A stretch of 64,000 nt of DNA from Candidatus Thorarchaeota archaeon (GTDB lineage Archaea > Asgardarchaeota > Thorarchaeia > Thorarchaeales > Thorarchaeaceae). The position numbers were made by a program, and so were the translations under genes. The DNA lies in NCBI GenBank assembly GCA_003345545.1, contig PRDH01000015.1, forward strand, positions 11,972 to 75,971. Reading direction: 5' to 3'. The notes beneath the pieces are model-generated. The model saw only the letters and a list, made by a program, of their open reading frames with translations. It ran no database searches and had not been told where the DNA came from. This document shows positions 1-64,000 of this stretch, one piece after another. Position 1 is the first letter of the stretch; each line of letters begins with the position of its first letter.

Positions 1-209
1 AGTCCAGCCTTTTTATTGACGACGAGCTGTTTCAATGCCTTCTGGCGTTCGTGAATTTGGCTCTTGATATGCTCCCAGTCCTCTCGGTTGGACTCGACTG
101 AATCACTCCAACTCGAACTGGATGCATCGTCCTGTTCCAGCTTGTGGACCAGGTCATCGAGGGATTCTTTGATCTTTGCCGACGCCTTTTTCGATTTATG
201 TTCACTCAA
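1..209 (-). CDS. Partial hypothetical coiled-coil protein, runs off the left edge
   Basis: Manual translation from TTG at 209 is open to the window edge: MSEHKSKKASAKIKESLDDLVHKLEQDD...WEHIKSQIHERQKALKQLVVNKKAG. Not in the ORF track. Confidence 0.55.
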   Translation of the reverse strand, partial: MSEHKSKKASAKIKESLDDLVHKLEQDDASSSSWSDSVESNREDWEHIKSQIHERQKALKQLVVNKKAG

Positions 210-273
210 AACCAACACAACTCATCATGTTGTCCAAGTGAAGTCGATATATGCCTTCAGATTGCGCCTAGGA

Positions 274-1209
274 CTATCCTAGGAGAAAAGGTATGGCTGG
301 GACAATCGGCAGGAGGAATAGGGTGCCAACCGTCACAATAGTCGCAGCCTTTTGCGTATCAAGCTCGAAGCTCGCAGCGTAGACAACAGTCAGGACTGCA
401 GGTGGCATTAGAGCCTCAAGGATGATGATGGCTGTAGGCACATGTGATAGCCCGGAGAGAAGAATAACTGGTATCGTGATGAGAGGAACCAGTATCTGTC
501 TTATTCCGACGACTTCCAAGGCAGCTCTTATGTCAACGAGTGAGAATCGCACTCCTACGCCGATACCAACTGAGACCAGTGCAAGATACGTTGTCATGGG
601 ACCAGCAAATGAGAGCACGATTGCAAGGTCTCCTGTTAATTGAGCTCGTGTCGCAAACAAGATCAGTGCGATGATTGCTGCAAGAAAGGGCGGGAACATG
701 AGCGCATCCTTCACGATTCTCAGCCGCTCCGATGTCTTGTTTCCGTACACAGCTCCTATCAATGATCCAAGTGTGGCGAGCAGTATCATTTGTGTCAGAG
801 AGAATACAATGACAATTGGTAGCCCTGTGCTTCCTATGAACATCAAAACGAGAGGGAGTGGTATGAAGAGAGCGTTATTGAAGGTAACACACATGTAATA
901 GACACCCCTTGTTGAGTCGTCGATATTGCTCCTCAATAACCTGATGTACATCAAAACGGGACCTAGAAGATCGACAAGGAGAGATAAGGCCACAATGAGA
1001 GGTACGTCAAGGGTGGAGTCAGGAGAAGCCGTGAGTAATGTGTGGATGAAGAGAATCGGAATCAGTAGATTGACGAGCAGAGCGGTGAGATACTTGTTGA
1101 ACACTTTTCCTTTGCCTGATAGTCTGGCAACTAGGAACCCAAGTAGAATGAGGCCATAGAAGAAGCCGAACTGCGCAACGATATCAAGTACTGTCTGAAA
1201 GCTAAGCAC
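274..1209 (-). CDS. AEC (auxin efflux carrier/malate permease-like) family transporter
   Basis: 311 aa with about 10 TM segments. FNNALFIPLPL, PPFLAAIIAL and EALMPPAV motifs are typical of AEC. Confidence 0.8.
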   Translation of the reverse strand: MLSFQTVLDIVAQFGFFYGLILLGFLVARLSGKGKVFNKYLTALLVNLLIPILFIHTLLTASPDSTLDVPLIVALSLLVDLLGPVLMYIRLLRSNIDDSTRGVYYMCVTFNNALFIPLPLVLMFIGSTGLPIVIVFSLTQMILLATLGSLIGAVYGNKTSERLRIVKDALMFPPFLAAIIALILFATRAQLTGDLAIVLSFAGPMTTYLALVSVGIGVGVRFSLVDIRAALEVVGIRQILVPLITIPVILLSGLSHVPTAIIILEALMPPAVLTVVYAASFELDTQKAATIVTVGTLFLLPIVPAIPFLLG

Positions 1210-1322
1210 CCAGCTAGGTCGAGGTCAAACAACGGAATAAGCTGCCGGAAGAGGATGCCGTTCAACAGCCTTTTCTAGCTGCGCGCCCTCGTCATGAAAT
1301 ACACAAAAGAGAGGATCCATCG

Positions 1323-1661
1323 ATGGTGACACAGGAAGAGCTTCTGACAGCGATTCGGAATATGATTGCCAAGGCTGAAGAACCGAAGATGCAGAAACGC
1401 TTCGCAAACTTCAACAGGAGCTTACTCATGACATTCGGAGACCTGGGAATGGATATCGCGGTCGTCTTTGTTGAAGGAAAAGGCACTGTAGAGAGAGGCG
1501 TGATTGAGAGCCCAGATATGGCCATCAAGACGGACAGTACGACCATCATTGACATTCTGGACGGTAGTCTTTCTGCAATGCGTGCCTTCATGAGCGGCAG
1601 AATCAAGGCAGACGGACCAGCAAGAGACCTGATGAAACTGCAGCATCTGCTGAAAGCCTGA
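1323..1661 (+). CDS. SCP2 sterol/lipid-binding domain protein
   Basis: C-terminal LSAMRAFMSGRIKADGP..DLMKL SCP2 signature. Confidence 0.85.
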   Translation: MVTQEELLTAIRNMIAKAEEPKMQKRFANFNRSLLMTFGDLGMDIAVVFVEGKGTVERGVIESPDMAIKTDSTTIIDILDGSLSAMRAFMSGRIKADGPARDLMKLQHLLKA

Positions 1662-1674
1662 TCCTGCCCGTAGG

Positions 1675-3456
1675 CTACTTCACATCGATTCCTAACTCAC
1701 GCAGAGCCACGTTTCGAGGCCTACCAGTGTTTCGGTCCCAATTTCTATAGTCATAGTAATCCCGTAACTGAAGCTCCAAATCTGGAACAAAGCCATCGGT
1801 CACGTTTTCAGCTTGAGGCGTTAAGAGAGGTTGTGGTAGACAATCATCCTGCGGAATAAACCCGCATCGTAGATTAAAGAGGCGCTTCATCGTGACTGCG
1901 CGGCTCCCGATCTTGAGTATATCTTCTAGTCGATATGAGGAACCTATCGCCAGATTCAGAAGGTCGAGAATCGTCTTCAAAGGAACAATTGCAAAGTGAC
2001 ACATAATGACGGAATCACAGAAGGCGCGGAAGTCCTGAGCTCGGGCAGCAGTATTCCCTTTGTCCTGATTCACCGATCGATCTCCAGCAGATATCCCAAG
2101 TTCTCGTACATCAGCACCCATATCAACACTGTACATGTCTCCTTCAAGGTGGGTGGCTCCTCGTGAAGCAGTCGCATAGACTGTTGCCATGCCAGAAAAG
2201 GCTCGCGGGTCATGATTTGGAATCTCGAGCCCTTTCACATGAAGAACAAACTCCTCAGCTCCGTGAATCTTGCCAAGAGCAAGCGATCCTTCAGCAAGGA
2301 TGTTACCGATCCCTTCCCGTCTGGATATCGCGTGGATGAGCTCAATCACGCCATCAGGATCAGCCCACCTTAGGCCGTAGTCAGCCTTTCCTGTATCACA
2401 GAGATGAGTGGCACAAGCAATGGTACTGCCACAGCTGATTGTGTCCATTCCATATTCGTTGCATAGACGATTCATCAGCACGATTTTCTTCAAATCCGAT
2501 ACCATGAGGTTGGTCCCAAAAGCAGCAAGTGTCTGATACTCGGGTCCTGCAACGTCCTCAAGATTGAACTCGGGTATGGATACTCGCCGTCCGCAACCAA
2601 TTGGGCAGGAGTGACAAGCGCTTCTTCCTACGAGCATCTCACTGAGCGACTTGGCATTGATGAGATCAGCATCATCAAACGCAATATCCTGAAAGTATCT
2701 GATTGGTACATCATTGAACATCATTCCGATGTCGATGTACAATGCAGTACCCTGTTCGCGCAACATCCCCATTGCTTCGCCCAGAATCTTGGATGATGAT
2801 AGTGCCAGCTCCTTAAACTCATCAGGGAAGGCAAGAGGAGTGTCGCGGGACCCAGAAACAGTAATCGCTTTCAGTTTCTTAGAGCCCATCACTGCTCCAA
2901 GGCCACACCGCGCAGCCACTCGCTCATCATTTACGATACTCGCAAACTTGACGAGATTCTCGCCTGCAGGGCCAATACAGGCAACTTGCATCCTTCTCTG
3001 ACTTTTCTTCAGAGCCTTCTGAGTTTCCCCGGTAGTCAATCCCCACAGGTGGTCCGCAGTCCTAAAGCTAGCGCGTCCATTATTCACATCAAGAACTAGA
3101 GGAGTTTCTGAGGCTCCGGTGACTAGAATGCCATCAAATCCTGAGGCTTTCAGTTGAAATCCGAAGTGGCCACCTGCGTTTGATTCGCCCCAGAACCCCG
3201 TGATGGGGGACCTCCCACATACCACATGACGCCCAGTGCAGGGAGCAAGGGTGCCAGTCAACGGGCCGGTCATGAACAGCAGCATATTGTTCGGGCCCAG
3301 AGGGGCACAGGTAGAGTCCAATAGATCATACAATAGACGGCCGGCATAACCACTCCCTCCCAAGAACAACGTGGCAACCTGCTCTTCAACCGTAATCACA
3401 CTTGTTTCTTTCTTCGAGAGGTCTGCCACCAGGATTTTACCGTGATAGCCGGGCAT
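1675..3456 (-). CDS. aor: Aldehyde:ferredoxin oxidoreductase (tungsten AOR family)
   Basis: GYHGKILVADLS, SPITG..GESNAGG, IGPAGENLV, GAVMGSKKLKAI, CHSCPIGC, EYQT, GMDTIS, HDPR motifs. Confidence 0.93.
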   Translation of the reverse strand: MPGYHGKILVADLSKKETSVITVEEQVATLFLGGSGYAGRLLYDLLDSTCAPLGPNNMLLFMTGPLTGTLAPCTGRHVVCGRSPITGFWGESNAGGHFGFQLKASGFDGILVTGASETPLVLDVNNGRASFRTADHLWGLTTGETQKALKKSQRRMQVACIGPAGENLVKFASIVNDERVAARCGLGAVMGSKKLKAITVSGSRDTPLAFPDEFKELALSSSKILGEAMGMLREQGTALYIDIGMMFNDVPIRYFQDIAFDDADLINAKSLSEMLVGRSACHSCPIGCGRRVSIPEFNLEDVAGPEYQTLAAFGTNLMVSDLKKIVLMNRLCNEYGMDTISCGSTIACATHLCDTGKADYGLRWADPDGVIELIHAISRREGIGNILAEGSLALGKIHGAEEFVLHVKGLEIPNHDPRAFSGMATVYATASRGATHLEGDMYSVDMGADVRELGISAGDRSVNQDKGNTAARAQDFRAFCDSVIMCHFAIVPLKTILDLLNLAIGSSYRLEDILKIGSRAVTMKRLFNLRCGFIPQDDCLPQPLLTPQAENVTDGFVPDLELQLRDYYDYRNWDRNTGRPRNVALRELGIDVK

Positions 3457-4092
3457 TCAGAAGCCTCTCATCATCTCCCACACATCTTGCTCATCTTGAA
3501 CTGCATCCTCAGGAAGAAGATGTGGAGTTCCGCTCTGTTTCGCAATCAGATATATTTCACTGGTCCGTTCAAGAACGAGAGCAAGGTGCAGAGCCTCTTT
3601 CAATGTCTTTCCAATACAGACAGCACCATGATTGCCGATGAACGCAGCACTTCGATCCTCCATTGCAGCTGCAACGTTTTTCGCAAGTTCCTTGGTTCCG
3701 GGTACGGCATACTTGCTTACCCGTATCTCAGAACCAAGTTTCGGTACGACTTCATCTATTATTGGTGGGAGCGGTTCGTTCAAGACTGCCATCGCAGTAG
3801 CATAGAGACTATGTGTGTGGACTACCGCCTTAGCGTCCTTTCGAGTGTTGTAGAGCTCAAGGTGCATCTTGGTTTCAGTACTGGGATTCTTGGTACCTTC
3901 GATAACATTACCATTCATATCTAGAACGACCATATCGTCACTGTTCATCTCAGTATAATGAATGGAACTGGCTGTTATGACCACATGGTTGCCCAGTCGG
4001 ATACTGACATTGCCGGAGGATCCAATTACTAGGTTCTCCTTCACCATCTGTAGACAGATGTCCAAGACTTCTTTCTTTGCATCTTCGTACAT
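3457..4092 (-). CDS. Class II aldolase/adducin family (L-fuculose-1-phosphate aldolase-like)
   Basis: GSSGNVS, PSTETKMH, HTHSLYA and NHG metal-binding motifs. Start taken at MYEDAKK. Confidence 0.88.
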   Translation of the reverse strand: MYEDAKKEVLDICLQMVKENLVIGSSGNVSIRLGNHVVITASSIHYTEMNSDDMVVLDMNGNVIEGTKNPSTETKMHLELYNTRKDAKAVVHTHSLYATAMAVLNEPLPPIIDEVVPKLGSEIRVSKYAVPGTKELAKNVAAAMEDRSAAFIGNHGAVCIGKTLKEALHLALVLERTSEIYLIAKQSGTPHLLPEDAVQDEQDVWEMMRGF

Positions 4093-4094
4093 GC

Positions 4095-5594
4095 TCACGC
4101 ACCGTCGCAAAACATACTGGACCATTTGGAGAAGTAGGACTTGTATAAATCTGCCCGTTCGTCAGGATTAGTAGCGGACTTCCACTTGACCATTGCCTTA
4201 GCCGCATCCATTAGTCTGGAGTATTGACCAGCCCCTGTCGACGCGCATATTGCTGCGCCCAGAAGACTGCCCTCTGGCTGAATCGGAGTATGCACAGAAC
4301 GTCCAAGGACATTAGCAAGCATTTCAGGCCAGATCCGTGACTGTGTCATGCCTCCAATTGTCTTGATGCAACTAGCCTGCTGATGGGCTTCTAGCTGTTG
4401 ACAATTCCCTCTCACTGCATAGGCGATGTTTTCTAGGACTGCATGTATCATTGCAGCGGAATTCAGGGGAGTCACTTGAGGCAGAGCTGGCTGTGGAAAG
4501 ACCATCTTGGCTTGTTTGACATCAGTGATCTGTTGACAGTTCATTATACTGGGTCCCAATGCTACGAAGGTCTCATGGCTTCCTGGAGGAATGCCCGTGA
4601 GTATCCTGTCAAGATGCTTCAACGTGTCCCTGATGCAGCTCTCTGTGTCCTTGGCACGTTCACAGAGGAGTCGAACAACCCAGTTAAGGTAGGCACCAGT
4701 CAAGGTTGCATTACTCTCAAGTACCCAGTTGTCAGGTATCATGTGGCAGCCTGTCCAGATCTTTTGAGATGGGTCACAATAGAACTTGTCCAGAATCATC
4801 ATCACAGGTGCAGTGCTCCCAGCTATGACAACAATCTCCCCGGGTTGAGCGTCACTTGCTAAGAGTGCACAATGAGCATCTGCACCGCCCTGAGCAATTG
4901 AAAGTCCTTTTGGCAGTCCACATGCCTTATGCGCCTCTGGAGTCACCTCACCTGTGATGGTTCCGGTCTCATGAATCTCTGGCAGAATCTCGCTACTGAC
5001 GCCGACAGCCTCGGTGACTTCATCGCTCCACTTGCCGGTCCGAATGTTCATGAAACCTGTAGCGCTGCCGGCTGACGGATCCGTGGAGAAGATACCGCCG
5101 AGCCTATAGGCTATCCAGTCGTTGATAGGCAGTACATGAGCTATTGACTCAAAGACCTCTGGCACTTCCTCTTCGAACCAAGACAGTCTTGCAGGTGAAA
5201 ACATGAGCGGCGGCCAGCAGCCAGTGATCTCATGGTACTTCTCCCCGATAGACTCTTCGATTATGTACTGGGTCATGGCCCCGCGCGCATCAACATTGGG
5301 TCCTGCATAGACCTCTACTCCTTCCCTATCGACAAAGACCACACCATGTCGTTGGCTTGTGGTGGACACAGCTAAGATATCGGAGGCCTTCACTCCAGAG
5401 GTCTTGATTGCCTCTTTGACAACTGTGCATATCAAGTGCCAGAAATGCTCTGGGTCAAACTCCTTTGCTATCTCCAAATGGGTCGGAGTAGTGTAGTTCC
5501 AAGGCCGCCTACTGATTCCTAGTGGCTCGCCTTTCGTACCAGAAATCATACAGCGCACACCGGTAGTACCTGCATCTATTGCTGCGACTACCAT
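4095..5594 (-). CDS. FGGY-family carbohydrate kinase, resembles LsrK (AI-2 kinase)
   Basis: AIDAGTTGVR, EFDPE, NVDARG, TDPSAGSATG, GGADAH, IGGMTQS..W..MLANVLG. Confidence 0.85.
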   Translation of the reverse strand: MVVAAIDAGTTGVRCMISGTKGEPLGISRRPWNYTTPTHLEIAKEFDPEHFWHLICTVVKEAIKTSGVKASDILAVSTTSQRHGVVFVDREGVEVYAGPNVDARGAMTQYIIEESIGEKYHEITGCWPPLMFSPARLSWFEEEVPEVFESIAHVLPINDWIAYRLGGIFSTDPSAGSATGFMNIRTGKWSDEVTEAVGVSSEILPEIHETGTITGEVTPEAHKACGLPKGLSIAQGGADAHCALLASDAQPGEIVVIAGSTAPVMMILDKFYCDPSQKIWTGCHMIPDNWVLESNATLTGAYLNWVVRLLCERAKDTESCIRDTLKHLDRILTGIPPGSHETFVALGPSIMNCQQITDVKQAKMVFPQPALPQVTPLNSAAMIHAVLENIAYAVRGNCQQLEAHQQASCIKTIGGMTQSRIWPEMLANVLGRSVHTPIQPEGSLLGAAICASTGAGQYSRLMDAAKAMVKWKSATNPDERADLYKSYFSKWSSMFCDGA

Positions 5595-6593
5595 CTAATC
5601 GTATACCTCCGGATTCAGAATGTTCTTTGGTCGTTTCCCTCGGACAAATGCTACGATGTTCTCAACGATGATTTTTGACTGTCGTTCTATTGTTTCCACA
5701 GTGTTGCTTCCCATGTGAGGCATGACGGTGACGTTATCCAGTTCGAGAAACGCATTATCACAGTCGACCGGCTCCATGGAGAACACATCCAGTCCGGCAC
5801 CTGCAATGGCTCCTGCCTTCAATGCGTTGAGAAGTGCATCTTCATCTGTGACTGATGCTCGTGCCGTGTTAATGAAGATGGCAGTCTTCTTCATCAGATT
5901 AAATTCCCTTGCGCCCAGCATTCCCTGGGTTTCGTCGGTAGGTGCACAATGAACTGTCACAATATCCGACTCGCCGAGAAGGGTGTCAAGACTCACAGAC
6001 TTTGCGCCCACTGCACGTATGCGCTCCTTAGCCACGTAGGGATCAAACACCAAGAGCTTCACACCAAAGGAAACAAGCCGCTTCGCAACTTCAAAGCCGA
6101 TATTTCCTAGACCTATGATTCCGACAGTTCTGCCGTTCAACTCAAAACCAGTGAGCTTGGTGTACATTCCTGCAAAGTCTTTGAAGTCGTTGACAAAGAA
6201 GTCATCCTTGAGCAGACGCTCTGCTGCGTTGACTTTCCGAGCCTGACTGAGCATCAATGCAATGGCCAGCTCGGCAACTGCTACAGTATTCCTACCTGGT
6301 ACAGCAATGACCGGAATTCCCTTCGCTGTTGCTGCGTTGAGTGAGATGTTGTTAGGTGAGCCTCGGACAGACCCAACAAGCTTGATCCTGGTCTGTTCGA
6401 GTACCGGTTCCTTGATTTCATCACCCTCGACGATTACAATGTCATACTCTCCATCTCTGAGTGTCTTCAGGAGTGAGTCACCCATGTGCAGCTTGCCCGT
6501 TTCAAGCCAACTGCGATAGTCAATCTCCAATCCTTCGTCACGCAGTCGTTTAAGGCCGGACTCAGAAAAAGGAGCAGTAATTAGGACTCTCAT
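5595..6593 (-). CDS. D-isomer-specific 2-hydroxyacid dehydrogenase (SerA-like, no ACT domain)
   Basis: GIIGLGNIG, INTARA, AGLDVFSMEP, PHMGS. Confidence 0.9.
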   Translation of the reverse strand: MRVLITAPFSESGLKRLRDEGLEIDYRSWLETGKLHMGDSLLKTLRDGEYDIVIVEGDEIKEPVLEQTRIKLVGSVRGSPNNISLNAATAKGIPVIAVPGRNTVAVAELAIALMLSQARKVNAAERLLKDDFFVNDFKDFAGMYTKLTGFELNGRTVGIIGLGNIGFEVAKRLVSFGVKLLVFDPYVAKERIRAVGAKSVSLDTLLGESDIVTVHCAPTDETQGMLGAREFNLMKKTAIFINTARASVTDEDALLNALKAGAIAGAGLDVFSMEPVDCDNAFLELDNVTVMPHMGSNTVETIERQSKIIVENIVAFVRGKRPKNILNPEVYD

Positions 6594-6751
6594 GTTATGC
6601 CTCCGAGGATGCGAATCAAGAGATATACGATACTGCCCTTTAAACGTTGATTGGGAGTCGTGGGGCAGTTTGCCGCGCAGACTCCGATGCAGTTCAAAGA
6701 TTGTCCACGCCTTATATTCATTCTATGCATCCATATGACTCGTGAAAAACA

Positions 6752-7498
6752 ATGTCAGAATCTGCTATCACAATAACAAATCTAACAAAACGGTTCGATG
6801 ATATAACAGCTATTGAGAATCTCAGTCTTGAAATTGGCTGGGGCGAGCTGTTCGGCATTCTCGGGCCCAATGGTGCAGGTAAGAGCACGACAGTCAATAT
6901 TCTCAACACTCTTCTGAAACCGACAGATGGCTCAGCCACGGTCGATGGCCACGACGTCGTGTACGATCCGGAAGGCGTTCGAGAAGTAATCGGTGTTTGT
7001 CCCCAAGAACCAGCTTTCTATAGGTTTCTTACGGGTGAAGAGAATATCATCCTGATGGGCGAGATGCATCTCGTCCCTAGCGATGTCCTCAAGGAACGTG
7101 TCAAGACCATGGCTGAAAAGATAGGCATGGAGGACCACATCAAAAGGCGTTCTAAGGATTACAGCGGGGGAATGATTCGTCGGGTCAGTATGCTTATGGC
7201 GTTGATAAACAACCCGAAGATTGCATTGCTCGATGAACCAACGGTCGCAATGGACCCAAACTCCCGTCGAGCAGTATGGGACTTCATTCGCGAACTGAAA
7301 GCTCAGGGCAAAACGGTCATCCTGACTACGCATTACATGGAGGAGGCTCAGGAGCTCTGCGACAGAGTAGCCATTATTGATAATGGATTGCTGATTGAGA
7401 TTGGATCACCTTCAGAGCTAGTGGAGAAGCACAAGGTGAAGAACCTGGAAGAAGTCTTCCTGAAACTGACCGGAAAGAAGCTGAGGGAGGCTGTTTAA
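6752..7498 (+). CDS. ABC-2/DrrA-type exporter ATP-binding subunit
   Basis: GPNGAGKST, YSGGM, LLDEPT, TTHYMEEA. Confidence 0.95.
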   Translation: MSESAITITNLTKRFDDITAIENLSLEIGWGELFGILGPNGAGKSTTVNILNTLLKPTDGSATVDGHDVVYDPEGVREVIGVCPQEPAFYRFLTGEENIILMGEMHLVPSDVLKERVKTMAEKIGMEDHIKRRSKDYSGGMIRRVSMLMALINNPKIALLDEPTVAMDPNSRRAVWDFIRELKAQGKTVILTTHYMEEAQELCDRVAIIDNGLLIEIGSPSELVEKHKVKNLEEVFLKLTGKKLREAV

Positions 7499-7500
7499 AG

Positions 7501-8661
7501 ATGAATCTACGGAGAATACTGGCTCTGACAAAGAAGGAGCTGAAGAAGACCACAAGAGAACCTGCAGTTCTCTTCCTTCTGATTATATTTCCAATCATGA
7601 TTACATTCGTGTTTGGTCTTGCATTCGGTGGAATCGGAGGAGGAACCGCAACAAGCTTCGATGTGGGTGTCCTGAATCTGGATGCTACAAGCCCTCAAGC
7701 CGATTGGAGTCTTGCATTTGTAGACAATCTGACTGCATCTGAGGTCTTCGTCACGCGTGCGTATAGTGACAATGATTCTGGGCATTCAGCACTCATTCAG
7801 GGCGACCTTGATGCATTCATCATCATTCCTGAGGGATTTGGTGACAGTGTTGCATCGTATTATGGATCGCCGCTCGACCCAAGTGCGTGGACAAACTCGA
7901 CCATTGAACTCTATGTCGACAGCGGGTCTCAGATGGCAGTGTCAGCCATTCCTCCTCTTGTCAAAGAGGTCTTGATGAGGACCCTCTTCGGAAACGATGC
8001 AATGACGATCATTCTACCTGTTGAGATTGGAAACCTTGGCTTAGTTGAGTCAAGCGCTCTCACCCAGTGGGATTTCATGGCTCCAGGAATCTTTGCCTTC
8101 GCTGCCATATTCATGACAATGATTGTGGCTCAGACGATGACTGTTGAGAGGGATGAGGGACTCCTGAAGAGACTAAGAACAACGCCTGCTTCATCAGCAG
8201 ACTATATGATTAGTCAGACCGTGTCCTATATGATCATTGCATTAGTGCAGGTCGCGTTGGTCCTAACATCATCATTCGTGATAGGTTATCGACCGGCAAC
8301 GGGAATTGCAGGAGTTGCATTTGCCTTTGTAATTACTTTTGCGTTTTCACTGGTCGCAGTTGGATTCGGTCTAATATCTGCCACAGTTTCCAAGTCCGCT
8401 GAATCGGCCACAGGTGTGAGTTTCGTTTTCATCATGCCACAGATGTTCTTGGGAACATTCATGCCTCTCGGTGGAGCGACAGAGATGATCTCCAAGTTCA
8501 TTCCAAGCAAGTATGTCACTGAGGCAATAACGACTCTATTCCTGAGAGGTGCACCGATGACTACTCCTGTTATCTGGATTGACCTAGCCATTGTATCAGT
8601 CATCGGATTCTTGCTCCTAGCTATAGGAGTCATTCTGTTTGAGAGATACGGTTCTCGTTAG
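7501..8661 (+). CDS. ABC-2 type exporter permease
   Basis: N-terminal TM, extracellular domain, then 5 TM; ERDEGLLKRLRTTP motif. Confidence 0.92.
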   Translation: MNLRRILALTKKELKKTTREPAVLFLLIIFPIMITFVFGLAFGGIGGGTATSFDVGVLNLDATSPQADWSLAFVDNLTASEVFVTRAYSDNDSGHSALIQGDLDAFIIIPEGFGDSVASYYGSPLDPSAWTNSTIELYVDSGSQMAVSAIPPLVKEVLMRTLFGNDAMTIILPVEIGNLGLVESSALTQWDFMAPGIFAFAAIFMTMIVAQTMTVERDEGLLKRLRTTPASSADYMISQTVSYMIIALVQVALVLTSSFVIGYRPATGIAGVAFAFVITFAFSLVAVGFGLISATVSKSAESATGVSFVFIMPQMFLGTFMPLGGATEMISKFIPSKYVTEAITTLFLRGAPMTTPVIWIDLAIVSVIGFLLLAIGVILFERYGSR

Positions 8662-8690
8662 GAGTCCCCCGGGGGACTCCCTGTTTTTCT
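8661..8690 (+). terminator. Probable terminator hairpin
   Basis: Perfect 20-bp palindrome GGAGTCCCCCGGGGGACTCC directly at the permease stop, followed by CTGTTTTTCT. Confidence 0.65.
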
Positions 8691-8746
8691 ATTAGAGTTA
8701 TTAGGAGGTAACAATACGTGGATGTGAACGAATTTGAGGTGAGTGA

Positions 8747-9424
8747 ATGAGCTCTGATGAAAGCGGGACAGATAATGATATGATTGAGAAAGCGAAACAA
8801 CTTCTCCTGCTCGCAGATCTGGTTGACAAGTACCCGAAGGTAGTCTCGCGTAGAGTGGGAGGTCTAGTCTATCTCCTAATTGGTGGCGGGATCTCGTTCG
8901 CCACATTGATTCTTATGTCGCTTCAAGATTTGCTTGGACCCGGAGATCCTTTTCTGGTCAACGTGGGTTTCGTGGTATTCAGCCTCGTTCTTTCATGGGT
9001 CATTGGCTTTAGACTGATTGCTCCCCTTACACGTTCATACCCAGTAGAACCTAGCTCATCTGAAGGTGGAAGACTGGTCTATGCACTATGGGGAGTCCTT
9101 GGAGTAGCCATTGTGTTATCATCACTGGTGATATTTCAAATGGGATTAGCAGCACTATTCCCACCAACACTCCAATTCATAATGGGCTGTGGTTTCACAG
9201 CCAATTATGTCATGGGAAGAAGAGCAAGTGATTTAGATTTCTATTCTAGGGAGCACATCTACTTTGCAATTGCGATCTTTCTCAGCATAGTTCCAATGTT
9301 GATAGTTCCGGCTGCTGCATACGCAATCCTAATCGTAGTGAACATGGGTGGAATATACAGTATCGGCATATACATGCTAATTGCTGCTGAAAGAATTCTC
9401 TTGGAGAGCAAAAGGCAGGGATAG
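8747..9424 (+). CDS. Hypothetical multi-pass membrane protein
   Basis: 225 aa with about 6 hydrophobic segments, coupled to the downstream wHTH gene. Confidence 0.75.
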   Translation: MSSDESGTDNDMIEKAKQLLLLADLVDKYPKVVSRRVGGLVYLLIGGGISFATLILMSLQDLLGPGDPFLVNVGFVVFSLVLSWVIGFRLIAPLTRSYPVEPSSSEGGRLVYALWGVLGVAIVLSSLVIFQMGLAALFPPTLQFIMGCGFTANYVMGRRASDLDFYSREHIYFAIAIFLSIVPMLIVPAAAYAILIVVNMGGIYSIGIYMLIAAERILLESKRQG

Positions 9425-9426
9425 GA

Positions 9427-9804
9427 TTGAGTTTTGGTGGGGGCCTCCTGTCTGCGTTGGCAGGACTTATGAATGAAGACCGTGAGACCTTCGTCCCAGC
9501 GAGACTTTCAATCCTCTCATACCTGTACTTCACTCGGACAGCCAAGTTCACTGACCTGCAGAAGACACTGAATCTCACATCTGGGAACTTGTCAAGTCAC
9601 CTGCGGAAGCTTGAATCACTTGGGCTGATCAGAATCTCAAAACGATTTGTTGAACTCAAACCTACCACACTAGTTGTGATTACCCAAGAGGGTGCTGCGC
9701 GCGTGAGAGCGCAGTTGCTAAAGATGCGAGAGCTCGTCGCTGCAGCGATGGAAGAAGAGTCCATGGCACATCCTCAGAGTGCCAAGAGCGTTGCAGAGCT
9801 ATAG
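9427..9804 (+). CDS. Winged-helix transcriptional regulator (HTH_34/ArsR-like)
   Basis: RLSILSYL..FTDLQKTLNLTSGNLSSHLRKLE..G.I..SK.F...KPTT...IT.EG. Confidence 0.88.
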   Translation: MSFGGGLLSALAGLMNEDRETFVPARLSILSYLYFTRTAKFTDLQKTLNLTSGNLSSHLRKLESLGLIRISKRFVELKPTTLVVITQEGAARVRAQLLKMRELVAAAMEEESMAHPQSAKSVAEL

Positions 9805-9813
9805 CGCAATATG

Positions 9814-10146
9814 CTATACGAGCAACTTCTGGAGTTTAAGGAGGTCTGGAACCTCACCTACAGTCTTCAGCTTGCCAGATGAATAGGCAGACATTGGGCT
9901 CTCGGTCTTGTTCATTATTCCAAAGAAGACACTTGTGTCCATTGTCACCTTTAGCTGTGAGTCTATCTCTCCCTCCGCAATCTGCTCGAGCTTGGCATCC
10001 CCGATTTTCATGTATACCTTCAGGTCTATATCAGGAAAGATGAATTGGACAGTCTTGTTATAGCCCTCGAACCTGCGTTGTATCTTGGGATCCTTGAATC
10101 GGTCTCCAAGAGATTTCAGCTGCGCCAGTATCTTTTCTTTTGTCAT
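9814..10146 (-). CDS. SCP2 sterol/lipid-binding domain protein (second copy)
   Basis: SPMSAYSSGKLKTVGEVPDLLKLQKL; paralogous to 1323-1661. Start taken at MTKEK. Confidence 0.8.
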   Translation of the reverse strand: MTKEKILAQLKSLGDRFKDPKIQRRFEGYNKTVQFIFPDIDLKVYMKIGDAKLEQIAEGEIDSQLKVTMDTSVFFGIMNKTESPMSAYSSGKLKTVGEVPDLLKLQKLLV

Positions 10147-10258
10147 TCCGACACCGTGGTGCCAATTCACAAAGGACAAGTTATAGTTTATGAATAGCTT
10201 GACCGACGATGCCAGGGTTTCGTCATACGGAGATGGCATCGTAGGTTCCAGCAAAAGA

Positions 10259-10834
10259 CTATTTCATTCTGCTTTCACCGTAGAAGACCTGACCTAGCTT
10301 CTTCATGGCATCTCGAATGCAGTCTTTCTTCCCACTGACCTGTAGATACCGTTCTCCATCTAGAGAGATATTCACTCCGCAGTCCTCTGCAATCTCAGAG
10401 ACAACCTCTACTGGAACATCTTCAGGAAGCCTAATACGGAAGAAATCTACTTGCTTGTCTCTCGGTATATCTGAGATTGGCACTTGTGGCTCGGGCTTGT
10501 ACTTCTTACTCTTGCCCTCCATTGCTGCGTCAAATCTTGCTTCCCAAGTGTTTCGATATTTGACACCCCCATTTTCCTCTGCCCAGACCATGAGTGTACT
10601 TCGAAGTCGTTGTATCTTGTTTTCCATCTCAATCTGAAGCTGGGTGTCAGCGTCACATTGACCTTCTGATCTCATCTCACTCCCAAAGGAACGAAGATAC
10701 TCGATGCTCATCTTTGAGTTTCGAAGGTCAGCAAAAGTCAAGTCAGGGATGAAGACCTCTCTCTCCTTCAAAGCTCCCAATAGATCATTCAAGACCATCC
10801 ACCCCGCAAGAAGACCATCCAATGAGACCATCAT
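10259..10834 (-). CDS. DUF2096-like archaeal protein
   Basis: W.VL.DLL..LK.R...IP.....DLR N-terminus recalled from DUF2096. Last gene of the hdr run. Confidence 0.6.
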   Translation of the reverse strand: MMVSLDGLLAGWMVLNDLLGALKEREVFIPDLTFADLRNSKMSIEYLRSFGSEMRSEGQCDADTQLQIEMENKIQRLRSTLMVWAEENGGVKYRNTWEARFDAAMEGKSKKYKPEPQVPISDIPRDKQVDFFRIRLPEDVPVEVVSEIAEDCGVNISLDGERYLQVSGKKDCIRDAMKKLGQVFYGESRMK

Positions 10835-10835
10835 G

Positions 10836-13800
10836 TCACTCTCTCAACATTTCTTCTGTTTCGTTGAGGATGCTCTTTTCCCGCCACCAACGAAGATCGC
10901 GTGCTCCAGTGGGACAGATCGCACAACACGCTCCACATCCCTCACACCGCATCTCATCGGTGACACTCTTCTTGACACCAGGTTCAATCTCCATCATCGA
11001 GATTGCATCATACGGACAGATTTCCGAATAATGGCAGAGATCACAGCCGACACATAGGTCTTGATCGACCTCTGCTGTTAGGAGCTCAATCTCTACAGTA
11101 CCTAAGTTAAGTGGTATGCATGCCTCGCTTGCAGCTCCGCGAGCTTGGTTTATGGAATCTCCAACATTCTTGGCATAGGTGACCCCAAGAAAGACACCCG
11201 GTACTGTGGTTTCCACCGGTTTGTACTTCATATGCATCTCCGCCAAGAAACCATCCTGACCCCGGTTGATGCCCATCGCCTTCACAAACTGATCAACATC
11301 ATGTGGTGCTTCAAGCCCGAGAGCCAATACTACCATCTCTGACTTGATTCTGAGGATTTCCTGCGAAAATGTGTCGTAGACTGTGACAATTGCAGCATCA
11401 CTGTCAGGATCCTTCTCAACCGTAATAGGTTTCTCACGTTCCCAACGGAGATAGATCACTCCCTTCTGCCTGTTCTCACGCCACATCTCTTCCATACCCT
11501 TCGCATATGGACGTATGTGCTCCTTGAAGGCCGAGAATATCCTGATATCAGGAAACATCTCCTTCAACTCGTGCTGCATAGCAATTGTCGCTGAGCAACA
11601 CACCCTTGAGCAGTATCGGTTGCCTTCACCTGGATTCTGTCTCGATCCCACGCAATGAATGAACACAGGATTCTTTGGTGGTTTCTTCAGCTCACCATTC
11701 CTTAATCGCCGCTCCAGTTCAAGCGTCGAAATCACACCAGGAACAACGCCCCATCCATACTCGCCTTGCTTTGGTTCATAGACATCCGTCCCTATAGCTA
11801 TTACCATGGAGCCAATGCGATGGATGGTCTTTTCACCTGTCTTGGTGTTTTCTACCGTAATGTCATAGTTTCCATACGAGCCAGCTCGCGCGACAACTTT
11901 CGAGTCCAAGAGAACTAGTATGCGCTTGTTCTTCTTGGTCCTGCTAGTAAGGTCTTTCACAATGTCTTCTGCAGAATCCAGGGCAGGAAACAGCTGACAT
12001 AACTCGTTTAGCCTACCACCGAGTCTGTCCAGCTTTTCGACAAGAATTACATCGAAACCCTTTCGTGCAATATCAAGAGCTGCTGTCATACCAGAGACCC
12101 CTCCCCCAACGACCATCGACACTGGAGTCACTTTGACACTCTTTGACGGAACGATTTCGTTATTGACAGCCTTGGCTACAGCGCTCCGTATCATATCTTG
12201 AGCTTTCTCTTGCCTTACTTCAGGGGCCTCATTCACATGGACCAGTGCAAGATGCTCGCGCAGACCAACGGGACCCACCAGGTAGTATCCTGAGAGACCT
12301 GCAGCCTCCAGGGCTCTTCTGAAGGTTGACTCGTGCTGCAATGGCGAACAGGATCCGACTACCACACGGTTGAGCTTATGCTCCTTAATCGCTTTGGTCA
12401 CAAGTTGCTGACCGGGGTCACTGCACATGAAGATATAATCGGTAGCATATGCCACGTTCGGCAAGCCCTTTGCCCACTCTGCAAGACCTGGCGAACTTAT
12501 CTCATTCCCGATGATTCCACCGCAGTGACAGATGAAGACACCCACACGTGGCTCATCACTGATGAATGCGGGAGGAATCTCCGGTTTTGGTTCTGCAATT
12601 GGAATTGGCAGGATTGACTGAGCAGCCATTGCGGCTCCTTTCCCCTCATTGACACTGTCTGTGCCATCCCTTGGACCATGGGCACAACCAGCCACAAAGA
12701 TGCCTGGTCGATTAGTTTCAAGTGCAGATGCATTTGCGTGCTTCTCCTTGATCCATCCAGCTTCATCGAGGTCAATCCGAAGTGTCTTGGCCAGTTCTTC
12801 GACACCTGCACTGGGTCTGAAGCTGGCATTGAGAACGACCATGGAGATCTTGTCGAGTTCGAGGATTTTGCCTAAGTCTGTGTCCTCCATCTTGACATAC
12901 AGGTCACGTGTGTCAGGATCTTCCTGAATCTGGGAAACCCTACCTCGAATGAATTTGATGCCCCGATTCTTTTCAGAGTCCCATAGGAACTCCTCGAGTG
13001 CCTTTCCAGCTGTTCGCATGTCCATGTATGTGTAGATTATCTCGCAGTGATCCTTTGGATAGTGCATTCGAGTCACCTGCGCCAGTTTTAGTCCGAATGA
13101 GCAGCAGACTCTATTGCAGTGCGCGCTGTATCCACTGATATTCTCTCTTACATCTCTACTTCCTACGCAGTTCACGAACAGGATTCGCTCTGGTTCTTTC
13201 CCATCTGATGGACGCACTATGTGTGAGTCAGTAGGTCCAGTGGGATGTGTCTGTCTATCATACTCCATTGAGGTCACTACATTTGGAAAGACACCGTAGC
13301 CATATTCTCCATAGTCCAACGGTCTATACTCTTCGAACCCAGTGGCCACAATGATGGAACCAACATGGAGGTCGTATACCTTATCTTCATCATCGTACTT
13401 GATGCAGTCCTGCGGACAGACTGATGCACATGTTCCACAGCCAATACATGCGTTTCTGTCAATCGTTGCAATCAGCGGAATCTGTTGTGGAAAGTTCATG
13501 TAGATCGCCTTCCGGAGAGAGAGTCCCTTGTCGTACTCATTTGGCACTTCGACCGGACAGGAACGAATACACAGCTGACAACCAGTGCATTTGTCCGCAT
13601 TGACATAGCGAGCCTTCTTACGAATCGTGACTGTGAAGTCGCCCTCTTCTCCGGTCACCTTTTGAACGGTCGATAGTGGATGAATAGTGATGTTGGGATG
13701 TTTGCCAACAAAGGATGTGAGAGGTGTCATAACACACGCTGAGCATTCCAAGGCGGGGAATATCTTGTAGATCGCCACATAGTTCCCACCAATGTTCACT

Positions 13801-13940
13801 TTCTTCTCAATTATGTGGGCATGATGACCGCCGTTGGCAAGACTCAGAGAGGCATTGATTCCCGCCATGCCTCCTCCAATGACTAAGACATCTGTTGGCT
13901 TGGCCTTCGGTTCTGATTTCTTGGTTGACTTGCGGACCAT
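10836..13940 (-). CDS. hdrA: Tandem (double-module) heterodisulfide reductase subunit A-like flavoprotein
   Basis: Two GGGxxG FAD modules, two C(V)GSR...CxRVCC clusters, an inserted ferredoxin, an FICHCG domain and a C-terminal 2x[4Fe-4S]. Start taken at MVRKS. Confidence 0.92.
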   Translation of the reverse strand: MVRKSTKKSEPKAKPTDVLVIGGGMAGINASLSLANGGHHAHIIEKKVNIGGNYVAIYKIFPALECSACVMTPLTSFVGKHPNITIHPLSTVQKVTGEEGDFTVTIRKKARYVNADKCTGCQLCIRSCPVEVPNEYDKGLSLRKAIYMNFPQQIPLIATIDRNACIGCGTCASVCPQDCIKYDDEDKVYDLHVGSIIVATGFEEYRPLDYGEYGYGVFPNVVTSMEYDRQTHPTGPTDSHIVRPSDGKEPERILFVNCVGSRDVRENISGYSAHCNRVCCSFGLKLAQVTRMHYPKDHCEIIYTYMDMRTAGKALEEFLWDSEKNRGIKFIRGRVSQIQEDPDTRDLYVKMEDTDLGKILELDKISMVVLNASFRPSAGVEELAKTLRIDLDEAGWIKEKHANASALETNRPGIFVAGCAHGPRDGTDSVNEGKGAAMAAQSILPIPIAEPKPEIPPAFISDEPRVGVFICHCGGIIGNEISSPGLAEWAKGLPNVAYATDYIFMCSDPGQQLVTKAIKEHKLNRVVVGSCSPLQHESTFRRALEAAGLSGYYLVGPVGLREHLALVHVNEAPEVRQEKAQDMIRSAVAKAVNNEIVPSKSVKVTPVSMVVGGGVSGMTAALDIARKGFDVILVEKLDRLGGRLNELCQLFPALDSAEDIVKDLTSRTKKNKRILVLLDSKVVARAGSYGNYDITVENTKTGEKTIHRIGSMVIAIGTDVYEPKQGEYGWGVVPGVISTLELERRLRNGELKKPPKNPVFIHCVGSRQNPGEGNRYCSRVCCSATIAMQHELKEMFPDIRIFSAFKEHIRPYAKGMEEMWRENRQKGVIYLRWEREKPITVEKDPDSDAAIVTVYDTFSQEILRIKSEMVVLALGLEAPHDVDQFVKAMGINRGQDGFLAEMHMKYKPVETTVPGVFLGVTYAKNVGDSINQARGAASEACIPLNLGTVEIELLTAEVDQDLCVGCDLCHYSEICPYDAISMMEIEPGVKKSVTDEMRCEGCGACCAICPTGARDLRWWREKSILNETEEMLRE

Positions 13941-14029
13941 GCGAACATTCTCCAAGGTGCTAATGCAACAAGAGCTCGAGCAGAGCAGGAGATATAATCT
14001 TTCTGTCACGACCTCGGTGTATCATGAAT

Positions 14030-14087
14030 TTGGAACACATGTTCCAACACTATTTCTCTATTCAGTAGCTGTTCACAGCATGTGAAC
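14030..14087. promoter_or_regulatory. Two inverted repeats between hdrB and hdrA (operator or terminator)
   Basis: TTGGAACA-CA-TGTTCCAA (14030-14047) and GTTCACA-GCA-TGTGAAC (14071-14087). Confidence 0.4.
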
Positions 14088-14097
14088 CTGTCAAACC

Positions 14098-14982
14098 CTA
14101 GATACCGAGAATGTCACGAATTGGATTCAGGCTAACTCTATTCAATTCAAACCCTAATGGCTCGGCATCAATTCCCAGTGCTGTGCCCAGGACTTGCGTG
14201 ACAAAGAGAGCTGGTAATTCCAGAGAGTTTCCTGCTTCATCTTTGAGACCTATCTGCTGAATGTCGAACTGGGTCTGACATGCGGGGCAATTCGTGACCA
14301 CACAGTTCGCCCCTGCGCCATTTGCAGAGATCATCTTCTCTTTCAGTATCTTAAGGGCGACCGATTCGCTTGCAATGAGAAGAGGTGAACCACAACAACG
14401 CAGCTTCATGTCCCAATGGACACACTTTGCACCTGTGATCTCAATCAATTCATCGACCTTTCGAGGTAACTCAGGGTCGTCGAATCCCGCAACACTGGAC
14501 GGCCGAATAAGATGGCACCCCGGATGGAATGCAACCCGAAGGCCATCTAGACGCCGAACAATCTTTTCTTCGATCTCGCCCCTCATATCATAGAGGACTT
14601 CTACAAAGTGACGTATCGTGGCCTTTCCAGTGTACTCTAGACCCAATGGTTTCAGAACTGCGTTGACCTTCTTTCTGCAAGCTGCATTGTTGTGAAGCAC
14701 ATGGCTGGTATCCTTCAGAGAACCAAAGCAGCCATTACAGGGAGTGACAATGTCATGACCTCTCTGCTCTGCCAGTGCTATATTACGACCGGACATGGAG
14801 AGCCAGCTGTTCTCATCAATTGATTTGAGAACTACGGTTCCACAACAGGAGGCGCCTTCAAAATCAATCAACTCAATGTCAAGATTCTTTGCAACTGCAC
14901 GCATAGACGACTCGTAATTGTTGAACCTACTTGGAATAGCGCACCCAAGGAAGACCTCATAGCTCTGTGTCAATTCACACAT
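14098..14982 (-). CDS. hdrB: Heterodisulfide reductase subunit B
   Basis: FLGC, SCCG, TPCNGC, HPGCH, RCCG, CPACQTQFD (two CCG domains). Start approximate. Confidence 0.93.
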   Translation of the reverse strand: MCELTQSYEVFLGCAIPSRFNNYESSMRAVAKNLDIELIDFEGASCCGTVVLKSIDENSWLSMSGRNIALAEQRGHDIVTPCNGCFGSLKDTSHVLHNNAACRKKVNAVLKPLGLEYTGKATIRHFVEVLYDMRGEIEEKIVRRLDGLRVAFHPGCHLIRPSSVAGFDDPELPRKVDELIEITGAKCVHWDMKLRCCGSPLLIASESVALKILKEKMISANGAGANCVVTNCPACQTQFDIQQIGLKDEAGNSLELPALFVTQVLGTALGIDAEPLGFELNRVSLNPIRDILGI

Positions 14983-15493
14983 CCTCCTCAAGCTTCATGA
15001 GCCCTGTCTTCTTGAGCATCCTCTTTGTGTCTTCAATATTCAGTACGGGAACTGGGTCAAGTCCGAGATCATCGCGTTCCCAGTCAGTAGGCTCGTAGAG
15101 CCTTCCCTTATCATACAGTGATTGTCGTGCTCCTGAATATCCGGGAGGTGCGATTCTCTTCTTGAAAGCCATATTCTTCAGACCGAACAAGATGTCTGTG
15201 ATCTCTATTCCCTGAGGGCAGCGTTCTTGACAAGTATAACATGTCGTACACAACCAGACCATATCGGTTTCGAGAACCTCCTTCAGGCCAAAGAGAAGCA
15301 TCCGCATCACTTCATGAATCTGTATGTTCACCTTATCAGAAACTGGACAACCAGCACTGCATTTTGCACATTGGAAACAGGCAGTGAGATCCTTCCCTCC
15401 AATCAGGTTCGAAGCTCCTCTTGTGAACTCAGCATCCATTGCCTTGAACTTCTTTCCATCAAAAGACTTGAATTGTCCCCACGCGTCTGTCAT
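14975..15493 (-). CDS. hdrC: Heterodisulfide reductase subunit C
   Basis: CFQCAKCSAGCP and WLCTTCYTCQERCPQ. Start taken at MTDAW. Confidence 0.92.
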   Translation of the reverse strand: MTDAWGQFKSFDGKKFKAMDAEFTRGASNLIGGKDLTACFQCAKCSAGCPVSDKVNIQIHEVMRMLLFGLKEVLETDMVWLCTTCYTCQERCPQGIEITDILFGLKNMAFKKRIAPPGYSGARQSLYDKGRLYEPTDWERDDLGLDPVPVLNIEDTKRMLKKTGLMKLEEDV

Positions 15494-15495
15494 TT

Positions 15496-18400
15496 CTATT
15501 GCCTCCTCTGTCTCAATGGACTTGGCCCAAGCCGGTCTGCCAGTTCTGCAAACTCTTTCACAGTTTCGGCCCATATCGACCCTTCACTTGCACTGATATG
15601 TGTGAACTGCAGTCGATCGGTTTCGAGCCCGGCTTTCTCAATGATCTTCTTGGCAATAGCAAATCGACGCTCAAAGGATATGTTACCATCAACGTAATGG
15701 CAGTCTCCCACATGACATCCAGAGATCCACACCATATCGGCGCCTAGTCTGAAAGCTTCCAAGATATGCTGTACGCTCACTCTTCCAGTACACATGACTC
15801 GTATGTCCCGGACATTAGAGGGCTGTTGAAAACGGGACACACCAGCACTGTCTGCGCCTGCGTACGAGCACCAATTGCAGAGAATCGTCAGGATCCTCAA
15901 GTCGTTAGCAGGCATGTTCTCCAATGCACTGCGAATCTGCGTGAGTATCTGATCCTCGGTGAAGTGCTTCATAGTGATAGCACCCGAAGGACATCCAGCG
16001 CCACATTTCCCACATCCTTGGCATAGAACCGGATTCGTCACTGCATAATCATGGCTCCCATCGCCAGGAACAACCTCGATTGCATTGTAGGCACAGTTGA
16101 TCTCGCAGGTCCCACAACCAATACAGATCTCGGGATCAACTACTGAAACTATGGCCTCAGCCTTTCGAATTCCTCTGATGAGGGGAATCAGTGCCCTTGA
16201 CGCTGCTGCTTGCCCTTGAGCGATGGACTCGCCGATGCTCTTTGGAGCGGTAGCAGCACCAGCAACAAACACACCATCAGTCTGGAAGTCTACCGGCCGT
16301 AGTTTCGGGTGAGCTTCCATGAAAAAGCCAGAGAGGTTGAGTGGTACCTTGAATAGCTCCGAGATCTCTTTATTCGGCCTTGGAACCATCGCAGTGGCAA
16401 GTATTGTATGATCGACGTCAATGATGAGTTCAGCACCCAGCACTTGATCCATCACAGTAATGCTCAGAGCTTTGTCACGCCCTTTCTTCACAGCAGGTAG
16501 TGAGTCCTTATCATACCTGACAAAGACGACGCCCTTCTTGCGAGCTTCTCGGTACTTATCTTCTGCAGAGTAGAAAACTCGAAGATCACGGTAGAAATGG
16601 AACACACGGGAATTCGGGTATTTCTCAACTAGTTCAAGTGTATGCTGCAAGGCAACGGTGCAACAGATTCCTGAGCACCATGTGCGGGCTCCTTCAAGTG
16701 ACGCGTCCTCTCGCGAACCTGCACAATGAATGACTGCGAAGGTCTCTCCATCATTGATGCCCTCTCCGCTTGCCACTCGCTTGTTGAATTCCACTTCAGT
16801 CATTACTTCGGGCAGTTTCTTGAGACCAAAGAGCCCTTTCTCTTCCAGAGCGATTGCTCCAGTCGCAACAATGACAATGCCAACAGTCAGCGATTCTCTC
16901 TTCTTTCCAGTCTTGATGACTACCTCGAATTCGCCAATAGAACCCTTTGCCTCAACGACCTCGGAGTTCAACATGATTGTAACGTTCTCGTTTCCAGTGA
17001 TTCTAGACTCATAGTCAGCTATGATTTCTGAAGCAGGAGTATGGGTGAAATTGACCGTGGCAAGCTCGTTGAGGAATCCACCAACCCGGTCCTGTTTCTC
17101 TACTAGATAGACCTTGAAGCCCTTCTGAGCAATGATATCAGATGCAGCCATTCCAGCGACTCCAGCACCAATAACAAGGACAGATGGCCCAATCTGGGTC
17201 ACCGCCTCTTCCTGTGCCTCCAGTAGTCTGGCTCGACCAACTGACATTCGCACCAGATCCATGGCCTTCGAGGTCGCTTCATCCTTGTCAGCCTGGTGAA
17301 TCCATGCACAGTGCTCGCGGATGTTTGCCAATTCGAATAGATACTTGTTCAGTCCTGCTTCTTCAATCGTCGCTCTGAACAATGGCTCATGAGTTCGGGG
17401 AGTACATGATGCTACAACTAACCGGTTGAGCTTGTGCTCCTTAATCGCATCCTTGATTACGACTTGAGCGTCTGAAGAACAGGAGTAGAGGAGATTCTTG
17501 GCAAACACAACATTGGGAAGTTCGCTTGCATACCGAGTGACCTCTGCAACATCTACGGTTCCTGCTATATTGATTCCACATGAGCATACAATCACGCCAA
17601 TACGTGGCTCTGCTGTCAATAGCTCAAGGTCTTCTTTTGTAAGAGCGTCTGTTTCATCGCCCTTAGGGATTGTTAAATCCATTGCAGCTAGAGCTGCAGC
17701 AGCGCTACCATGCGCAACAGAATCGGGAATGTCCTTGGGCATATGAACAGCCCCACACATGTGAACTCCAGGTACTCCAGTTTCAGAAATCATCAGTGAT
17801 TTCAGGTCTGGTTGTATGAATCCAGACTCATCTTTCTCGATGCCCAATTGCTCGAATATCCCCGAGTCCGAAGAAGGCACCATTGCGGGACAAAGAACAA
17901 CGAGATCATACGTATCTAAGAGAACTTCATGACCCTTGGTATTACTGTGCCGGACTAGAAGGTTCTTAGTGCCGTATTCCTCCTGTATCTCACTCGGCAG
18001 CCCCCTCACAAAGTGAATATCATATTCAGTTTCGCCCCTCACAAGGAACTCCTCAAAGCCCTTGCCGAATGCGCGCATATCATTATAGAGGATGTCAATA
18101 TGTACGTCAGGAGTGTGTTCCTTAGTAATGATTGCCTCCTTGGTCGCATACGTACAACAGATCCTTGAGCAATAGGAACAGTGATTGACGTCTCTCGAGC
18201 CCACACATTGAATGAATGCAATCCTATGAGGTTCGCGGCCATCAGAGGGACGCATGACGATACCTCGGGTCGGACCGCTGGCCGATACCATTCGTTCATA
18301 CTCCAATGCACTTACAACATTGCCATAGCGTCCATAACCATACTCAGGCACTGTGGTTGGATTGAGAAGCTCGTACCCAGTCGCTATAATGATTGACCCA

Positions 18401-18951
18401 GCATCAATCACCTTGGTTTCGTCAGCAATATCAAAGTTAATCGCCTCTGCTTTGCAGGTCTTCACACAGGTCATGCACTCAATGCAATTTGCAGCATCTA
18501 TCGTAGCAATGTTTGGAACAGCCTGTGGAAAGGGAATGTATGCAGCCTTTCTCATCTTGAGACCGAGGTCATATTCGTTAGGAACCTCAATTGGGCATAC
18601 CCTCTGACATTCACCACAGCCTGTGCATTTCTTGGCATCAACGCGGCGTGTATGTTTCAGCACATCGACTTTGAAATCACCTGTTGTACCCGTAATTCCA
18701 GTGACTTCAGAATAGGCAAGAATCTCAATATTCGGATGACGCGAGCAGTCAACCATCCAGGGTCCTTGAATACACATGCTGCAGTCCAATGTCGGGAAGG
18801 TCTTATCCAGCTGGGACATGTGACCTCCAATCGAGGGTTTCTTCTCGACAAGAAAGACCTTGACTCCCATTCCTGCGAGGTCAAGTGCGGCACGCATTCC
18901 TGAGATACCAGCTCCAATTATGACGACTGGTTTTGATATGGGCTCTGCCAT
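15496..18951 (-). CDS. hdrA: Tandem HdrA fused to a C-terminal MvhD (FlpD) [2Fe-2S] domain
   Basis: LDKTFPTLDCSMC, two FAD modules, ferredoxin domains, and the MvhD motifs LCNWCSYAGAD, RVMCTGRV, GCHVGDCHY, ISASEG. Confidence 0.93.
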   Translation of the reverse strand: MAEPISKPVVIIGAGISGMRAALDLAGMGVKVFLVEKKPSIGGHMSQLDKTFPTLDCSMCIQGPWMVDCSRHPNIEILAYSEVTGITGTTGDFKVDVLKHTRRVDAKKCTGCGECQRVCPIEVPNEYDLGLKMRKAAYIPFPQAVPNIATIDAANCIECMTCVKTCKAEAINFDIADETKVIDAGSIIIATGYELLNPTTVPEYGYGRYGNVVSALEYERMVSASGPTRGIVMRPSDGREPHRIAFIQCVGSRDVNHCSYCSRICCTYATKEAIITKEHTPDVHIDILYNDMRAFGKGFEEFLVRGETEYDIHFVRGLPSEIQEEYGTKNLLVRHSNTKGHEVLLDTYDLVVLCPAMVPSSDSGIFEQLGIEKDESGFIQPDLKSLMISETGVPGVHMCGAVHMPKDIPDSVAHGSAAAALAAMDLTIPKGDETDALTKEDLELLTAEPRIGVIVCSCGINIAGTVDVAEVTRYASELPNVVFAKNLLYSCSSDAQVVIKDAIKEHKLNRLVVASCTPRTHEPLFRATIEEAGLNKYLFELANIREHCAWIHQADKDEATSKAMDLVRMSVGRARLLEAQEEAVTQIGPSVLVIGAGVAGMAASDIIAQKGFKVYLVEKQDRVGGFLNELATVNFTHTPASEIIADYESRITGNENVTIMLNSEVVEAKGSIGEFEVVIKTGKKRESLTVGIVIVATGAIALEEKGLFGLKKLPEVMTEVEFNKRVASGEGINDGETFAVIHCAGSREDASLEGARTWCSGICCTVALQHTLELVEKYPNSRVFHFYRDLRVFYSAEDKYREARKKGVVFVRYDKDSLPAVKKGRDKALSITVMDQVLGAELIIDVDHTILATAMVPRPNKEISELFKVPLNLSGFFMEAHPKLRPVDFQTDGVFVAGAATAPKSIGESIAQGQAAASRALIPLIRGIRKAEAIVSVVDPEICIGCGTCEINCAYNAIEVVPGDGSHDYAVTNPVLCQGCGKCGAGCPSGAITMKHFTEDQILTQIRSALENMPANDLRILTILCNWCSYAGADSAGVSRFQQPSNVRDIRVMCTGRVSVQHILEAFRLGADMVWISGCHVGDCHYVDGNISFERRFAIAKKIIEKAGLETDRLQFTHISASEGSIWAETVKEFAELADRLGPSPLRQRRQ

Positions 18952-19123
18952 TGTACCGTCTCTCCGAAGAGGTGTCGCGTTGATTCAAGATTGCCCGATA
19001 AAATGTTTCGCATTGAGCAGTAGTCAAAACCGCAAGGTTGCGCTCCTTGATTGGCGCCAATCCTTTGGAATTAACAATTCTTAATGCATGCTCTTAATAC
19101 AACGTCAGTAACGTCTTGAGATT

Positions 19124-19255
19124 ATGAAGGCCGCTAGACTCTACACGCGAGTCTATCTGGCGCGTACAAAGGACCGCCGGGAGATTGGAGCACTGGATGA
19201 TCTCAGCAAGATTGAGATTGTGATCTTCACACCTCCACAGTTCAGACTCGAATGA
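19124..19255 (+). CDS. Possible 43-aa small ORF or gene remnant
   Basis: ATG...TGA gives MKAARLYTRVYLARTKDRREIGALDDLSKIEIVIFTPPQFRLE in the hdrA/aconitase intergenic region. Confidence 0.2.
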   Translation: MKAARLYTRVYLARTKDRREIGALDDLSKIEIVIFTPPQFRLE

Positions 19256-19422
19256 AGCAAGCATGCAGGAATACAACATTCGGTAATCGCGCAGGCAGCA
19301 GCAAGGATTTATGCCCATAAGTTGCGGATGGCCCCACCGAAAGGGGCAGACTGAAAGCCCTCGACCCGCTCTTACGACAGAGAGAGGTTTCGGAGTACCT
19401 AGCAATAGAAGGCGCTCGTGCA

Positions 19423-21369
19423 ATGACCTCAGTTGCAAGAAAGATACTATCTGAACACATTATGTCAGGGTCCGCTTCACTTCGCCCTGGCGATGAAATT
19501 GGGCTGAAGATTGACCGCACACTGACTCAAGATGCTACTGGAACTCTAGCATATCTCCAATTCGAGGCAATTGGCCTGGAGAAAGTTCGAACTGAGCTGT
19601 CAGTTTCATTTGTTGACCATAACACATTGCAGACAGACTTCAGGAATCCTGACGACCATCGATACTTGCAGACTGTGGCTGCAAAGTATGGCATTCTTTT
19701 CTCAAGACCAGGAAACGGAATATGCCACCAGGTGTTCTTGGAGCGATTTTCGAAACCGGGAGAAACGCTAATTGGATCGGACTCGCACACACCAACAGCA
19801 GGCGGGGCAGGGATGATCGCGATAGGAGCTGGTGGCCTGGATGTTGCGGTGGCGATGGGAGGCGGAGCGTACTATCTGAAGACACCGGAGATCGTCGGTG
19901 TGAAACTCTATGGAAGAATGCCGGACTATGTTTCAGCAAAGGATGTCATTCTTGAGGTCTTACGAAGGTTGAAGGTGGACGGAGGAGTAGACAAGATACT
20001 TGAGTACTTTGGCCCAGGGATTAAGCAGCTGTCTGTTCCGGAAAGAGCTACTATTACGAATATGGGAGCTGAAACTGGCGCAACGACATCCGTGTTTCCC
20101 TCAGACGAGATAACAAGAGAATTCCTGAAGATGCAACAGAGAGCCCATGATTGGGTGGAGATTCCGGAGGCCAACGAGAAGGATTTTGACGAAGTCATCA
20201 CAATAGACCTGAGTAAGCTTGAGCCATTTATAGCGAAGCCTCACTCGCCTGACAATGTTGTTCCTCTCTCGGAGCTAATTGGATTGAAGGTTGATCAGGT
20301 GGCCATAGGCTCATGCACTAACTCCTCACTCAAAGACATGCTCACTGTGGCGGCGCTGCTCAAGGGAAGAAAGATACATCCAAATACCGTTCTAGGTGTG
20401 TCGCCTGGTTCTCGTCAAGTATTGGAGTACATCGCTGAGAACGGTCAGCTTGCAGACATGATTTCAGCTGGAGCCAGGATTCTCGAGAGCGCCTGCGGCC
20501 CGTGCATTGGAATGGGTTTTGCACCACCCTCAACAGGAGTTTCATTGAGAACCTTCAATCGCAATTTCAAAGGAAGAAGCGGGACTGCAGATGCTCAGGT
20601 CTATCTGGTGAGTCCTGAGGTCGCAGTAGCAGCCGCCATCTATGGAGAGATAACGGATCCACGGAAGCTCGGACCACCCCCAAGAGTTGAGATGCCTTTG
20701 AAAATAAACGTCGATGACTCAATGATAATCAGGCCATCAAACACACCTAGCAGCGTTGAGATTATTCGGGGGCCAAACATCGTACAACTTCCGAAGATGG
20801 TACCACTCCCGGACAGTCTACCAGCCATGCAGGTGCTGATCAAACTTGGAGATGATATCACGACTGACCAGATTATGCCAGCGGGAGCAAAGATACTGCC
20901 ATTGCGATCGAATCTGCCTGAAATCAGCATGCATGTCTTTGAGCAAGTGGATCCATCATTTGTATCAACAGCCTTGCGAGCAAAGGAACAGGGCGGAGGT
21001 ATCATACTTGCCGGTAACAACTATGGTCAGGGCTCTAGTAGAGAACATGCTGCGCTTGCACCAATGTATCTTGGAGTAAAGCTTGTCCTTGCAAAGTCTT
21101 TTGCCAGAATTCACAAGGCCAACCTAGTCAATTTTGGAATCTTGCCCTGTACAATAGACGACCCTACACTATTCGAGAAGATAGATCCAGGCGATACTCT
21201 TGAAATGAAGAGAATTCGTCAGGCTCTCAAGGAGGGAAGAACACATCTCTCTCTCACTAATAAGGCGAAGGGTATCAAGATACCCATGACATGTGAACTC
21301 ACTGAACGTGAGAAGAACATTATCCTGGCAGGAGGCCTTCTCAACTATACCAGAGAGGGAGGAATCTGA
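19423..21369 (+). CDS. acnA: Aconitate hydratase
   Basis: QDATG, DHN, GICHQ, DSHT, IGSCTNS, ACGPCIG, FNRNF, YGQGSSREHAA. Confidence 0.95.
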   Translation: MTSVARKILSEHIMSGSASLRPGDEIGLKIDRTLTQDATGTLAYLQFEAIGLEKVRTELSVSFVDHNTLQTDFRNPDDHRYLQTVAAKYGILFSRPGNGICHQVFLERFSKPGETLIGSDSHTPTAGGAGMIAIGAGGLDVAVAMGGGAYYLKTPEIVGVKLYGRMPDYVSAKDVILEVLRRLKVDGGVDKILEYFGPGIKQLSVPERATITNMGAETGATTSVFPSDEITREFLKMQQRAHDWVEIPEANEKDFDEVITIDLSKLEPFIAKPHSPDNVVPLSELIGLKVDQVAIGSCTNSSLKDMLTVAALLKGRKIHPNTVLGVSPGSRQVLEYIAENGQLADMISAGARILESACGPCIGMGFAPPSTGVSLRTFNRNFKGRSGTADAQVYLVSPEVAVAAAIYGEITDPRKLGPPPRVEMPLKINVDDSMIIRPSNTPSSVEIIRGPNIVQLPKMVPLPDSLPAMQVLIKLGDDITTDQIMPAGAKILPLRSNLPEISMHVFEQVDPSFVSTALRAKEQGGGIILAGNNYGQGSSREHAALAPMYLGVKLVLAKSFARIHKANLVNFGILPCTIDDPTLFEKIDPGDTLEMKRIRQALKEGRTHLSLTNKAKGIKIPMTCELTEREKNIILAGGLLNYTREGGI

Positions 21370-21388
21370 ATCCGCAGGAGGAACATCA

Positions 21389-22672
21389 ATGGCACAGAAA
21401 TCAATCTATGAGTATTCAGCAAAGATACTGATTGCCAATGAATTGGAGAAGCACTTTCCGGAATTCAGATACCACCGAAAGCTTGCTGTAATAACTCCAG
21501 ACACCAAATGGGCGAAACTAGAGAAAGACCATCCATGGTTGAAGACTGACAGACTAGTAGCCAAACCTGACCAGCTCTTTGGCAAACGAGGAAAAGCAAA
21601 CCTCCTTCTTCTCAATGCCAACCTGAGTGAATTGAAGCAGTTCATGAAAGAAAAGCTGGGCAAGGAAATTGAGGTTGGAGGAGTAAGAGGAGAGCTTACG
21701 AGATTCCTAGTTGAGCCATTTATTCACCATGAGAAAGAGCTGTACGTGTCCATAACCTCGGACAGGAAGAACGACATTGTCCACTTCTCCTTTGAGGGCG
21801 GGGTATTCGTAGAAGAGAATTGGGACAAGGTAATCCATATTCCAATTCCTATTGGAACAGACATCAATGCCATTGATTTGGAGAGCAAGATCAAGGGCTT
21901 AGGTACTCTGGCACATTCTGTCATCCCATTCATCAGGGGATTATTCCAAGTATATTGTGAGCAAGACTTCGCATTTCTGGAGATCAATCCATTTGCCATT
22001 ACAAAAGACGGTCTTGTTGTGCCATTGGACATGAAAGCACGCCTTGATGACACAGCTGCGTTCAGACATACTGACACGTGGGGAAATCCTGAGAATCCAA
22101 TTGCGTTCCCAGTATCTTTCGGGCAAAAGCACTCCAAAGAGGAGGAGTTCATTCAGAGCCTCCAAGTGCAGACGGGTTCATCTTTGAAACTTACGATTCT
22201 TAACAGGGAAGGTCACATCTGGACAATGGTCGCAGGTGGAGGTGCGAGCGTCATCTATGCCGACACGATTGTTGACCTTGGTTTCGGCAATGAACTGGCT
22301 AACTATGGGGAATACAGCGGGAATCCCACTCGTGAACACACCGAGTTGTATGCACAGACTCTCATAGACCTCATGACAGAGAAACCAGACCCAGAGAAGA
22401 GACCCAAATTCCTCTTGATTGGCGGTGGTATTGCTAACTTCACTGATGTAAAAGCAACGTTTCAGGGAATTGTGAGCGCATTACGAAGGTCGGCAGAGAA
22501 GCTGAAAGAAACAAATGTCAGAATCTATGTGAGACGTGGAGGGCCTAATGAAGCTGAGGGCCTTCAACTTATGCGCGATGTCGGTAAGGAGATTGGTATC
22601 CCCATTGAGGTCTATGATAGATATACGCACATGACGAGAATTGTTCCTCTTGCGCTGAAGGGGGTCAAGTAG
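21389..22672 (+). CDS. aclB: ATP-citrate lyase beta (ATP-grasp) subunit
   Basis: LVAKPDQLFGKRGK, SLKLTILN, WTMVAGGGASVIYADT, ANYGEYSG, GGGIANFTDV, VRRGGPN. GGAGG upstream of the ATG at 21389. Confidence 0.93.
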   Translation: MAQKSIYEYSAKILIANELEKHFPEFRYHRKLAVITPDTKWAKLEKDHPWLKTDRLVAKPDQLFGKRGKANLLLLNANLSELKQFMKEKLGKEIEVGGVRGELTRFLVEPFIHHEKELYVSITSDRKNDIVHFSFEGGVFVEENWDKVIHIPIPIGTDINAIDLESKIKGLGTLAHSVIPFIRGLFQVYCEQDFAFLEINPFAITKDGLVVPLDMKARLDDTAAFRHTDTWGNPENPIAFPVSFGQKHSKEEEFIQSLQVQTGSSLKLTILNREGHIWTMVAGGGASVIYADTIVDLGFGNELANYGEYSGNPTREHTELYAQTLIDLMTEKPDPEKRPKFLLIGGGIANFTDVKATFQGIVSALRRSAEKLKETNVRIYVRRGGPNEAEGLQLMRDVGKEIGIPIEVYDRYTHMTRIVPLALKGVK

Positions 22673-22673
22673 A

Positions 22674-24512
22674 ATGGACAAGTATGAGCTGTTCAACAAG
22701 AATACTCAAGCGATTATTCATGGCTTTCAGGCCGATGCCATCCAAAGAATGCTCGACTTTGATTTCGTCTGCAAAAGAAGTACGCCCAGTGTAGCGGCTG
22801 TAGTTCGTGCTTCCCAGGAGGGCGCCATGGAATATCACAAGGTCTTTTGGGGCAGCAAGGAGATTGTGATTCCAATCTATAAGACTCTGGATTTGGCGGT
22901 GAAGAAACATCCAAACGCAGACGTGTTAATCAATTTCTCGTCGTTCAGATCTGCATTTCCGACATCCAAGGAAGCCCTTGAAACAGATACAATCAGAACA
23001 ATTGTGATTATCGCAGAAGGAGTCCCAGAACGTCAGAGTAGAGAACTCATTGAAATAGCCGAGAAGAGGAAGAAGATCATCATAGGACCAGCAACAGTAG
23101 GAGGACTTCTTGCAGGGGCCTTCAAGATAGCTAATACCGCAGGTACAATTGATAACATCATCAAATCAAAGCTCTATAGACCGGGAAGCGTGGGATTCGT
23201 GTCAAAGTCGGGCGGTATGAGCAATGAGATGTATTTCATGATTGCCCAGAACTCCGATGGCATCTATGAAGGAATAGCAGTCGGTGGAGATCGGTATCCT
23301 GGCTCAACACTAGTTGATCATATTCTGCGATTTGAAGCCAACCCCAGAGTCAAGATGATTGTGTGCCTGGGGGAAGTCGGAGGGAGAGATGAGTACGCAA
23401 TCGTTGATGCCATCAAGGTTGGGAAGGTGAAAAAGCCACTTGTCATGTGGGTCACAGGAACTTGCTCTAAGATTTTCCCAGCTGGAGTTCAGTTTGGGCA
23501 TGCAGGAGCCATGGCAGGAACAGATATGGAAACTGCCGATGCAAAGAACAAAGCGCTGGCACACGTTGGCGTGATAGTACCACAGTCGTTTGATGACTTC
23601 GGTGATAGGATTCGGGAGACCTTCGAGAGGCTGAAGTCGGAGGGACGAATCGAGCCTATAGAGGAGTTCACTCCACCTGAGCTGCCCATGGATTTCAATA
23701 AAGCTCTTGCGAAAGGACTTGTAAGAAGACCAACTGACGTTGTAACCACAATATCGAATGAAACAGGTGATGTGCTGACCTATAACGGTGTACCGATTGA
23801 CAAAATCATCAGAGAAGACCTCTCGATAGGCTATGTGATAGGTCATCTCTGGTTCAAGAAGGAACTCCCACTGTTTGCTCAGAAATACATCGAAATCGTG
23901 CTAAAGTTGACTGCAGATCATGGTCCAGCTGTGTCAGGTGCACATAATGCGATTGTGGCTGTGCGTGCAGGGAAAGATCTCATGTCTTCGCTGGCCTCTG
24001 GCATCCTGACCATTGGCCCCAGATTTGGGGGAGCCATCTCAGATGCTGCAAAGTACTTCAAAGACGCACATGATTCAGGCAAGACTCCGCAGGAGTTCAT
24101 TGACTACATGAAGGACGTAATAGGCATCAATATACCTGGAATTGGACACCGTGTGAAATCAGTGCAAAACCCAGATGTCCGCGTTGAGCTGCTGAAGGAA
24201 TTTGTTCGTAACAACTTTCCGAACCATCCCTACCTTGACTATGCACTTGAAGTTGAAAAATTAACCACTGTCAAGCGGAATAATCTGATTCTCAATGTGG
24301 ACGGGTGCATAGGAATTTGCTTCTTGGACCTCATGGAGAATCTTGACCTAACTCTGGAAGAAAAACAAGACATTCTGGATACTGAGATGCTGAATGGGTT
24401 GTTCGTTCTGGGGCGTTCAATTGGGATGATGGGGCACATCTTCGATCAGAAGAGGCAACGTGCAGACCTGTACAGACAGCCCTGGGATGAGATTCTGTAC
24501 ACCACAAAATAG
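22674..24512 (+). CDS. aclA: ATP-citrate lyase alpha subunit (CoA-binding plus citryl-CoA lyase domain)
   Basis: QRMLDFD, NFSSFRSA, IAEGVPE, VSKSGGMSNE, FGHAGA phospho-His, ADHGPAVSGAHN, IPGIGHRVKS, LILNVDG. Confidence 0.95.
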   Translation: MDKYELFNKNTQAIIHGFQADAIQRMLDFDFVCKRSTPSVAAVVRASQEGAMEYHKVFWGSKEIVIPIYKTLDLAVKKHPNADVLINFSSFRSAFPTSKEALETDTIRTIVIIAEGVPERQSRELIEIAEKRKKIIIGPATVGGLLAGAFKIANTAGTIDNIIKSKLYRPGSVGFVSKSGGMSNEMYFMIAQNSDGIYEGIAVGGDRYPGSTLVDHILRFEANPRVKMIVCLGEVGGRDEYAIVDAIKVGKVKKPLVMWVTGTCSKIFPAGVQFGHAGAMAGTDMETADAKNKALAHVGVIVPQSFDDFGDRIRETFERLKSEGRIEPIEEFTPPELPMDFNKALAKGLVRRPTDVVTTISNETGDVLTYNGVPIDKIIREDLSIGYVIGHLWFKKELPLFAQKYIEIVLKLTADHGPAVSGAHNAIVAVRAGKDLMSSLASGILTIGPRFGGAISDAAKYFKDAHDSGKTPQEFIDYMKDVIGINIPGIGHRVKSVQNPDVRVELLKEFVRNNFPNHPYLDYALEVEKLTTVKRNNLILNVDGCIGICFLDLMENLDLTLEEKQDILDTEMLNGLFVLGRSIGMMGHIFDQKRQRADLYRQPWDEILYTTK

Positions 24513-24546
24513 AATTCGAATTCAAAGAGAAGAGAGAGTCTATGAA

Positions 24547-25875
24547 ATGACGGAATACGAAAAACTAGTACCCCCAAAAAGGGGAAAGAAAATAACAGTC
24601 AAGAACGGTAAATGGACGGTTCCCGACAATCCGATTGTTTGTTGGATTGAAGGAGATGGCATTGGCCCGGAAATCAGCAGTGTAATGCGAAAGGTTGTAG
24701 ATGCAGCAGTCGAGAAAGCCTACAAAGGAAAACGAAAGATTGAGTGGTTCGAGATCTACGCAGGGAATAAGGCTCGTGCTCTCTATAACCCAAAAGTCAC
24801 TGATGAGCAGCTCAAAGCGCTATCACCACAAGACCAACGAAAGGCCTACCTGCCTGATGACACTCTGAAGGCAGTACGCGAATATCATGTCGCCATAAAA
24901 GGACCGTGCGAAACACCTGTTGGTAAGGGATTTTCATCCATCAATGTTGGGCTTCGACAGTTCTTGAGCCTGGGTGTCTGCTTGAGGCCTGTTTGGCATA
25001 TCAAGGGGGTTCCTGCTCCTGTCAATGACCCCGATGCAATAGACATGGTCGTATTTCGCGAGAACCTAGAAGACATCTATGCTGGGATTGAGGCCTACCC
25101 GGGCTCTGAACAGGCCAAACAGATCATCAATTTCCTTAGAACGGAATGGAAGGTTCCAGTTGACTCCGAGAGTCTACGAGATTCGTCTGGCATATCAATC
25201 AAGCCCATGTCCCCTGAGAACTCAAAGAATCTTGTAAGGAGTGCCATCGAGTATGCAATAAAGATGAAACGACATGTCGTGACGATATGTCATAAAGGGA
25301 ACATCATGAAGGCTACTGAAGGGCAATTCATGAACTGGGGCTATGAGGTCGCCAAGGAGGAGTTCAGAAACGTCATTGTCACTGAGGAGGAACTCAACCA
25401 AAAGTATGGCGGCGATGTCAAGAAAGCAATTGCCGATGGAAAAATCCTCGTAAATGATCGGATTCAAGATGCAATGTTCCAACAGGTCTTGCTTAGGCCA
25501 ATGGAGTATGAGGTGCTGGCTATGCCTAACCTCAACGGTGACTATCTCTCAGACCAGCTTGCAGCCCAAGTGGGCGGACTTGGCTTTGCACCGGGAGCGA
25601 ATCTCAACGATAACATCTTCTTCGCTGAAGCAACTCATGGTACTGCTCCAAAACACGCGGGGAAGAATGAAATCAACCCAGGTTCAATCATTCTTTCAGC
25701 CTGCCTGATGTTGGAGCACATGGGATGGGGTGAGGCATCGAGCATCATTAGGTCTGCGGTTTCGAAGACAGTAGAGTCAAAGAAAGTGACCTATGACATT
25801 GCTCGCCAATTGACACCCCCGGTTGAACCCATATCGACAACAAAATTCAGTGATGAGATCATAAAGAACCTCTAG
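24547..25875 (+). CDS. icd: Isocitrate dehydrogenase (NADP-type, E. coli-like)
   Basis: IEGDGIGPE, AIKGP.ETPVG, FRENLEDIY, HKGNIMK.TEG, NLNGDY.SD, EATHGTAPK. Confidence 0.95.
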   Translation: MTEYEKLVPPKRGKKITVKNGKWTVPDNPIVCWIEGDGIGPEISSVMRKVVDAAVEKAYKGKRKIEWFEIYAGNKARALYNPKVTDEQLKALSPQDQRKAYLPDDTLKAVREYHVAIKGPCETPVGKGFSSINVGLRQFLSLGVCLRPVWHIKGVPAPVNDPDAIDMVVFRENLEDIYAGIEAYPGSEQAKQIINFLRTEWKVPVDSESLRDSSGISIKPMSPENSKNLVRSAIEYAIKMKRHVVTICHKGNIMKATEGQFMNWGYEVAKEEFRNVIVTEEELNQKYGGDVKKAIADGKILVNDRIQDAMFQQVLLRPMEYEVLAMPNLNGDYLSDQLAAQVGGLGFAPGANLNDNIFFAEATHGTAPKHAGKNEINPGSIILSACLMLEHMGWGEASSIIRSAVSKTVESKKVTYDIARQLTPPVEPISTTKFSDEIIKNL

Positions 25876-25889
25876 TCATTGAAGTAGAC

Positions 25890-25974
25890 CTGGTCCTATC
25901 AAGGACCGGATCAGTTCATCCAATCCCTCATCAGATGGATATACAAAGAGTGGCAACCACTTCAGGGTTGCCAC
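25890..25974. terminator. Hairpins in the convergent icd/arrestin-like intergenic region
   Basis: GGTCCT-ATCA-AGGACC and GTGGCAACC-ACTTCAG-GGTTGCCAC (25950-25974). Confidence 0.45.
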
Positions 25975-26051
25975 AGTGCTGGATAGCTCATAGGTCATAA
26001 TCTTAGCCGAGAGCCTTCCTCAATAGGCTGGGACTACGAGTAATAGCCTGC

Positions 26052-26498
26052 TTAGAAAGTGATGACGAGTTCCATGTCGTGGCTGGTCACATCAGGTCGA
26101 CCTTTGACGCCAATCACGCCTTTCATCATCCAAGTATTACGGGCGTTCATGCTACGGTAGGTCGGAGGCACGCTTGAGGGTAAGGGGAGACTGAAGGGGA
26201 TGCTTTCCCTGAAACCACTAGTGAAATGTCTTCCTCCTGCCACAGTGAGCTTACCTTGATGAAGTGTGCTGGTCTGCTCGGCGGTCACAGGTACCTGCTT
26301 GTTCTGAACCATCTTGTTTTGGGTGGCTCGGGTCCATTCGTTGACCCAGATCTCAATACGGAGTTCATCGGCGTCGAATTCTTCCGATGCCGAAATATCG
26401 AGTTTACCTTGCAGCGGCTCTCTTAGGCTGAACGTTCCCTTGTCAAGCAGCACTGCAATAGACGCGTTTGGTGCTTTTAGCTTACCAAGAAATCCCAT
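26052..26498 (-). CDS. Arrestin N-domain/SpoOM-like beta-sandwich protein
   Basis: LDK..F...EPLQGKL.I, then IPFSLPLPSSVPPTY...NTW..KG.I...GRPD pattern of the arrestin/Vps26/SpoOM fold. Confidence 0.7.
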   Translation of the reverse strand: MGFLGKLKAPNASIAVLLDKGTFSLREPLQGKLDISASEEFDADELRIEIWVNEWTRATQNKMVQNKQVPVTAEQTSTLHQGKLTVAGGRHFTSGFRESIPFSLPLPSSVPPTYRSMNARNTWMMKGVIGVKGRPDVTSHDMELVITF

Positions 26499-26940
26499 AG
26501 ACTTCACATCATTTTATGTATTGAACCCAGATTATGCTGGGTTGCGTGCCATACTGAGGAGGCTGTTCATTTAGCATTTGCGCCTATTGCTTGAAACATG
26601 ACTGAAGATTGACCTCGAAGCTGGGTGTGCCTGCAATCTGACCCGCCAGACGTTCCCCTAGCTCGACCTCGTAGGTGCACTGACTGAGAGACAAAATCAC
26701 TATTCTACTGAGCCATCATACTGAACCAACCTTCAAGCTTGTCCACTCCTTCGAGCCGAATAGTTGTGTCTTGCTCTGTAGGAATAGGTGTTATGATGTC
26801 TGATTTCCATCTTTTGAAGCATCTTGAAACGTAAAGAGGCGAAATATGTTCTATGAATTGTGCTAGCCGACCACCGTTCATAGGATACAGAATGGTGGTT
26901 ATTAAAGGAGAAGTCGAGGATGGTTCTGGTGAACTATATA

Positions 26941-28227
26941 ATGAAACACAATGTTTCGAAAGTATTGCTGCTTGCACTGATGTTTCTATTGTTAGCATCA
27001 TTTTCTCCTGCTATTGCATTTTCAAACAGTCAGAGTGATGATGCTACTACTGGAACCAAGCACGCGCAGTCTGACGATAACAGTACCATTACTGATGATG
27101 ACGACGAGCATGAGCTCGATGAGCATCGGGATGATGATGGGACTGCTTGGATAGAAACTGACATCATGACGGTGACTCTGAGTCCGGAGATGCCGACCTA
27201 CCAGTATTGGTATGCAACTGACAACAATGGGAGTCTTGCTCGTTTCATGATCAGCTACAGAATGATTGTTGAGTTTGAGGACTCCAATGGCGACGGTGTC
27301 TTCCAAGCCAACGAAACAATCGCCTTTGCGCCGCTTGATGCCTTCGAGTGGAGCCTTCAAACCGGGACTATCACTGATAGTCTTGACCAAGTTGTAGAGG
27401 TCTTTGCCTCGTACACAAAGGGCGGCTTGAGTGGTGAGTGGGAGGACGATTGGTTCGAAGACTGGATGCCCGAGCTTGGAGATGATGGTGAGGGCGATGA
27501 CAACTCAACGCTCTTGGCCAGTGATGGTGAGAGCAACTACAACTTCACAAGATTCTCCGAAATGACCCTCCGTTTCTATGGTCACATCTACACGACTGAC
27601 ACCGAGGGAAATGTCACTGATGACTTTGGCTTCCAATCCAATTACACCGTTGCTGGCGGATCGGAACTCAAGGTAGACATTGAGATCGGAAACTTTCCAT
27701 TCCTCTCGAACACTTCGAAGGTTGCAGTACTGAATTATATGCGAGAAGACGTTGCGTCAACAGATGATTCAGATCACTTCTTCAGGCTTCATGAGGATGA
27801 TAGCGATGATGAGGTTGAGTCCGAGGATATATCTGATGACCATGGAACAATGTTCGAAGACAAGGATGATGACCATGATGGTGAAGATGATAGCATTCAA
27901 CAGCTCTCAATTGTTGATGATGCCACCAACACTACTCGCGGGCTCTATACTTGGCTTGACAGGGCATTGATAACCTATCTGAACAGCACTCAAGTTGCAG
28001 TGGATGTAGGTGCTTCCTACTGGACAGATGGGAACGGACTTCTGCTGTTCCTAGTATATCCTAACTTCGATGGAGGCTCCATCTTGCATGACCCATCAAT
28101 GAAACTCCTCGAGGATGGAGCGCCAACAGGTGGTGCATCAGGAATTCTAGGTCTGGAAACAATCGCTTTGATTGGTGTCGCAGCAGCAATCATTGTAGTT
28201 GCCGGGCTGGCAATCAAACGCCGTTAG
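26941..28227 (+). CDS. Secreted, highly acidic surface protein with C-terminal TM anchor
   Basis: Signal peptide, Asp/Glu-rich tracts, EDSNGDG Ca-binding-like loop, terminal TM followed by KRR. Confidence 0.8.
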   Translation: MKHNVSKVLLLALMFLLLASFSPAIAFSNSQSDDATTGTKHAQSDDNSTITDDDDEHELDEHRDDDGTAWIETDIMTVTLSPEMPTYQYWYATDNNGSLARFMISYRMIVEFEDSNGDGVFQANETIAFAPLDAFEWSLQTGTITDSLDQVVEVFASYTKGGLSGEWEDDWFEDWMPELGDDGEGDDNSTLLASDGESNYNFTRFSEMTLRFYGHIYTTDTEGNVTDDFGFQSNYTVAGGSELKVDIEIGNFPFLSNTSKVAVLNYMREDVASTDDSDHFFRLHEDDSDDEVESEDISDDHGTMFEDKDDDHDGEDDSIQQLSIVDDATNTTRGLYTWLDRALITYLNSTQVAVDVGASYWTDGNGLLLFLVYPNFDGGSILHDPSMKLLEDGAPTGGASGILGLETIALIGVAAAIIVVAGLAIKRR

Positions 28228-28231
28228 TCTT

Positions 28232-28273
28232 GTAGGGGGAGTTCGCTCCCTCTACTCGACTTCTTTTTCTTTC
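28232..28273 (+). terminator. Probable intrinsic terminator
   Basis: GTAGGGGGAG-TTCG-CTCCCTCTAC followed by TTCTTTTTCTTT. Confidence 0.7.
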
Positions 28274-28312
28274 AAACAGATGGATTATTAGACTCTATGA
28301 CAAGACAATGAG

Positions 28313-29326
28313 TTGGTCCTTATGCAGAGAACGACAGCACGCATCCTCGTGCTTGTATCAATCCTAGTTCTAGGTGTATTTGCCTTGAACAATCAAGCCA
28401 GCGCAGCATCCGGGACTCAGAACATCATGATGACAGACATGCATGTTCATGCAGAACTGGGGGCTGACTGTTCATCTGAGGTCTTGATGGAAACAAATGT
28501 GATAAACATGGGACCGACCGACTTGAACTCGTTTGATATTAGAGTCGATGTACGAGGCCTGCTGGTGAATTCAGCCAATCTTAACGGATCTCTTGTTGAT
28601 ACCACCGTTTCTCCTCTGAGCAACTATGTGATTGTGACAGTTGAGCCCTATGCTCCTATTCCTTCAGGAGCTTCGATGATGCTGAATCTCAATTTCACAA
28701 CGCAGTGTCTTCAGGAACGCATTGGCCTCAGCAGCGACGGCACAATGTACGTCAACCATTTAATCTACTATATTCGTCCTCTTGATGAGGTTCACAATCT
28801 CACTTTCGCAGCTGCACTCCCACCTCATGCTGTACTTGACTTAGAGGCTGCAGCACCGCTCTTTCCCAGCGCAACATCGAACCATACAGATGGCATAAGG
28901 ACTGTATATGTCTGGAGGATGGATACTCTTCTCCCAGGACAGGAGGTTGCGTATATCATCAAGTACCTGATACCTGCAGCCCTTCTTGACACCCCAGCGA
29001 CTATCACGGACAATTCCTTAGTCATTGGCATACTCGCCGCAGTAGGTGCAGCGGGAGCTGTACTCATCCTTGAGCGGACACCAGCTTGGATAAAACAATT
29101 GAGGGCAAGAGAAGTCGTTGTCAGTGGGAGGATATCAAGTCAAGAACAAGAGATTCTTGATTTTCTTTCCTCTCGTGGAGGATCATGTTCACAGAGAGAG
29201 ATCTATGCAGGTCTGGATATGTCCCAGGCAATGGCTAGTATGATGCTTACATCACTTGAGGAACGTGGTCTCATCAAGAGACTACGAAGTGGAAGAGAGA
29301 ATATTGTACACATTATGGAAGACTAG
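28313..29326 (+). CDS. Membrane-anchored protein with extracellular domain and C-terminal wHTH
   Basis: Signal peptide, beta-rich ectodomain, TM, then EQEILDFL..RGG..SQREI...LDMSQA.AS..L..LEERGLI.R...GREN.V. Confidence 0.82.
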   Translation: MVLMQRTTARILVLVSILVLGVFALNNQASAASGTQNIMMTDMHVHAELGADCSSEVLMETNVINMGPTDLNSFDIRVDVRGLLVNSANLNGSLVDTTVSPLSNYVIVTVEPYAPIPSGASMMLNLNFTTQCLQERIGLSSDGTMYVNHLIYYIRPLDEVHNLTFAAALPPHAVLDLEAAAPLFPSATSNHTDGIRTVYVWRMDTLLPGQEVAYIIKYLIPAALLDTPATITDNSLVIGILAAVGAAGAVLILERTPAWIKQLRAREVVVSGRISSQEQEILDFLSSRGGSCSQREIYAGLDMSQAMASMMLTSLEERGLIKRLRSGRENIVHIMED

Positions 29327-30246
29327 GATTCTTCCACTTTGATACCAATCCGCTGCCATGCAGGTTCGCTCTTTCGCTGTATGTATTGAAGATGCGTGGC
29401 CAAACCGAATTCTTCTGGCTCATGGCCAAATGCCAAGGCAAGTAGTTCAACAACATGAAGAATATCAAAGGTATACTCCTTTTCGAAGTACTTCTGAATC
29501 TCCACCTGGCCCATATCCAGTTGCAGCTCACAGAATGGACATGGTGTCACAATCATGTCAGCGCCTCCGGCCTCAATCAGACTATCAAACTTCTGCTTTG
29601 TGAATTCGAGGGCGAGCTTCACATCTGCTGTTCTGACTGCGCCACCAGCACCACAACATATCAGCTCATCCTTGTAGGGAACATATTCGGCACCCGAGGT
29701 CTCACAGAGTTCTCGAAATATGTGGGGTCGCTCCGAATCATCTTTCTGTTTGACGCTCTTTGGTCGCATCCAATGACAACCAGGATGTAGAGCCATCCGG
29801 ACCCCCTTTAGTGGCCGCGTGACCTGCTCACGGATTTTCTCCAGACCTGCTATCTTGTACAGGGCATCAACATAGTGCCAGACCTCAATGGTTCCCTTGA
29901 ATTCACGATTTACCTCTGCGAGGTTCTCGTTGACTTTTTCCCTGAGTTCGGCGTCATGTTTCAGTTCATGATTGGCATCCCATAAACTAGCAAAACAGCC
30001 ATTACAACCGGTCGTGATTGGATGGCCACCAGCTTCTGCAATCGTAAGGTTCCGAGCCGCGATTGTCGCCCAAGTCACTCGATCGAATGATCCAAAGACA
30101 CCTGGAGCAGGACAGCAAGTGGCACCTTCCATATCAAGGAGTTCAATGCCAAGATCCTTGAAGACAAGCTTCGCTGCTTTTTCGACACTTGGATATCTAT
30201 GAGGAATGATGCATCCAAGGAAATGGTAGAAGGATTTCTTAGCCAT
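29323..30246 (-). CDS. hdrB: Heterodisulfide reductase subunit B (second copy)
   Basis: FLGC..P.RYP, TCCPAPG, CNGC, HPGCH, CCGAGG, CPFCELQLD. Confidence 0.94.
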   Translation of the reverse strand: MAKKSFYHFLGCIIPHRYPSVEKAAKLVFKDLGIELLDMEGATCCPAPGVFGSFDRVTWATIAARNLTIAEAGGHPITTGCNGCFASLWDANHELKHDAELREKVNENLAEVNREFKGTIEVWHYVDALYKIAGLEKIREQVTRPLKGVRMALHPGCHWMRPKSVKQKDDSERPHIFRELCETSGAEYVPYKDELICCGAGGAVRTADVKLALEFTKQKFDSLIEAGGADMIVTPCPFCELQLDMGQVEIQKYFEKEYTFDILHVVELLALAFGHEPEEFGLATHLQYIQRKSEPAWQRIGIKVEES

Positions 30247-30248
30247 AG

Positions 30249-30794
30249 CTATTTCTCCTCTTTCTCAGCAACGAGCCTGTCAAAACCTGTCTTCTTTGCA
30301 ATCTTGCGTAGCTCCTCGATTGCTTCGGGGTATCTGCTGGCATTGGGTGGAACTCGCTCAAGGCCAACCTTCTCACGTAGGTTTTGCCATGACTCGCTGT
30401 CTAGAGGGACTGCATGACCAGCTTGGAGCACTTTTTGGGCTGTCTTCTGATGCGGGACTAGCATGTAACCCTCGGCAACAGCAATATTCCGAATTGCCTT
30501 GATGACATCAGTCGGTTTCACATCTTGTGGGCAACGATCAGTGCAGGTATAACAAGTAGTGCAGTACCAGAGTTCTTTTGCAGAGATGCACTGCTCCTTG
30601 AGGCCAAGGAGAGCCTTTCGAATAATCCCCCTCACAAGATAGTTAGTTCGTGCTCCGGCAGGACAGCTTCCACTACATGTGCCACACTGGTAGCAGCTCT
30701 GGATGTTGGGACCACCGATCTTCTTGATCATCTGAACGAAGGAGTCATCAGGGAGGTCGATTTCGATTGTGGCTTTTTCCTCAGTACTGGTCAA
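30249..30794 (-). CDS. hdrC: Heterodisulfide reductase subunit C (second copy)
   Basis: CYQCGTCSGSCP and WYCTTCYTCTDRCPQ. Confidence 0.93.
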   Translation of the reverse strand: MTSTEEKATIEIDLPDDSFVQMIKKIGGPNIQSCYQCGTCSGSCPAGARTNYLVRGIIRKALLGLKEQCISAKELWYCTTCYTCTDRCPQDVKPTDVIKAIRNIAVAEGYMLVPHQKTAQKVLQAGHAVPLDSESWQNLREKVGLERVPPNASRYPEAIEELRKIAKKTGFDRLVAEKEEK

Positions 30795-31050
30795 GATAAT
30801 GCACCGACAGGATGGAGGAGGTGATTTTCAGCCTTAAATTCATTACCAAAAGGTCACATTATCTGAGGCCTGTTCATCAGGTCTCTCGAATCAAAGGATT
30901 CCACCGCTACGATGGTGAGGTTGCGGCATGAAAGATAGTATCTCTCGTGGGAGCATAGACAACAATACATTTGATTCAGAATTTCTGGACAACGCTACGG
31001 ATGCATAAGCTAGCGGGCTCAGGGATTCCAAGCTGCGAAACGCTTGGCAT

Positions 31051-31968
31051 TCAGAACCATTTCTTCGCCACATAATAGACAACTAGCGCCATCACGATGC
31101 TTGAAGATAGCAATACCACAATGAAAGTAGCAATGCGATAGTCTATCGGCGCTGTAGTATTGCTTATAGTCGTTGAAGTGTTTGTGGCCACCTCTCCTGC
31201 TATGAACGGAGAGTCGGATCGGTCATACGAGAAATAGATACCATCCGTAGCACGAATCTCCACAATATAGGTGTCAAGCTTGTAGAATTGTGAGCAGTTC
31301 CAGTTGTACCACTTCTCTGTCAATGACGATGCAACTGTTTCAAACGTGAGCCCGAGGTCAGACGAAACCCGAACATCATAGCGAAGAGAGTCATCGACGT
31401 TGATGTCATATGCATACCATCTGATTGTGTTCACGCCAGTCCACTCTTCGCCACCGTTAGGAGAGAGCACAGTGACCGCGGGTACGAAGTAATTGCCGAT
31501 GTACACGTTTTGAAAGACTATGGATAGCACAGTCCCATTTGTCAGCCATACAGTGGAATTAATGAAACATGTAGCATTGTTGCCCAGAGTCTTGGTGTCT
31601 ATGACGAGTGTAGGCGTATCTTGTTCAACTGCAATAGTTGCCGGAATCGCTGGCGCAACTACCTCAAGACGTGATCTGTTCACGACTGATGCACTCCATG
31701 CAGACCGGAGAATCACATGGTCACCAGCAATGACTGAGTCAGATAGGACTGCAATCTCAGTCAGATTAGCAGGTGTATGGTATGTAAGATTCAGTTGAGG
31801 TGAATCAGCAGAGAGCGTGCTTGGATAGAGATCAATTGTAGTTATCAACGAATTCCCGGTATTGGGAGAGAATACCAGCATTGAAGATAGCATCAAGAAA
31901 ACCGAGGCAATTACAAAGCAAAGACGAAACCCATGCGGACTGTTGCTACTTTGAACCTGCTGTTTCAA
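31051..31968 (-). CDS. Secreted or membrane-anchored protein with Ig-like domain
   Basis: N-terminal TM, VLSPNGGEEW..I.W motif, Thr-rich linker, C-terminal TM followed by KKWF. Confidence 0.75.
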   Translation of the reverse strand: MKQQVQSSNSPHGFRLCFVIASVFLMLSSMLVFSPNTGNSLITTIDLYPSTLSADSPQLNLTYHTPANLTEIAVLSDSVIAGDHVILRSAWSASVVNRSRLEVVAPAIPATIAVEQDTPTLVIDTKTLGNNATCFINSTVWLTNGTVLSIVFQNVYIGNYFVPAVTVLSPNGGEEWTGVNTIRWYAYDINVDDSLRYDVRVSSDLGLTFETVASSLTEKWYNWNCSQFYKLDTYIVEIRATDGIYFSYDRSDSPFIAGEVATNTSTTISNTTAPIDYRIATFIVVLLSSSIVMALVVYYVAKKWF

Positions 31969-32447
31969 TCTCCATCACCTTCTGAAAACGGTTGCTCTCT
32001 CCATACCTTCAGGGCTTCATACCATAGCACCACACATACTGATACTAGGATACAAATCAGGGTAGCGGAGTACCAGTCAGCATACCAGATCAACAGAGAA
32101 GCAAAAGCTGCTGTAAGCGACGAGTACAGTGTTGCGTAGAACAGGTATCTTGGTACCAGGAGTCTACCCTTTCCAATGAATTGATTCAATATGCCTACTC
32201 GTACATCTCGTGTTACGCTGTACTGTCCATGAACATCTTTCTCAACAAGGCCGTACTGACGCAGCCGCTCTAGATGGTGCATGGACAGCGATGGGCTTGA
32301 GAGATCAGCCCCACGCTGGATTTCTCTCGCAGTCAGTGGCTCTGGATGCCGAAGCATATACCAGTAGACTGACAGGGTCTTGCCTTTGATCAACTCGGCC
32401 AATTCTTCATCAGTAGGCTCCAATTTGGTCAAGACCCGCGACTCCAA
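31965..32447 (-). CDS. wHTH regulator with two C-terminal TM helices
   Basis: KGKTL.VYWY....P....REIQRG..LSSPSL..HHL.RL...GLVEK, then two hydrophobic helices. Confidence 0.8.
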   Translation of the reverse strand: MESRVLTKLEPTDEELAELIKGKTLSVYWYMLRHPEPLTAREIQRGADLSSPSLSMHHLERLRQYGLVEKDVHGQYSVTRDVRVGILNQFIGKGRLLVPRYLFYATLYSSLTAAFASLLIWYADWYSATLICILVSVCVVLWYEALKVWREQPFSEGDGD

Positions 32448-32637
32448 ATAGTTGATGAAGCTGTGACGGGAAATGACTCTTAAAGCCTGCTAATCAGCTC
32501 TTGACTACGGAGACCTCAAGGCAAGGCTAAAAAGGGGTATTCGTTTTTCATGACCCAAACATAGCACTCCATCGATGTCCAACTAGCGGGCTCTATGGTA
32601 GAATGAGCCTTACTGAACAAACAGGAGAAAGCCATAG

Positions 32638-32991
32638 ATGTCTTCGGTCCCAACACCAGTCACACCAAAACCCCCAAGGACGAGAGAGAGGGTACTAGTC
32701 ATTCTCCAAGAGCAGTGCAAAGAGTGTGGGCTTTGCATAGAGTTCTGCCCCAAGAAAGTCCTGTGTTTTACAGACATCTATAATCGAAAAGGGTACCATC
32801 CTGTCACTGCGTGCGATATTGATGCATGTGTGAACTGCGAGTTCTGTGAGCGAATTTGCCCGGATATGGCTATTTTTCTTGCCGGCCGTGAAGAGGCAAA
32901 GAAGGCGTACAAAGCAGGGGCGCTTGAAGAGGGAACTGTAATCCCGGAGTTCGAGGCAAAGCCAGCAGAGAGGAAGGAGAAGTCAAAGTAG
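32638..32991 (+). CDS. korD: 2-oxoacid:ferredoxin oxidoreductase delta subunit (2x[4Fe-4S])
   Basis: CKECGLCIEFCP and CVNCEFCERICPD; abuts korA. Confidence 0.85.
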   Translation: MSSVPTPVTPKPPRTRERVLVILQEQCKECGLCIEFCPKKVLCFTDIYNRKGYHPVTACDIDACVNCEFCERICPDMAIFLAGREEAKKAYKAGALEEGTVIPEFEAKPAERKEKSK

Positions 32992-34128
32992 ATGCCCGAG
33001 CGTATCATGTTCACAATGGGGGATATTGCATGCGCTGAGGGTGCACTCTGTGCTGGTTGCAGATACTTTGGTGGATATCCAATCACACCTGCCACCGAGA
33101 TTGCAGAATGGATGTCACAGAGAATGCCGCAAGTTGGTGGTGCCTATGTTCAGTATGAAGATGAGATAGCATCCATTACGAGCGTGATAGGTGCGTCATG
33201 GACTGGAGTGAAATCAATGACAGCTACCTCAGGTCCTGGTGTAAGCCTCATGCAAGAAGCAATTGGCCTGGCAGTGATGACTGAAACACCGCTTGTACTC
33301 GTGAACATCATGCGTGGAGGCCCAAGCACAGGACAGCCCACAAGGGGTCAACAGGGCGATGTCATGCAGGCAAAATGGGGAAGCCACGGCGACTATCAAA
33401 TAATCGCTCTCACTCCAGCATCAGTTCAGGAGATGTTCGACCAGACTATTCAGGCATTCAATCTGTCAGAGCGGTATCGAACGCCTGTCTATGTGCTGGC
33501 TGATGAAACCGTGGGCCATATGAGAGAGAAACTAATCATCCCTGATCAAAAAGACATATGGATTGAGAACCGCAAAACACCCACTGTGGAACCATCAGAG
33601 TATCTACCATTCAAAGCAGATGATGACCTCGTGCCGCCAATGGCTCTGTTGGGATCCAAATATCAGTTCTATGCCACCGGCTTGACTCATGATGAAAGAG
33701 GGTATCCAAGTGACAGCGAAGAAGTTCAGATTGAACTCATAACTCGTCTCAGCAACAAGATACTCCGTAATGCGGATAAGATCATTGACGTCGACCGTGT
33801 AGAGCTGGATGATGCCAGAATCGCTGTGATATCATATGGCACGCCAGCACGAAGTGCAAAGAGGGCCATCAAGATCGCTCGCGAGCAGGGTATCAAGGTC
33901 GGGATGCTAAGGCTCAAGACTGTGTGGCCATTCCCTGAAAACGAGGTTGCACAGATTGCCACAGAGGTCGACCATATCATTGTCGCAGAACAGAACCTTG
34001 GACAGGTCTACTATATGGTGAAGGCTGCAGCTGCTTCGACACCAGTTCATCTAATGGCAAAGCCCGCAGGAATGCCGCAGCTTCCTAGCGAGATTCTTGA
34101 CAAAATCAAAGAGATTGATGCGCAATAG
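32992..34128 (+). CDS. korA: 2-oxoglutarate:ferredoxin oxidoreductase alpha subunit
   Basis: GYPITPATE, EDEIAS, ATSGPG, RGGPSTGQPT, HGDY. Confidence 0.9.
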   Translation: MPERIMFTMGDIACAEGALCAGCRYFGGYPITPATEIAEWMSQRMPQVGGAYVQYEDEIASITSVIGASWTGVKSMTATSGPGVSLMQEAIGLAVMTETPLVLVNIMRGGPSTGQPTRGQQGDVMQAKWGSHGDYQIIALTPASVQEMFDQTIQAFNLSERYRTPVYVLADETVGHMREKLIIPDQKDIWIENRKTPTVEPSEYLPFKADDDLVPPMALLGSKYQFYATGLTHDERGYPSDSEEVQIELITRLSNKILRNADKIIDVDRVELDDARIAVISYGTPARSAKRAIKIAREQGIKVGMLRLKTVWPFPENEVAQIATEVDHIIVAEQNLGQVYYMVKAAAASTPVHLMAKPAGMPQLPSEILDKIKEIDAQ

Positions 34129-34196
34129 AGCCAACGGCTATTCTTGGTTCATGATGCTCTACACAGGGAAGAGTTAAGTCAAGAAGACGATGGAGT

Positions 34197-35177
34197 TTGA
34201 TCATGAGGGTCCTAGTGACTGGGTCATTTGGCAACCTCGGAGAGAGCACATTATTGGCACTCTTCGAGAAGGACTATGAAATAAGATGCTTCGATCTATG
34301 TACTAATGCAAGCCAAAAGACACAAGAAAGGTTGGAGAAGAGAGGCGTCTTTGACACAATATGGGGGGATATTCTTGACATAGAAACTGTGAAATCTAGT
34401 GTCGAAGATGTTGACTGCATCATCCACCTAGTGGGAATCATGCCCCCCTTGTCTGAGAGAAGACCAGATCTTGCAAGAGCCATAAACGTTGAGGGAACTC
34501 GAAACATCATCAATGCAGCAGAAACACAGGGCAGATTACCCAAGTTCATCTTTGCAGGATCGGTATCAACATTCGGACCCACGATGCACCTCCAGCCACC
34601 ACGAGCTGCAAAGGATCCATTGGTAGCCACTGATACATACACTGAAACAAAAATCGCCTGCGAAGGGATAGTACGAGCGTGCAGTCTTCCTTGGACAATC
34701 CTGCGAATCACAGCGGCACCACCAACTGTGGTTAGTGCAGACATGAGTGCACTGATGTTCGAGATGCCACTCGACCAACGGATCGAGTTCGTACACTCTC
34801 GGGATGTTGGCCTGGCCTGTGCAAATGCAGTGGAGGCAGAAACATCTGGAAAGACACTTCTAATAGGCGGTGGAAGGTCAAACCAGATGATTCAACGGGA
34901 ATTTATCTCGAGAGTAATGAAGTTGATGGGTCTGGGATTGCCCCCTGAGTCCGCATTCAAAGTGCCAAAGAGGCCCGAGGAATACTATTACACTGATTGG
35001 CTCGATACCGAAGAGTCACAGCGACTTCTGAAATATCAGACTCGAGCATTTGACCAGTATCTCGAAGAGATGAAGTCCATGCTAGGTGTCAAGAGATATG
35101 TTACCAGACTATTCAAGGGACAAGCGATGAAGCAAATACTTGCGGCCTCACCATATTACACGAAGAGCGATGACTGA
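34197..35177 (+). CDS. NAD-dependent epimerase/dehydratase (extended SDR)
   Basis: VLVTGSFGNLG, NVEGTRN, YTETK (YxxxK). Confidence 0.87.
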   Translation: MIMRVLVTGSFGNLGESTLLALFEKDYEIRCFDLCTNASQKTQERLEKRGVFDTIWGDILDIETVKSSVEDVDCIIHLVGIMPPLSERRPDLARAINVEGTRNIINAAETQGRLPKFIFAGSVSTFGPTMHLQPPRAAKDPLVATDTYTETKIACEGIVRACSLPWTILRITAAPPTVVSADMSALMFEMPLDQRIEFVHSRDVGLACANAVEAETSGKTLLIGGGRSNQMIQREFISRVMKLMGLGLPPESAFKVPKRPEEYYYTDWLDTEESQRLLKYQTRAFDQYLEEMKSMLGVKRYVTRLFKGQAMKQILAASPYYTKSDD

Positions 35178-35245
35178 TTCTCTTTGGAGAGAGAACGAGA
35201 GATATCACACGAAATCAAAGGCACGTTCATTCTCATGGCAAAGGA

Positions 35246-35761
35246 CTAGAAAAGCGATTGGCAAATGCTCCGTGCAATCATCTCGAAGGCCTTGTTCACA
35301 TTCTTATCATCTCTGACCGAGGTTTCGATATAGTCCATTCCTAGTTCGCGTGCCATTCTTTGGCCTTCCTCAATAGGGATGACTCTCTCCTCCACAAGGT
35401 CTGTCTTGTTCGCCACAAGTAATGACTTGTATTCCTCCACATTTCGGTCGACTTCTTTTTTCCATTCAATCACATCATGTAGAGTTTCCCATGCAGTGAC
35501 ATCATAGAGGAAAATGACTCCCTGCGTGCCAATGTAGTAGTTTGCCCGTACCCTCTCAAGAAAAGCCTGAGAGCCCAGATCCCAAATCTGGAGATTCACA
35601 AGATTGTTGTCAACCTGCATCTTCTTGTAGGCAAAACCAGTTCCTAGGGTTGGAGAATAGTGTTCCCTGAAGACCCCTGTGGAGTATCGGATGATGATAC
35701 TCGTCTTGCCTACTGATGCGGATCCAACGGTGACTACCTTGAGAAGATAAGTTGGACTCAT
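35246..35761 (-). CDS. Rab-like small GTPase
   Basis: G1 GSASVGKT, G2 YSPTLG, G3 LQIWDLGSQ, G4 NKTD, G5 ETSVR. Confidence 0.93.
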   Translation of the reverse strand: MSPTYLLKVVTVGSASVGKTSIIIRYSTGVFREHYSPTLGTGFAYKKMQVDNNLVNLQIWDLGSQAFLERVRANYYIGTQGVIFLYDVTAWETLHDVIEWKKEVDRNVEEYKSLLVANKTDLVEERVIPIEEGQRMARELGMDYIETSVRDDKNVNKAFEMIARSICQSLF

Positions 35762-35865
35762 ACTTAATCATCCCACGAATCTCAGGGACCTATTGTCGTG
35801 TAAATCAGATAACGGTTACCATGACATATGAACTCGTCGAATGAACATACAGAGCAGCTGTAATC

Positions 35866-37467
35866 CTAGTACGTGATGGTTGTAGGGATAGATGTGATGG
35901 TCTTAGGAATAGTGATACCGAGTTGTAATGACAGTATCAGCAGAGTCAACTTCGCGGCCGCTCCCAGTTTGGAGTACTCCAACATCAAACGCTTCAGGCT
36001 CTCATTCTTTTGCCACTTCACCCAATAATCAGGAGGTATATCCATCAGCGGCACTCCGGATGCCGCACAGATTCTACTGATACGCTCTGTCCCATAGATG
36101 GCCTGACCCCTTGTGACAAGGGTGAAGATCATCTCTTCTGTAGCATCATCACCTGCCGGTGTTAACGACCCGGTCTTGATTGTTCTAATCTGAGACCGAC
36201 CATGGCTGCTCAGTTGCTCTAACCAGAGGGAGTACTCCTCAAATCCTCGCATATCAAATGGAGCAAACCGACTGACTATGCGTTCTCTGAAGGCATTAGT
36301 AAGGGCAATAGCAAAGGATTCAAGGTTCCTAGGGTCAAGAGCCGCCGCAAACTGTGCCAGGATTTTCATCCATTCACCAAAGAGGAGCATGAGCCTTCGG
36401 TTGTTGAGGCCTTCGAGGATTTTGATGTCGAAATCAACAGACCAATGGTTGTCTGCAAAACGAAGTTGCCCCAGGGTTTCGGGGGTCTCACTCGCATTCA
36501 TAACAGAGGTCAGAGCTTTAGTGGCATCTCCTACCGGGTAGCATTCCTCAGCCACACGTAGCGATATCTCAAGAACCTCCTTTGCCAGGAGAATACGTCT
36601 CTTCTCGGGAGAGAGAGCCTCAATCACCCCAGTTTCAAGAAGATAGTCCAGCGCCCTAAGTATCTCTCGCTCATCGTATGAGGCGCCGAGCTCACCAAGT
36701 ATCTCTCTGACAGTTCGTCGGCCGTCCATCAGACCTGCAATACGGGGGATTACAACAAGCATCTCTGGATGTAGGTTGCGCAATGCTTCGGTTTCTCGAG
36801 ATGTCGCCTGCACATACCGAAAGAACTCAGTCCGAGCCGAAACGAAATCATTGAAGCTCAGTGTGTTACGAAAGCGAATGACGCGATATGCCCATAACTT
36901 GGATATCTCAAGGAATAGGTCTCTCTTTGATAGTCCACTCACTTCCAGTATCTCCTTCATGTTTCGGGATCCGTTGATTAGCGGCACGAGAGTACCACTG
37001 GACGTGACAATTGTGTTCGGGTCAACTGTGAAGTATGGTACCCATGAATCGGGAAGGTCATCAAAGGAGAGCTTCATCATCACGCTTTCGCCAAAGGGCT
37101 CCAAGTAGGCCTCTGCAAAGGACACATCATTATCATAGAGTTGCGTTTTTGGAAGCCATTTCTGTTCAAATTCAGTCAGCAGCGAATTGAGTACACGAAT
37201 GACCTCTGTGTTAAGACTCTGCACGCCAACAGCTACCATGTGCACATTCTCGCCATTCAATACTGTAAAAACGTGAGCCCCATAATCTACGTGGAAGACA
37301 GGTGCACTCTGCTGAAACACTTCTTTTGAGAACATGTCGATGGCAGTGAAGAAGCTTGATGCGAGAATAGGATTCATACCAAAGGCACGAGGATCAAGTT
37401 GCATGTAGAAACGAGGATTGCTGTTCTTGTCTGTTATTAGGATGGCTTCAATCACGTGTCCAGGCAT
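35866..37467 (-). CDS. Longin-domain plus tandem winged-helix protein, NPRL2 (GATOR1)-like
   Basis: N-terminal longin pattern (LASSFFTAIDMFSKEV...L..LL.EFEQKW), VPYFTVD linker, two (I/M)(N/D)G.R...EI wHTH units. Confidence 0.7.
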   Translation of the reverse strand: MPGHVIEAILITDKNSNPRFYMQLDPRAFGMNPILASSFFTAIDMFSKEVFQQSAPVFHVDYGAHVFTVLNGENVHMVAVGVQSLNTEVIRVLNSLLTEFEQKWLPKTQLYDNDVSFAEAYLEPFGESVMMKLSFDDLPDSWVPYFTVDPNTIVTSSGTLVPLINGSRNMKEILEVSGLSKRDLFLEISKLWAYRVIRFRNTLSFNDFVSARTEFFRYVQATSRETEALRNLHPEMLVVIPRIAGLMDGRRTVREILGELGASYDEREILRALDYLLETGVIEALSPEKRRILLAKEVLEISLRVAEECYPVGDATKALTSVMNASETPETLGQLRFADNHWSVDFDIKILEGLNNRRLMLLFGEWMKILAQFAAALDPRNLESFAIALTNAFRERIVSRFAPFDMRGFEEYSLWLEQLSSHGRSQIRTIKTGSLTPAGDDATEEMIFTLVTRGQAIYGTERISRICAASGVPLMDIPPDYWVKWQKNESLKRLMLEYSKLGAAAKLTLLILSLQLGITIPKTITSIPTTITY

Positions 37468-37670
37468 CTTGACGCACTATCTTTGATGATGGTAGGTTTT
37501 GATGAATATTAGCCTTCTTTGGAGAGACAATAGGTAGGTATCTCACGACTTCATTGAGAGCGGTCAGTGCATTTTATCATGACTGACTATTCGAATATGA
37601 CTCGACTCGTCGACCACATCAACAAGCCTTTTATCATATTGACAGTCGAAACTTGATGAGAGTACCCTCC

Positions 37671-38516
37671 ATGACTGAAGCAGTGCGTGTCTTGAAGCAT
37701 CCGATGGCCAAGTACATTCGAACTGATAGAACTCCATTCATCTATTGCCCGGGCTGCTCTGTCGGGATTGTATCAGGCATGCTCGCAAGAGCAATTGATA
37801 ATCTTGGCATCGATTTTACCAAGGTCGTAGTGGTTTCAGGCGTTGGATGTACAGGAAGAACCTCAGGGTACTTCAAGACGGGGACATACCATACAACTCA
37901 TGGAAGGGCAATAGCTTTCGCAGAAGGCGTGAAAATAGCTAATCCTGAACTCAGCGTCATTGTTGTCAGTGGGGATGGGGATGTTGCAGCTATTGGCGGT
38001 AATCATCTCATTCATGCGTGTCGTAGGAATATTGACATAACTGTCATCTGCATCAACAACTTCAATTACGGCATGACAGGAGGGCAGTTTGGCCCAACAA
38101 CTGAGCACGAACGATTCTCTCAGACGAGCCCAGCTCCGATTGGCAACATAGAGCATCCATTCAACTTAGTGAAGCTAGCAGCATCATCTGGTGCGACCTT
38201 TGTGGCGAGATGGACAGCAATCCAAGTTCGAAGAGCAACAAAGTCAATGGAGAAGGCAATCAAGAGGAAGGGTTTTTCATTCGTCGAAATAATCGGAGCC
38301 TGCCCCACAGCCTATGGTAGAATGAACCGATTGGGTGACGGTCTGGCCATGCATAAGCATCTACTGGAGGTCGCCGAGATTCAGAATGGTCTGCCACCTC
38401 ATGAGGCAGAGCTTGACTATGCTCGTAGAATTGTATGTGGTGAGTTTGTGGACATTGAAAAGCCGGAGTACACCGCTGTTCTAGAAGAAGCGCATCGTCG
38501 AGCCAAGGGTGAATGA
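37671..38516 (+). CDS. korB: 2-oxoglutarate:ferredoxin oxidoreductase beta subunit
   Basis: YCPGC, SGVGC, HGRA, GDGD..AIGGNH, NNFNYGMTGGQ TPP-binding motifs. Confidence 0.9.
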   Translation: MTEAVRVLKHPMAKYIRTDRTPFIYCPGCSVGIVSGMLARAIDNLGIDFTKVVVVSGVGCTGRTSGYFKTGTYHTTHGRAIAFAEGVKIANPELSVIVVSGDGDVAAIGGNHLIHACRRNIDITVICINNFNYGMTGGQFGPTTEHERFSQTSPAPIGNIEHPFNLVKLAASSGATFVARWTAIQVRRATKSMEKAIKRKGFSFVEIIGACPTAYGRMNRLGDGLAMHKHLLEVAEIQNGLPPHEAELDYARRIVCGEFVDIEKPEYTAVLEEAHRRAKGE

Positions 38517-39078
38517 TTTGAGCAGATACGAGATACGAATCGCAGGCTTTGGTGGTCAAGGTGTGGTCACAATGGCTGTGGTGGTCGGAGAAACCGCTGC
38601 ACTGAATGACAATAAGTACGTCGTGCAGACCCAGTCATATGGACCGGAAGCCCGTGGCGGTGCGAGCAAGAGCGAGATAGTCATCTCTGATGAAGAAATT
38701 GACTACCCAAAGGTCATGGCACCTGATGTGTTTGTGGCGTTGAGTAGAGCTGCCTACCTAGAATACATCCACGGTCTAAAAGAGGATGGAGTTCTTATCA
38801 TAGATGAAGACATGGTGGGCGTGGAGGGCAAGCTTCCCAAAGGAGTGAAGGTCTACAAGATACCTGCAACAAAGATTGCAGACAAGGAAGTAGGTAACAA
38901 ACAAGCGACAAATATGGTGATGCTAGGAGCCTTTACCGTCATCACGAGAGCATTGTCAATTGGGGGGCTGAGGGCCAGAATCGAAGAGAAGTGGCCGAAA
39001 TTCCTCAAGACGAACATGCTCGCATTGGAACTGGGCATAAGAGCGGGCGAAGAGGCCTTGGCCAAGAACGATGACTGA
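38509..39078 (+). CDS. korC: 2-oxoacid:ferredoxin oxidoreductase gamma subunit
   Basis: IAGFGGQGV, QSYGPEARGGAS, NMVMLGA. Confidence 0.9.
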   Translation: MNDLSRYEIRIAGFGGQGVVTMAVVVGETAALNDNKYVVQTQSYGPEARGGASKSEIVISDEEIDYPKVMAPDVFVALSRAAYLEYIHGLKEDGVLIIDEDMVGVEGKLPKGVKVYKIPATKIADKEVGNKQATNMVMLGAFTVITRALSIGGLRARIEEKWPKFLKTNMLALELGIRAGEEALAKNDD

Positions 39079-39126
39079 GTGACACATGGGTCGCTGCTAC
39101 TAAGGTATGCTTAGAAATAGGATACG

Positions 39127-39906
39127 CTATTTATTCAGTCCCCTTATAGCAATAACAGCTGCTCCCAGAGCTCCTGTGAACTGGGGATTCTCAGGAACCC
39201 ATAGTTCGGCTCCAAGTTGCTTTGATAGATGGTGCTTGAATGCAGGATTCAGAGCCACGCCTCCCGTCAGGCAGATGGGTCGAACAATGCCAACACGCCT
39301 AGCGAGAGATGCAATCTTGGTGGCCATCGATGCATGAAGTCCAGCCGCAATGTCCGAAGGATCCTTTCCAGCACCAATATGACAAATGACCTCACTCTCT
39401 GCAAAGACAGTACACGTACTGCTGATTGTCGCCGGTGTCTTTGACGTCAGGGCAAGAGGCCCGAGCTCACTGATGGAGATGCCAAGCACACCAGCCATCA
39501 CCTCAAGGAATCTTCCAGTCCCCGCGGAGCACTTGTCGTTCAACTCGAAGTTCACAGGTCGACCTTCCGGACCGATGCGAATCACTTTTGAGTCTTGACC
39601 TCCAACATCGATTAGAAGACGCATTTCCGGATGCAGGGAGTGAACGCCCACACTGTGACATGTTATTTCGGTGACTGATTGCTCAGCATCTTCTACTTGA
39701 GTACGTCCGTAACCTGTACTTATTATTGGAATACCCTTTAGTTTCATTTTGGAGGAAACCCGTAACTCCTCCATTATTCTCTCAACAGCCTGTGAACCAG
39801 AGGATCCTGTGGGCATGATATACGAAGCGAGAGTCTTCAGAGTGGAATCCACGAGAACGCCCTTTGCAGTGGTTGAACCGATGTCAATACCGATCCCATG
39901 TTTCAT
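39127..39906 (-). CDS. CoA-substrate-specific enzyme activase (HgdC/BcrAD ASKHA ATPase)
   Basis: GIDIGSTTAK, TGYGR, EITCH, DVGGQDSK, NDKCSAGTGRFLE, STCTVFAESE. Start taken at MKHGI. Confidence 0.92.
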   Translation of the reverse strand: MKHGIGIDIGSTTAKGVLVDSTLKTLASYIMPTGSSGSQAVERIMEELRVSSKMKLKGIPIISTGYGRTQVEDAEQSVTEITCHSVGVHSLHPEMRLLIDVGGQDSKVIRIGPEGRPVNFELNDKCSAGTGRFLEVMAGVLGISISELGPLALTSKTPATISSTCTVFAESEVICHIGAGKDPSDIAAGLHASMATKIASLARRVGIVRPICLTGGVALNPAFKHHLSKQLGAELWVPENPQFTGALGAAVIAIRGLNK

Positions 39907-39919
39907 CACAGTCAGTACC

Positions 39920-41161
39920 TCAGAGGAACATCTCAAGAAGCGCATCTACTCGCGTCTGTATCTGAGCCTCGTTATATAATCTCGAATCCACCATGTCACC
40001 CTCTATTACAACTCCCGGAACCCCGGTCCGTTCGCTGACGATCTCTTTCGAAACTAGCTGACCAAGGGAGTAGCGTTTGCATGATCGCACAGAGAACATG
40101 ATGAAGCCATCAAGGTCATAGTCCTCAATCAGCTGACACATCTTGTCTATCTTTGCCTCAAGTCCCTTGTTAAGGTACGAATTGGAATATATGCTCACGA
40201 CGCTCCCATACAGATCATCTGTTTCAATGGCTCCAGACCATGCATGCGTGTAGGTATCAGCCGGAAAGACCACACCTCTCTTTGCCAGACCATTAAAGAA
40301 CCTGAAAATGGAATGCCATGGCGGAATATTGTCCCAGAGTAGACGTATCTTCTCATCGCGGATTGCACCTATGCCTTCTTTCACTCTCGAGTTCACTTCA
40401 TCTAAGAGAGTCTGATAGAAGTCGATGATGATATCAGTACCTCTCATGGAAACCACAGGCGCCATCGTCAAGAAGCGATCAGCGCAGTTCAGCGGCGATG
40501 GTCGATTCTTGCATGCAGCCAAGGATTGATTATAGAGTTTGATAGCTCTACTGGAAAGGTCAGCAACCTCGCGCATTCTCTTCTCTGTAAGGGTGGTGTG
40601 AAAGGTCGTCCCAAGAAAATCCACAAGCCGGTCAATCCCCTTTCTCACATACTCTTTGTGATGCTCAGGTTGTTCGCCTTCAATCGGTGGTGTGTCCAAG
40701 AGAAACACGGGTGCGCCGGTCTGCTCTGATACTGCATCGTACCATCTGAGGACAGTGCCACAGATGTTGTTACAAGCAAGAAGTGCCTGGGGAACTGGTA
40801 GTCCATCCATTGGGCTAGCATTCGGCTTCTCTACTGAACCTATACTTGCTCGTGCATAAGAGCACAACTCCTGCGAGTATCCTATCTCTTCAGCATAGCC
40901 ACACACTTCTGGACCTACCTTCTGAGACCCTACGACAGCTCCATACTGCTCAGGATAACTCACACCAACGCCCATTGCTACAGGAATCTCTACAGGGAAT
41001 CCCGAGGTCACCCATGCAAGACGCTTTTCTTCACTGGCCTGTTGACCCTCTAGCATGTACTGGAACATAATCTGTTGGAGTAGTGAATTTGATTCAAGCT
41101 GGCGATAGGCTTTATCTTCTTTCTTTGTCTCTGTCAATATGCTCACCTCACGTTTTACCAA
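39920..41161 (-). CDS. 2-hydroxyacyl-CoA dehydratase/benzoyl-CoA reductase subunit (HgdA/BcrB-like)
   Basis: ELCSYAR, CNNICGT, IRLLWDNIPPW, RSCK, EGDMVDSR, TRVDAL. Start approximate. Confidence 0.88.
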   Translation of the reverse strand: MVKREVSILTETKKEDKAYRQLESNSLLQQIMFQYMLEGQQASEEKRLAWVTSGFPVEIPVAMGVGVSYPEQYGAVVGSQKVGPEVCGYAEEIGYSQELCSYARASIGSVEKPNASPMDGLPVPQALLACNNICGTVLRWYDAVSEQTGAPVFLLDTPPIEGEQPEHHKEYVRKGIDRLVDFLGTTFHTTLTEKRMREVADLSSRAIKLYNQSLAACKNRPSPLNCADRFLTMAPVVSMRGTDIIIDFYQTLLDEVNSRVKEGIGAIRDEKIRLLWDNIPPWHSIFRFFNGLAKRGVVFPADTYTHAWSGAIETDDLYGSVVSIYSNSYLNKGLEAKIDKMCQLIEDYDLDGFIMFSVRSCKRYSLGQLVSKEIVSERTGVPGVVIEGDMVDSRLYNEAQIQTRVDALLEMFL

Positions 41162-42395
41162 AGGACTCCAAGAAACTCTGAATTCTCACTTCTATGCGAG
41201 ATCTATCAGACAGTTCTGGATCAATAGGGATTCTCACCGTTCGCACTCCTTGCCGGGAAGCTGCTCTCTCGATCGAGGGAGCCTCGAATTCGTCAGGATC
41301 ACAGAAGGACTGCTCAAATACCATCAAACCATCAACTTCCAGTGGTCCGAGAAGCCCTTCAAGATAGCTCATCCGATGACCAAGGCCTTCCTGGGTTGGT
41401 TCTCCCGGAGCTGATAAGATAGACTTCGCCATTTCTTCAAAGGGGTCACCTTCCACATCCAAGGGCGGAGTAAACGCCGTCTTGAAACCAAAGGAGAGAA
41501 GATCGAGAATAAGTATTGAATCAATGAATCCGCGGACACCAGTGATGATATTAGCAATTGCTTGGGGCTCCACCATACCACCAGCAACGGCAATCCTTGG
41601 TCTGTGTGATGATTTGAGTTTCTTGATCTGGGAGAAGTGTCCAGTCTTGAATGCCTTGAGAATGGATGTGACAACGCTAGAGAGTGCCATTTTCTTAATT
41701 CTATTATGAACCAGTGATGTAGTGTTATGTAGCTCCAATCCGACTGCAGGGAGTGGCGTCGTAAGAAAGGCTCGCATCAGACGACAGAGTTCGGTATAGG
41801 ACAGCACTGCTGGTTCTGCAACTCTTGCACTGTATAGATACTGCGCATCTTCGCGAAATTGACCGACAAGTGAAACAGCACGTTGATAGTTCTCTGATAG
41901 AAATGGACGATCTAGCGATTCCTCAATTCCATCACTCAACAGCTGAAGCTCCTTTGCTAGGTATCTCACAATAGAACCATCTTTGACATGCCTCGTAGCA
42001 GGATATGTCAGTCGGAAGACCACATCATCAGGGAAACGAAAGCGCCACACGTCTGAAAGATTGTGAAGAGAATCACAGGTGTTGCTTGGAAAGATAAGAC
42101 CAGCGATAGATGGCATCTGATCGTTAGTCCTCTGGCTGTACAGATTCCTGACATAAGAACAGGCGAATGTCTGCAGACTCTCTTCAAATCCGCCGGATAC
42201 TCCCGGCAGACCTCGCAGGAGGGACGGTGTCAGACCATGAGCAAGTATCAATTCAAGTGGTGTATGGGGATAGATGTAACCTATGACCTCCTCTCCGGCC
42301 TTGAGAAGCTGCCGCAGGCCAGCACTAGACTGTTCAAGTATTCCTTCGTAACTCAATATTGCTCCCTCGCACAACTGCAGGGTAGTAATAGTCAA
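41148..42395 (-). CDS. 2-hydroxyacyl-CoA dehydratase/benzoyl-CoA reductase subunit (HgdB/BcrC-like)
   Basis: P.ELI.AHG, LQTFACSY, TCDSL, FCDPDEF, RIQSFLE. Start approximate. Confidence 0.82.
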   Translation of the reverse strand: MTITTLQLCEGAILSYEGILEQSSAGLRQLLKAGEEVIGYIYPHTPLELILAHGLTPSLLRGLPGVSGGFEESLQTFACSYVRNLYSQRTNDQMPSIAGLIFPSNTCDSLHNLSDVWRFRFPDDVVFRLTYPATRHVKDGSIVRYLAKELQLLSDGIEESLDRPFLSENYQRAVSLVGQFREDAQYLYSARVAEPAVLSYTELCRLMRAFLTTPLPAVGLELHNTTSLVHNRIKKMALSSVVTSILKAFKTGHFSQIKKLKSSHRPRIAVAGGMVEPQAIANIITGVRGFIDSILILDLLSFGFKTAFTPPLDVEGDPFEEMAKSILSAPGEPTQEGLGHRMSYLEGLLGPLEVDGLMVFEQSFCDPDEFEAPSIERAASRQGVRTVRIPIDPELSDRSRIEVRIQSFLESFGKT

Positions 42396-42551
42396 TCTCT
42401 AGCACCATCCATCTTATTTGTTATGCTACGGCAAAGAATCTCTGTCAGTAGAAGGAAATATGAGGAGCTAATGTTATGCTGAATGACCAGACTTCAACTG
42501 AACTTGACTACGATGACTCGTATCAAGTATCAATATAGAGAGGAGAATAAC

Positions 42552-44303
42552 ATGGAAGAGATGCTTTGGCACAAATACAAGTGGCCAAAAGAAGCGCCCC
42601 ATTCACTCGAATATCCGGACGAGCCACTCTATGCTTTGTTAGACAAAACAGCCAACGAGCATGGTGACCTGCCGTTTACCGTGTTCATGGGGATGAAGAG
42701 AACTTACGCAGAAGTAAGAGAAGATGCTAATAAGATTGCGAACTATCTGGCAAGCATTGGGATCAAGAAGGGCGACAGGGTTGCGATTTTCATGCCCAAC
42801 ATGCCGCACTACCCGCCAGTATTCTTTGGTATTTTGAAAAGCGGAGCAACTGCAGTCACATGCAATCCACTCTACAAGCCCGGAGAACTCAATTTCCAGC
42901 TGAAGGACTCTGGCACAAGAGTAGTCTTTGTGCTGGACCACCCGGTCTTCACACCATCATGCTACGAGGCGATTAAGGACACAAAAGTGGAGAAAGTGAT
43001 TGTCTGTAACGTGAAGTCATTCCTGCCCAAGGTAAAGGCAGTACTGGGTGGACTCCTTGGGAAGATACCCAAGAGCCCCTTCTACGAGGATGATAAGACT
43101 GTCTTCTATGATGACATCTTGGCGAATTCCGAAGCAAAGCCGCCCGATGTTAAGTTCAACCGTAAGGATGACGTGGCGCTGATACTCTACACCGGAGGCA
43201 CAACAGGAGTACCAAAGGGAGCAGCATTGCTTCACAGTAACCTGTACTCAAACGTCCTCCAGATCTTCAACTACGCCTGGATAGACCCGAAAGACCATCC
43301 TCAGAGCGGCAGAATGCGCATTGGCGAAGAGGTGGTTGTTGGTGCCCTGCCATGGTACCATAGCTATGGCCTCACTCTGAGCCTTCTCATGTCAACCTAT
43401 CTTGCGGGGCAGCTTGTGTGCGTTCCAGACCCACGTGCTGGAAAGCCTCCAATGACAGAGTTGTTGAAGGAACTTGAGAAGAACAAGGGATCGATTCTCA
43501 ATTGCGTGCCAGCACTCTACGCAGGTATTGTCAACAACCCCAAAGTGAAGGAGTTCAATCTGAGATCAGTGAAAGTCTGTAGTTCGGGAGCAGCTCCACT
43601 TCCTCCTGAGCTTGCTAAAAACTTTGAAGATATCACAGGAGCAATCCTCTTTGAAGGATATGGGTTGACCGAAACTTCACCAGTGACACATATCAACCCT
43701 ACGAACAAGACAAACCGCAAGTTTGGGTCAATTGGTTTGCCAATACCAGACACGTACTGCAAGATTGTGGACCTCGAAACAGGCGCCAAGGAGTTGCCGA
43801 TTGGCGAAACTGGCGAGTTAGCTGTATCGGGGCCACAGGTGATGCAGGGATATTGGAACAAACCAGAAGAGAACAAGCAGGTCTTCCGTCAGATTGATGG
43901 AAAACGCTTCTTCCTCACCGGTGACATCGGACACATGGACAAAGAGGGTTTCACTGTAATCTCTGACAGAAAGAAGGACATGGTCAATGTAGGTGGTCTG
44001 AAGGCATATCCGCGAGAGATTGAGGATATACTCTATGAACATCCCAAGGTGCAGATGGCTGCGGTCATTGGTGTACCGAGGAAGGAGGATCGAAGCAACG
44101 AGTTTGTCAAGGCCTTTATAGTCCTCAAGCCCGGAGTCGAGGCAACACCCGATGAGTTCATCGAGTGGTCGAAGGACAAGATGGCTGGCTACAAACGACC
44201 CAAGGAAGTCGAGTTTGTCGCCTCGCTGCCGCTCACTAATGTTGGAAAGGTCCTGAGAAGAGAACTACGGACCAAGGAATTACAGAAGAGAGGCTTGGCG
44301 TAG
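42552..44303 (+). CDS. fadD: Long-chain fatty acid--CoA ligase
   Basis: YTGGTTGVPKG, EGYGLTETSP, TGDIG, DRKKD, YPREIE, VGKVLRR. Confidence 0.9.
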   Translation: MEEMLWHKYKWPKEAPHSLEYPDEPLYALLDKTANEHGDLPFTVFMGMKRTYAEVREDANKIANYLASIGIKKGDRVAIFMPNMPHYPPVFFGILKSGATAVTCNPLYKPGELNFQLKDSGTRVVFVLDHPVFTPSCYEAIKDTKVEKVIVCNVKSFLPKVKAVLGGLLGKIPKSPFYEDDKTVFYDDILANSEAKPPDVKFNRKDDVALILYTGGTTGVPKGAALLHSNLYSNVLQIFNYAWIDPKDHPQSGRMRIGEEVVVGALPWYHSYGLTLSLLMSTYLAGQLVCVPDPRAGKPPMTELLKELEKNKGSILNCVPALYAGIVNNPKVKEFNLRSVKVCSSGAAPLPPELAKNFEDITGAILFEGYGLTETSPVTHINPTNKTNRKFGSIGLPIPDTYCKIVDLETGAKELPIGETGELAVSGPQVMQGYWNKPEENKQVFRQIDGKRFFLTGDIGHMDKEGFTVISDRKKDMVNVGGLKAYPREIEDILYEHPKVQMAAVIGVPRKEDRSNEFVKAFIVLKPGVEATPDEFIEWSKDKMAGYKRPKEVEFVASLPLTNVGKVLRRELRTKELQKRGLA

Positions 44304-44312
44304 ACTGGACTA

Positions 44313-44345
44313 GCGGGAGATCCTTCTCCCGCATTCTTCTTTTTT
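44313..44345 (+). terminator. Probable intrinsic terminator
   Basis: GCGGGAGA-TCCT-TCTCCCGC followed by ATTCTTCTTTTTT. Confidence 0.7.
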
Positions 44346-44443
44346 GATTCCTCAAGACATATGAGGGACTGTAGCAATATCCTAGTGGTAGGTAGTGATT
44401 AGACATCACAGCGATTCGCTACCGAGAGAGGAGATGAAGTGAG

Positions 44444-46195
44444 TTGGATGATGTATACTGGCGGTCAGGCGTTGCATGGCCAAAACGTGCTAGAAAGACC
44501 CTGGACTATCCAAAGGAACCCCTATTCGCCATGTTGGATAGGGCGGCTGAGAAGAGCGGAAACTCACCCTACACTGTATTCATGGGAAAATCACAGACAT
44601 ATAGCGAAGTGAGAGAACACGCAGACAGGATAGCCAATTTCCTCACCAGCAAGGGAATCAAGGGAGGAGACAAGGTCGCCATCTTTCTCCCTAATGTGCC
44701 CCACTTCCCTGCCGTGTTCTTTGGTGCACTCAGGGCAGGGGCAAAGGTGGTGACATGTAATCCATTATACAAGGCCGGCGAGCTGAATTACCAGCTGAAG
44801 GACACTGGTGCACGCATAGTGTTTGCATTGGATCATCCAACCTTCACACCAATATGCTATGAGGCTATCAAGGGCACTGATGTCCATACCGTGGTTGTAT
44901 GTAGCGTAAAGCCATTCCTGTCCAAAGTGAAGGCAGTGCTGGGAGGACTTCTCGGGAAGATACCAAAGAGCCCATACTACGAAAAAGACAAGACCGTCTT
45001 CTATGAACAGATTCTATCCACATATGAGCCCAAGGCGCCTCAAGTCACCATCGACCCAATGGACACAGCAGTTCTGATCTACACTGGGGGAACAACAGGA
45101 AACCCGAAGGGTGCTGAACTGACCCACCATAATATGACATCAAATATACTGCAGATAGCAGAGTGGGTCTATTTGGAGGAGGAGGATGCAGAGAGATCGG
45201 GCGGCGTCAGGTATGGAGAAGAGGTCTTTGTCGGGGCAATACCCTGGTATCACAGCTATGGCCTCACGCTGACAATGCTTATGGCCACATGGCTCGGAGG
45301 AAGACTGGTATGCATTCCTGATCCTAGATCTGGAAAGCCGCCTCTGTCCGATCTGCTGAGCGAGCTGTCAAAAACCAAGGGAACTGTCTTGAACTGTGTG
45401 CCCGCACTCTATGCCGGTATCGCAAATCATCCCAATGTCGGAAAATACGATTTGTCGTCGGTCACGATCTGCAGTTCAGGAGCTGCACCACTGCCACCAG
45501 AAGTTGCCAAGGCTTTCGAAGCAGTGACAGGTACACTTCTCTTTGAGGGGTATGGACTCACTGAAACTTCACCAGTGACCCACATTAATCCAACGAACAG
45601 CAGATATCGCAAGTTCGGCTCGATAGGCCTCCCAATCTCAGACACAATCTGCAAGATAGTTGACATGGAAACAGGGACGCGAGAGATGCCAATTGGTGAG
45701 GTTGGCGAGATCGCAGTCCACGGCCCGCAAGTCTTCAAGGGATACTGGAAGAAGCCCGATGAAACTGCGAATGTGATACGGACATTTGGCGGGAAGCGTT
45801 TCTTCCTGACAGGCGATATTGGTAGAATGGACGAGAATGGATACACCTTCATCAGCGATAGAAAGAAACAGATGATCAATGTCGGTGGTATGAAGGCATA
45901 CCCACGGGAAATCGAGGACATACTGTTCACCCATCCGAAGGTACAGATGGTAGCAGTTATAGGAATCCCCCGTGAAGAGGATCGCAGCAATGAGTTCGTC
46001 AAAGCGTACATTGTATTGAAAGATGGTGAGAGAGCAACACCTGAGGAGTTCATTGAGTGGGCGAGAGATAAGATGGCAGGTTATAAGCGTCCTAGAGAGG
46101 TTGAGATTGTAGCCAGTCTGCCTATGAGTAATGTTGGGAAGGTGCTGAGAAGAGAACTGCGCGATGCCGAGCTCAAGAAGAGAGGTTACACATAA
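44444..46195 (+). CDS. fadD: Long-chain fatty acid--CoA ligase (tandem paralog)
   Basis: Same adenylation motifs, collinear with 42552-44303. Confidence 0.9.
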   Translation: MDDVYWRSGVAWPKRARKTLDYPKEPLFAMLDRAAEKSGNSPYTVFMGKSQTYSEVREHADRIANFLTSKGIKGGDKVAIFLPNVPHFPAVFFGALRAGAKVVTCNPLYKAGELNYQLKDTGARIVFALDHPTFTPICYEAIKGTDVHTVVVCSVKPFLSKVKAVLGGLLGKIPKSPYYEKDKTVFYEQILSTYEPKAPQVTIDPMDTAVLIYTGGTTGNPKGAELTHHNMTSNILQIAEWVYLEEEDAERSGGVRYGEEVFVGAIPWYHSYGLTLTMLMATWLGGRLVCIPDPRSGKPPLSDLLSELSKTKGTVLNCVPALYAGIANHPNVGKYDLSSVTICSSGAAPLPPEVAKAFEAVTGTLLFEGYGLTETSPVTHINPTNSRYRKFGSIGLPISDTICKIVDMETGTREMPIGEVGEIAVHGPQVFKGYWKKPDETANVIRTFGGKRFFLTGDIGRMDENGYTFISDRKKQMINVGGMKAYPREIEDILFTHPKVQMVAVIGIPREEDRSNEFVKAYIVLKDGERATPEEFIEWARDKMAGYKRPREVEIVASLPMSNVGKVLRRELRDAELKKRGYT

Positions 46196-46327
46196 GTCAA
46201 CTTCAATCACAATAAGAAACATAGGTACAGCCTGTGCTGGGTCAGATTGGCTGGCGTTCGTACATTTCGTTTATTAGTGAGTTGTGACTAAGAATGTGAA
46301 CTATCACTCTAATCGATTAGAGGAGAG

Positions 46328-46981
46328 GTGAACGATATGGCTGGGTCGTGGAAGAGAATTGGTGCCTATTTGGGAATACTTGGTGGAATCATTTTCATCA
46401 TTACAACGTTCATAGCAATGCTGACATATCCGGGAGGATACTCATTCTTAGAGAACTACTTCAGTGAGCTTGGGTTGACAGTAATAAATAGTCAACCATC
46501 AATGCTGAACTATGTTCTGTTCAATATCGCATGTACAAGTGCTGCAGTCTGCCTAGTGCCGTTTGTATTCGCGATGCGCACAGTATTCACAGAAACTGGG
46601 GTGCTGAAGGGCTTGAGCTGGGTAGGCACCATTCTGGTGATTGCTGCTGCTCCAAACCTATCAGCCCTTGCGTTGTTTGCTGCAAATCTCTTTGGGTATG
46701 AGCATTTTCTGACGACGATGCTCTTCTTCCTACTCATAACCTTGGGAATTCTCATCTACTCAATTGCCATACTTCTCAACAAGAACTACGGGAACCTCTA
46801 TGCTCTGATTGGGTTCGTAGTCGTAGTGATCTGTTTCCTTCACGTCGGAGCTTTCTTCAGCTCAGCATTTGACATGTTTGGAACAGCTCTATGGCAGAAA
46901 CTATCAGTCTACGCGCTGATTCTGTGGTCGGCATTTCAGGGATACAGACTCCTGAAGGTAATTGATGGAAAGGCTGAATAA
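46328..46981 (+). CDS. DUF998-like membrane protein
   Basis: YPGGYSF..NYFSELG motif and about 5 TM. Confidence 0.65.
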   Translation: MNDMAGSWKRIGAYLGILGGIIFIITTFIAMLTYPGGYSFLENYFSELGLTVINSQPSMLNYVLFNIACTSAAVCLVPFVFAMRTVFTETGVLKGLSWVGTILVIAAAPNLSALALFAANLFGYEHFLTTMLFFLLITLGILIYSIAILLNKNYGNLYALIGFVVVVICFLHVGAFFSSAFDMFGTALWQKLSVYALILWSAFQGYRLLKVIDGKAE

Positions 46982-47041
46982 CTCCATGGAGATACAAAGG
47001 GACCAGATCTTGGGTAGCCACCGCGAGGGTAAAACGGAGGC

Positions 47042-47569
47042 TCAGCCAGACTTTCCAGAACCCGACTTCTTGTGGCTCTTACCCAACTCAATGTAGAGCT
47101 GTGCACCGGTCATGAAACTCTCGCGAAGCGCTTCAGAGACCTCCTTCACAACTTTTCCGGGAATGCCCATGACAAGACTTCCATCCGGAATGACCGAATT
47201 ATTGGTCACGACAGAACCAGCTCCGATGACACAGTCATTGCCAACCTCGGCACCATCAAGAACAATAGAACCCATCCCTACGACTGCACGGTCTCCAATC
47301 TTGCATGCGTGTATCACACAGTTATGACCAGCTGTCACATAATCACCAATGATAGTGGGATGCATGAATGTGGTGTGTACTGTGGCATTGTCCTGAATCG
47401 ACGTGCCTTTTCCAACCCGTATGTAGTTCATGTCAGCTCGAAGCACAGCAAACTCCCAAATGCTTGAATCAGCACCGACCTCAATGTCACCAATCAGAGA
47501 GGCTCTGGGAGATATGTACGCTTCAGGGTCAACCCTTGGTTTCTTACCATTGAACTCGTAGAGACCCAT
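47042..47569 (-). CDS. Gamma-carbonic anhydrase family (YrdA/PaaY/CaiE-like) hexapeptide-repeat protein
   Basis: LRADMN.I.VG..TSIQDN.TVH and GHNCVIHAC. Start taken at MGLYEF. Confidence 0.9.
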   Translation of the reverse strand: MGLYEFNGKKPRVDPEAYISPRASLIGDIEVGADSSIWEFAVLRADMNYIRVGKGTSIQDNATVHTTFMHPTIIGDYVTAGHNCVIHACKIGDRAVVGMGSIVLDGAEVGNDCVIGAGSVVTNNSVIPDGSLVMGIPGKVVKEVSEALRESFMTGAQLYIELGKSHKKSGSGKSG

Positions 47570-47685
47570 AGTATTCCACCTAAGACGGCAACTGGCGCTC
47601 AGTGCCTTTAAGAGTGTTGTCATGGAAATGGCGCCAGAACACATTTTACATCCTGTTGTGTCTACAATTGATGGGAGGCATAACA

Positions 47686-49404
47686 GTGATTCTATTGGAT
47701 CCCAATAACCTCACTCGCAAATACTCGGATGCTGAATCGAAGAATATAATGAAGAAGACCGTCCAGTTCTTTGAGAACAAGGGAAAAGTCGCCCTCAAGA
47801 ATGATGACCATGAGAGAGTCTGGTACCAAGACTTTCTAGACTTCGTGAAGAAGAATGAGATTTTCTACAAATTACTCACGCCTAGTAAGTATGGTGAGAA
47901 GGGATGTAGATGGGACACATGGCGGAACATGGAGTTCAATGAGATACTGGCATTCTATGGTCTTCACTATTGGTACACCTGGCAGGTCTCAATTCTCGGT
48001 CTTGGGCCGATTTGGATGAGCAAGAATGAAAAGGCGAAGAAGAAGGCAGCGAAATACCTCAAGCAGGGGGAAGTCTTTGCATTTGGCTTGAGCGAGAAGA
48101 ATCATGGTGCAGACCTCTACTCATCTGAGATGAGTCTCAAGGTACTAGGAGACGGCAAATACATTGCTAATGGCTCCAAGTACTATATCGGGAATGGAAA
48201 CGTCGCGCGAATGGTCTCGGTCTTCGGAAAGACAGATGTTCCCTCAGACCCTGAGAATGCCAACTACGGTAACTATGTCTTCTTTGCCGCAGACTCTCAG
48301 CATCCAAACTACGAGTGTGTCAGAAATCTGGTGAATGTGCAGTCATACGTTGCTGAGTACAAACTCAACGACTATCCTATTTCAGAGGCAGATATTCTAT
48401 CCAAGGCGAGAGAGGCTTGGGACTGCACACTGAACACTGTCAATGTAGGCAAGTTCAATCTCGGATGGGGATCGATTGGTATCTGTACACATGCTCTCTA
48501 CGAGGCCATCAATCATGCATCCAACAGATACCTCTACGGAAAATATGTTACCGAGTTCTCGCATATTCGACAGTTCTTCACTGATGCATATGCCCGATTA
48601 GTCGCCATGAAACTCTTTGCCCTCAGAGCTGGGGACTACATGAGGACTGCATCTCTAGAAGACAGACGCTATATCCTCTACAACTCTCTCGTGAAGATGA
48701 AGGTCACGAGTGAAGGCGAAAAGGTGATTGACCTCTTGTGGGACATCATTGCGGCACGTGGCTTTGAAGGGGAAACCTACTTCTCAATGGCAGCAAGAGA
48801 TATTCGTGCGCTGCCAAAGCTCGAGGGAACAGTTCATGTCAACATGGCACAGATCATCAAGTTCATGCCAGCGTACTTCTTCATGCCTCAGGAATACCCG
48901 GTTGTGGGTACAATATCTGAGCCAAAGGATGATGAGTTTCTCTTCAATCAAGGTATCACAAAAGGCCTGAGCGGTATCAGATTCCATGACTATCGAGCTG
49001 TATACGACACGGTAGACCTGCCCAATGTGAACATCTTCAAGAAACAGGTTGAGGTGTTCAATGAGTTCATGACTGAAGCAACACCTGATGAGAAACAGGG
49101 CGAGGACCTTGATTTCATACTGAATGCAGGAGAGCTGTTTTCCTTAGTGGTCTATGGGCAACTCATAATTGAGAATGCCAAGATCTACAAGATATCGGAC
49201 TACTTGCTCGATCAGATTTTTGATCTCATGGTTCGTGACTTCTCAAGGTATGCCCTCCAGATGTATTCGAAACAGAGCACTACAGAGAAACAGCAGGAGA
49301 TACTGCTGAGGATGATTATGAAGCCCCATGTAGACAGGGAGAGGTATGAGGCAATTATCAAGGAAGTCTATTCGTTGAATGGAAGATATGAGATGCGCAA
49401 GTAG
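47686..49404 (+). CDS. Acyl-CoA dehydrogenase
   Basis: AFGLSEKNHGAD, ANGSKYYIGN, KLEGTVHVN. GTG start after GGAGG. Confidence 0.9.
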   Translation: MILLDPNNLTRKYSDAESKNIMKKTVQFFENKGKVALKNDDHERVWYQDFLDFVKKNEIFYKLLTPSKYGEKGCRWDTWRNMEFNEILAFYGLHYWYTWQVSILGLGPIWMSKNEKAKKKAAKYLKQGEVFAFGLSEKNHGADLYSSEMSLKVLGDGKYIANGSKYYIGNGNVARMVSVFGKTDVPSDPENANYGNYVFFAADSQHPNYECVRNLVNVQSYVAEYKLNDYPISEADILSKAREAWDCTLNTVNVGKFNLGWGSIGICTHALYEAINHASNRYLYGKYVTEFSHIRQFFTDAYARLVAMKLFALRAGDYMRTASLEDRRYILYNSLVKMKVTSEGEKVIDLLWDIIAARGFEGETYFSMAARDIRALPKLEGTVHVNMAQIIKFMPAYFFMPQEYPVVGTISEPKDDEFLFNQGITKGLSGIRFHDYRAVYDTVDLPNVNIFKKQVEVFNEFMTEATPDEKQGEDLDFILNAGELFSLVVYGQLIIENAKIYKISDYLLDQIFDLMVRDFSRYALQMYSKQSTTEKQQEILLRMIMKPHVDRERYEAIIKEVYSLNGRYEMRK

Positions 49405-49480
49405 ATCATGACCGTCCGACTCTTGTTTCTTCGATAATAGCAAATAGCCAGGCTTATCACCAACTGGATGTTGAATCAAG

Positions 49481-49960
49481 ATGCCGGTTATGCCGTTCCA
49501 TATCCACTTGCATTTCTATTCTCCAGGGCAGACGAGCATCTATCCCTGCCTGGATTAATCGTTGGCTCAGTCATACCTGACATTGAAGTCCCATTTATGG
49601 GGATGTTCTTTGCCAGTCTTCCAGACCATCTCTTCTTGCACGGCCTTCTTGATGCTTTGACGATTGGAACTCTGCTTGCGGCTGCCATTACACGTTTTCT
49701 GTACACACCGATTGTGTCGCATGTCTTCGGGGTTGAGAGAGATGAACTGAACTAGGTATGTCGAGTAGGTCCTTGGATGGCAGTATCTTGTTTCCTTGGA
49801 GTGACAACACATTTGGTGCTTGACTTTCCGATGCACTGGTATAATTCTATTCTCTGGCATTGGGCAAATCCGTATCACACTATTGGTTCGCTATTTCTCT
49901 TGTTTATGCCGATCTTTGATATCTGGGCTGCTTATTTGAATGCCAGTACAATCATGCATG
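49481..49960 (+). pseudogene. DUF4184-like membrane protein pseudogene
   Basis: MPV.PFH/YPLAF start broken by a 1-nt frameshift near 49500. GLIVGSVIPDIE and THLVLD..H motifs. In-frame TAG at 49753-49755; 3' end truncated. Confidence 0.7.
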
Positions 49961-49975
49961 TTGGGCCATGCCCCA

Positions 49976-50172
49976 GATATAGAAGCGCAGTTGAAGACAT
50001 GGTATGAATACCGTGGATGGAACAGAAAGACAGCAAGACCACCCAAAAACAAGCTCGAGAATCTTGGTCTTGGCGACCTTACTTGAGTACCAACTTCCTT
50101 GGTTTTGGAAGACTCTCCACGATATCTTTCAGACAATTATGGAGAACCTCAACATCTATGATCTTCAGTTTA
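49976..50172. repeat. Left copy of a ~200-bp diverged direct repeat (aor 3' end on +, pepD 3' end on -)
   Basis: Aligns gap-free with 58543-58739 (offset 8567). + strand reads PDIEAQLKTWYEYRGWNRKTARPPKNKLENLGLGDLT*; - strand reads LKIIDVEVLHNCLKDIVESLPKPRKLVLK*. Confidence 0.85.
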
Positions 50173-50257
50173 TCATTAGTCGAAGGGGTGGAGATGTTGA
50201 GATGCAACGTGCATTTGAGGGAGCAAATAAGTCTGGTATATATTGGAAAACAGTGAG

Positions 50258-50965
50258 CTAGCTCTTTGAGAGAAAACGAGTCCCCAAGAAGAGTTCCTTT
50301 AGGATTACTCTGGTGAATTGTGACCCCATTTTGAGAGTTGGTGATTGCTTTGCGGGGCCCACTCTTTCCAATTCTCTAGTGGGAATCTCAACCACTCTCT
50401 TCTTTAATTTGAGACATCTAATTGTCTGTTGAATTTCGATATTGTAACCCTGCGCATCTTGCTTTAGATGTTTCAAAAGGCTTCGCTTTATCAAACGATA
50501 GCCATTAATTGCATCAGTGACACTGCCACCCCAAAACAGCTTGGTAAGTCTGGAAAAGAACATATTCCCAACTCTTCTGATTCTATAGGGGTCATCAGAA
50601 TCGTCACTAACTGAGCCCTCGGTAAATCTTGAGGCAATTACCAGATCAGCATGATGAGCTATCATTGTGTCAATCAAGTGTGGCAGGTCACTTGGATCTT
50701 CATTTCCATCTGGACTGAAAAAGAGGAGCGCATCAGCGTCTGTTTGTTCGATTGCTTCAATCACTGCTTTCCCTCTACCTATCTCTTTCTGTTGTACTAC
50801 ACGAATACCTAGTGATTCGAGGAACTCGACACTTCCATCTGTTGAATGTCCATCCATACACAGAAGATCATCAAAGATACTGGCATCAATTCTAGGAATA
50901 ACTTCTTTCATAGGCTCCAACTCGTTTTTTACTAGCAAAACCAAAGCTACAGAAAGACGTTTCAT
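50258..50965 (-). CDS. GT2 glycosyltransferase (Dol-P/Und-P-sugar synthase-like)
   Basis: KNE, DGHSTDGS, GRGKA, FFSPDGNEDP.D, ASRF, DAINGYR. Confidence 0.9.
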   Translation of the reverse strand: MKRLSVALVLLVKNELEPMKEVIPRIDASIFDDLLCMDGHSTDGSVEFLESLGIRVVQQKEIGRGKAVIEAIEQTDADALLFFSPDGNEDPSDLPHLIDTMIAHHADLVIASRFTEGSVSDDSDDPYRIRRVGNMFFSRLTKLFWGGSVTDAINGYRLIKRSLLKHLKQDAQGYNIEIQQTIRCLKLKKRVVEIPTRELERVGPAKQSPTLKMGSQFTRVILKELFLGTRFLSKS

Positions 50966-51134
50966 TACTATCGCAGCTCCTTCATTCCTCTATCTACTAC
51001 TTCTAAGTGAGATGAGCTGATGAAAAAAATGTTCCCGTTGAGATTCTCTTTTTTTTTAACTGATGGATTATTATAGTATTCTCTGTTCTTACCAGGATGT
51101 CACCCCAAAAGAACTGTTGTTTGGAGATGCTTCG

Positions 51135-51851
51135 ATGGTGTTCACAAAAAGAGGTCATCCTCCCACAAAAGCGTTAATCATTTTGACTTTCAATGAAATT
51201 CATGGGTCTAGAGCTCTTGCTGACAAGATACCCTATACTTTGTTTGACAATTCTATTGTAATTGATGGAGGAAGTACTGATGGAACACGGGAGTTTTGGG
51301 AAAGCAGAGGAATACGAGTGGCTCAACGTCGCTCTCCCGGGCGTGGGAGTGCTTTCATAATCGCTATTGAAGAGTGTAAGGAAGACATACTCCTCTTTTT
51401 CAGTCCAGATGGAAATGAAGATCCAAACGATATACCACGACTTTTGGATGCGGTCTTGACATCAGATCTTGTCATAGCTACTCGTTTTGGTAAGGGTGGG
51501 ACAAGTGATGATGCAGAAGTTTTGAGAACTTTCGGAAATCTTCTTTTTACAGCTATTTGCAGACTGCTTTTCAGAGCCAAGGTCACCGATGCTGTAAACG
51601 GATTCCGCACCATCTGGAGAAAGAGAATGATGAATCTCAATCTACCCCCTTCGCGATTTGAGATTGAAATGCAAATCACCATACGCGCTTCAAAACTCAA
51701 TATGAGAATAACCGAAATCTCAACTCATGAATTCAAGAGGATTGGAGGAGTATCAAAAGCGAAATCATTTGATGTAGGTTTGTCTTACTTGAAACTCTTC
51801 CTAGATGAACTTCTTCTGGGGAGGAGATTCATTAATAAAGCGCACACATAA
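51135..51851 (+). CDS. GT2 glycosyltransferase (Dol-P/Und-P-sugar synthase-like), paralog
   Basis: FNE, DGGSTDGT, GRGSA, FFSPDGNEDP.D, ATRF, DAVNGFR, FEIEMQ. Confidence 0.9.
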   Translation: MVFTKRGHPPTKALIILTFNEIHGSRALADKIPYTLFDNSIVIDGGSTDGTREFWESRGIRVAQRRSPGRGSAFIIAIEECKEDILLFFSPDGNEDPNDIPRLLDAVLTSDLVIATRFGKGGTSDDAEVLRTFGNLLFTAICRLLFRAKVTDAVNGFRTIWRKRMMNLNLPPSRFEIEMQITIRASKLNMRITEISTHEFKRIGGVSKAKSFDVGLSYLKLFLDELLLGRRFINKAHT

Positions 51852-51884
51852 GCGCTCTGCAATGCTGTACGGTGAGTATCGCTT

Positions 51885-52259
51885 ATGGAGTCTGCGGCTA
51901 TAACTCTCATCTTGATATTAATGGGAATCGCCTTTGTTCACGTCATAGGAGAGATCCTATTCAAGAAGGGAGGGATGACTTCATTTGCGGAATCAGAGAG
52001 AGGTCTTGATACGAAATCCTGGAGACATTTTCTCCTTTCTCCGATTGTGATTCTATCATTATTCATCACGCTGGCCGTAAAGGGACTCTATGGAATTGTA
52101 TTGGCATCAAACCCGCTCTATTTGGCAGGGGGTACCTACTTGGCTTCAGTCGCGGTAATCTCAGTACTTGCTGGTCGTATCATTTTCAATGAGGACCTGA
52201 AAAAAACCCAGCTTGTTGGATTTGCGCTAGTTGCGATTGGAATAATCCTTTTGGTGTGA
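51885..52259 (+). CDS. SMR/EamA-like 4-TM protein (ArnE/F-type flippase candidate)
   Basis: 124 aa, 4 TM, GEILFKKG and IFNE....QLVG.ALV.IGI. Confidence 0.7.
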   Translation: MESAAITLILILMGIAFVHVIGEILFKKGGMTSFAESERGLDTKSWRHFLLSPIVILSLFITLAVKGLYGIVLASNPLYLAGGTYLASVAVISVLAGRIIFNEDLKKTQLVGFALVAIGIILLV

Positions 52260-52705
52260 AAGAGATGGACAGAATGAAACCTAATGCACGAGCAACCTTC
52301 TGGTTTCCTCTTCTTATCGCTACTGCAATCTATGGCGTTGGTGATGTCCTCTTAAAGATGGGAAACATGGATATTGGTAGCACTTTTGAACGGCTCCTGG
52401 AGGGTGAGTTTTGGCTGGCCTTCATTCTTAGTGCTCCGATTATTGCTGCCTTTGGTCTATCCTTGGTAGCCAAGTTGATTATGGGAGTGGTTCTGTCAAA
52501 GAATCCACTCGGAATATCTGAAGGATTCTTCTTGGCCTTCTCAGTGATGGCAGTCTTCGTTTTGGGCATATTCTTATTTGCAGAGTCAGTTGATTACTTG
52601 AATATTGCTGGACTAATCGCAATTGTGGTGGGTATAATTCTGGTCTACTCCCCCGTGTCAGTGAAAGATGAAGACTCAGTTCTAGAGGATAAAAAAAATG
52701 AGTAA
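52256..52705 (+). CDS. SMR/EamA-like 4-TM protein (partner subunit)
   Basis: 4 [10 protein letters not shown] and LFAESV...NIAG..AIVVGI; overlaps both neighbours. Confidence 0.7.
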
Positions 52706-53753
52706 GACTGCCTTTATCACAGGAATCACTGGACAAGATGGATCATATCTTGCTGAGTTTCTCTTGTCACGTGGATATGAAGTCCATGGAGTCATCCGTC
52801 GTACAAGCACTTTCAATACACAGAGGATAACTCACATCTTTCAGGACCCTCATGAAGCGGACGTACATTTGAAGTTACACTATGGTGATGTGACCGATGC
52901 CTCCTCATTGAGCCTCTTGATTCGGGAGACTGAACCTGATGAGGTCTACAATCTGGCAGCACAGAGTCATGTTCGTGTATCATTTGATCTTCCTCAATAC
53001 ACTGCAATGGTGAATGGTGTTGGGACGATTTCTCTGTTAGAAGCAATCAGACAAAGCAAACAGGATGTTCGCTATTATCAAGCATCATCATCTGAGATGT
53101 TCGGGGCAAGTCCACCTCCCCAGAATGAGCAGACTATCTTCCATCCGTTGAGTCCGTATGCTGCTGCAAAAGTCTACGCACACTGGGTCACAGTGAATTA
53201 TAGAGAAGCCTATGGAATGTTCAATTGCTCTGGAATTCTCTTCAATCACGAATCTCCCCGCCGTGGAAGGACATTCGTCACGAGAAAAGTGACTCATGGG
53301 ATTGCAGAAATCTTAGCTAAGAAGATCGATGTCCTATACTTTGGAAATCTGGATGCAAAACGCGATTGGGGCTATGCTCCGGAGTATACTGAGCTCATGT
53401 GGAAAATGCTACAAGCTGACAAGCCAGATGATTATGTAATCGGAACTGGTGAATCTCACAGCGTCAGAGACCTAATCATCGAAGCGTTCTCCTATGCCGG
53501 TCTTGAATGGGAGAAATACATCAAACACGATGAACGCTACATGCGACCCTCGGATGTCAACTATCTTCTATCTGATCCCTCAAAGGCACGGAAAAAGCTA
53601 GGCTGGAATCCAAAGGTTAGATTCAAGGAACTGGTGAGGATAATGGTTGACTATGACATGTTGAGTGTCGGACTTGAGCCACCAGGTGAAGGCATCGAGT
53701 TCCTCAAGAAGAACGGTCTTCTGTGGAGTAATAGTGAAGAAACACCAGGGTAG
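52698..53753 (+). CDS. gmd: GDP-mannose 4,6-dehydratase
   Basis: [60 protein letters not shown]. Confidence 0.96.
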
Positions 53754-53755
53754 AG

Positions 53756-54694
53756 CTATGGCATGACCTCTGGATTTGCAAGCAACCATTCGTAAGTCAG
53801 TCTTAGGCCTGTCCGGATGTCCGTTATCCTATTCCAGGTCAAGCGACCGAACCTAGAACTGTCCATCAGTTTTCTTGGCATACCATCAGGTTTTGATTTG
53901 TCAAGTTTGATTGAGCCCTTAAAACCAACAGTTTCTTTCACCAATTCCGCAAGATCAAGGATTGACATATCACTACTTGTCCCCACGTTGATGAACTGGT
54001 CGTCATCATACTCGTTCATCAGATAGACTGCTGCATCTGCTAGGTCCTCAACGTACATGAACTCCCTTCGAGCGCTTCCTGTTCCCCAGAGGGTGACGCT
54101 CTTCTTCCCCTGAACCTTCGCTTCATGGAACCTCCTTATGAGGGCCGCAATTACATGAGACTTCTCAATGGAGAAGTCATCTCCAGGGCCGTAGAGGTTT
54201 GGCGGAACGATTGTGATTGCATTGAATCCGTACTGTCTTCTGTAGAATTCGCACATCTTCAACCCTGCAATCTTGGCGACTGCATACGCCTCATTGGTCG
54301 GTTCCATTGGACCAGTCAGTATGTACTCTTCTTTCATCGGTTGTTTTGACTCTCTGGGATAGATACATGAACTTCCAAGGAACTCGAGCTTCTTCACACT
54401 AGATAGATATGCGCTATGAATGACGTTTGTCTGAATCATCAGATTGTCATAGATGAAGGTCGCAGGTGAAGAAATGTTAGCTTGGATTCCTCCGACTTTT
54501 GCTGCAGCAAGGAATACATAATCTGGCCTGATCTCTTCAAACCACGCTCTTACAGCATGTTGATCCGTCAGGTCTAATTGCTCCCTTGTAGCAGTCAGGA
54601 CATCTACGTAGCCAGAGGCTTCCAAGTTGCGGAGAATTGCTCCTCCAACCATGCCTCTATGTCCCGCGACATATATCCTGTCTGTCTTTTCCAT
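53756..54694 (-). CDS. fcl: GDP-L-fucose synthase family epimerase/reductase (Fcl/WcaG; probably ColC in this context)
   Basis: AGHRGMVGGA, AAAKVGGI.AN, GSSCIYP, EPTNEAYAVAK, PNLYGP.D, SHVI.ALI, KPDGMPRK. Confidence 0.92.
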   Translation of the reverse strand: MEKTDRIYVAGHRGMVGGAILRNLEASGYVDVLTATREQLDLTDQHAVRAWFEEIRPDYVFLAAAKVGGIQANISSPATFIYDNLMIQTNVIHSAYLSSVKKLEFLGSSCIYPRESKQPMKEEYILTGPMEPTNEAYAVAKIAGLKMCEFYRRQYGFNAITIVPPNLYGPGDDFSIEKSHVIAALIRRFHEAKVQGKKSVTLWGTGSARREFMYVEDLADAAVYLMNEYDDDQFINVGTSSDMSILDLAELVKETVGFKGSIKLDKSKPDGMPRKLMDSSRFGRLTWNRITDIRTGLRLTYEWLLANPEVMP

Positions 54695-54714
54695 ATCACT
54701 TCCCTCAAATCGGT

Positions 54715-55992
54715 CTATTTCTCTCCCAGTGCAGAGATGATTCTCTCTGAGAGGTCCTTACATTCCTCATCGGTCATCTCTGCGTGCACTCCAATGAGCA
54801 TGCCAAGACGATCCACATGATTAGCTACATTCAACGGCACGGGAGCCATTGCGGGATAAGTCTGCCTTGCAGGTTGGACTTCCATATTTCCTCCCATCAC
54901 TACCCTCGTTTCAACTCCCCGCTTTTCCATTCCTGCAATGACCTTACTTCTGCTGTCCCAATCCCCTTCTTTGAGGACCATTGGAAAGCCAAACCAGCTG
55001 TGCTTTCCGCCCTCCTGCTCATGTTGTACATAGATATCGGTCTTTGCATCTGCAAGAGCATCAAGCAAGATAGATGCATGTCTTCTCCGTAGCCTTACGA
55101 AGTCGTCCAGTTTCTTGATCTGGTGAATTCCAAATGCCCCTTGTATCTCAGTTGGACGCAGATTGTACCCCCGATTGATGAAAAGGAACCGAGGGTCTCG
55201 ATTCGCATATTTGCTTTCGACCTTCTTTCTGTTCACTAGATCCCGGGTCCAACCATGGGCTCGAAGAGCTCTAGCAAGTTCTGCATACTCATCATTATCC
55301 GTAACAACCATTCCACCTTCGATGGTAGAGATATGGTGGGAGAAGAAGAAGCTATATGTCCCTAGGTCTCTAAATGACCCTACTTTCTTGCCATTGAATT
55401 CTGCCCCATGAGCTTCACAGCAGTCTTCAATAAGATATAGTCCATGCTCATCACAAATCTCATTCAGCTCATTCATATCACATGGATTTCCGATTAGGTG
55501 GACTGCCATGATTGCCCTAACATCAGGGGTTATGGCTGCTCTAACCGAATCAGGGTCCAAGTTCAGGGTGGCAAGCTTCGAATCTGCAAATACAGGCAAT
55601 GCACCCACATCAGCAATTGGATACACACTCGTTGACCACGTCAACGCGGGAACTATCACCTTGTCATTTGGCATTAGTGGATTCTCAATACTTGAATTAG
55701 ATAGAATTGCCATAGCAAGAAGATTCGCTGAAGAACCTGAGTTGACCATAATCGCATTACGAACACCTATGTATTCTGCAAAAGATGCTTCAAAATTACG
55801 TACCTTTTCTCCCATTGTCACTTTAGTCGAAAGAAGCGATTCGAGTGCTTCCTTGATTTCCTCAAAATCAAATGTTGGTTTGACAAGTGGAAACTCATAT
55901 GATGATGCATTTTTCCTCTTTTGTTCCTCGAATATCCTTTCTAGTTGATCAAGAATTTCTTTCGGAATCATCAATTCTTCATTCACGGGCAA
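54715..55992 (-). CDS. colD: DegT/DnrJ family PLP enzyme, GDP-4-keto-6-deoxymannose 3-dehydratase type
   Basis: MVNSGSSANLLA, EDCCE, SFFFSHHISTIEGG (His in place of the Schiff-base Lys), LRAHGWTR, GYNLRP.E. Confidence 0.8.
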   Translation of the reverse strand: MPVNEELMIPKEILDQLERIFEEQKRKNASSYEFPLVKPTFDFEEIKEALESLLSTKVTMGEKVRNFEASFAEYIGVRNAIMVNSGSSANLLAMAILSNSSIENPLMPNDKVIVPALTWSTSVYPIADVGALPVFADSKLATLNLDPDSVRAAITPDVRAIMAVHLIGNPCDMNELNEICDEHGLYLIEDCCEAHGAEFNGKKVGSFRDLGTYSFFFSHHISTIEGGMVVTDNDEYAELARALRAHGWTRDLVNRKKVESKYANRDPRFLFINRGYNLRPTEIQGAFGIHQIKKLDDFVRLRRRHASILLDALADAKTDIYVQHEQEGGKHSWFGFPMVLKEGDWDSRSKVIAGMEKRGVETRVVMGGNMEVQPARQTYPAMAPVPLNVANHVDRLGMLIGVHAEMTDEECKDLSERIISALGEK

Positions 55993-56392
55993 TCACTACT
56001 CGGTTGTTTTCAAGAACTGAAACCAACATGACAAGCATACATTTGGTTGGAGACAATCTATCTTAAGAATAGTGCTTTTAATCTGATTCAAGCTGAGATA
56101 GACACAGCCCTAGCGCCGGCTTAGAAGCTTCGTATCTGCTGCCGACCCGTCAGTTGAACTAATTTCGTATCTGCCTTTCAAATTCATCTCTTTTCATACG
56201 GACTTGAGAATACTGACTGCTTCGTCATAGCGTTTTGATGCCTTACAATCAGTTGCCCGTTTGATGGCATTACTTAGTGCGTCCACTCACAGTACACCAT
56301 GACTTATCTGATGAAGTAAGCTAATCGAGTATTGGTTCGGGTCAGCTGCAACCTTTTTATACCGCTAATTTTGTCGAGTTTGAGAACGGTCT

Positions 56393-58465
56393 ATGGATGC
56401 ATCATTCTTGGAAATCGGTCACATATCGTACCAAACCTTACTGAGAGCCTCTACATACGTACTTCTCATTGCATGTTATCTCCTGTTCCCGATTTGGATG
56501 CTAATAGATGGAATAATACTGCAGATCGCATTTGTTTTTACAATCGCATTCATCATACCTGAGATTCTGGGATACCTCTTAACTGACATTCTAGGCGAAC
56601 CAAGCAAGAAGATCGACATTGTGTCTCTGTTGAAGAGAAATGGAATCACAGTAGGGTACTTTGCAGGCACATCATTCGTATATGCCTTGCTGCTACTTCC
56701 TCTTTTGCTCGCCCCGATAAAACCAATTGATGATGAACCAGTCCATCTTGGAAGAATTGCATTTCTCGAGAGGATACTCACACTTGGTTCTCGCTTGGAC
56801 TCGACATTAGTCGGGATTGCCATTTCCCTCGCTGTTATTGTTCTGTCAATAGTAATTCTGATCGCAGCTGGCATAATAGGAGAGAATCGGATTCAGTCGT
56901 TCTTCCGCTCCTTGTTTGAGAAGACTATGCTGTCGCGCATTGCCCACATAATAATCGGAGGCGCATTCTGCGCACTAGTTGTTCTATCATCATCCTTTGT
57001 AGTACATGAGTGGGATATTGCAAGATTCGGTCCGCTACAGCCAGTATCCTATGTGGCGCCACTCCTTCTCTTTGGTTACACAGATGTCACTCTATTGATT
57101 CTAAGGTTGTTTGATGTGTTGCTTATGGTACTGTCCGCAGTGTTCATCATGAAAATCACATCAGACCTACTGGAAGCCTTTTCCGGCCAGAGGGGGCAGA
57201 CAAACAGAATTCACAAGATACTGGGGATGGTAGCAGGGTGGGTTTTCCTCCTCTACACGCCAACGATAGTATTCTCTGCTCAAATCATGCTGACCGCGGG
57301 AGTGGCGATGTTCTTCACATTGAATTGCTTCTTATTCATCCGATTCTTCAAATCTTCAGGAAACAGAATCGGCAACATCTATCTTCTATCCCTGTTTGTA
57401 TCACTCGCAATTGGAAGCTTATGGAAGAACGTGCTTCTTGTTCAAGCAGCCACTTTTGTAGTCATTCTCTTGCTATGGGCGATATCGAGACCCAATCGGG
57501 CAGAGAGTCTGATACTCTGGTTCAAATCCTGTCTAATATACTTGGCAATATTCGGCCCATGGTTTATGATCATACAATTGGGAGGAATGATGAGCCGGGA
57601 GTACATCCCAAATCCAACATATCTTCTGCCACCCAGTCTATTTGACTATCTGTTTAGACTTGATCTTCAAATGGGAGTCTTTTGGGGATTGCTCGGATAT
57701 GCAAGTATCTGTTCGGTCTTTCTTCTTGCTATTTGGAAACGCTCATGGATTCTGTTTACTATTACTCTGACATACGCTTCTTGGTATGTCTTCTTCACAC
57801 TTGATTCAGGTTGGCCTCATATAGTCGATCGCTTCTTTGTACCAGCTTTGTCTTTACTTGCAATCTCATCGGCTTTCCTTATCGGAGCATTTCTGCAGGA
57901 AACGTTGAATATTATCAGGGATTCAAGAGCGGCTGGAAAGACAGGAATATCAACACCGTCAATTCAGAGTGTCAAGAAGATTGCAGTGCTGAGCGTGACT
58001 ATTATTCTGCTTACTTCACTCGCTGCGGGAGTAGGAGAACGGGCGATTTCTATTCCGCAGCAAATTCACTATTCTGTAAATAACGAGTATTTAGCATATG
58101 ATAAGGCCGCAGAATATGTTCACAGTATCATCAATGGGAACTCTAGTCTTCTCTACTCAAGATTCGGGCAAAGTGGATTCAACTACTACATGAGGAATTA
58201 TGGGGACTATTACTATACCATGAGTGGCTTCGGAAATCCTTGGGTGCCCGAAGAGGGTAATGAATCTGCAGGCTATTTCATTGAGTATCTGAGAAACAAC
58301 AGTTATTCCGTCCTCGCAATGCCGGATGCAGAGTTCTGTCAGCTTGATTTGGCAAATGCAACAGCTGTCATTGACGAACTGATAGAAAGATATTCGTTCT
58401 TTGGGATAACCGAATATCGGGCTTTCCAATATGGAGAGACCTCATTCCATGTATGGAGTTTCTAG
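56393..58465 (+). CDS. Polytopic membrane protein, GT-C/ArnT-like glycosyltransferase candidate
   Basis: More than 12 TM, an early loop PIDDEPVH (DE motif), late DRFFVP motif, C-terminal soluble domain. Confidence 0.6.
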   Translation: MDASFLEIGHISYQTLLRASTYVLLIACYLLFPIWMLIDGIILQIAFVFTIAFIIPEILGYLLTDILGEPSKKIDIVSLLKRNGITVGYFAGTSFVYALLLLPLLLAPIKPIDDEPVHLGRIAFLERILTLGSRLDSTLVGIAISLAVIVLSIVILIAAGIIGENRIQSFFRSLFEKTMLSRIAHIIIGGAFCALVVLSSSFVVHEWDIARFGPLQPVSYVAPLLLFGYTDVTLLILRLFDVLLMVLSAVFIMKITSDLLEAFSGQRGQTNRIHKILGMVAGWVFLLYTPTIVFSAQIMLTAGVAMFFTLNCFLFIRFFKSSGNRIGNIYLLSLFVSLAIGSLWKNVLLVQAATFVVILLLWAISRPNRAESLILWFKSCLIYLAIFGPWFMIIQLGGMMSREYIPNPTYLLPPSLFDYLFRLDLQMGVFWGLLGYASICSVFLLAIWKRSWILFTITLTYASWYVFFTLDSGWPHIVDRFFVPALSLLAISSAFLIGAFLQETLNIIRDSRAAGKTGISTPSIQSVKKIAVLSVTIILLTSLAAGVGERAISIPQQIHYSVNNEYLAYDKAAEYVHSIINGNSSLLYSRFGQSGFNYYMRNYGDYYYTMSGFGNPWVPEEGNESAGYFIEYLRNNSYSVLAMPDAEFCQLDLANATAVIDELIERYSFFGITEYRAFQYGETSFHVWSF

Positions 58466-58542
58466 TACATATAATAAAGAGAGGTCTTTGAACCGAAATG
58501 AAACCTATACATCTATCGTGATGGCTCGTCCTCCATTTCTCG

Positions 58543-58739
58543 GATAAAGAGGAGTAGTTGAAGACATGGTATGAATACCGAGGATAGGACAGAAAGACAG
58601 GAAGACCACCCATAAACAAGCTCGAGAAGCTTGGTCTTGGTAACCTTACCTGAGTATTAACTTCTTCATATTTGGTAGGTCCTCAATAATATCTCTCAGA
58701 ATATTATAGAGAATCTCAACATCGATTATCTTGAGCCTT
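58543..58739. repeat. Right copy of the diverged direct repeat (decayed aor 3' end / pepD 3' end)
   Basis: + strand reads DKEE*LKTWYEYRG*DRKTGRPPINKLEKLGLGNLT* (two stops). Matches 49976-50172. Confidence 0.85.
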
Positions 58740-58990
58740 TCATCAGGCATGTGAGGATTCTCCAGGCTTGGTCCAATTCATACCATTTGCATTCCAGGTA
58801 TCTATGATCCAATAATACCGCACTCGAAACCTGCATGAATGGCCTTGATTTTGACCTCTCTTCCAGTTATCTCCTCGAAATGTTCACGAAAGAAAGAAAC
58901 GGACTTTTCGGTTCAGGGTCCAACCGGGGTATGCAGGTTTCTTAGTGGCTTGCCGTCCACTCGATTCGGCAAGATTAGAAATGCCGACCG
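58646..58990 (-). pseudogene. pepD: PepD (aminoacyl-histidine dipeptidase, M20C) C-terminal pseudogene fragment
   Basis: Manual translation: ISNLAESSGRQATKKPAYPGW (frameshift) FFREHFEEITGREVKIKAIHAGFECGIIGS*IPGMQMV*IGPSLENPHMPDERLKI. YPGW, IHAGxECG and GP....HxPDE are PepD motifs. Confidence 0.8.
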
Positions 58991-59422
58991 TGAGGGTTTT
59001 GATCTGGCTATATTGACTGCAGCCTATCTTGAATATACTGTGAAGAACGGTCGTTCAGGCGAGATCGAGATTGAGATTCAGAGTGGACCTAGGAATGACC
59101 CAAGTCCTGTGAAAATTGAAACGCCAATGATTGGGCTATACTTTGACTGTGATATCTTGGTACAACCAGCAAAGATAATCGGTGACTTGGAGCTGTAGTT
59201 TATCACAGATAATCTGATGCTTCCTTCTGGGCTAATCTAATCCCTGCACTCATTGCATAGTGTCTAGAGATGCTAAGACAAATGAACCCAAATGGTAGAG
59301 CTATGATAGTCATCTGGCATAGTATTATCCGAATGGTTCGTTCCAAAGGAAATCTCTCGTATCGGCAGTGGATTAAAGATACTACAGTGGTGAAACACAC
59401 AGTATAAGAAACGCCTAGAATT

Positions 59423-60385
59423 TCATCTAATGGGGAGGAACCACTCTTCTAACGAAATGTAAGACTCAGTATCCAGGACATCCTGACTCTCATACAATCG
59501 TCTGAGAAACTGGTTGAAGGTCATGACGCTACTTGTTCTGACCATGGCAAGAAGACTATAATCTTCGCTTGTACGATAGAGGTCCCATACCTCGCGCATA
59601 CCAGTGATCTTCTGCGCGATATCACTTGCAGTTCCAGGACTCACTTTTATTCTGACAAAGAACTTCACAGGCAGGTCAACTAGGGAAAAATCCGTGTTGA
59701 TAGAGTAGCCAATTATTGCGCGTTTTATCAAGAGCTTCTCAATACATTTCGAAACTGCAGGTTGACTAAGGGGGGGATTCATCCGAGCACCAATCTCTTC
59801 CTGAGTCAGCGGTAAAGGGCTTTCATGAGTTGGTTCATGACAGTACATTATCCTAAGGAGTGCGAGCTCTTTCTGAGAGAGGTAAGACTCTGAAGACTCA
59901 TTGGGGAGAATTCTAAACCGGTTCTTCATGTATGTAGTGAGTACTTGGACAAGATTGTATTTCCCAGCCCCCGAAGTAGCCACCACGGTGTCGACTCGGT
60001 CCAGTAAGTCCTCAAATGCACCTTGACTGTCAAATCGGAAGAATCCGAGAAGTGAGAAGTCACCGGCAATCCCATCGAGTGACTCAAGTTCTTCCATCTC
60101 CATGAGCTTCTCGCTCACATCCTGTTCCCGAGGGTTGCTCTTCATGAATAGGATTGTGACCCTTGCACCCTGAACTTGAGCAGGATCAATAATCGTCGTG
60201 TAGCGCCGTATGACACCGCCTCTCACAAGCCCTCTGATAGTGCGCGATACCCAATTCCGGCTCTTGTCAACTAACTGACCCAGAACTGCTGGAGTGTCCC
60301 GTGAATTCCGCGCGAGAGCCTCGAGGAGTCGGCGTTCTGCATCCGATAGCATGATTTGCATGGTAGATGCGCTCTTCCTGTGCAT
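59423..60385 (-). CDS. Tandem Lrp/AsnC-family transcriptional regulator
   Basis: Two HTH plus RAM units (GVIRRYTTIID...GDFSLL; AIIGYSIN...EDYSLL). Confidence 0.85.
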   Translation of the reverse strand: MHRKSASTMQIMLSDAERRLLEALARNSRDTPAVLGQLVDKSRNWVSRTIRGLVRGGVIRRYTTIIDPAQVQGARVTILFMKSNPREQDVSEKLMEMEELESLDGIAGDFSLLGFFRFDSQGAFEDLLDRVDTVVATSGAGKYNLVQVLTTYMKNRFRILPNESSESYLSQKELALLRIMYCHEPTHESPLPLTQEEIGARMNPPLSQPAVSKCIEKLLIKRAIIGYSINTDFSLVDLPVKFFVRIKVSPGTASDIAQKITGMREVWDLYRTSEDYSLLAMVRTSSVMTFNQFLRRLYESQDVLDTESYISLEEWFLPIR

Positions 60386-60450
60386 TCTATTCCAATTCGC
60401 TATGAAGGATTCATATACTTGCTGGTTTTCCGCTAGGCTCGTGATTTAGG

Positions 60451-61707
60451 ATGACTGAATATAAGGTCAAAGACATGAGCCTTGCAGAAGAAGGCAGAGA
60501 CCTCATTGACTATGCAGAGAAACACATGCCCGTTCTCATGCATCTGAGGGAGAAATATTCCAAGACAAAACCCTTGAAGGGAATGAGAATTGCCGGATGT
60601 CTACATGTGACCAAAGAGACTGCAGTTCTAGTAGAAACACTGCGAGCTGCTGGAGCTGAGGTCGCATGGTCAGGATGCAATCCGCTCTCTACAAATGACA
60701 AGGTAGCTGCCGCCCTTGCTGCCAATAATGTGCCAGTCTTTGCGTGGCACGAATTGACCAAGGAGGAATATTATTGGTGTATCGAGCAGACTCTGAAGAG
60801 CAAGCCAACGCTTACGCTTGATGATGGTGCAGATCTCATCTTCACTCTTCACAACAAGCACAGTGAGTTGATTCCAAATCTGTATGGTGGTTCTGAGGAA
60901 ACGACGACAGGAGTCATTAGGGTCAGAGCCATGGCAGAAGATGGGGCACTCAAGTACCCAATCATCGCAGTAAATGACGCTGACACAAAGCATCTGTTCG
61001 ACAACGTCTACGGAACCGGACAGAGTGTCTTTGATGGTCTACTCAGAGCCTCAGCAATATTGGTGGCTGGAAAGACGGTGGTCATCGGTGGGTATGGATA
61101 TTGTGGTCGAGGTATGGCAACCAGAGCGAAGGGAATGGGTGCAGATGTGGTTGTCACTGAAGTTGACCCTGTACGTGCCTTGCAGGCAAGAATGGATGGG
61201 TATAGAGTCATGAAAATGGATGATGCTGCTCCCATCGGTGATGTATTCCTGACTGCAACAGGAATGAAGGATGTTGTGGTTAGTCGTCATATGAAGAAGA
61301 TGAAGAGCGGAGCCATCATGGGCAATGCTGGACACTACAACGTTGAGGTCAATGAACCCGACCTCTTGGCGCTCAGCAAAGAGAAGAAGCGCGTCAGACA
61401 TGCATTGGATCAGTACGAAACAAAAGACGGTCGGTTCCTCTACCTACTGGGCGAAGGGCGACTCGTCAATCTGGCGGCAGGGGAAGGTCATCCGAGCTCT
61501 GTGATGGATCTATCATTCTCGTGTCAGTTCAATGCAATGATGTGGCTCACTAAGAACGGCAAAGGTCTGAAACCGGCAGTCTACGAGTTCCCTAAGGAAC
61601 TGGATCGCGAAACAGCAATGATGAAGCTACAAACCATGGGAATTACGATTGACGAATGGACTGAAGAACAAAGACGATACGCAAAAGCCTACAACGAAGG
61701 AACATGA
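60451..61707 (+). CDS. ahcY: Adenosylhomocysteinase
   Basis: MPVL, CLHVT.ETAVL, CNPLST, LDDGADL, EETTTG, KHLFDN.YGTGQS, GRLVNLAA.EGHPS.VMDLSF. Confidence 0.97.
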   Translation: MTEYKVKDMSLAEEGRDLIDYAEKHMPVLMHLREKYSKTKPLKGMRIAGCLHVTKETAVLVETLRAAGAEVAWSGCNPLSTNDKVAAALAANNVPVFAWHELTKEEYYWCIEQTLKSKPTLTLDDGADLIFTLHNKHSELIPNLYGGSEETTTGVIRVRAMAEDGALKYPIIAVNDADTKHLFDNVYGTGQSVFDGLLRASAILVAGKTVVIGGYGYCGRGMATRAKGMGADVVVTEVDPVRALQARMDGYRVMKMDDAAPIGDVFLTATGMKDVVVSRHMKKMKSGAIMGNAGHYNVEVNEPDLLALSKEKKRVRHALDQYETKDGRFLYLLGEGRLVNLAAGEGHPSSVMDLSFSCQFNAMMWLTKNGKGLKPAVYEFPKELDRETAMMKLQTMGITIDEWTEEQRRYAKAYNEGT

Positions 61708-61713
61708 ACTCAT

Positions 61714-61750
61714 GAGAATGGGGACTACACCCCATTCTCTTCTTCTTTAT
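61714..61750 (+). terminator. Probable terminator hairpin after ahcY
   Basis: GAGAATGGGG-ACTACA-CCCCATTCTC followed by TTCTTCTTT; overlaps the stop of the convergent gene. Confidence 0.6.
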
Positions 61751-64000
61751 TCATAGATTCACCATCAAGTCCGGCTGTTGCTTCATTCCTAAGGCGCTTT
61801 GTTTCTTGCATCGAATAATACAGCTTCTTTTGGGCCGCTTTCACTTTGCTTGGATGACGTTTCATCCAACCTTTCAAACGTCCTCTCTTTCGTTCATCGT
61901 TTGGAGGTGCCAGTATCCCCCAAAGAGCAACATCGTCTTCAGAAGATGCCCTGACGTCCCATTTCACAGAAACGCGATCGGACGAAATTGACCTTCGAAT
62001 CTCTCCTGGCGACTGTTCACTGGTCATTATGCCGTTAATATCACAGAGATGCTTTTCATCTTCGATATAGAGGGATGGGTTCGCTCTAATGACTTGCTCC
62101 AATTCTTTTGCCTTGGCTGCATCTTCTGGCTTAGTGGAGCTCATGAGTTCCTTGAGAGATCCCATACTAAGTGTGAAGTAAGTTTCCTCAACTCCTGAGG
62201 GGTAGTAGCGGACGTGCCTTGTCCCATGCTTTTCTATGAATTCAACAATTTGATGAGATATCTTCTGCTCAAGTCTGTATTTCTTACCTTTCTTAGCATC
62301 ATAAAGCACAACCGACCGACCCCAACAAATCCGAATGTTATCTTTCCTATCAATCGTAACACAACCTTCGTCAGGAATGAGCTCTTCGAGATATGCAAAC
62401 TGTAATTCTGGTGAACCATTCATTATGAATTCGGGGATACGAACATCCTGCAGGACTTTGTCGCCGACTGGCATTCCAACTCTAGCCAGTAGCCGACCCA
62501 CGATATTTGGCATTGCTAGACCGCACTCAGAACCATCACTCTTGTAGAGTGAGCGACAATTAATACCACCCAGAACTTGGACCATTGCTCGTAACTTGTC
62601 GCGACGCAATGCCACATTGTCATAATGTGATACTTTGTAATTACTATCTATAGACCCATCAGATCCAATCATAGCATATAGTCGAGCCAAGAGAATCTTG
62701 AGAGTTGTTTCGTCAGGGAATTTCGGATTCAGGATTTGCTCTCCAATACCAACTCTCTCTATCTTGCGGTAGACATCCTTCAAAGTCAATCCTTGTGAAT
62801 CGAGAATAAACCGTAATACTTCGCCTCTGAGAAGGTTCGAACGTGGCTTTAAGTCCTGAATCAGTCTGCCACAGCCAGAAAGCCCCCGTGGATCATATCG
62901 TGTAATCTGCTTAATTAGCTGACTGAGAAGATAGTTACCCTTCAATCCCAAATGCTTCAGCGCCGTATCTATGAGGGTCGTTCGATACTTATCGCTGAAG
63001 AAAAACAGTTCCTGGGAAAAAAGCTCAAGATAGTCAAATGGACTAGTTTCATCTCTCCAGAAGTATAACAGATCGCTGACCAGACCAAGACGAAGGTACT
63101 GCCTTTCAATGCCAAATCGCATTTGTACACAAAGTATCTTCTCAATTGCGGATCTATTTCGCTTGATGTTTCTAGATAAATCAAGTAGCCATCTTGGCCC
63201 TCGTATTTCATTGTAAGGGCGAAGTGGAACTACTATGACCTTCTCCTTGTTCCAATAATCCCTGTATAGCAACATCAGATGTTTGGCAATGTTCTCGACG
63301 GTCTGTTCATTTTTTGACTCAAGGGGCTTCAGTGTTCTATAGACAACTGAAGAATCAACCAATCTAGTATGAAATTCCGGGAGAAATCCATTTTCGAACC
63401 GAACTCGCATATACTCGTTTGTGAGCACAATACCAATGAGGCTGGGTCTATTCCCACTTAACCAGATTCTTGCAGTGTCGAAATTCGCATCGACTCTGCG
63501 TGCAAGTTCAGAATTGGACAGATGTGGATTCTTCTTCTGCAATTCGATGAGTCTGAAGTACTCCCGTACATCCCTCACCTTCTCTTCAAACCCCTCAATC
63601 TCGCGAAGGTAGGGGTGACGTTCAAGCATACCTAGGAAGTTCTCATAGGTCTGAGGCATAGAGGGCCTCTTCTTCCTCGTCTTTGCTGCACTCGGCTTGC
63701 CTGACATGGCTTCAGACTTCTTCAGTTCATCTCGTGCTATAGCTTCAATCAGGCGCGGTAGTGTGCCACGGACGACCCAATTCTTCAAAGATGTTGGCGG
63801 AACACCGTACTTCATTGATAGATGCCTGAGCATTGCCCTCTGCGACATGTGTGAGAAGTCTTCTCGTGCTAGCATGTCCTTGACCTTGTAGTAGACCTCA
63901 GCCAGTCGCAATCCCTTCCTGTAGTCCTTCCTCGTCTTGAGCTCAGGCCGCTCTTTGAGAGCGTGTTTGAAGTTCTCGAAGGTCGGTGGAATGAACTTCT
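61725..64000 (-). CDS. Partial large protein with HTH-containing repeats and a LAGLIDADG-like double-motif domain
   Basis: Frame stays open to the window edge (KFIPPTFENFKHALKERP...). Motifs ARLYAMIGSDGSI and AYLEELIPDEGCV, with G.PVGDK....RIPEFI between them. Confidence 0.7.
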   Translation of the reverse strand, partial: KFIPPTFENFKHALKERPELKTRKDYRKGLRLAEVYYKVKDMLAREDFSHMSQRAMLRHLSMKYGVPPTSLKNWVVRGTLPRLIEAIARDELKKSEAMSGKPSAAKTRKKRPSMPQTYENFLGMLERHPYLREIEGFEEKVRDVREYFRLIELQKKNPHLSNSELARRVDANFDTARIWLSGNRPSLIGIVLTNEYMRVRFENGFLPEFHTRLVDSSVVYRTLKPLESKNEQTVENIAKHLMLLYRDYWNKEKVIVVPLRPYNEIRGPRWLLDLSRNIKRNRSAIEKILCVQMRFGIERQYLRLGLVSDLLYFWRDETSPFDYLELFSQELFFFSDKYRTTLIDTALKHLGLKGNYLLSQLIKQITRYDPRGLSGCGRLIQDLKPRSNLLRGEVLRFILDSQGLTLKDVYRKIERVGIGEQILNPKFPDETTLKILLARLYAMIGSDGSIDSNYKVSHYDNVALRRDKLRAMVQVLGGINCRSLYKSDGSECGLAMPNIVGRLLARVGMPVGDKVLQDVRIPEFIMNGSPELQFAYLEELIPDEGCVTIDRKDNIRICWGRSVVLYDAKKGKKYRLEQKISHQIVEFIEKHGTRHVRYYPSGVEETYFTLSMGSLKELMSSTKPEDAAKAKELEQVIRANPSLYIEDEKHLCDINGIMTSEQSPGEIRRSISSDRVSVKWDVRASSEDDVALWGILAPPNDERKRGRLKGWMKRHPSKVKAAQKKLYYSMQETKRLRNEATAGLDGESMNKEEENGV

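Follow-up and report, generated by a model that had tools for sequence, protein, structure and literature searches.

The NPRL2-like protein of 533 aa and the Rab-like GTPase encoded beside it in the 64,000-nt stretch of Candidatus Thorarchaeota archaeon DNA analyzed here (the window) appear to be dedicated partners in signalling within one Thorarchaeota family. On the best reading of the data, the 533-aa protein works as a partner of this GTPase outside the GATOR1 GAP family and is not a GATOR1 precursor. The protein would consist of an NPRL2/3-type platform, recognizable by homology, joined to an Asgard-specific helical domain and a tail module, and this extension is predicted by structural modeling to clamp switch I, the interswitch strand, and switch II of the GTPase. 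The NPRL2-like family is already known; the pairing with a GTPase, the extra domain, and the exchange between the GTPase and an ODP di-iron protein are apparently new.

The two genes are co-oriented, with the gene for the 533-aa protein upstream, as originally predicted, and the motifs quoted in that prediction are present in the 533-aa translation. The features of the locus, in window coordinates and all on the minus strand, are as follows.

35866..37467 (-): NPRL2/3-like gene, 533 aa, with a longin domain, two winged helices, a helical domain, and a fused tail module.
37063..37455 (-): longin domain, residues 5-135, with VIA Z of 10-12 to the longins of adaptin (AP), TRAPP, and SNARE proteins (residues 4-135 aligned).
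36613..37041 (-): tandem winged-helix region, residues 143-285, homologous to NPRL2 171-333 by profile and Foldseek.
36208..36612 (-): helical domain with one hairpin, residues 286-420, family-specific, bearing most of the predicted GTPase interface.
36343..36390 (-): predicted interface helix, residues 360-375 (G364, M367, K368, A371, Q372), placed on switch I 35-39.
36214..36249 (-): predicted interface helix, residues 407-418 (R407, E411, W415), placed on switch I 36-40.
35908..36150 (-): helical tail module after a linker, residues ~440-520, with invariant R453 in the predicted interface.
35762..35865 (-): spacer of 104 nt, with a Shine-Dalgarno-like GGGATGA ahead of the GTPase start and no terminator-like hairpin.
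35246..35761 (-): Rab-like GTPase gene, 171 aa, with P-loop, switch I Thr38, Gln65, and NKxD intact and a C-terminal prenylation motif absent.
35567..35581 (-): deviant G3 motif DLGSQ, with Ser at the Ras G60 position by alignment to Rab1 (S64 in 62 of 65 rows).
35315..35326 (-): G5 motif ETSV, with Val at the Ras A146 position (V149 in 63 of 65 rows).

The Shine-Dalgarno-like motif precedes the GTPase gene in the window and in 35 of 60 loci, and a bacterial-type promoter scan of the locus is uninformative, the host being an archaeon. As read from translations, the pair interrupts an apparent set of 2-oxoacid:ferredoxin oxidoreductase genes, whose halves lie at 32638-34128 and 37653-39078, and a NAD-dependent epimerase gene (34197-35177) shares this gap (window 32638-39078). 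These oxidoreductase surroundings are confined to part of the related loci, and the flanking genes are not constant. Elsewhere in the window, a 151-aa protein encoded at 26052-26507 (-) has weak Spo0M and arrestin-N matches (E 7e-4 and 0.01).

The AlphaFold2 model of the 533-aa protein has a pLDDT of 80.8 and a pTM of 0.75, and all 13 of its 13 Foldseek matches at E<=0.001 are GATOR1/SEACIT chains, aligned over 343-496 columns. With the 533-aa query alone, a Pfam search returns no match and a single-sequence PDB search nothing useful; across the 79 relatives, neither Pfam NPR2 (PF06218; weak matches in 5 of 79, best E 0.0012) nor Pfam HTH_NPRL3 (weak matches in 10 of 79, best E 0.0078) reaches its curated cut-off. 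The 79-sequence profile ranks human NPRL2 174-263 first, weakly (E 0.094). A deeper profile of 78 sequences, widened with distant relatives, retrieves NPRL2 171-333 (E 1.1e-10) and yeast Npr2 (E 4.5e-6), and the resemblance to NPRL2 that had initially been proposed is therefore real. The proposed architecture of a longin followed by tandem winged helices likewise holds on the VIA, profile, and Foldseek evidence. A profile of the longin alone does not retrieve NPRL2, and at the level of sequence the homology to NPRL2 covers the winged helices and not the longin, whose closest natural sequence among PDB entries is Mon1, a weak match (E 0.013). The named homologues of the protein are mostly labelled Thorarchaeota, and all are called hypothetical.

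Modeled alone, residues 284-525 reach a pLDDT of 90.4. Fold searches with this segment give no clear match (Foldseek best E 0.63, VIA best Z 5.7, Atlas TM <=0.35), and a search of the ESM Atlas by features gives no usable match. The top Foldseek match, the GAP-related domain of IQGAP, is not credible (E 0.63, TM 0.23), and a suspected likeness to the H-NOX N-terminal subdomain stays at noise level (6mx5, Z 4.7; 3tf0, E 1.7). BLAST detects no similarity between the helical domain and the tail. The tail is a separate gene of ~105-120 aa both in a second GTPase-linked clade and in the ODP cassettes described below.

The 171-aa protein belongs to the Ras family (Pfam Ras, E 1.5e-43), with Rab1, Rab3, and the Thorarchaeota Rab 7ezb as its best PDB matches; Pfam Gtr1_RagA scores 20 bits, below the cut-off of 22, in agreement with the original assignment of the partner as Rab-like rather than Rag-like. 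Residues G13, G18, K19, T38, Q65, N118, K119, and D121 are nearly invariant. By sequence, however, the partner does not conform to the canonical G3 DxxG and G5 SAK motifs. The GSQ motif occurs in none of the other small GTPases of the genome; ETSV is also found in an unlinked relative (L107). Only 4 of 43 rows have a cysteine within the final five residues, and no protein ends in CC or CxC. Changes at Ras codon 146 raise nucleotide exchange (PMC7072554), and by analogy the Val at this position may give fast exchange without a GEF. Ras G60A favors an inactive GTP state with impaired hydrolysis, and effector binding stabilizes the active state (PMC4867591); the Ser at the equivalent position may, by the same kind of analogy, make the active switch conformation dependent on the partner.

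The association of the two genes was followed in 78 related loci and the window, 79 in all. A GTPase of the same type follows the NPRL2-like gene in 62 of the 79, comprising 45 loci of the fused type and 17 of a split type, in which a core gene is accompanied by a separate tail gene of ~110 aa. Chance adjacency is rejected because the pair stays while the flanking genes change, falling into more than a dozen families. Among 301 Asgard genomes the partner-type GTPase (E<1e-70) is found only in the family to which the window belongs; at E<=1e-55 it is present in 54 of the 76 genomes of that family, with one weak match elsewhere. Within the same 301 genomes, 65 of 68 partner-type GTPases lie less than 4 kb downstream of an NPRL2-like gene, and 13 genomes carry two linked pairs. 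The three exceptions are one GTPase at a contig end and two that stand alone (L104:2351-3031 and L105:5738-6256), both of the DLGSQ type and lacking an NPRL2-like gene in the 5 kb upstream, the genome of L105 being a single contig. Pairwise distances of the NPRL2-like protein and the GTPase correlate (Spearman 0.87, 57 pairs), a value to which kinship alone would contribute a part, since kin are not independent.

Several loci depart from the common layout. Four full-length copies (L019, L023, L052, L054) have no adjacent GTPase and keep most interface residues, with K368 replaced by Arg; the genomes of L019 and L023 carry a linked pair elsewhere. The second copy in the genome of the window (L080:7907-10720, on contig C30 of G000) is of the split type, with 408 aa plus a 117-aa tail, and is followed by a serine beta-lactamase-family gene that reaches the contig end. 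In four other loci (L055, L058, L061, L065) the GTPase comes after the same inserted beta-lactamase-family gene, and the GTPase partner of the L080 copy is probably unassembled. At L048:5058-9134 the order is a canonical-type GTPase, a full-length gene, a 265-aa duplicate, and the partner GTPase; the duplicate consists of the C-terminal helical domain and tail only, that is, the predicted GTPase-binding part.

The complex was modeled from one copy each of the full-length protein and the GTPase, with GTP and Mg, and in that nucleotide state only. This check, envisaged in the original prediction, yields a complex score of 0.86 as compared with 0.00 for the best of three controls, in a test that near relatives of the true partner may also pass and whose controls included no other Rab of the genome. 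Of 80 solved complexes, 58 attain the mark set for this score, as do 2 of 110 mismatched pairs, counts that hold only roughly here. The runs share at least 86% of contacts, the pLDDT of the partner is at least 90, and the prediction supports binding of the two proteins. On the side of the NPRL2-like protein the predicted interface comprises residues 288, 291, 325, 360-375, 407-418, 423-439, and 452-456, and on the side of the GTPase switch I (34-40), the interswitch (41-45), and switch II (65-78). The best predicted contacts are made by GTPase positions 35-43 and 75-77, on the face that effectors usually bind; residues 16, 35, and 65, which surround the gamma-phosphate, are likewise in the interface list. 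Columns belonging to the interface show higher conservation than columns picked at random from the domain (0.81 vs 0.67, p 0.006). In this single-copy model no residue of the longin or the winged helices is listed, and the predicted interface, spanning residues 288-456, lies outside the NPRL2-homologous part, which does not support the initial idea of the longin as a GAP or GEF surface.

In four distant loci the GTPase is replaced by an ODP di-iron protein, encoded between the core and the tail gene, and none of the GTPases found in these four genomes is of the partner type (best 148-159 bits vs 313). The core-ODP-tail unit recurs in additional relatives, drawn from several Asgard families with that of the window among them; an NPRL2-like core, an ODP, and a tail of ~107 aa are present at L069, L070, L072, L074, L097-L101, L109-L114, L116, and L118. 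At L113 and L118 the genes run ODP-tail-core; at L118 there is a core gene on either side, and an MCP gene adjoins. No close ODP is found in the assembly of the window, where the best matches (E 2e-16) are to flavodiiron-sized proteins of ~400 aa. Among residues fixed in both GTPase-linked clades, those of the predicted interface are kept less well in 11 ODP-linked paralogues than those outside it (0.40 vs 0.63, p 0.015; p 0.007 when the comparison stays within the same domain). The test contrasts clades, which represent few independent events, and sets surface positions against partly buried ones. A371, R407, Q372, and K368 are among the ten residues least kept. A first version with four ODP rows is not significant (Fisher p 0.24). 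The lower retention fits the predicted interface and, coming from a comparison of clades, is suggestive only.

In a tree with the further paralogues, which has long branches and a midpoint root, the GTPase-linked proteins form one clade (SH-aLRT 99) that stands beside the ODP-linked proteins of Thorarchaeota (SH-aLRT 89) and is nested among the ODP-linked ones, for which the AU test rejects a single clade (p 6e-8). Read most simply, coupling to a GTPase is a trait derived inside one Thorarchaeota family, and duplication and, in one branch, fusion of the tail came afterwards. Since the coupling looks like a Thorarchaeota-specific swap into an ODP cassette, the pair is not a minimal ancestral GATOR1-Rag module. 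The role in nutrient signalling that was proposed at first finds no support in these data.

We tentatively favor, as the leading single reading, a lineage-specific GTPase with an NPRL2-type partner that reads its GTP state as an effector does. The platform would recognize the GTP-loaded form, making the GTPase an input to it, and output would run through the longin and winged helices; the synteny and trees suggest that the GTPase entered this cassette in place of the O2/Fe sensor ODP, its occupant in other Asgard lineages. Consistent with an effector are the linkage of the genes, the double-pair genomes, and the correlated distances, together with the complex score and best contacts on the effector face. 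The conservation of the interface and its lower retention in ODP-linked paralogues point the same way, as do the four ODP genomes without a partner-type GTPase and the single GTPase-linked clade. Against this reading, contacts with GTPase residues 16, 35, and 65 fit a GAP as well, the model covers the GTP/Mg state with controls drawn from outside the other Rabs of the genome, and the ODP contrast compares clades and has the four-row result given above. The solitary GTPases of L104 and L105 and the ETSV motif of unlinked L107 also fit it poorly.

Because the predicted interface also reaches GTPase residues 16, 35, and 65, the main rival to an effector is a GAP of non-GATOR type acting through the helical domain, which is unlikely but deserves serious weight. 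Here K368, Q372, R407, or R291 would serve as an Asn/Gln thumb or Arg finger, or the partner would order DLGSQ. All four belong to the predicted interface and show no variation across the two GTPase-linked clades, and K368, Q372, and R407 vary in ODP-linked paralogues; moreover, a fast-exchanging GTPase, if the analogy with Ras codon 146 (PMC7072554) holds, would need a GAP and not a GEF. However, the closest predicted pairs are on switch I 36-40 and are not listed near the catalytic Gln, and the weak fold searches give no clear match of the helical domain and tail to a known GAP fold.

A role as a GEF, or as a GDI-like holder of the GDP state, is improbable. Longin proteins are mostly GEFs (PMC10933270), GEFs also grip switches I and II, and the weak match of the longin to Mon1 (E 0.013) would suit such a role, but the longin has no part in the predicted interface, and it was with GTP and Mg present that the complex was predicted with confidence. 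It is more improbable still that the two genes are co-regulated neighbors of one pathway whose products make no physical contact. Such an arrangement would account for the minority of full-length copies without an adjacent GTPase and for the two GTPases that stand alone; it is at odds with the complex prediction, the interface-specific conservation, and the co-duplication of the genes, and the unlinked copies retain most interface residues, with linked pairs elsewhere in the L019 and L023 genomes.

In longins that act as GAPs, strand 2 is preceded by a GP motif and there is an arginine finger (PMC12290439), which in NPRL2 is Arg78 (PMC8534245). The GP motif is absent before longin strand 2 of the 533-aa protein, the family having G-x-P and the window copy S-N-P. 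The turn between longin strands 4 and 5, where we take Arg78 of NPRL2 to sit, is tight, of the same length in 65 of 65 proteins, and devoid of Arg by column counts. R65 is the only frequent longin Arg in both clades and is His in the window copy and in 8 of 65 relatives. As judged from these motifs, the GATOR1 catalytic apparatus is absent from the 533-aa protein, and the failure of the first inspection to find an arginine finger is thus upheld. A minimal GAP of the GATOR1 type, whose longin dimer would stimulate the GTPase, is accordingly the least probable reading and a very doubtful one, for although the NPRL2/3 homology is clear and the single-copy model leaves room for a second site, the catalytic motifs are missing, the homology lies in the winged helices and not the longin, and the partner is Rab-like.

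Other longin-winged-helix proteins are encoded in the same genome. At L079:7808-9537 (G000:C24), two tandem co-oriented paralogues of 300 and 275 aa, 39% identical and with overlapping stop and start, each consist of a longin and two winged helices with nothing extra; this type of tandem recurs in about 20 of 24 genomes of the same genus and resembles an NPRL2/NPRL3-type heterodimer in architecture more closely than the 533-aa protein does. A 649-aa protein (G000:C17:24974-26923, +) has small-GTPase motifs fused to a longin-winged-helix region, its residues 376-647 matching the family profile at E 4e-11. Further longin or longin-winged-helix paralogues with no tail or GTPase neighbor are found at G000:C70:36737-37930, C74:1-420, C41:7779-8390, and C3:34498-36939.

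That an Asgard NPRL2-like family might already have been noted proved correct: the text on Fig. 5c of a preprint describes NPRL2-like proteins from the majority of Thorarchaeota MAGs (Liu et al., bioRxiv 10.1101/2020.10.19.343400). As described there, that family likewise joins a longin to an NPRL2-type C-terminal domain in Thorarchaeota, a match by architecture in which the subfamily is not certain, the genome of the window encoding several longin-winged-helix paralogues; the same portion of the text names no GTPase neighbor, extra helical domain, tail, or ODP cassette. A search of the open-access literature found nothing on a dedicated GTPase pairing, the extra domain, or an ODP swap. NPRL2/NPRL3 (Npr2/Npr3) of GATOR1/SEACIT, the GAP for RagA/Gtr1, share the order of a longin and tandem winged helices, whereas the protein described here lacks the GP motif and the Arg78-type finger, is paired with a Rab-like instead of a Rag protein, and has ~240 extra C-terminal residues that bear the predicted interface. 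Unlike GATOR1, the two-gene unit has no second subunit and no DEPDC5/Iml1. The Asgard Roadblock-Rab-DENN (FLCN-like) operon, as outlined in the preprint (bioRxiv 10.1101/2020.10.19.343400), and the Heimdall longins with GP motif and Arg finger (PMC12290439) also place a GTPase gene beside a regulator of longin or roadblock type; in contrast, the present unit has no DENN or roadblock gene, and the catalytic motifs are absent. Thor-Rab (PDB 7ezb; PMC10933270), a paralogue of the partner GTPase (E 4e-32), is also a Thorarchaeota Rab-like protein without prenylation cysteines. The ODP di-iron O2/Fe sensor is known together with its receptor from Treponema denticola (TDE2498/TDE2496; PMC7666581); here it belongs to the sister cassettes and not to the locus in the window.

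Small GTPases and longin proteins number in the dozens in Asgard genomes, and assigning GTPases to their regulators by gene layout has been called difficult, those of MK-D1 being generally not in shared operons (Tran et al., PMC10933270). The near one-to-one pair described here, with a confident predicted interface and named residues, is directly testable. One bolder proposal, which we regard as unlikely, is that the helical domain (286-420) and tail constitute a new small-GTPase regulatory fold, a finger-less GAP on a GTPase with a rewired G3, which arose in Thorarchaeota when a GTPase replaced ODP; if true, a GTPase was recruited to an NPRL2-type platform independently of eukaryotic GATOR1-Rag. 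More generally, the NPRL2-type platform seems to be an older part of Asgard signalling with exchangeable partners, either an ODP sensor or a Rab-like GTPase, and the Thorarchaeota GTPase link seems, from the modeled complex, to use a surface other than that of GATOR1, which tempers the view of such proteins as GATOR1 precursors.

Follow-up and report, generated by a model that had tools for sequence, protein, structure and literature searches.

A repeat-bounded gene island of a Thorarchaeota archaeon, predicted to join synthesis of a colitose-type sugar to its lipid-carried transfer to the cell surface

Within the window (the whole stretch of DNA that was analysed, 64,000 nucleotides from an uncultured Asgard archaeon) we identified an island of 8.4 kb, the eight genes of which most likely serve to make a rare sugar, a colitose-type 3,6-dideoxy one, to load it on a lipid carrier, to flip it and to attach it to surface molecules. 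With a probability of about 0.6, we consider that the island constitutes a strain-variable three-component extracytoplasmic glycosylation system (GT2 glycosyltransferase, SMR-type pair and GT-C glycosyltransferase) fused to its own sugar-nucleotide pathway. A preliminary description of this DNA had placed the eight genes between positions 50258 and 58465, where all of them were recovered, gene for gene, as open reading frames:

49966..50179, no strand: left direct repeat, 214 nt, 80% identical to 58533-58746
50258..50965, minus strand: GT2a, 235-aa GT-A glycosyltransferase, no TM segment (PF00535)
51063..51851, plus strand: GT2b, 262-aa candidate dolichyl/polyprenyl-phosphate sugar synthase (PF00535)
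51885..52259, plus strand: smrA, 124-aa 4-TM SMR/DMT-type half-transporter, candidate flippase subunit (profile A2)
52256..52705, plus strand: smrB, 149-aa 4-TM SMR-fold protein, candidate flippase subunit (AF2 model and profile)
52698..53753, plus strand: gmd, GDP-mannose 4,6-dehydratase (TIGR01472, PF16363)
53756..54694, minus strand: Fcl-family epimerase/4-reductase (NF047922)
54715..55992, minus strand: DegT gene, predicted ColD-type PMP-dependent sugar 3-dehydratase (PF01041, ColD match)
56393..58465, plus strand: divergent, polytopic membrane glycosyltransferase of predicted GT-C fold (ArnT/PMT_2-like), 690 aa (AF2 fold matches)
58533..58746, no strand: right direct repeat, 214 nt, 80% identical to 49966-50179

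The cassette fits exactly between the two direct repeats. In translation, the left one yields an AOR C-terminus (...KTWYEYRGWNRK...LGLGDLT followed by the stop) and, on the opposite strand, a PepD-like C-terminus, and we read it as what is left of a junction at which the 3' ends of aor and pepD converged, a junction that is intact (with both genes full-length) in other genomes of the genus; the right one, with an internal stop in the AOR-tail frame, appears to be a more decayed copy of this junction. The G+C content of the island (0.439) is essentially the lowest among all 8.35-kb windows of the stretch (minimum 0.438, median 0.479). Another genome of the genus (L001) carries this gene set in colinear order, and subsets of it recur in other Asgard families; together with the flanking repeats and the low G+C, this shows that the assembly is more than chance. 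The GT-C gene is present in only 2 of the 28 genomes of the genus. The nearest database relatives of its product bear the names of Asgard groups (Sifarchaeia, Promethearchaeota and Thorarchaeota), and the organism is an archaeon. The island had been called self-contained, and this holds insofar as carrier and sugar-tailoring genes stand together, but not for the supply of GDP-mannose, which lies outside it and for which no clear gene was identified (the genome, 93% complete, yielded no clear GDP-mannose pyrophosphorylase).

The sugar pathway opens with gmd, whose product (51% identical to E. coli Gmd) scores above the curated TIGR01472 cut-off (490.6 bits; cut-off 415) and matches PF16363 with 445 bits, which bears out its earlier naming. 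The DegT protein (PF01041, 321 bits) carries both motifs that had been quoted for it (...SFFFSHHISTIEGG... and LRAHGWTR) and, as proposed, a His in place of the catalytic Lys: its H219 aligns with the catalytic His188 of ColD (the residue altered in the mutants 3b8x and 2r0t), within an SHH motif where every aminotransferase of the alignment has Lys. Its best PDB match is E. coli ColD (2gms, E 1.7e-83), with 284 bits vs 204 for E1 and 178 for perosamine synthase (PerA); the E1-type iron-sulfur ([2Fe-2S]) cysteine cluster is absent from the protein, and the phylogeny suggested for positions 54715-55992 placed it within the clade holding E. coli O55 ColD, with an RfbH-type enzyme as sister. These observations, along with the bona fide Gmd encoded beside it, speak in silico against both the aminotransferase reading and the E1-type (CDP-sugar) one, and, judged by its sequence, the enzyme is of ColD type. 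A product other than colitose (a different epimer of the 3,6-dideoxyhexose or, should the PLP/PMP enzyme transaminate, a 4-amino sugar) might be envisaged, given that the identity to E. coli ColD is only 38%, that most of the large SHH clade (at least 7891 relatives, E <= 1e-40) is uncharacterised, that some of its members adjoin LegB-like, non-Gmd dehydratases (197 bits) and that Haladaptatus has an unrelated SDR where Fcl stands here; we hold it to be very improbable, since the Ser-His pair is that of ColD and the enzyme is accompanied by a genuine Gmd and by an Fcl-type 3,5-epimerase/4-reductase.

The gene for the latter lies 20 nt from the colD-type gene on the same strand. Its product was rightly assigned to the Fcl/WcaG family (NF047922, 464.6 bits, under the cut-off of 500), but it is not an ortholog of E. 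coli ColC (39% identity to E. coli O55 ColC vs 50% to E. coli Fcl); it nevertheless belongs to a clade of four Asgard proteins (SH-aLRT 99), all four encoded beside colD, which stands apart in the tree from the canonical, gmd-linked Fcl clade (proteins of the same genus included). We infer that the enzyme fills the ColC role of GDP-colitose synthase and possibly acts as a GDP-fucose synthase as well; given that E. coli Fcl is its closer relative and the characterised ColC lineage the more distant one, it may yield GDP-fucose too, or even chiefly.

The likeness to Dol-P-sugar synthases that had been noted for the two GT2 proteins was substantiated. They are divergently transcribed paralogs (43% identical, both PF00535) without TM helices and with D-G-N at the DXD position, and both have AglJ, dolichyl-phosphate hexose transferase and PpgS as their top NCBIfam matches (113 bits to AglJ for GT2a), far under every curated cut-off. 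The sole PDB sequence match of GT2b is the dolichol-phosphate mannose synthase of Pyrococcus furiosus (5mlz, E 1.7e-9, whole catalytic domain). Orthologs of GT2b (57-68% identity) in G023, G041, G069, G076 and G082 have colD and/or the SMR pair as neighbours; the corresponding search for GT2a across 400 Asgard genomes returned nothing closer than 47% identity. Both are thus named as candidate dolichyl/polyprenyl-phosphate sugar synthases, GT2b as the conserved member of the cassette and GT2a as an extra paralog that may load another sugar (e.g. fucose), provided that both branches share the one Fcl-type enzyme. Taken further, this enzyme would act on the products of both Gmd and ColD, giving GDP-L-fucose and GDP-L-colitose, respectively, with each GT2 loading one of the two sugars; or else fucose would be the chief cargo, and colitose would come from a side branch. 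The resemblance to E. coli Fcl, the lack of a second Fcl-type gene in the genome and the presence of two paralogs, only one of which is kept with colD elsewhere, would suit such a scheme, but a single GT2 suffices in the cassettes of other genomes and the Fcl-like clade is found only beside colD, so that we regard it as rather doubtful and retain colitose as the likelier cargo.

For the membrane components, we relied on folds and family profiles. The SMR-like nature attributed to smrA and smrB (34% identical paralogs) agrees with the AF2 model of smrB (pLDDT 84.5), for which Foldseek returned Gdx-Clo (TM 0.86, target-normalised; rmsd 1.8 Å) and then EmrE, and with the family profile of the pair, which matches E. 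coli ArnE (hhalign probability 95.8%, E 7.7e-9) and PDB SMR chains (E about 1e-5). By itself smrA gives a weak match to EamA (a domain matched in 9 of 16 family members) and belongs to profile A2, the one that matches ArnE. The 690-aa protein has no Pfam or NCBIfam match, and no sequence-level link to ArnT was found. Three approaches agree on the GT-C fold that had been predicted for positions 56393-58465: Foldseek (top matches ArnT 5f15, E 4e-4, AftA, DPY19 and STT3/AglB), a wide VIA-align comparison (ArnT Z 16.4; ranks 1-19 all of the GT-C superfamily) and the ESM Atlas (PMT_2/ArnT-like clusters at 0.98; structure TM 0.61/0.72 to an 'ArnT family' cluster). The assignment is that of a model of only moderate quality (AF2 pLDDT 63.7, pTM 0.64), with pLDDT < 50 in the loop that bears the putative catalytic D114/E115, and the protein has two additional N-terminal helices and a C-terminal alpha/beta domain. 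Its motifs (D/G)(E/A)xxHxxR (114-121) and RxGPxxP (211-217) are kept in homologs of only 21-22% identity.

The cassette, which we searched for in other archaea as had been suggested, recurs in Asgard genomes in several arrangements. GT2, smrA, smrB, gmd, fcl and colD are colinear in G069 (with no GT-C in the 19 kb inspected), and an fcl-like gene, GT2, colD and GT-C occur together in G023. Furthermore, GT2, SMR pair and GT-C recur jointly in other Asgard families, sometimes beside a different GDP-sugar pathway: G074 has smrAB, GT2 and GT-C without colD, and G055 has GT2 and smrAB with gmd, a Lys-type aminotransferase and a GT-C-like protein. On a plasmid of the cultured haloarchaeon Haladaptatus pallidirubidus, an 11-TM protein, a GtrA (i.e. 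a flippase from a different family than the SMR pair) and a GT2 adjoin gmd, an SDR and a ColD-like gene. This recurrence, together with the family and fold evidence, makes the three-component reading well supported in silico.

In bacteria, colitose is known to be added by cytoplasmic transferases, and it could be argued that the trio carries a housekeeping sugar (e.g. mannose or glucose), that the colitose-type GDP-sugar goes to soluble Leloir transferases encoded elsewhere, and that the two modules are neighbours only since glycan genes cluster in islands. The trio of G074, that of G055 with its other aminotransferase pathway, and the mannose enzyme that is the best structural relative of the GT2s are in keeping with this argument. 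On the other hand, GT2b, smrA, smrB and gmd run in one direction with overlapping stop/start codons (smrA over smrB by 4 nt, smrB over gmd by 8 nt), which links the genes of sugar synthesis with those of the carrier route, gmd being translationally coupled to smrB in one operon; the island has no other glycosyltransferase able to use the GDP-sugar, and Haladaptatus and a Bdellovibrionales MAG likewise pair a colD pathway with a carrier trio, the flippase of which belongs to another family. We thus deem a separate housekeeping cargo improbable and favour a carrier trio that takes the sugar made beside it.

For such a system we infer the following activities, cargo and acceptor. Gmd would convert host GDP-mannose into GDP-4-keto-6-deoxymannose, from which the ColD-type enzyme (PMP-dependent, with His219 as acid/base) would remove the 3-hydroxyl, and the Fcl-family enzyme would, through epimerisation and reduction, give a GDP-3,6-dideoxyhexose, most simply GDP-L-colitose. 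A TM-less GT2 (GT2b being the conserved one) would then transfer the sugar to dolichyl/polyprenyl phosphate at the cytoplasmic face, a SmrA/SmrB heterodimer would flip the lipid-linked monosaccharide, and the GT-C enzyme would pass the sugar to an extracellular acceptor, for which the N-glycans of surface proteins are obvious candidates, as the genome encodes AglB.

The first part of this route resembles the Gmd-ColD-ColC pathway to GDP-L-colitose of E. coli O55/O111 and Yersinia pseudotuberculosis (PDB 2gms; PMC8987622), in that the island has a Gmd, an iron-sulfur-free His-type 3-dehydratase of the E. coli O55 ColD clade and an adjacent Fcl-family reductase. It differs in the distance of its ColD-type enzyme from that of E. 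coli, in a reductase outside the E. coli ColC lineage, in the absence of manB and manC from the cluster and in the predicted use of the product, i.e. a lipid-phosphate carrier instead of cytoplasmic Leloir transferases.

The second part resembles the ArnC/ArnE-ArnF/ArnT system (aminoarabinose in E. coli and Salmonella), in which a modified sugar passes from a GT2, which places it on polyprenyl phosphate, through a flippase pair of adjacent 4-TM SMR-like paralogs to a GT-C enzyme that transfers it on the outside, with sugar-tailoring genes in the same cluster; the profile match to ArnE and the rank of ArnT as best structural match of the 690-aa protein fit this likeness. The island differs from it in that ArnT, ArnE and ArnF share no pairwise sequence similarity with its proteins (and GT2b reaches ArnC only at E 2.5e-4), that the TM helices found in ArnC are missing from the GT2s, that a GDP-sugar and not a UDP-sugar would serve as donor, that dolichyl phosphate is the presumed lipid and that lipid A cannot be the acceptor. 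The GtrA/GtrB/Gtr* systems of O-antigen seroconversion and other bacterial three-component systems (PMC11127046; CsbB/GtcA/YfhO, PMC8035078) likewise combine a small flippase with a polyprenyl-phosphate sugar synthase and a GT-C enzyme, in a module that is mobile, varies between strains and adds to a surface glycan already in place, and the Haladaptatus relative of the cassette does carry a GtrA-family protein; the island differs from them in its SMR pair, in encoding its own cargo pathway (a 3,6-dideoxyhexose from GDP-mannose), in its archaeal host and in its lack of phage or integrase genes.

The statement that no such system had been described in archaea stands for the colitose-type sugar, for which we found no paper describing a lipid-carrier route (the route itself being known from bacteria), but not for the three-step logic. 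In Haloferax volcanii, AglD/AglR/AglS place mannose on a separate dolichyl phosphate, move it across the membrane and add it outside to the N-linked tetrasaccharide (PMC3871713). Although the protein families (AglR is Wzx-like, AglD a large membrane GT2) and the sugar are others, and the genes are not gathered in a single compact island (aglD being located away from the agl cluster), this system offers an archaeal precedent for the three steps predicted here.

The preliminary description had listed eight open reading frames in 50258-58465; all of them are present, in the following arrangement:

50258-50965, minus strand: GT2a, a GT2 paralog divergent from GT2b
51063-51851, plus strand: GT2b, a GT2 paralog (43% identity between GT2a and GT2b)
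51885-52259 and 52256-52705, plus strand (as GT2b): smrA and smrB, small membrane proteins, paralogs with 34% identity
52698-53753, plus strand (as GT2b): gmd, following smrB
53756-54694, minus strand (as colD): Fcl-like gene, 20 nt downstream of colD
54715-55992, minus strand: colD, DegT family, converging on gmd
56393-58465, plus strand: 690-aa membrane protein, divergent from colD

As the stop and start codons overlap (smrA-smrB by 4 nt and smrB-gmd by 8 nt), GT2b-smrA-smrB-gmd reads as a single operon. The cassette is placed exactly between two direct repeats (214 nt, 80% identical; 49966-50179 and 58533-58746), each of which is the remnant of a gene junction and encodes the C-terminus of an aldehyde:ferredoxin oxidoreductase and, on the opposite strand, that of a PepD-like protein (with an internal stop in the right copy). 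The same aldehyde:ferredoxin oxidoreductase/PepD junction is intact in other genomes of the genus, where it is formed by convergent full-length genes. The G+C content of the island (0.439) is about as low as that of any 8.35-kb window in the 64 kb (minimum 0.438, median 0.479). Furthermore, the gene for the 690-aa protein was found within the genus in 2/28 genomes (the host genome and G362), and since G362 carries an identical cassette in the same flanks, we regard the region as a discrete island of sporadic distribution. An integrase is absent from the island, Rfam returned zero matches across the whole window, and in contigs from four wetland metagenome runs (whose patchy cover lends the result little weight) neither an empty-site form nor a contig spanning the island was seen. 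The host is an Asgard archaeon, as judged from the 690-aa protein, whose nearest relatives are named Sifarchaeia, Promethearchaeota and Thorarchaeota.

The genes to the left of the island (42483-49404: two AMP-binding ligases, a hexapeptide transferase and an acyl-CoA-dehydrogenase-like protein) belong to fatty-acid/acyl-CoA metabolism and not to glycosylation, so no bigger glycan locus encloses the island. Directly at its left edge (49468-49755, plus strand) lies a 95-aa fragment that matches the beginning of DUF4184, and directly at its right edge (58839-59198, plus strand) a 119-aa ORF with no match in Pfam or NCBIfam; the two may be debris of an insertion event. Just beyond the right repeat (59423-60385, minus strand) a 320-aa regulator matches Lrp/AsnC-type NCBIfam models, being twice the size of these models (136-164 positions), three of which match in two stretches.

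Within the sugar pathway, Gmd scored above its curated equivalog cut-off (TIGR01472, 490.6 bits vs 415), and the DegT-family protein (PF01041, 321 bits) contains both motifs quoted in the preliminary description, SFFFSHHISTIEGG and LRAHGWTR. The best PDB matches of the latter protein (phmmer) were four E. coli ColD entries (E 1.7e-83, 284 bits), as against 204 bits for E1 and 178 for perosamine synthase (PerA). Its S218-H219-H220 aligns with the S-H-H of ColD (2gms; catalytic His188, preceded by Ser), and H219 is assigned as the catalytic position since the H188N and H188K mutant entries (3b8x and 2r0t) alter the first His of this triplet. Across 55 aligned relatives, Lys occupies the H219 position in every aminotransferase, and the RfbH/E1-type reference has A-H-H together with a cysteine cluster (C230, C252, C254 and C262) that is absent from the window protein (M, gap, T and K at the four columns). 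Such a four-cysteine [2Fe-2S] cluster is the defining feature of the iron-sulfur-dependent enzymes E1/SpnQ, and ColD lacks it (PMC8987622). An aminotransferase was rejected on account of the His (instead of Lys) at the catalytic position, and an E1-type CDP-sugar dehydratase on account of the missing cysteines together with the lower scores. In a quick maximum-likelihood tree (of limited sampling, with perosamine synthase and Yersinia E1 sequences not included) the window protein grouped with E. coli O55 ColD in the S-H-H clade, to which a Streptomyces RfbH was sister (SH-aLRT 93/99), the Lys-type proteins lying beyond; the references (E. coli O55 ColD and ColC, E. coli Fcl and Streptomyces RfbH) were taken from annotated records.

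Because identity to E. coli ColD amounts to just 38%, and the S-H-H clade is huge and uncharacterised (the 120 best relatives in the protein database bear generic or automatic names only), the substrate has to be read from the genomic context: the adjacent bona fide gmd and Fcl-type gene suggest that the ColD-like enzyme may act on the GDP-linked product of Gmd, with glutamate expected to regenerate the PMP. A rival reading would have the pathway end in another epimer or in an amino sugar; the modest identity to ColD leaves room for such products, and the His at the catalytic position, where the aminotransferases carry Lys, speaks against the amino sugar. S-H-H ColD-like genes (46-49% identical) were also observed at five loci of the Asgard families f8 and f13 (L047, L050, L051, L052 and L056), adjoined by a 4,6-dehydratase that is 32-36% identical to the window Gmd; the one scanned (L047) matched the LegB model best (197 bits, vs 160 for gmd), and this part of the ColD-type clade may act on other NDP-sugars. 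A further ColD-like gene, in a Bathyarchaeota MAG (L003 10001-11207; 53% identical), is split across two reading frames, owing either to a frameshift or to misassembly.

Of the sugar-pathway assignments, that of the reductase is the weakest. The Fcl-like protein scores just under the cut-off of NF047922 (464.6 bits, cut-off 500), is 50% identical to E. coli Fcl and 39% to E. coli O55 ColC, and is not orthologous to the characterised ColC lineage (E. coli O55 WbdJ/Yersinia ColC). A tree of Asgard Fcl homologs unites it with three others in a four-protein clade (SH-aLRT 99), all members of which are encoded beside colD; E. coli ColC and a Paracoccus relative occupy a separate long branch. This colD-adjacent clade stands apart from a 16-member clade containing E. 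coli Fcl, the Asgard members of which are encoded mostly beside gmd and never beside an S-H-H colD. On these grounds we read the Fcl-like enzyme as a putative ColC analogue of independent origin, which may also produce GDP-fucose. The portrayal of the cassette as self-contained stood from GDP-mannose onward and failed for the supply of GDP-mannose itself, as the island lacks manB and manC, and the host genome, with no clear ManC, offers as GDP-mannose pyrophosphorylase candidates just two Arch_glmU-type nucleotidyltransferases.

The lipid-carrier part of the island comprises the GT2s, the SMR-type pair and the 690-aa protein, i.e. candidates for a lipid-phosphate sugar synthase, a flippase and a GT-C transferase, all within 8.4 kb of the window. 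The best NCBIfam matches of both GT2s were three models, those for AglJ, for the haloarchaeal dolichyl-phosphate hexose transferase and for the mycobacterial PpgS, and since all scores are far under the equivalog cut-offs, GT2a and GT2b are members of no named equivalog. The sole PDB sequence match of GT2b was the Pyrococcus dolichol-phosphate mannose synthase (PfDPMS, 5mlz; E 1.7e-9, across the catalytic domain), whose DAD, at the position of the DXD metal-binding motif, aligns with D-G-N in GT2b; the SPDGNED string is identical in GT2a. TM segments are absent from both proteins; human DPM1 and mycobacterial PpgS likewise have none. The presence of two candidate synthases leads to a rival reading in which fucose and colitose are both loaded, one per GT2; the 43% identity between the paralogs and the possible production of GDP-fucose by the Fcl-like enzyme are in keeping with it, and the host genome has one Fcl-type gene only, which would have to serve both sugars.

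The proposed SMR-like nature of smrA and smrB held up for these adjacent paralogs. The AF2 model of smrB (pLDDT 84.5) has a 4-TM SMR fold, for which Foldseek placed Gdx-Clo first (TM 0.86, target-normalised; rmsd 1.8 A, probability 1.00) and EmrE next. The family profile matched PDB SMR chains at about 1e-5 (E 6.5e-6) and, in hhalign, E. coli ArnE over its full length (107/111 residues, 95.8% probability, E 7.7e-9) and more weakly ArnF (68%); pairwise BLASTP of smrA and smrB against E. coli ArnE and ArnF was not significant. EamA matches were obtained for 9/16 family members, and the family is rare (17 representatives in 1.8 billion clusters). Its genes adjoin a GT2 in seven Asgard genomes, and this conserved adjacency suggests that smrA and smrB may flip a polyprenyl-phosphate sugar.

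The 690-aa protein has no Pfam or NCBIfam match (even at E 10), and its family profile found neither E. coli ArnT nor the 576-aa protein of Haladaptatus in hhalign. The GT-C fold foreseen for it was borne out by a model of moderate quality (AF2, pLDDT 63.7, pTM 0.64), for which Foldseek ranked ArnT first (E 4e-4), followed by AftA, DPY19, STT3 and AglB. An independent search (VIA-align, wide) gave ArnT at Z 16.4 (417 residues aligned), AglB at 15.9, and ALG12 and Pmt at 15.8; the 19 best chains all belong to the GT-C superfamily, and unrelated helical proteins reached Z <= 8.2. As a lead, the ESM Atlas places the protein beside PMT_2/'ArnT family' clusters (structure TM 0.61/0.72). The GT-C core starts from about residue 80, after two extra helices, and residues 567-690 at the C-terminus form an alpha/beta domain of their own. 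The helix corresponding to GT-C TM1 is followed by a motif P-x-(D/G)-(E/A)-x-x-H-x-x-R, in which Asp or Glu is kept in 8/8 aligned homologs (down to 21-22% identity) and H118 and R121 are invariant; the motif, set in a poorly modelled loop, is reminiscent of the acidic one in the first loop of GT-C enzymes.

That the genes form a functional unit is best supported by comparative genomics, which found parts of the cassette in other archaea. The three-component set, or pairs from it, recurs in six comparison genomes. GT2b-smrA-smrB-gmd-fcl-colD is colinear in G069; G023 groups the Fcl-like gene, GT2b, colD and a GT-C homolog; G074 holds smrA-smrB, GT2 and a GT-C homolog together with no colD; and a GT2 stands beside a clear smrA-smrB pair in G076 and beside a single SMR-type match region in G047. 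In G055, from another Asgard family (contig C7, about 461900-472300), GT2-smrA-smrB, gmd, an Fcl-like gene, a LegC-like Lys-type aminotransferase and a GT-C-like protein occur together, which looks like the same chassis with an apparent GDP-amino-sugar pathway. The chassis thus recurs, and the GDP-sugar pathway varies. A rival reading, according to which the trio carries a common sugar and merely neighbours the colitose genes, finds some room in G074, where the trio occurs with no colD; G069 and G023, where colD keeps company with members of the trio, speak for the functional unit. Outside the Asgards, the best plasmid-database match for colD was a plasmid of Haladaptatus pallidirubidus, a cultured haloarchaeon (NZ_CP085304.1, 222061-228980; locus L058), on which a GT2, a GtrA-family protein and an unannotated 576-aa 11-TM protein are arranged head to head with a second group of genes: gmd, an SDR and a ColD-like one (45% identical). 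Judged by its genes, this cassette appears to be the same logic with another flippase family. In a Bdellovibrionales MAG (L002 1078-6046) colD-fcl-gmd-GT2 is succeeded by an unannotated 378-aa protein (about seven TM, no Pfam match) that may act as transferase or flippase in a bacterial counterpart.

The most likely route is one in which Gmd, ColD and the Fcl-like enzyme would convert GDP-mannose to a GDP-3,6-dideoxyhexose (in the simplest case GDP-L-colitose), a GT2 would move the dideoxyhexose onto dolichyl phosphate at the cytoplasmic face, SmrA/SmrB would flip the lipid-linked sugar, and the GT-C protein would attach it to a surface acceptor. N-glycans are plausible acceptors, since the host genome has an AglB/STT3 gene. 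The interpretation of the preliminary description is, with its caveats, supported in silico. We put at a little under one in two the wider proposition that colitose or some other 3,6-dideoxyhexose, linked to dolichyl/polyprenyl phosphate, does serve as a glycosyl donor and that Asgard archaea possess exchangeable 'serotype-conversion' modules, with inter-lineage recombination at the gene junction. If it is true, a shared chassis (a TM-less GT2, a rare SMR-pair flippase and an unannotated GT-C family) would accept varied GDP-sugar pathways, colitose-type here and amino-sugar in G055, and the same idea would seemingly have arisen with other flippases in haloarchaea and some bacteria, amounting to a widespread undescribed route for dideoxy sugars. 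Asgard archaea are the closest prokaryotic relatives of eukaryotes, and to our knowledge almost nothing is known of their surface glycans; an island that occurs in so few members of a single genus would suggest that the surface varies between strains, which is relevant to virus and partner recognition. On the biochemical side, the island adds a GT-C family without a Pfam model and a small SMR-like family. The plasmid cassette of the cultured Haladaptatus could be a tractable experimental surrogate for the proposed system.

With regard to precedent, GDP-colitose pathways were found in 5.6% of 12,939 genomes in a survey that also reported L-colitose to be absent from TACK archaea (PMC7725333). 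In the literature we found no paper tying colitose to a lipid-phosphate carrier, GtrB or a GT-C enzyme, and none on a lipid-phosphate-linked 3,6-dideoxyhexose donor. The claim that no such system had been described in archaea stands for this sugar and these protein families, but not for the three-step logic, as the same three steps are already described for AglD/AglR/AglS of Haloferax (PMC3871713). Pairwise BLASTP against E. coli ArnC, ArnT, ArnE and ArnF gave nothing significant save GT2b-ArnC (E 2.5e-4). By its parts, the island is closest to ArnC/ArnE-ArnF/ArnT, and by life-style to GtrABC-type seroconversion and the bacterial three-component systems (PMC11127046).
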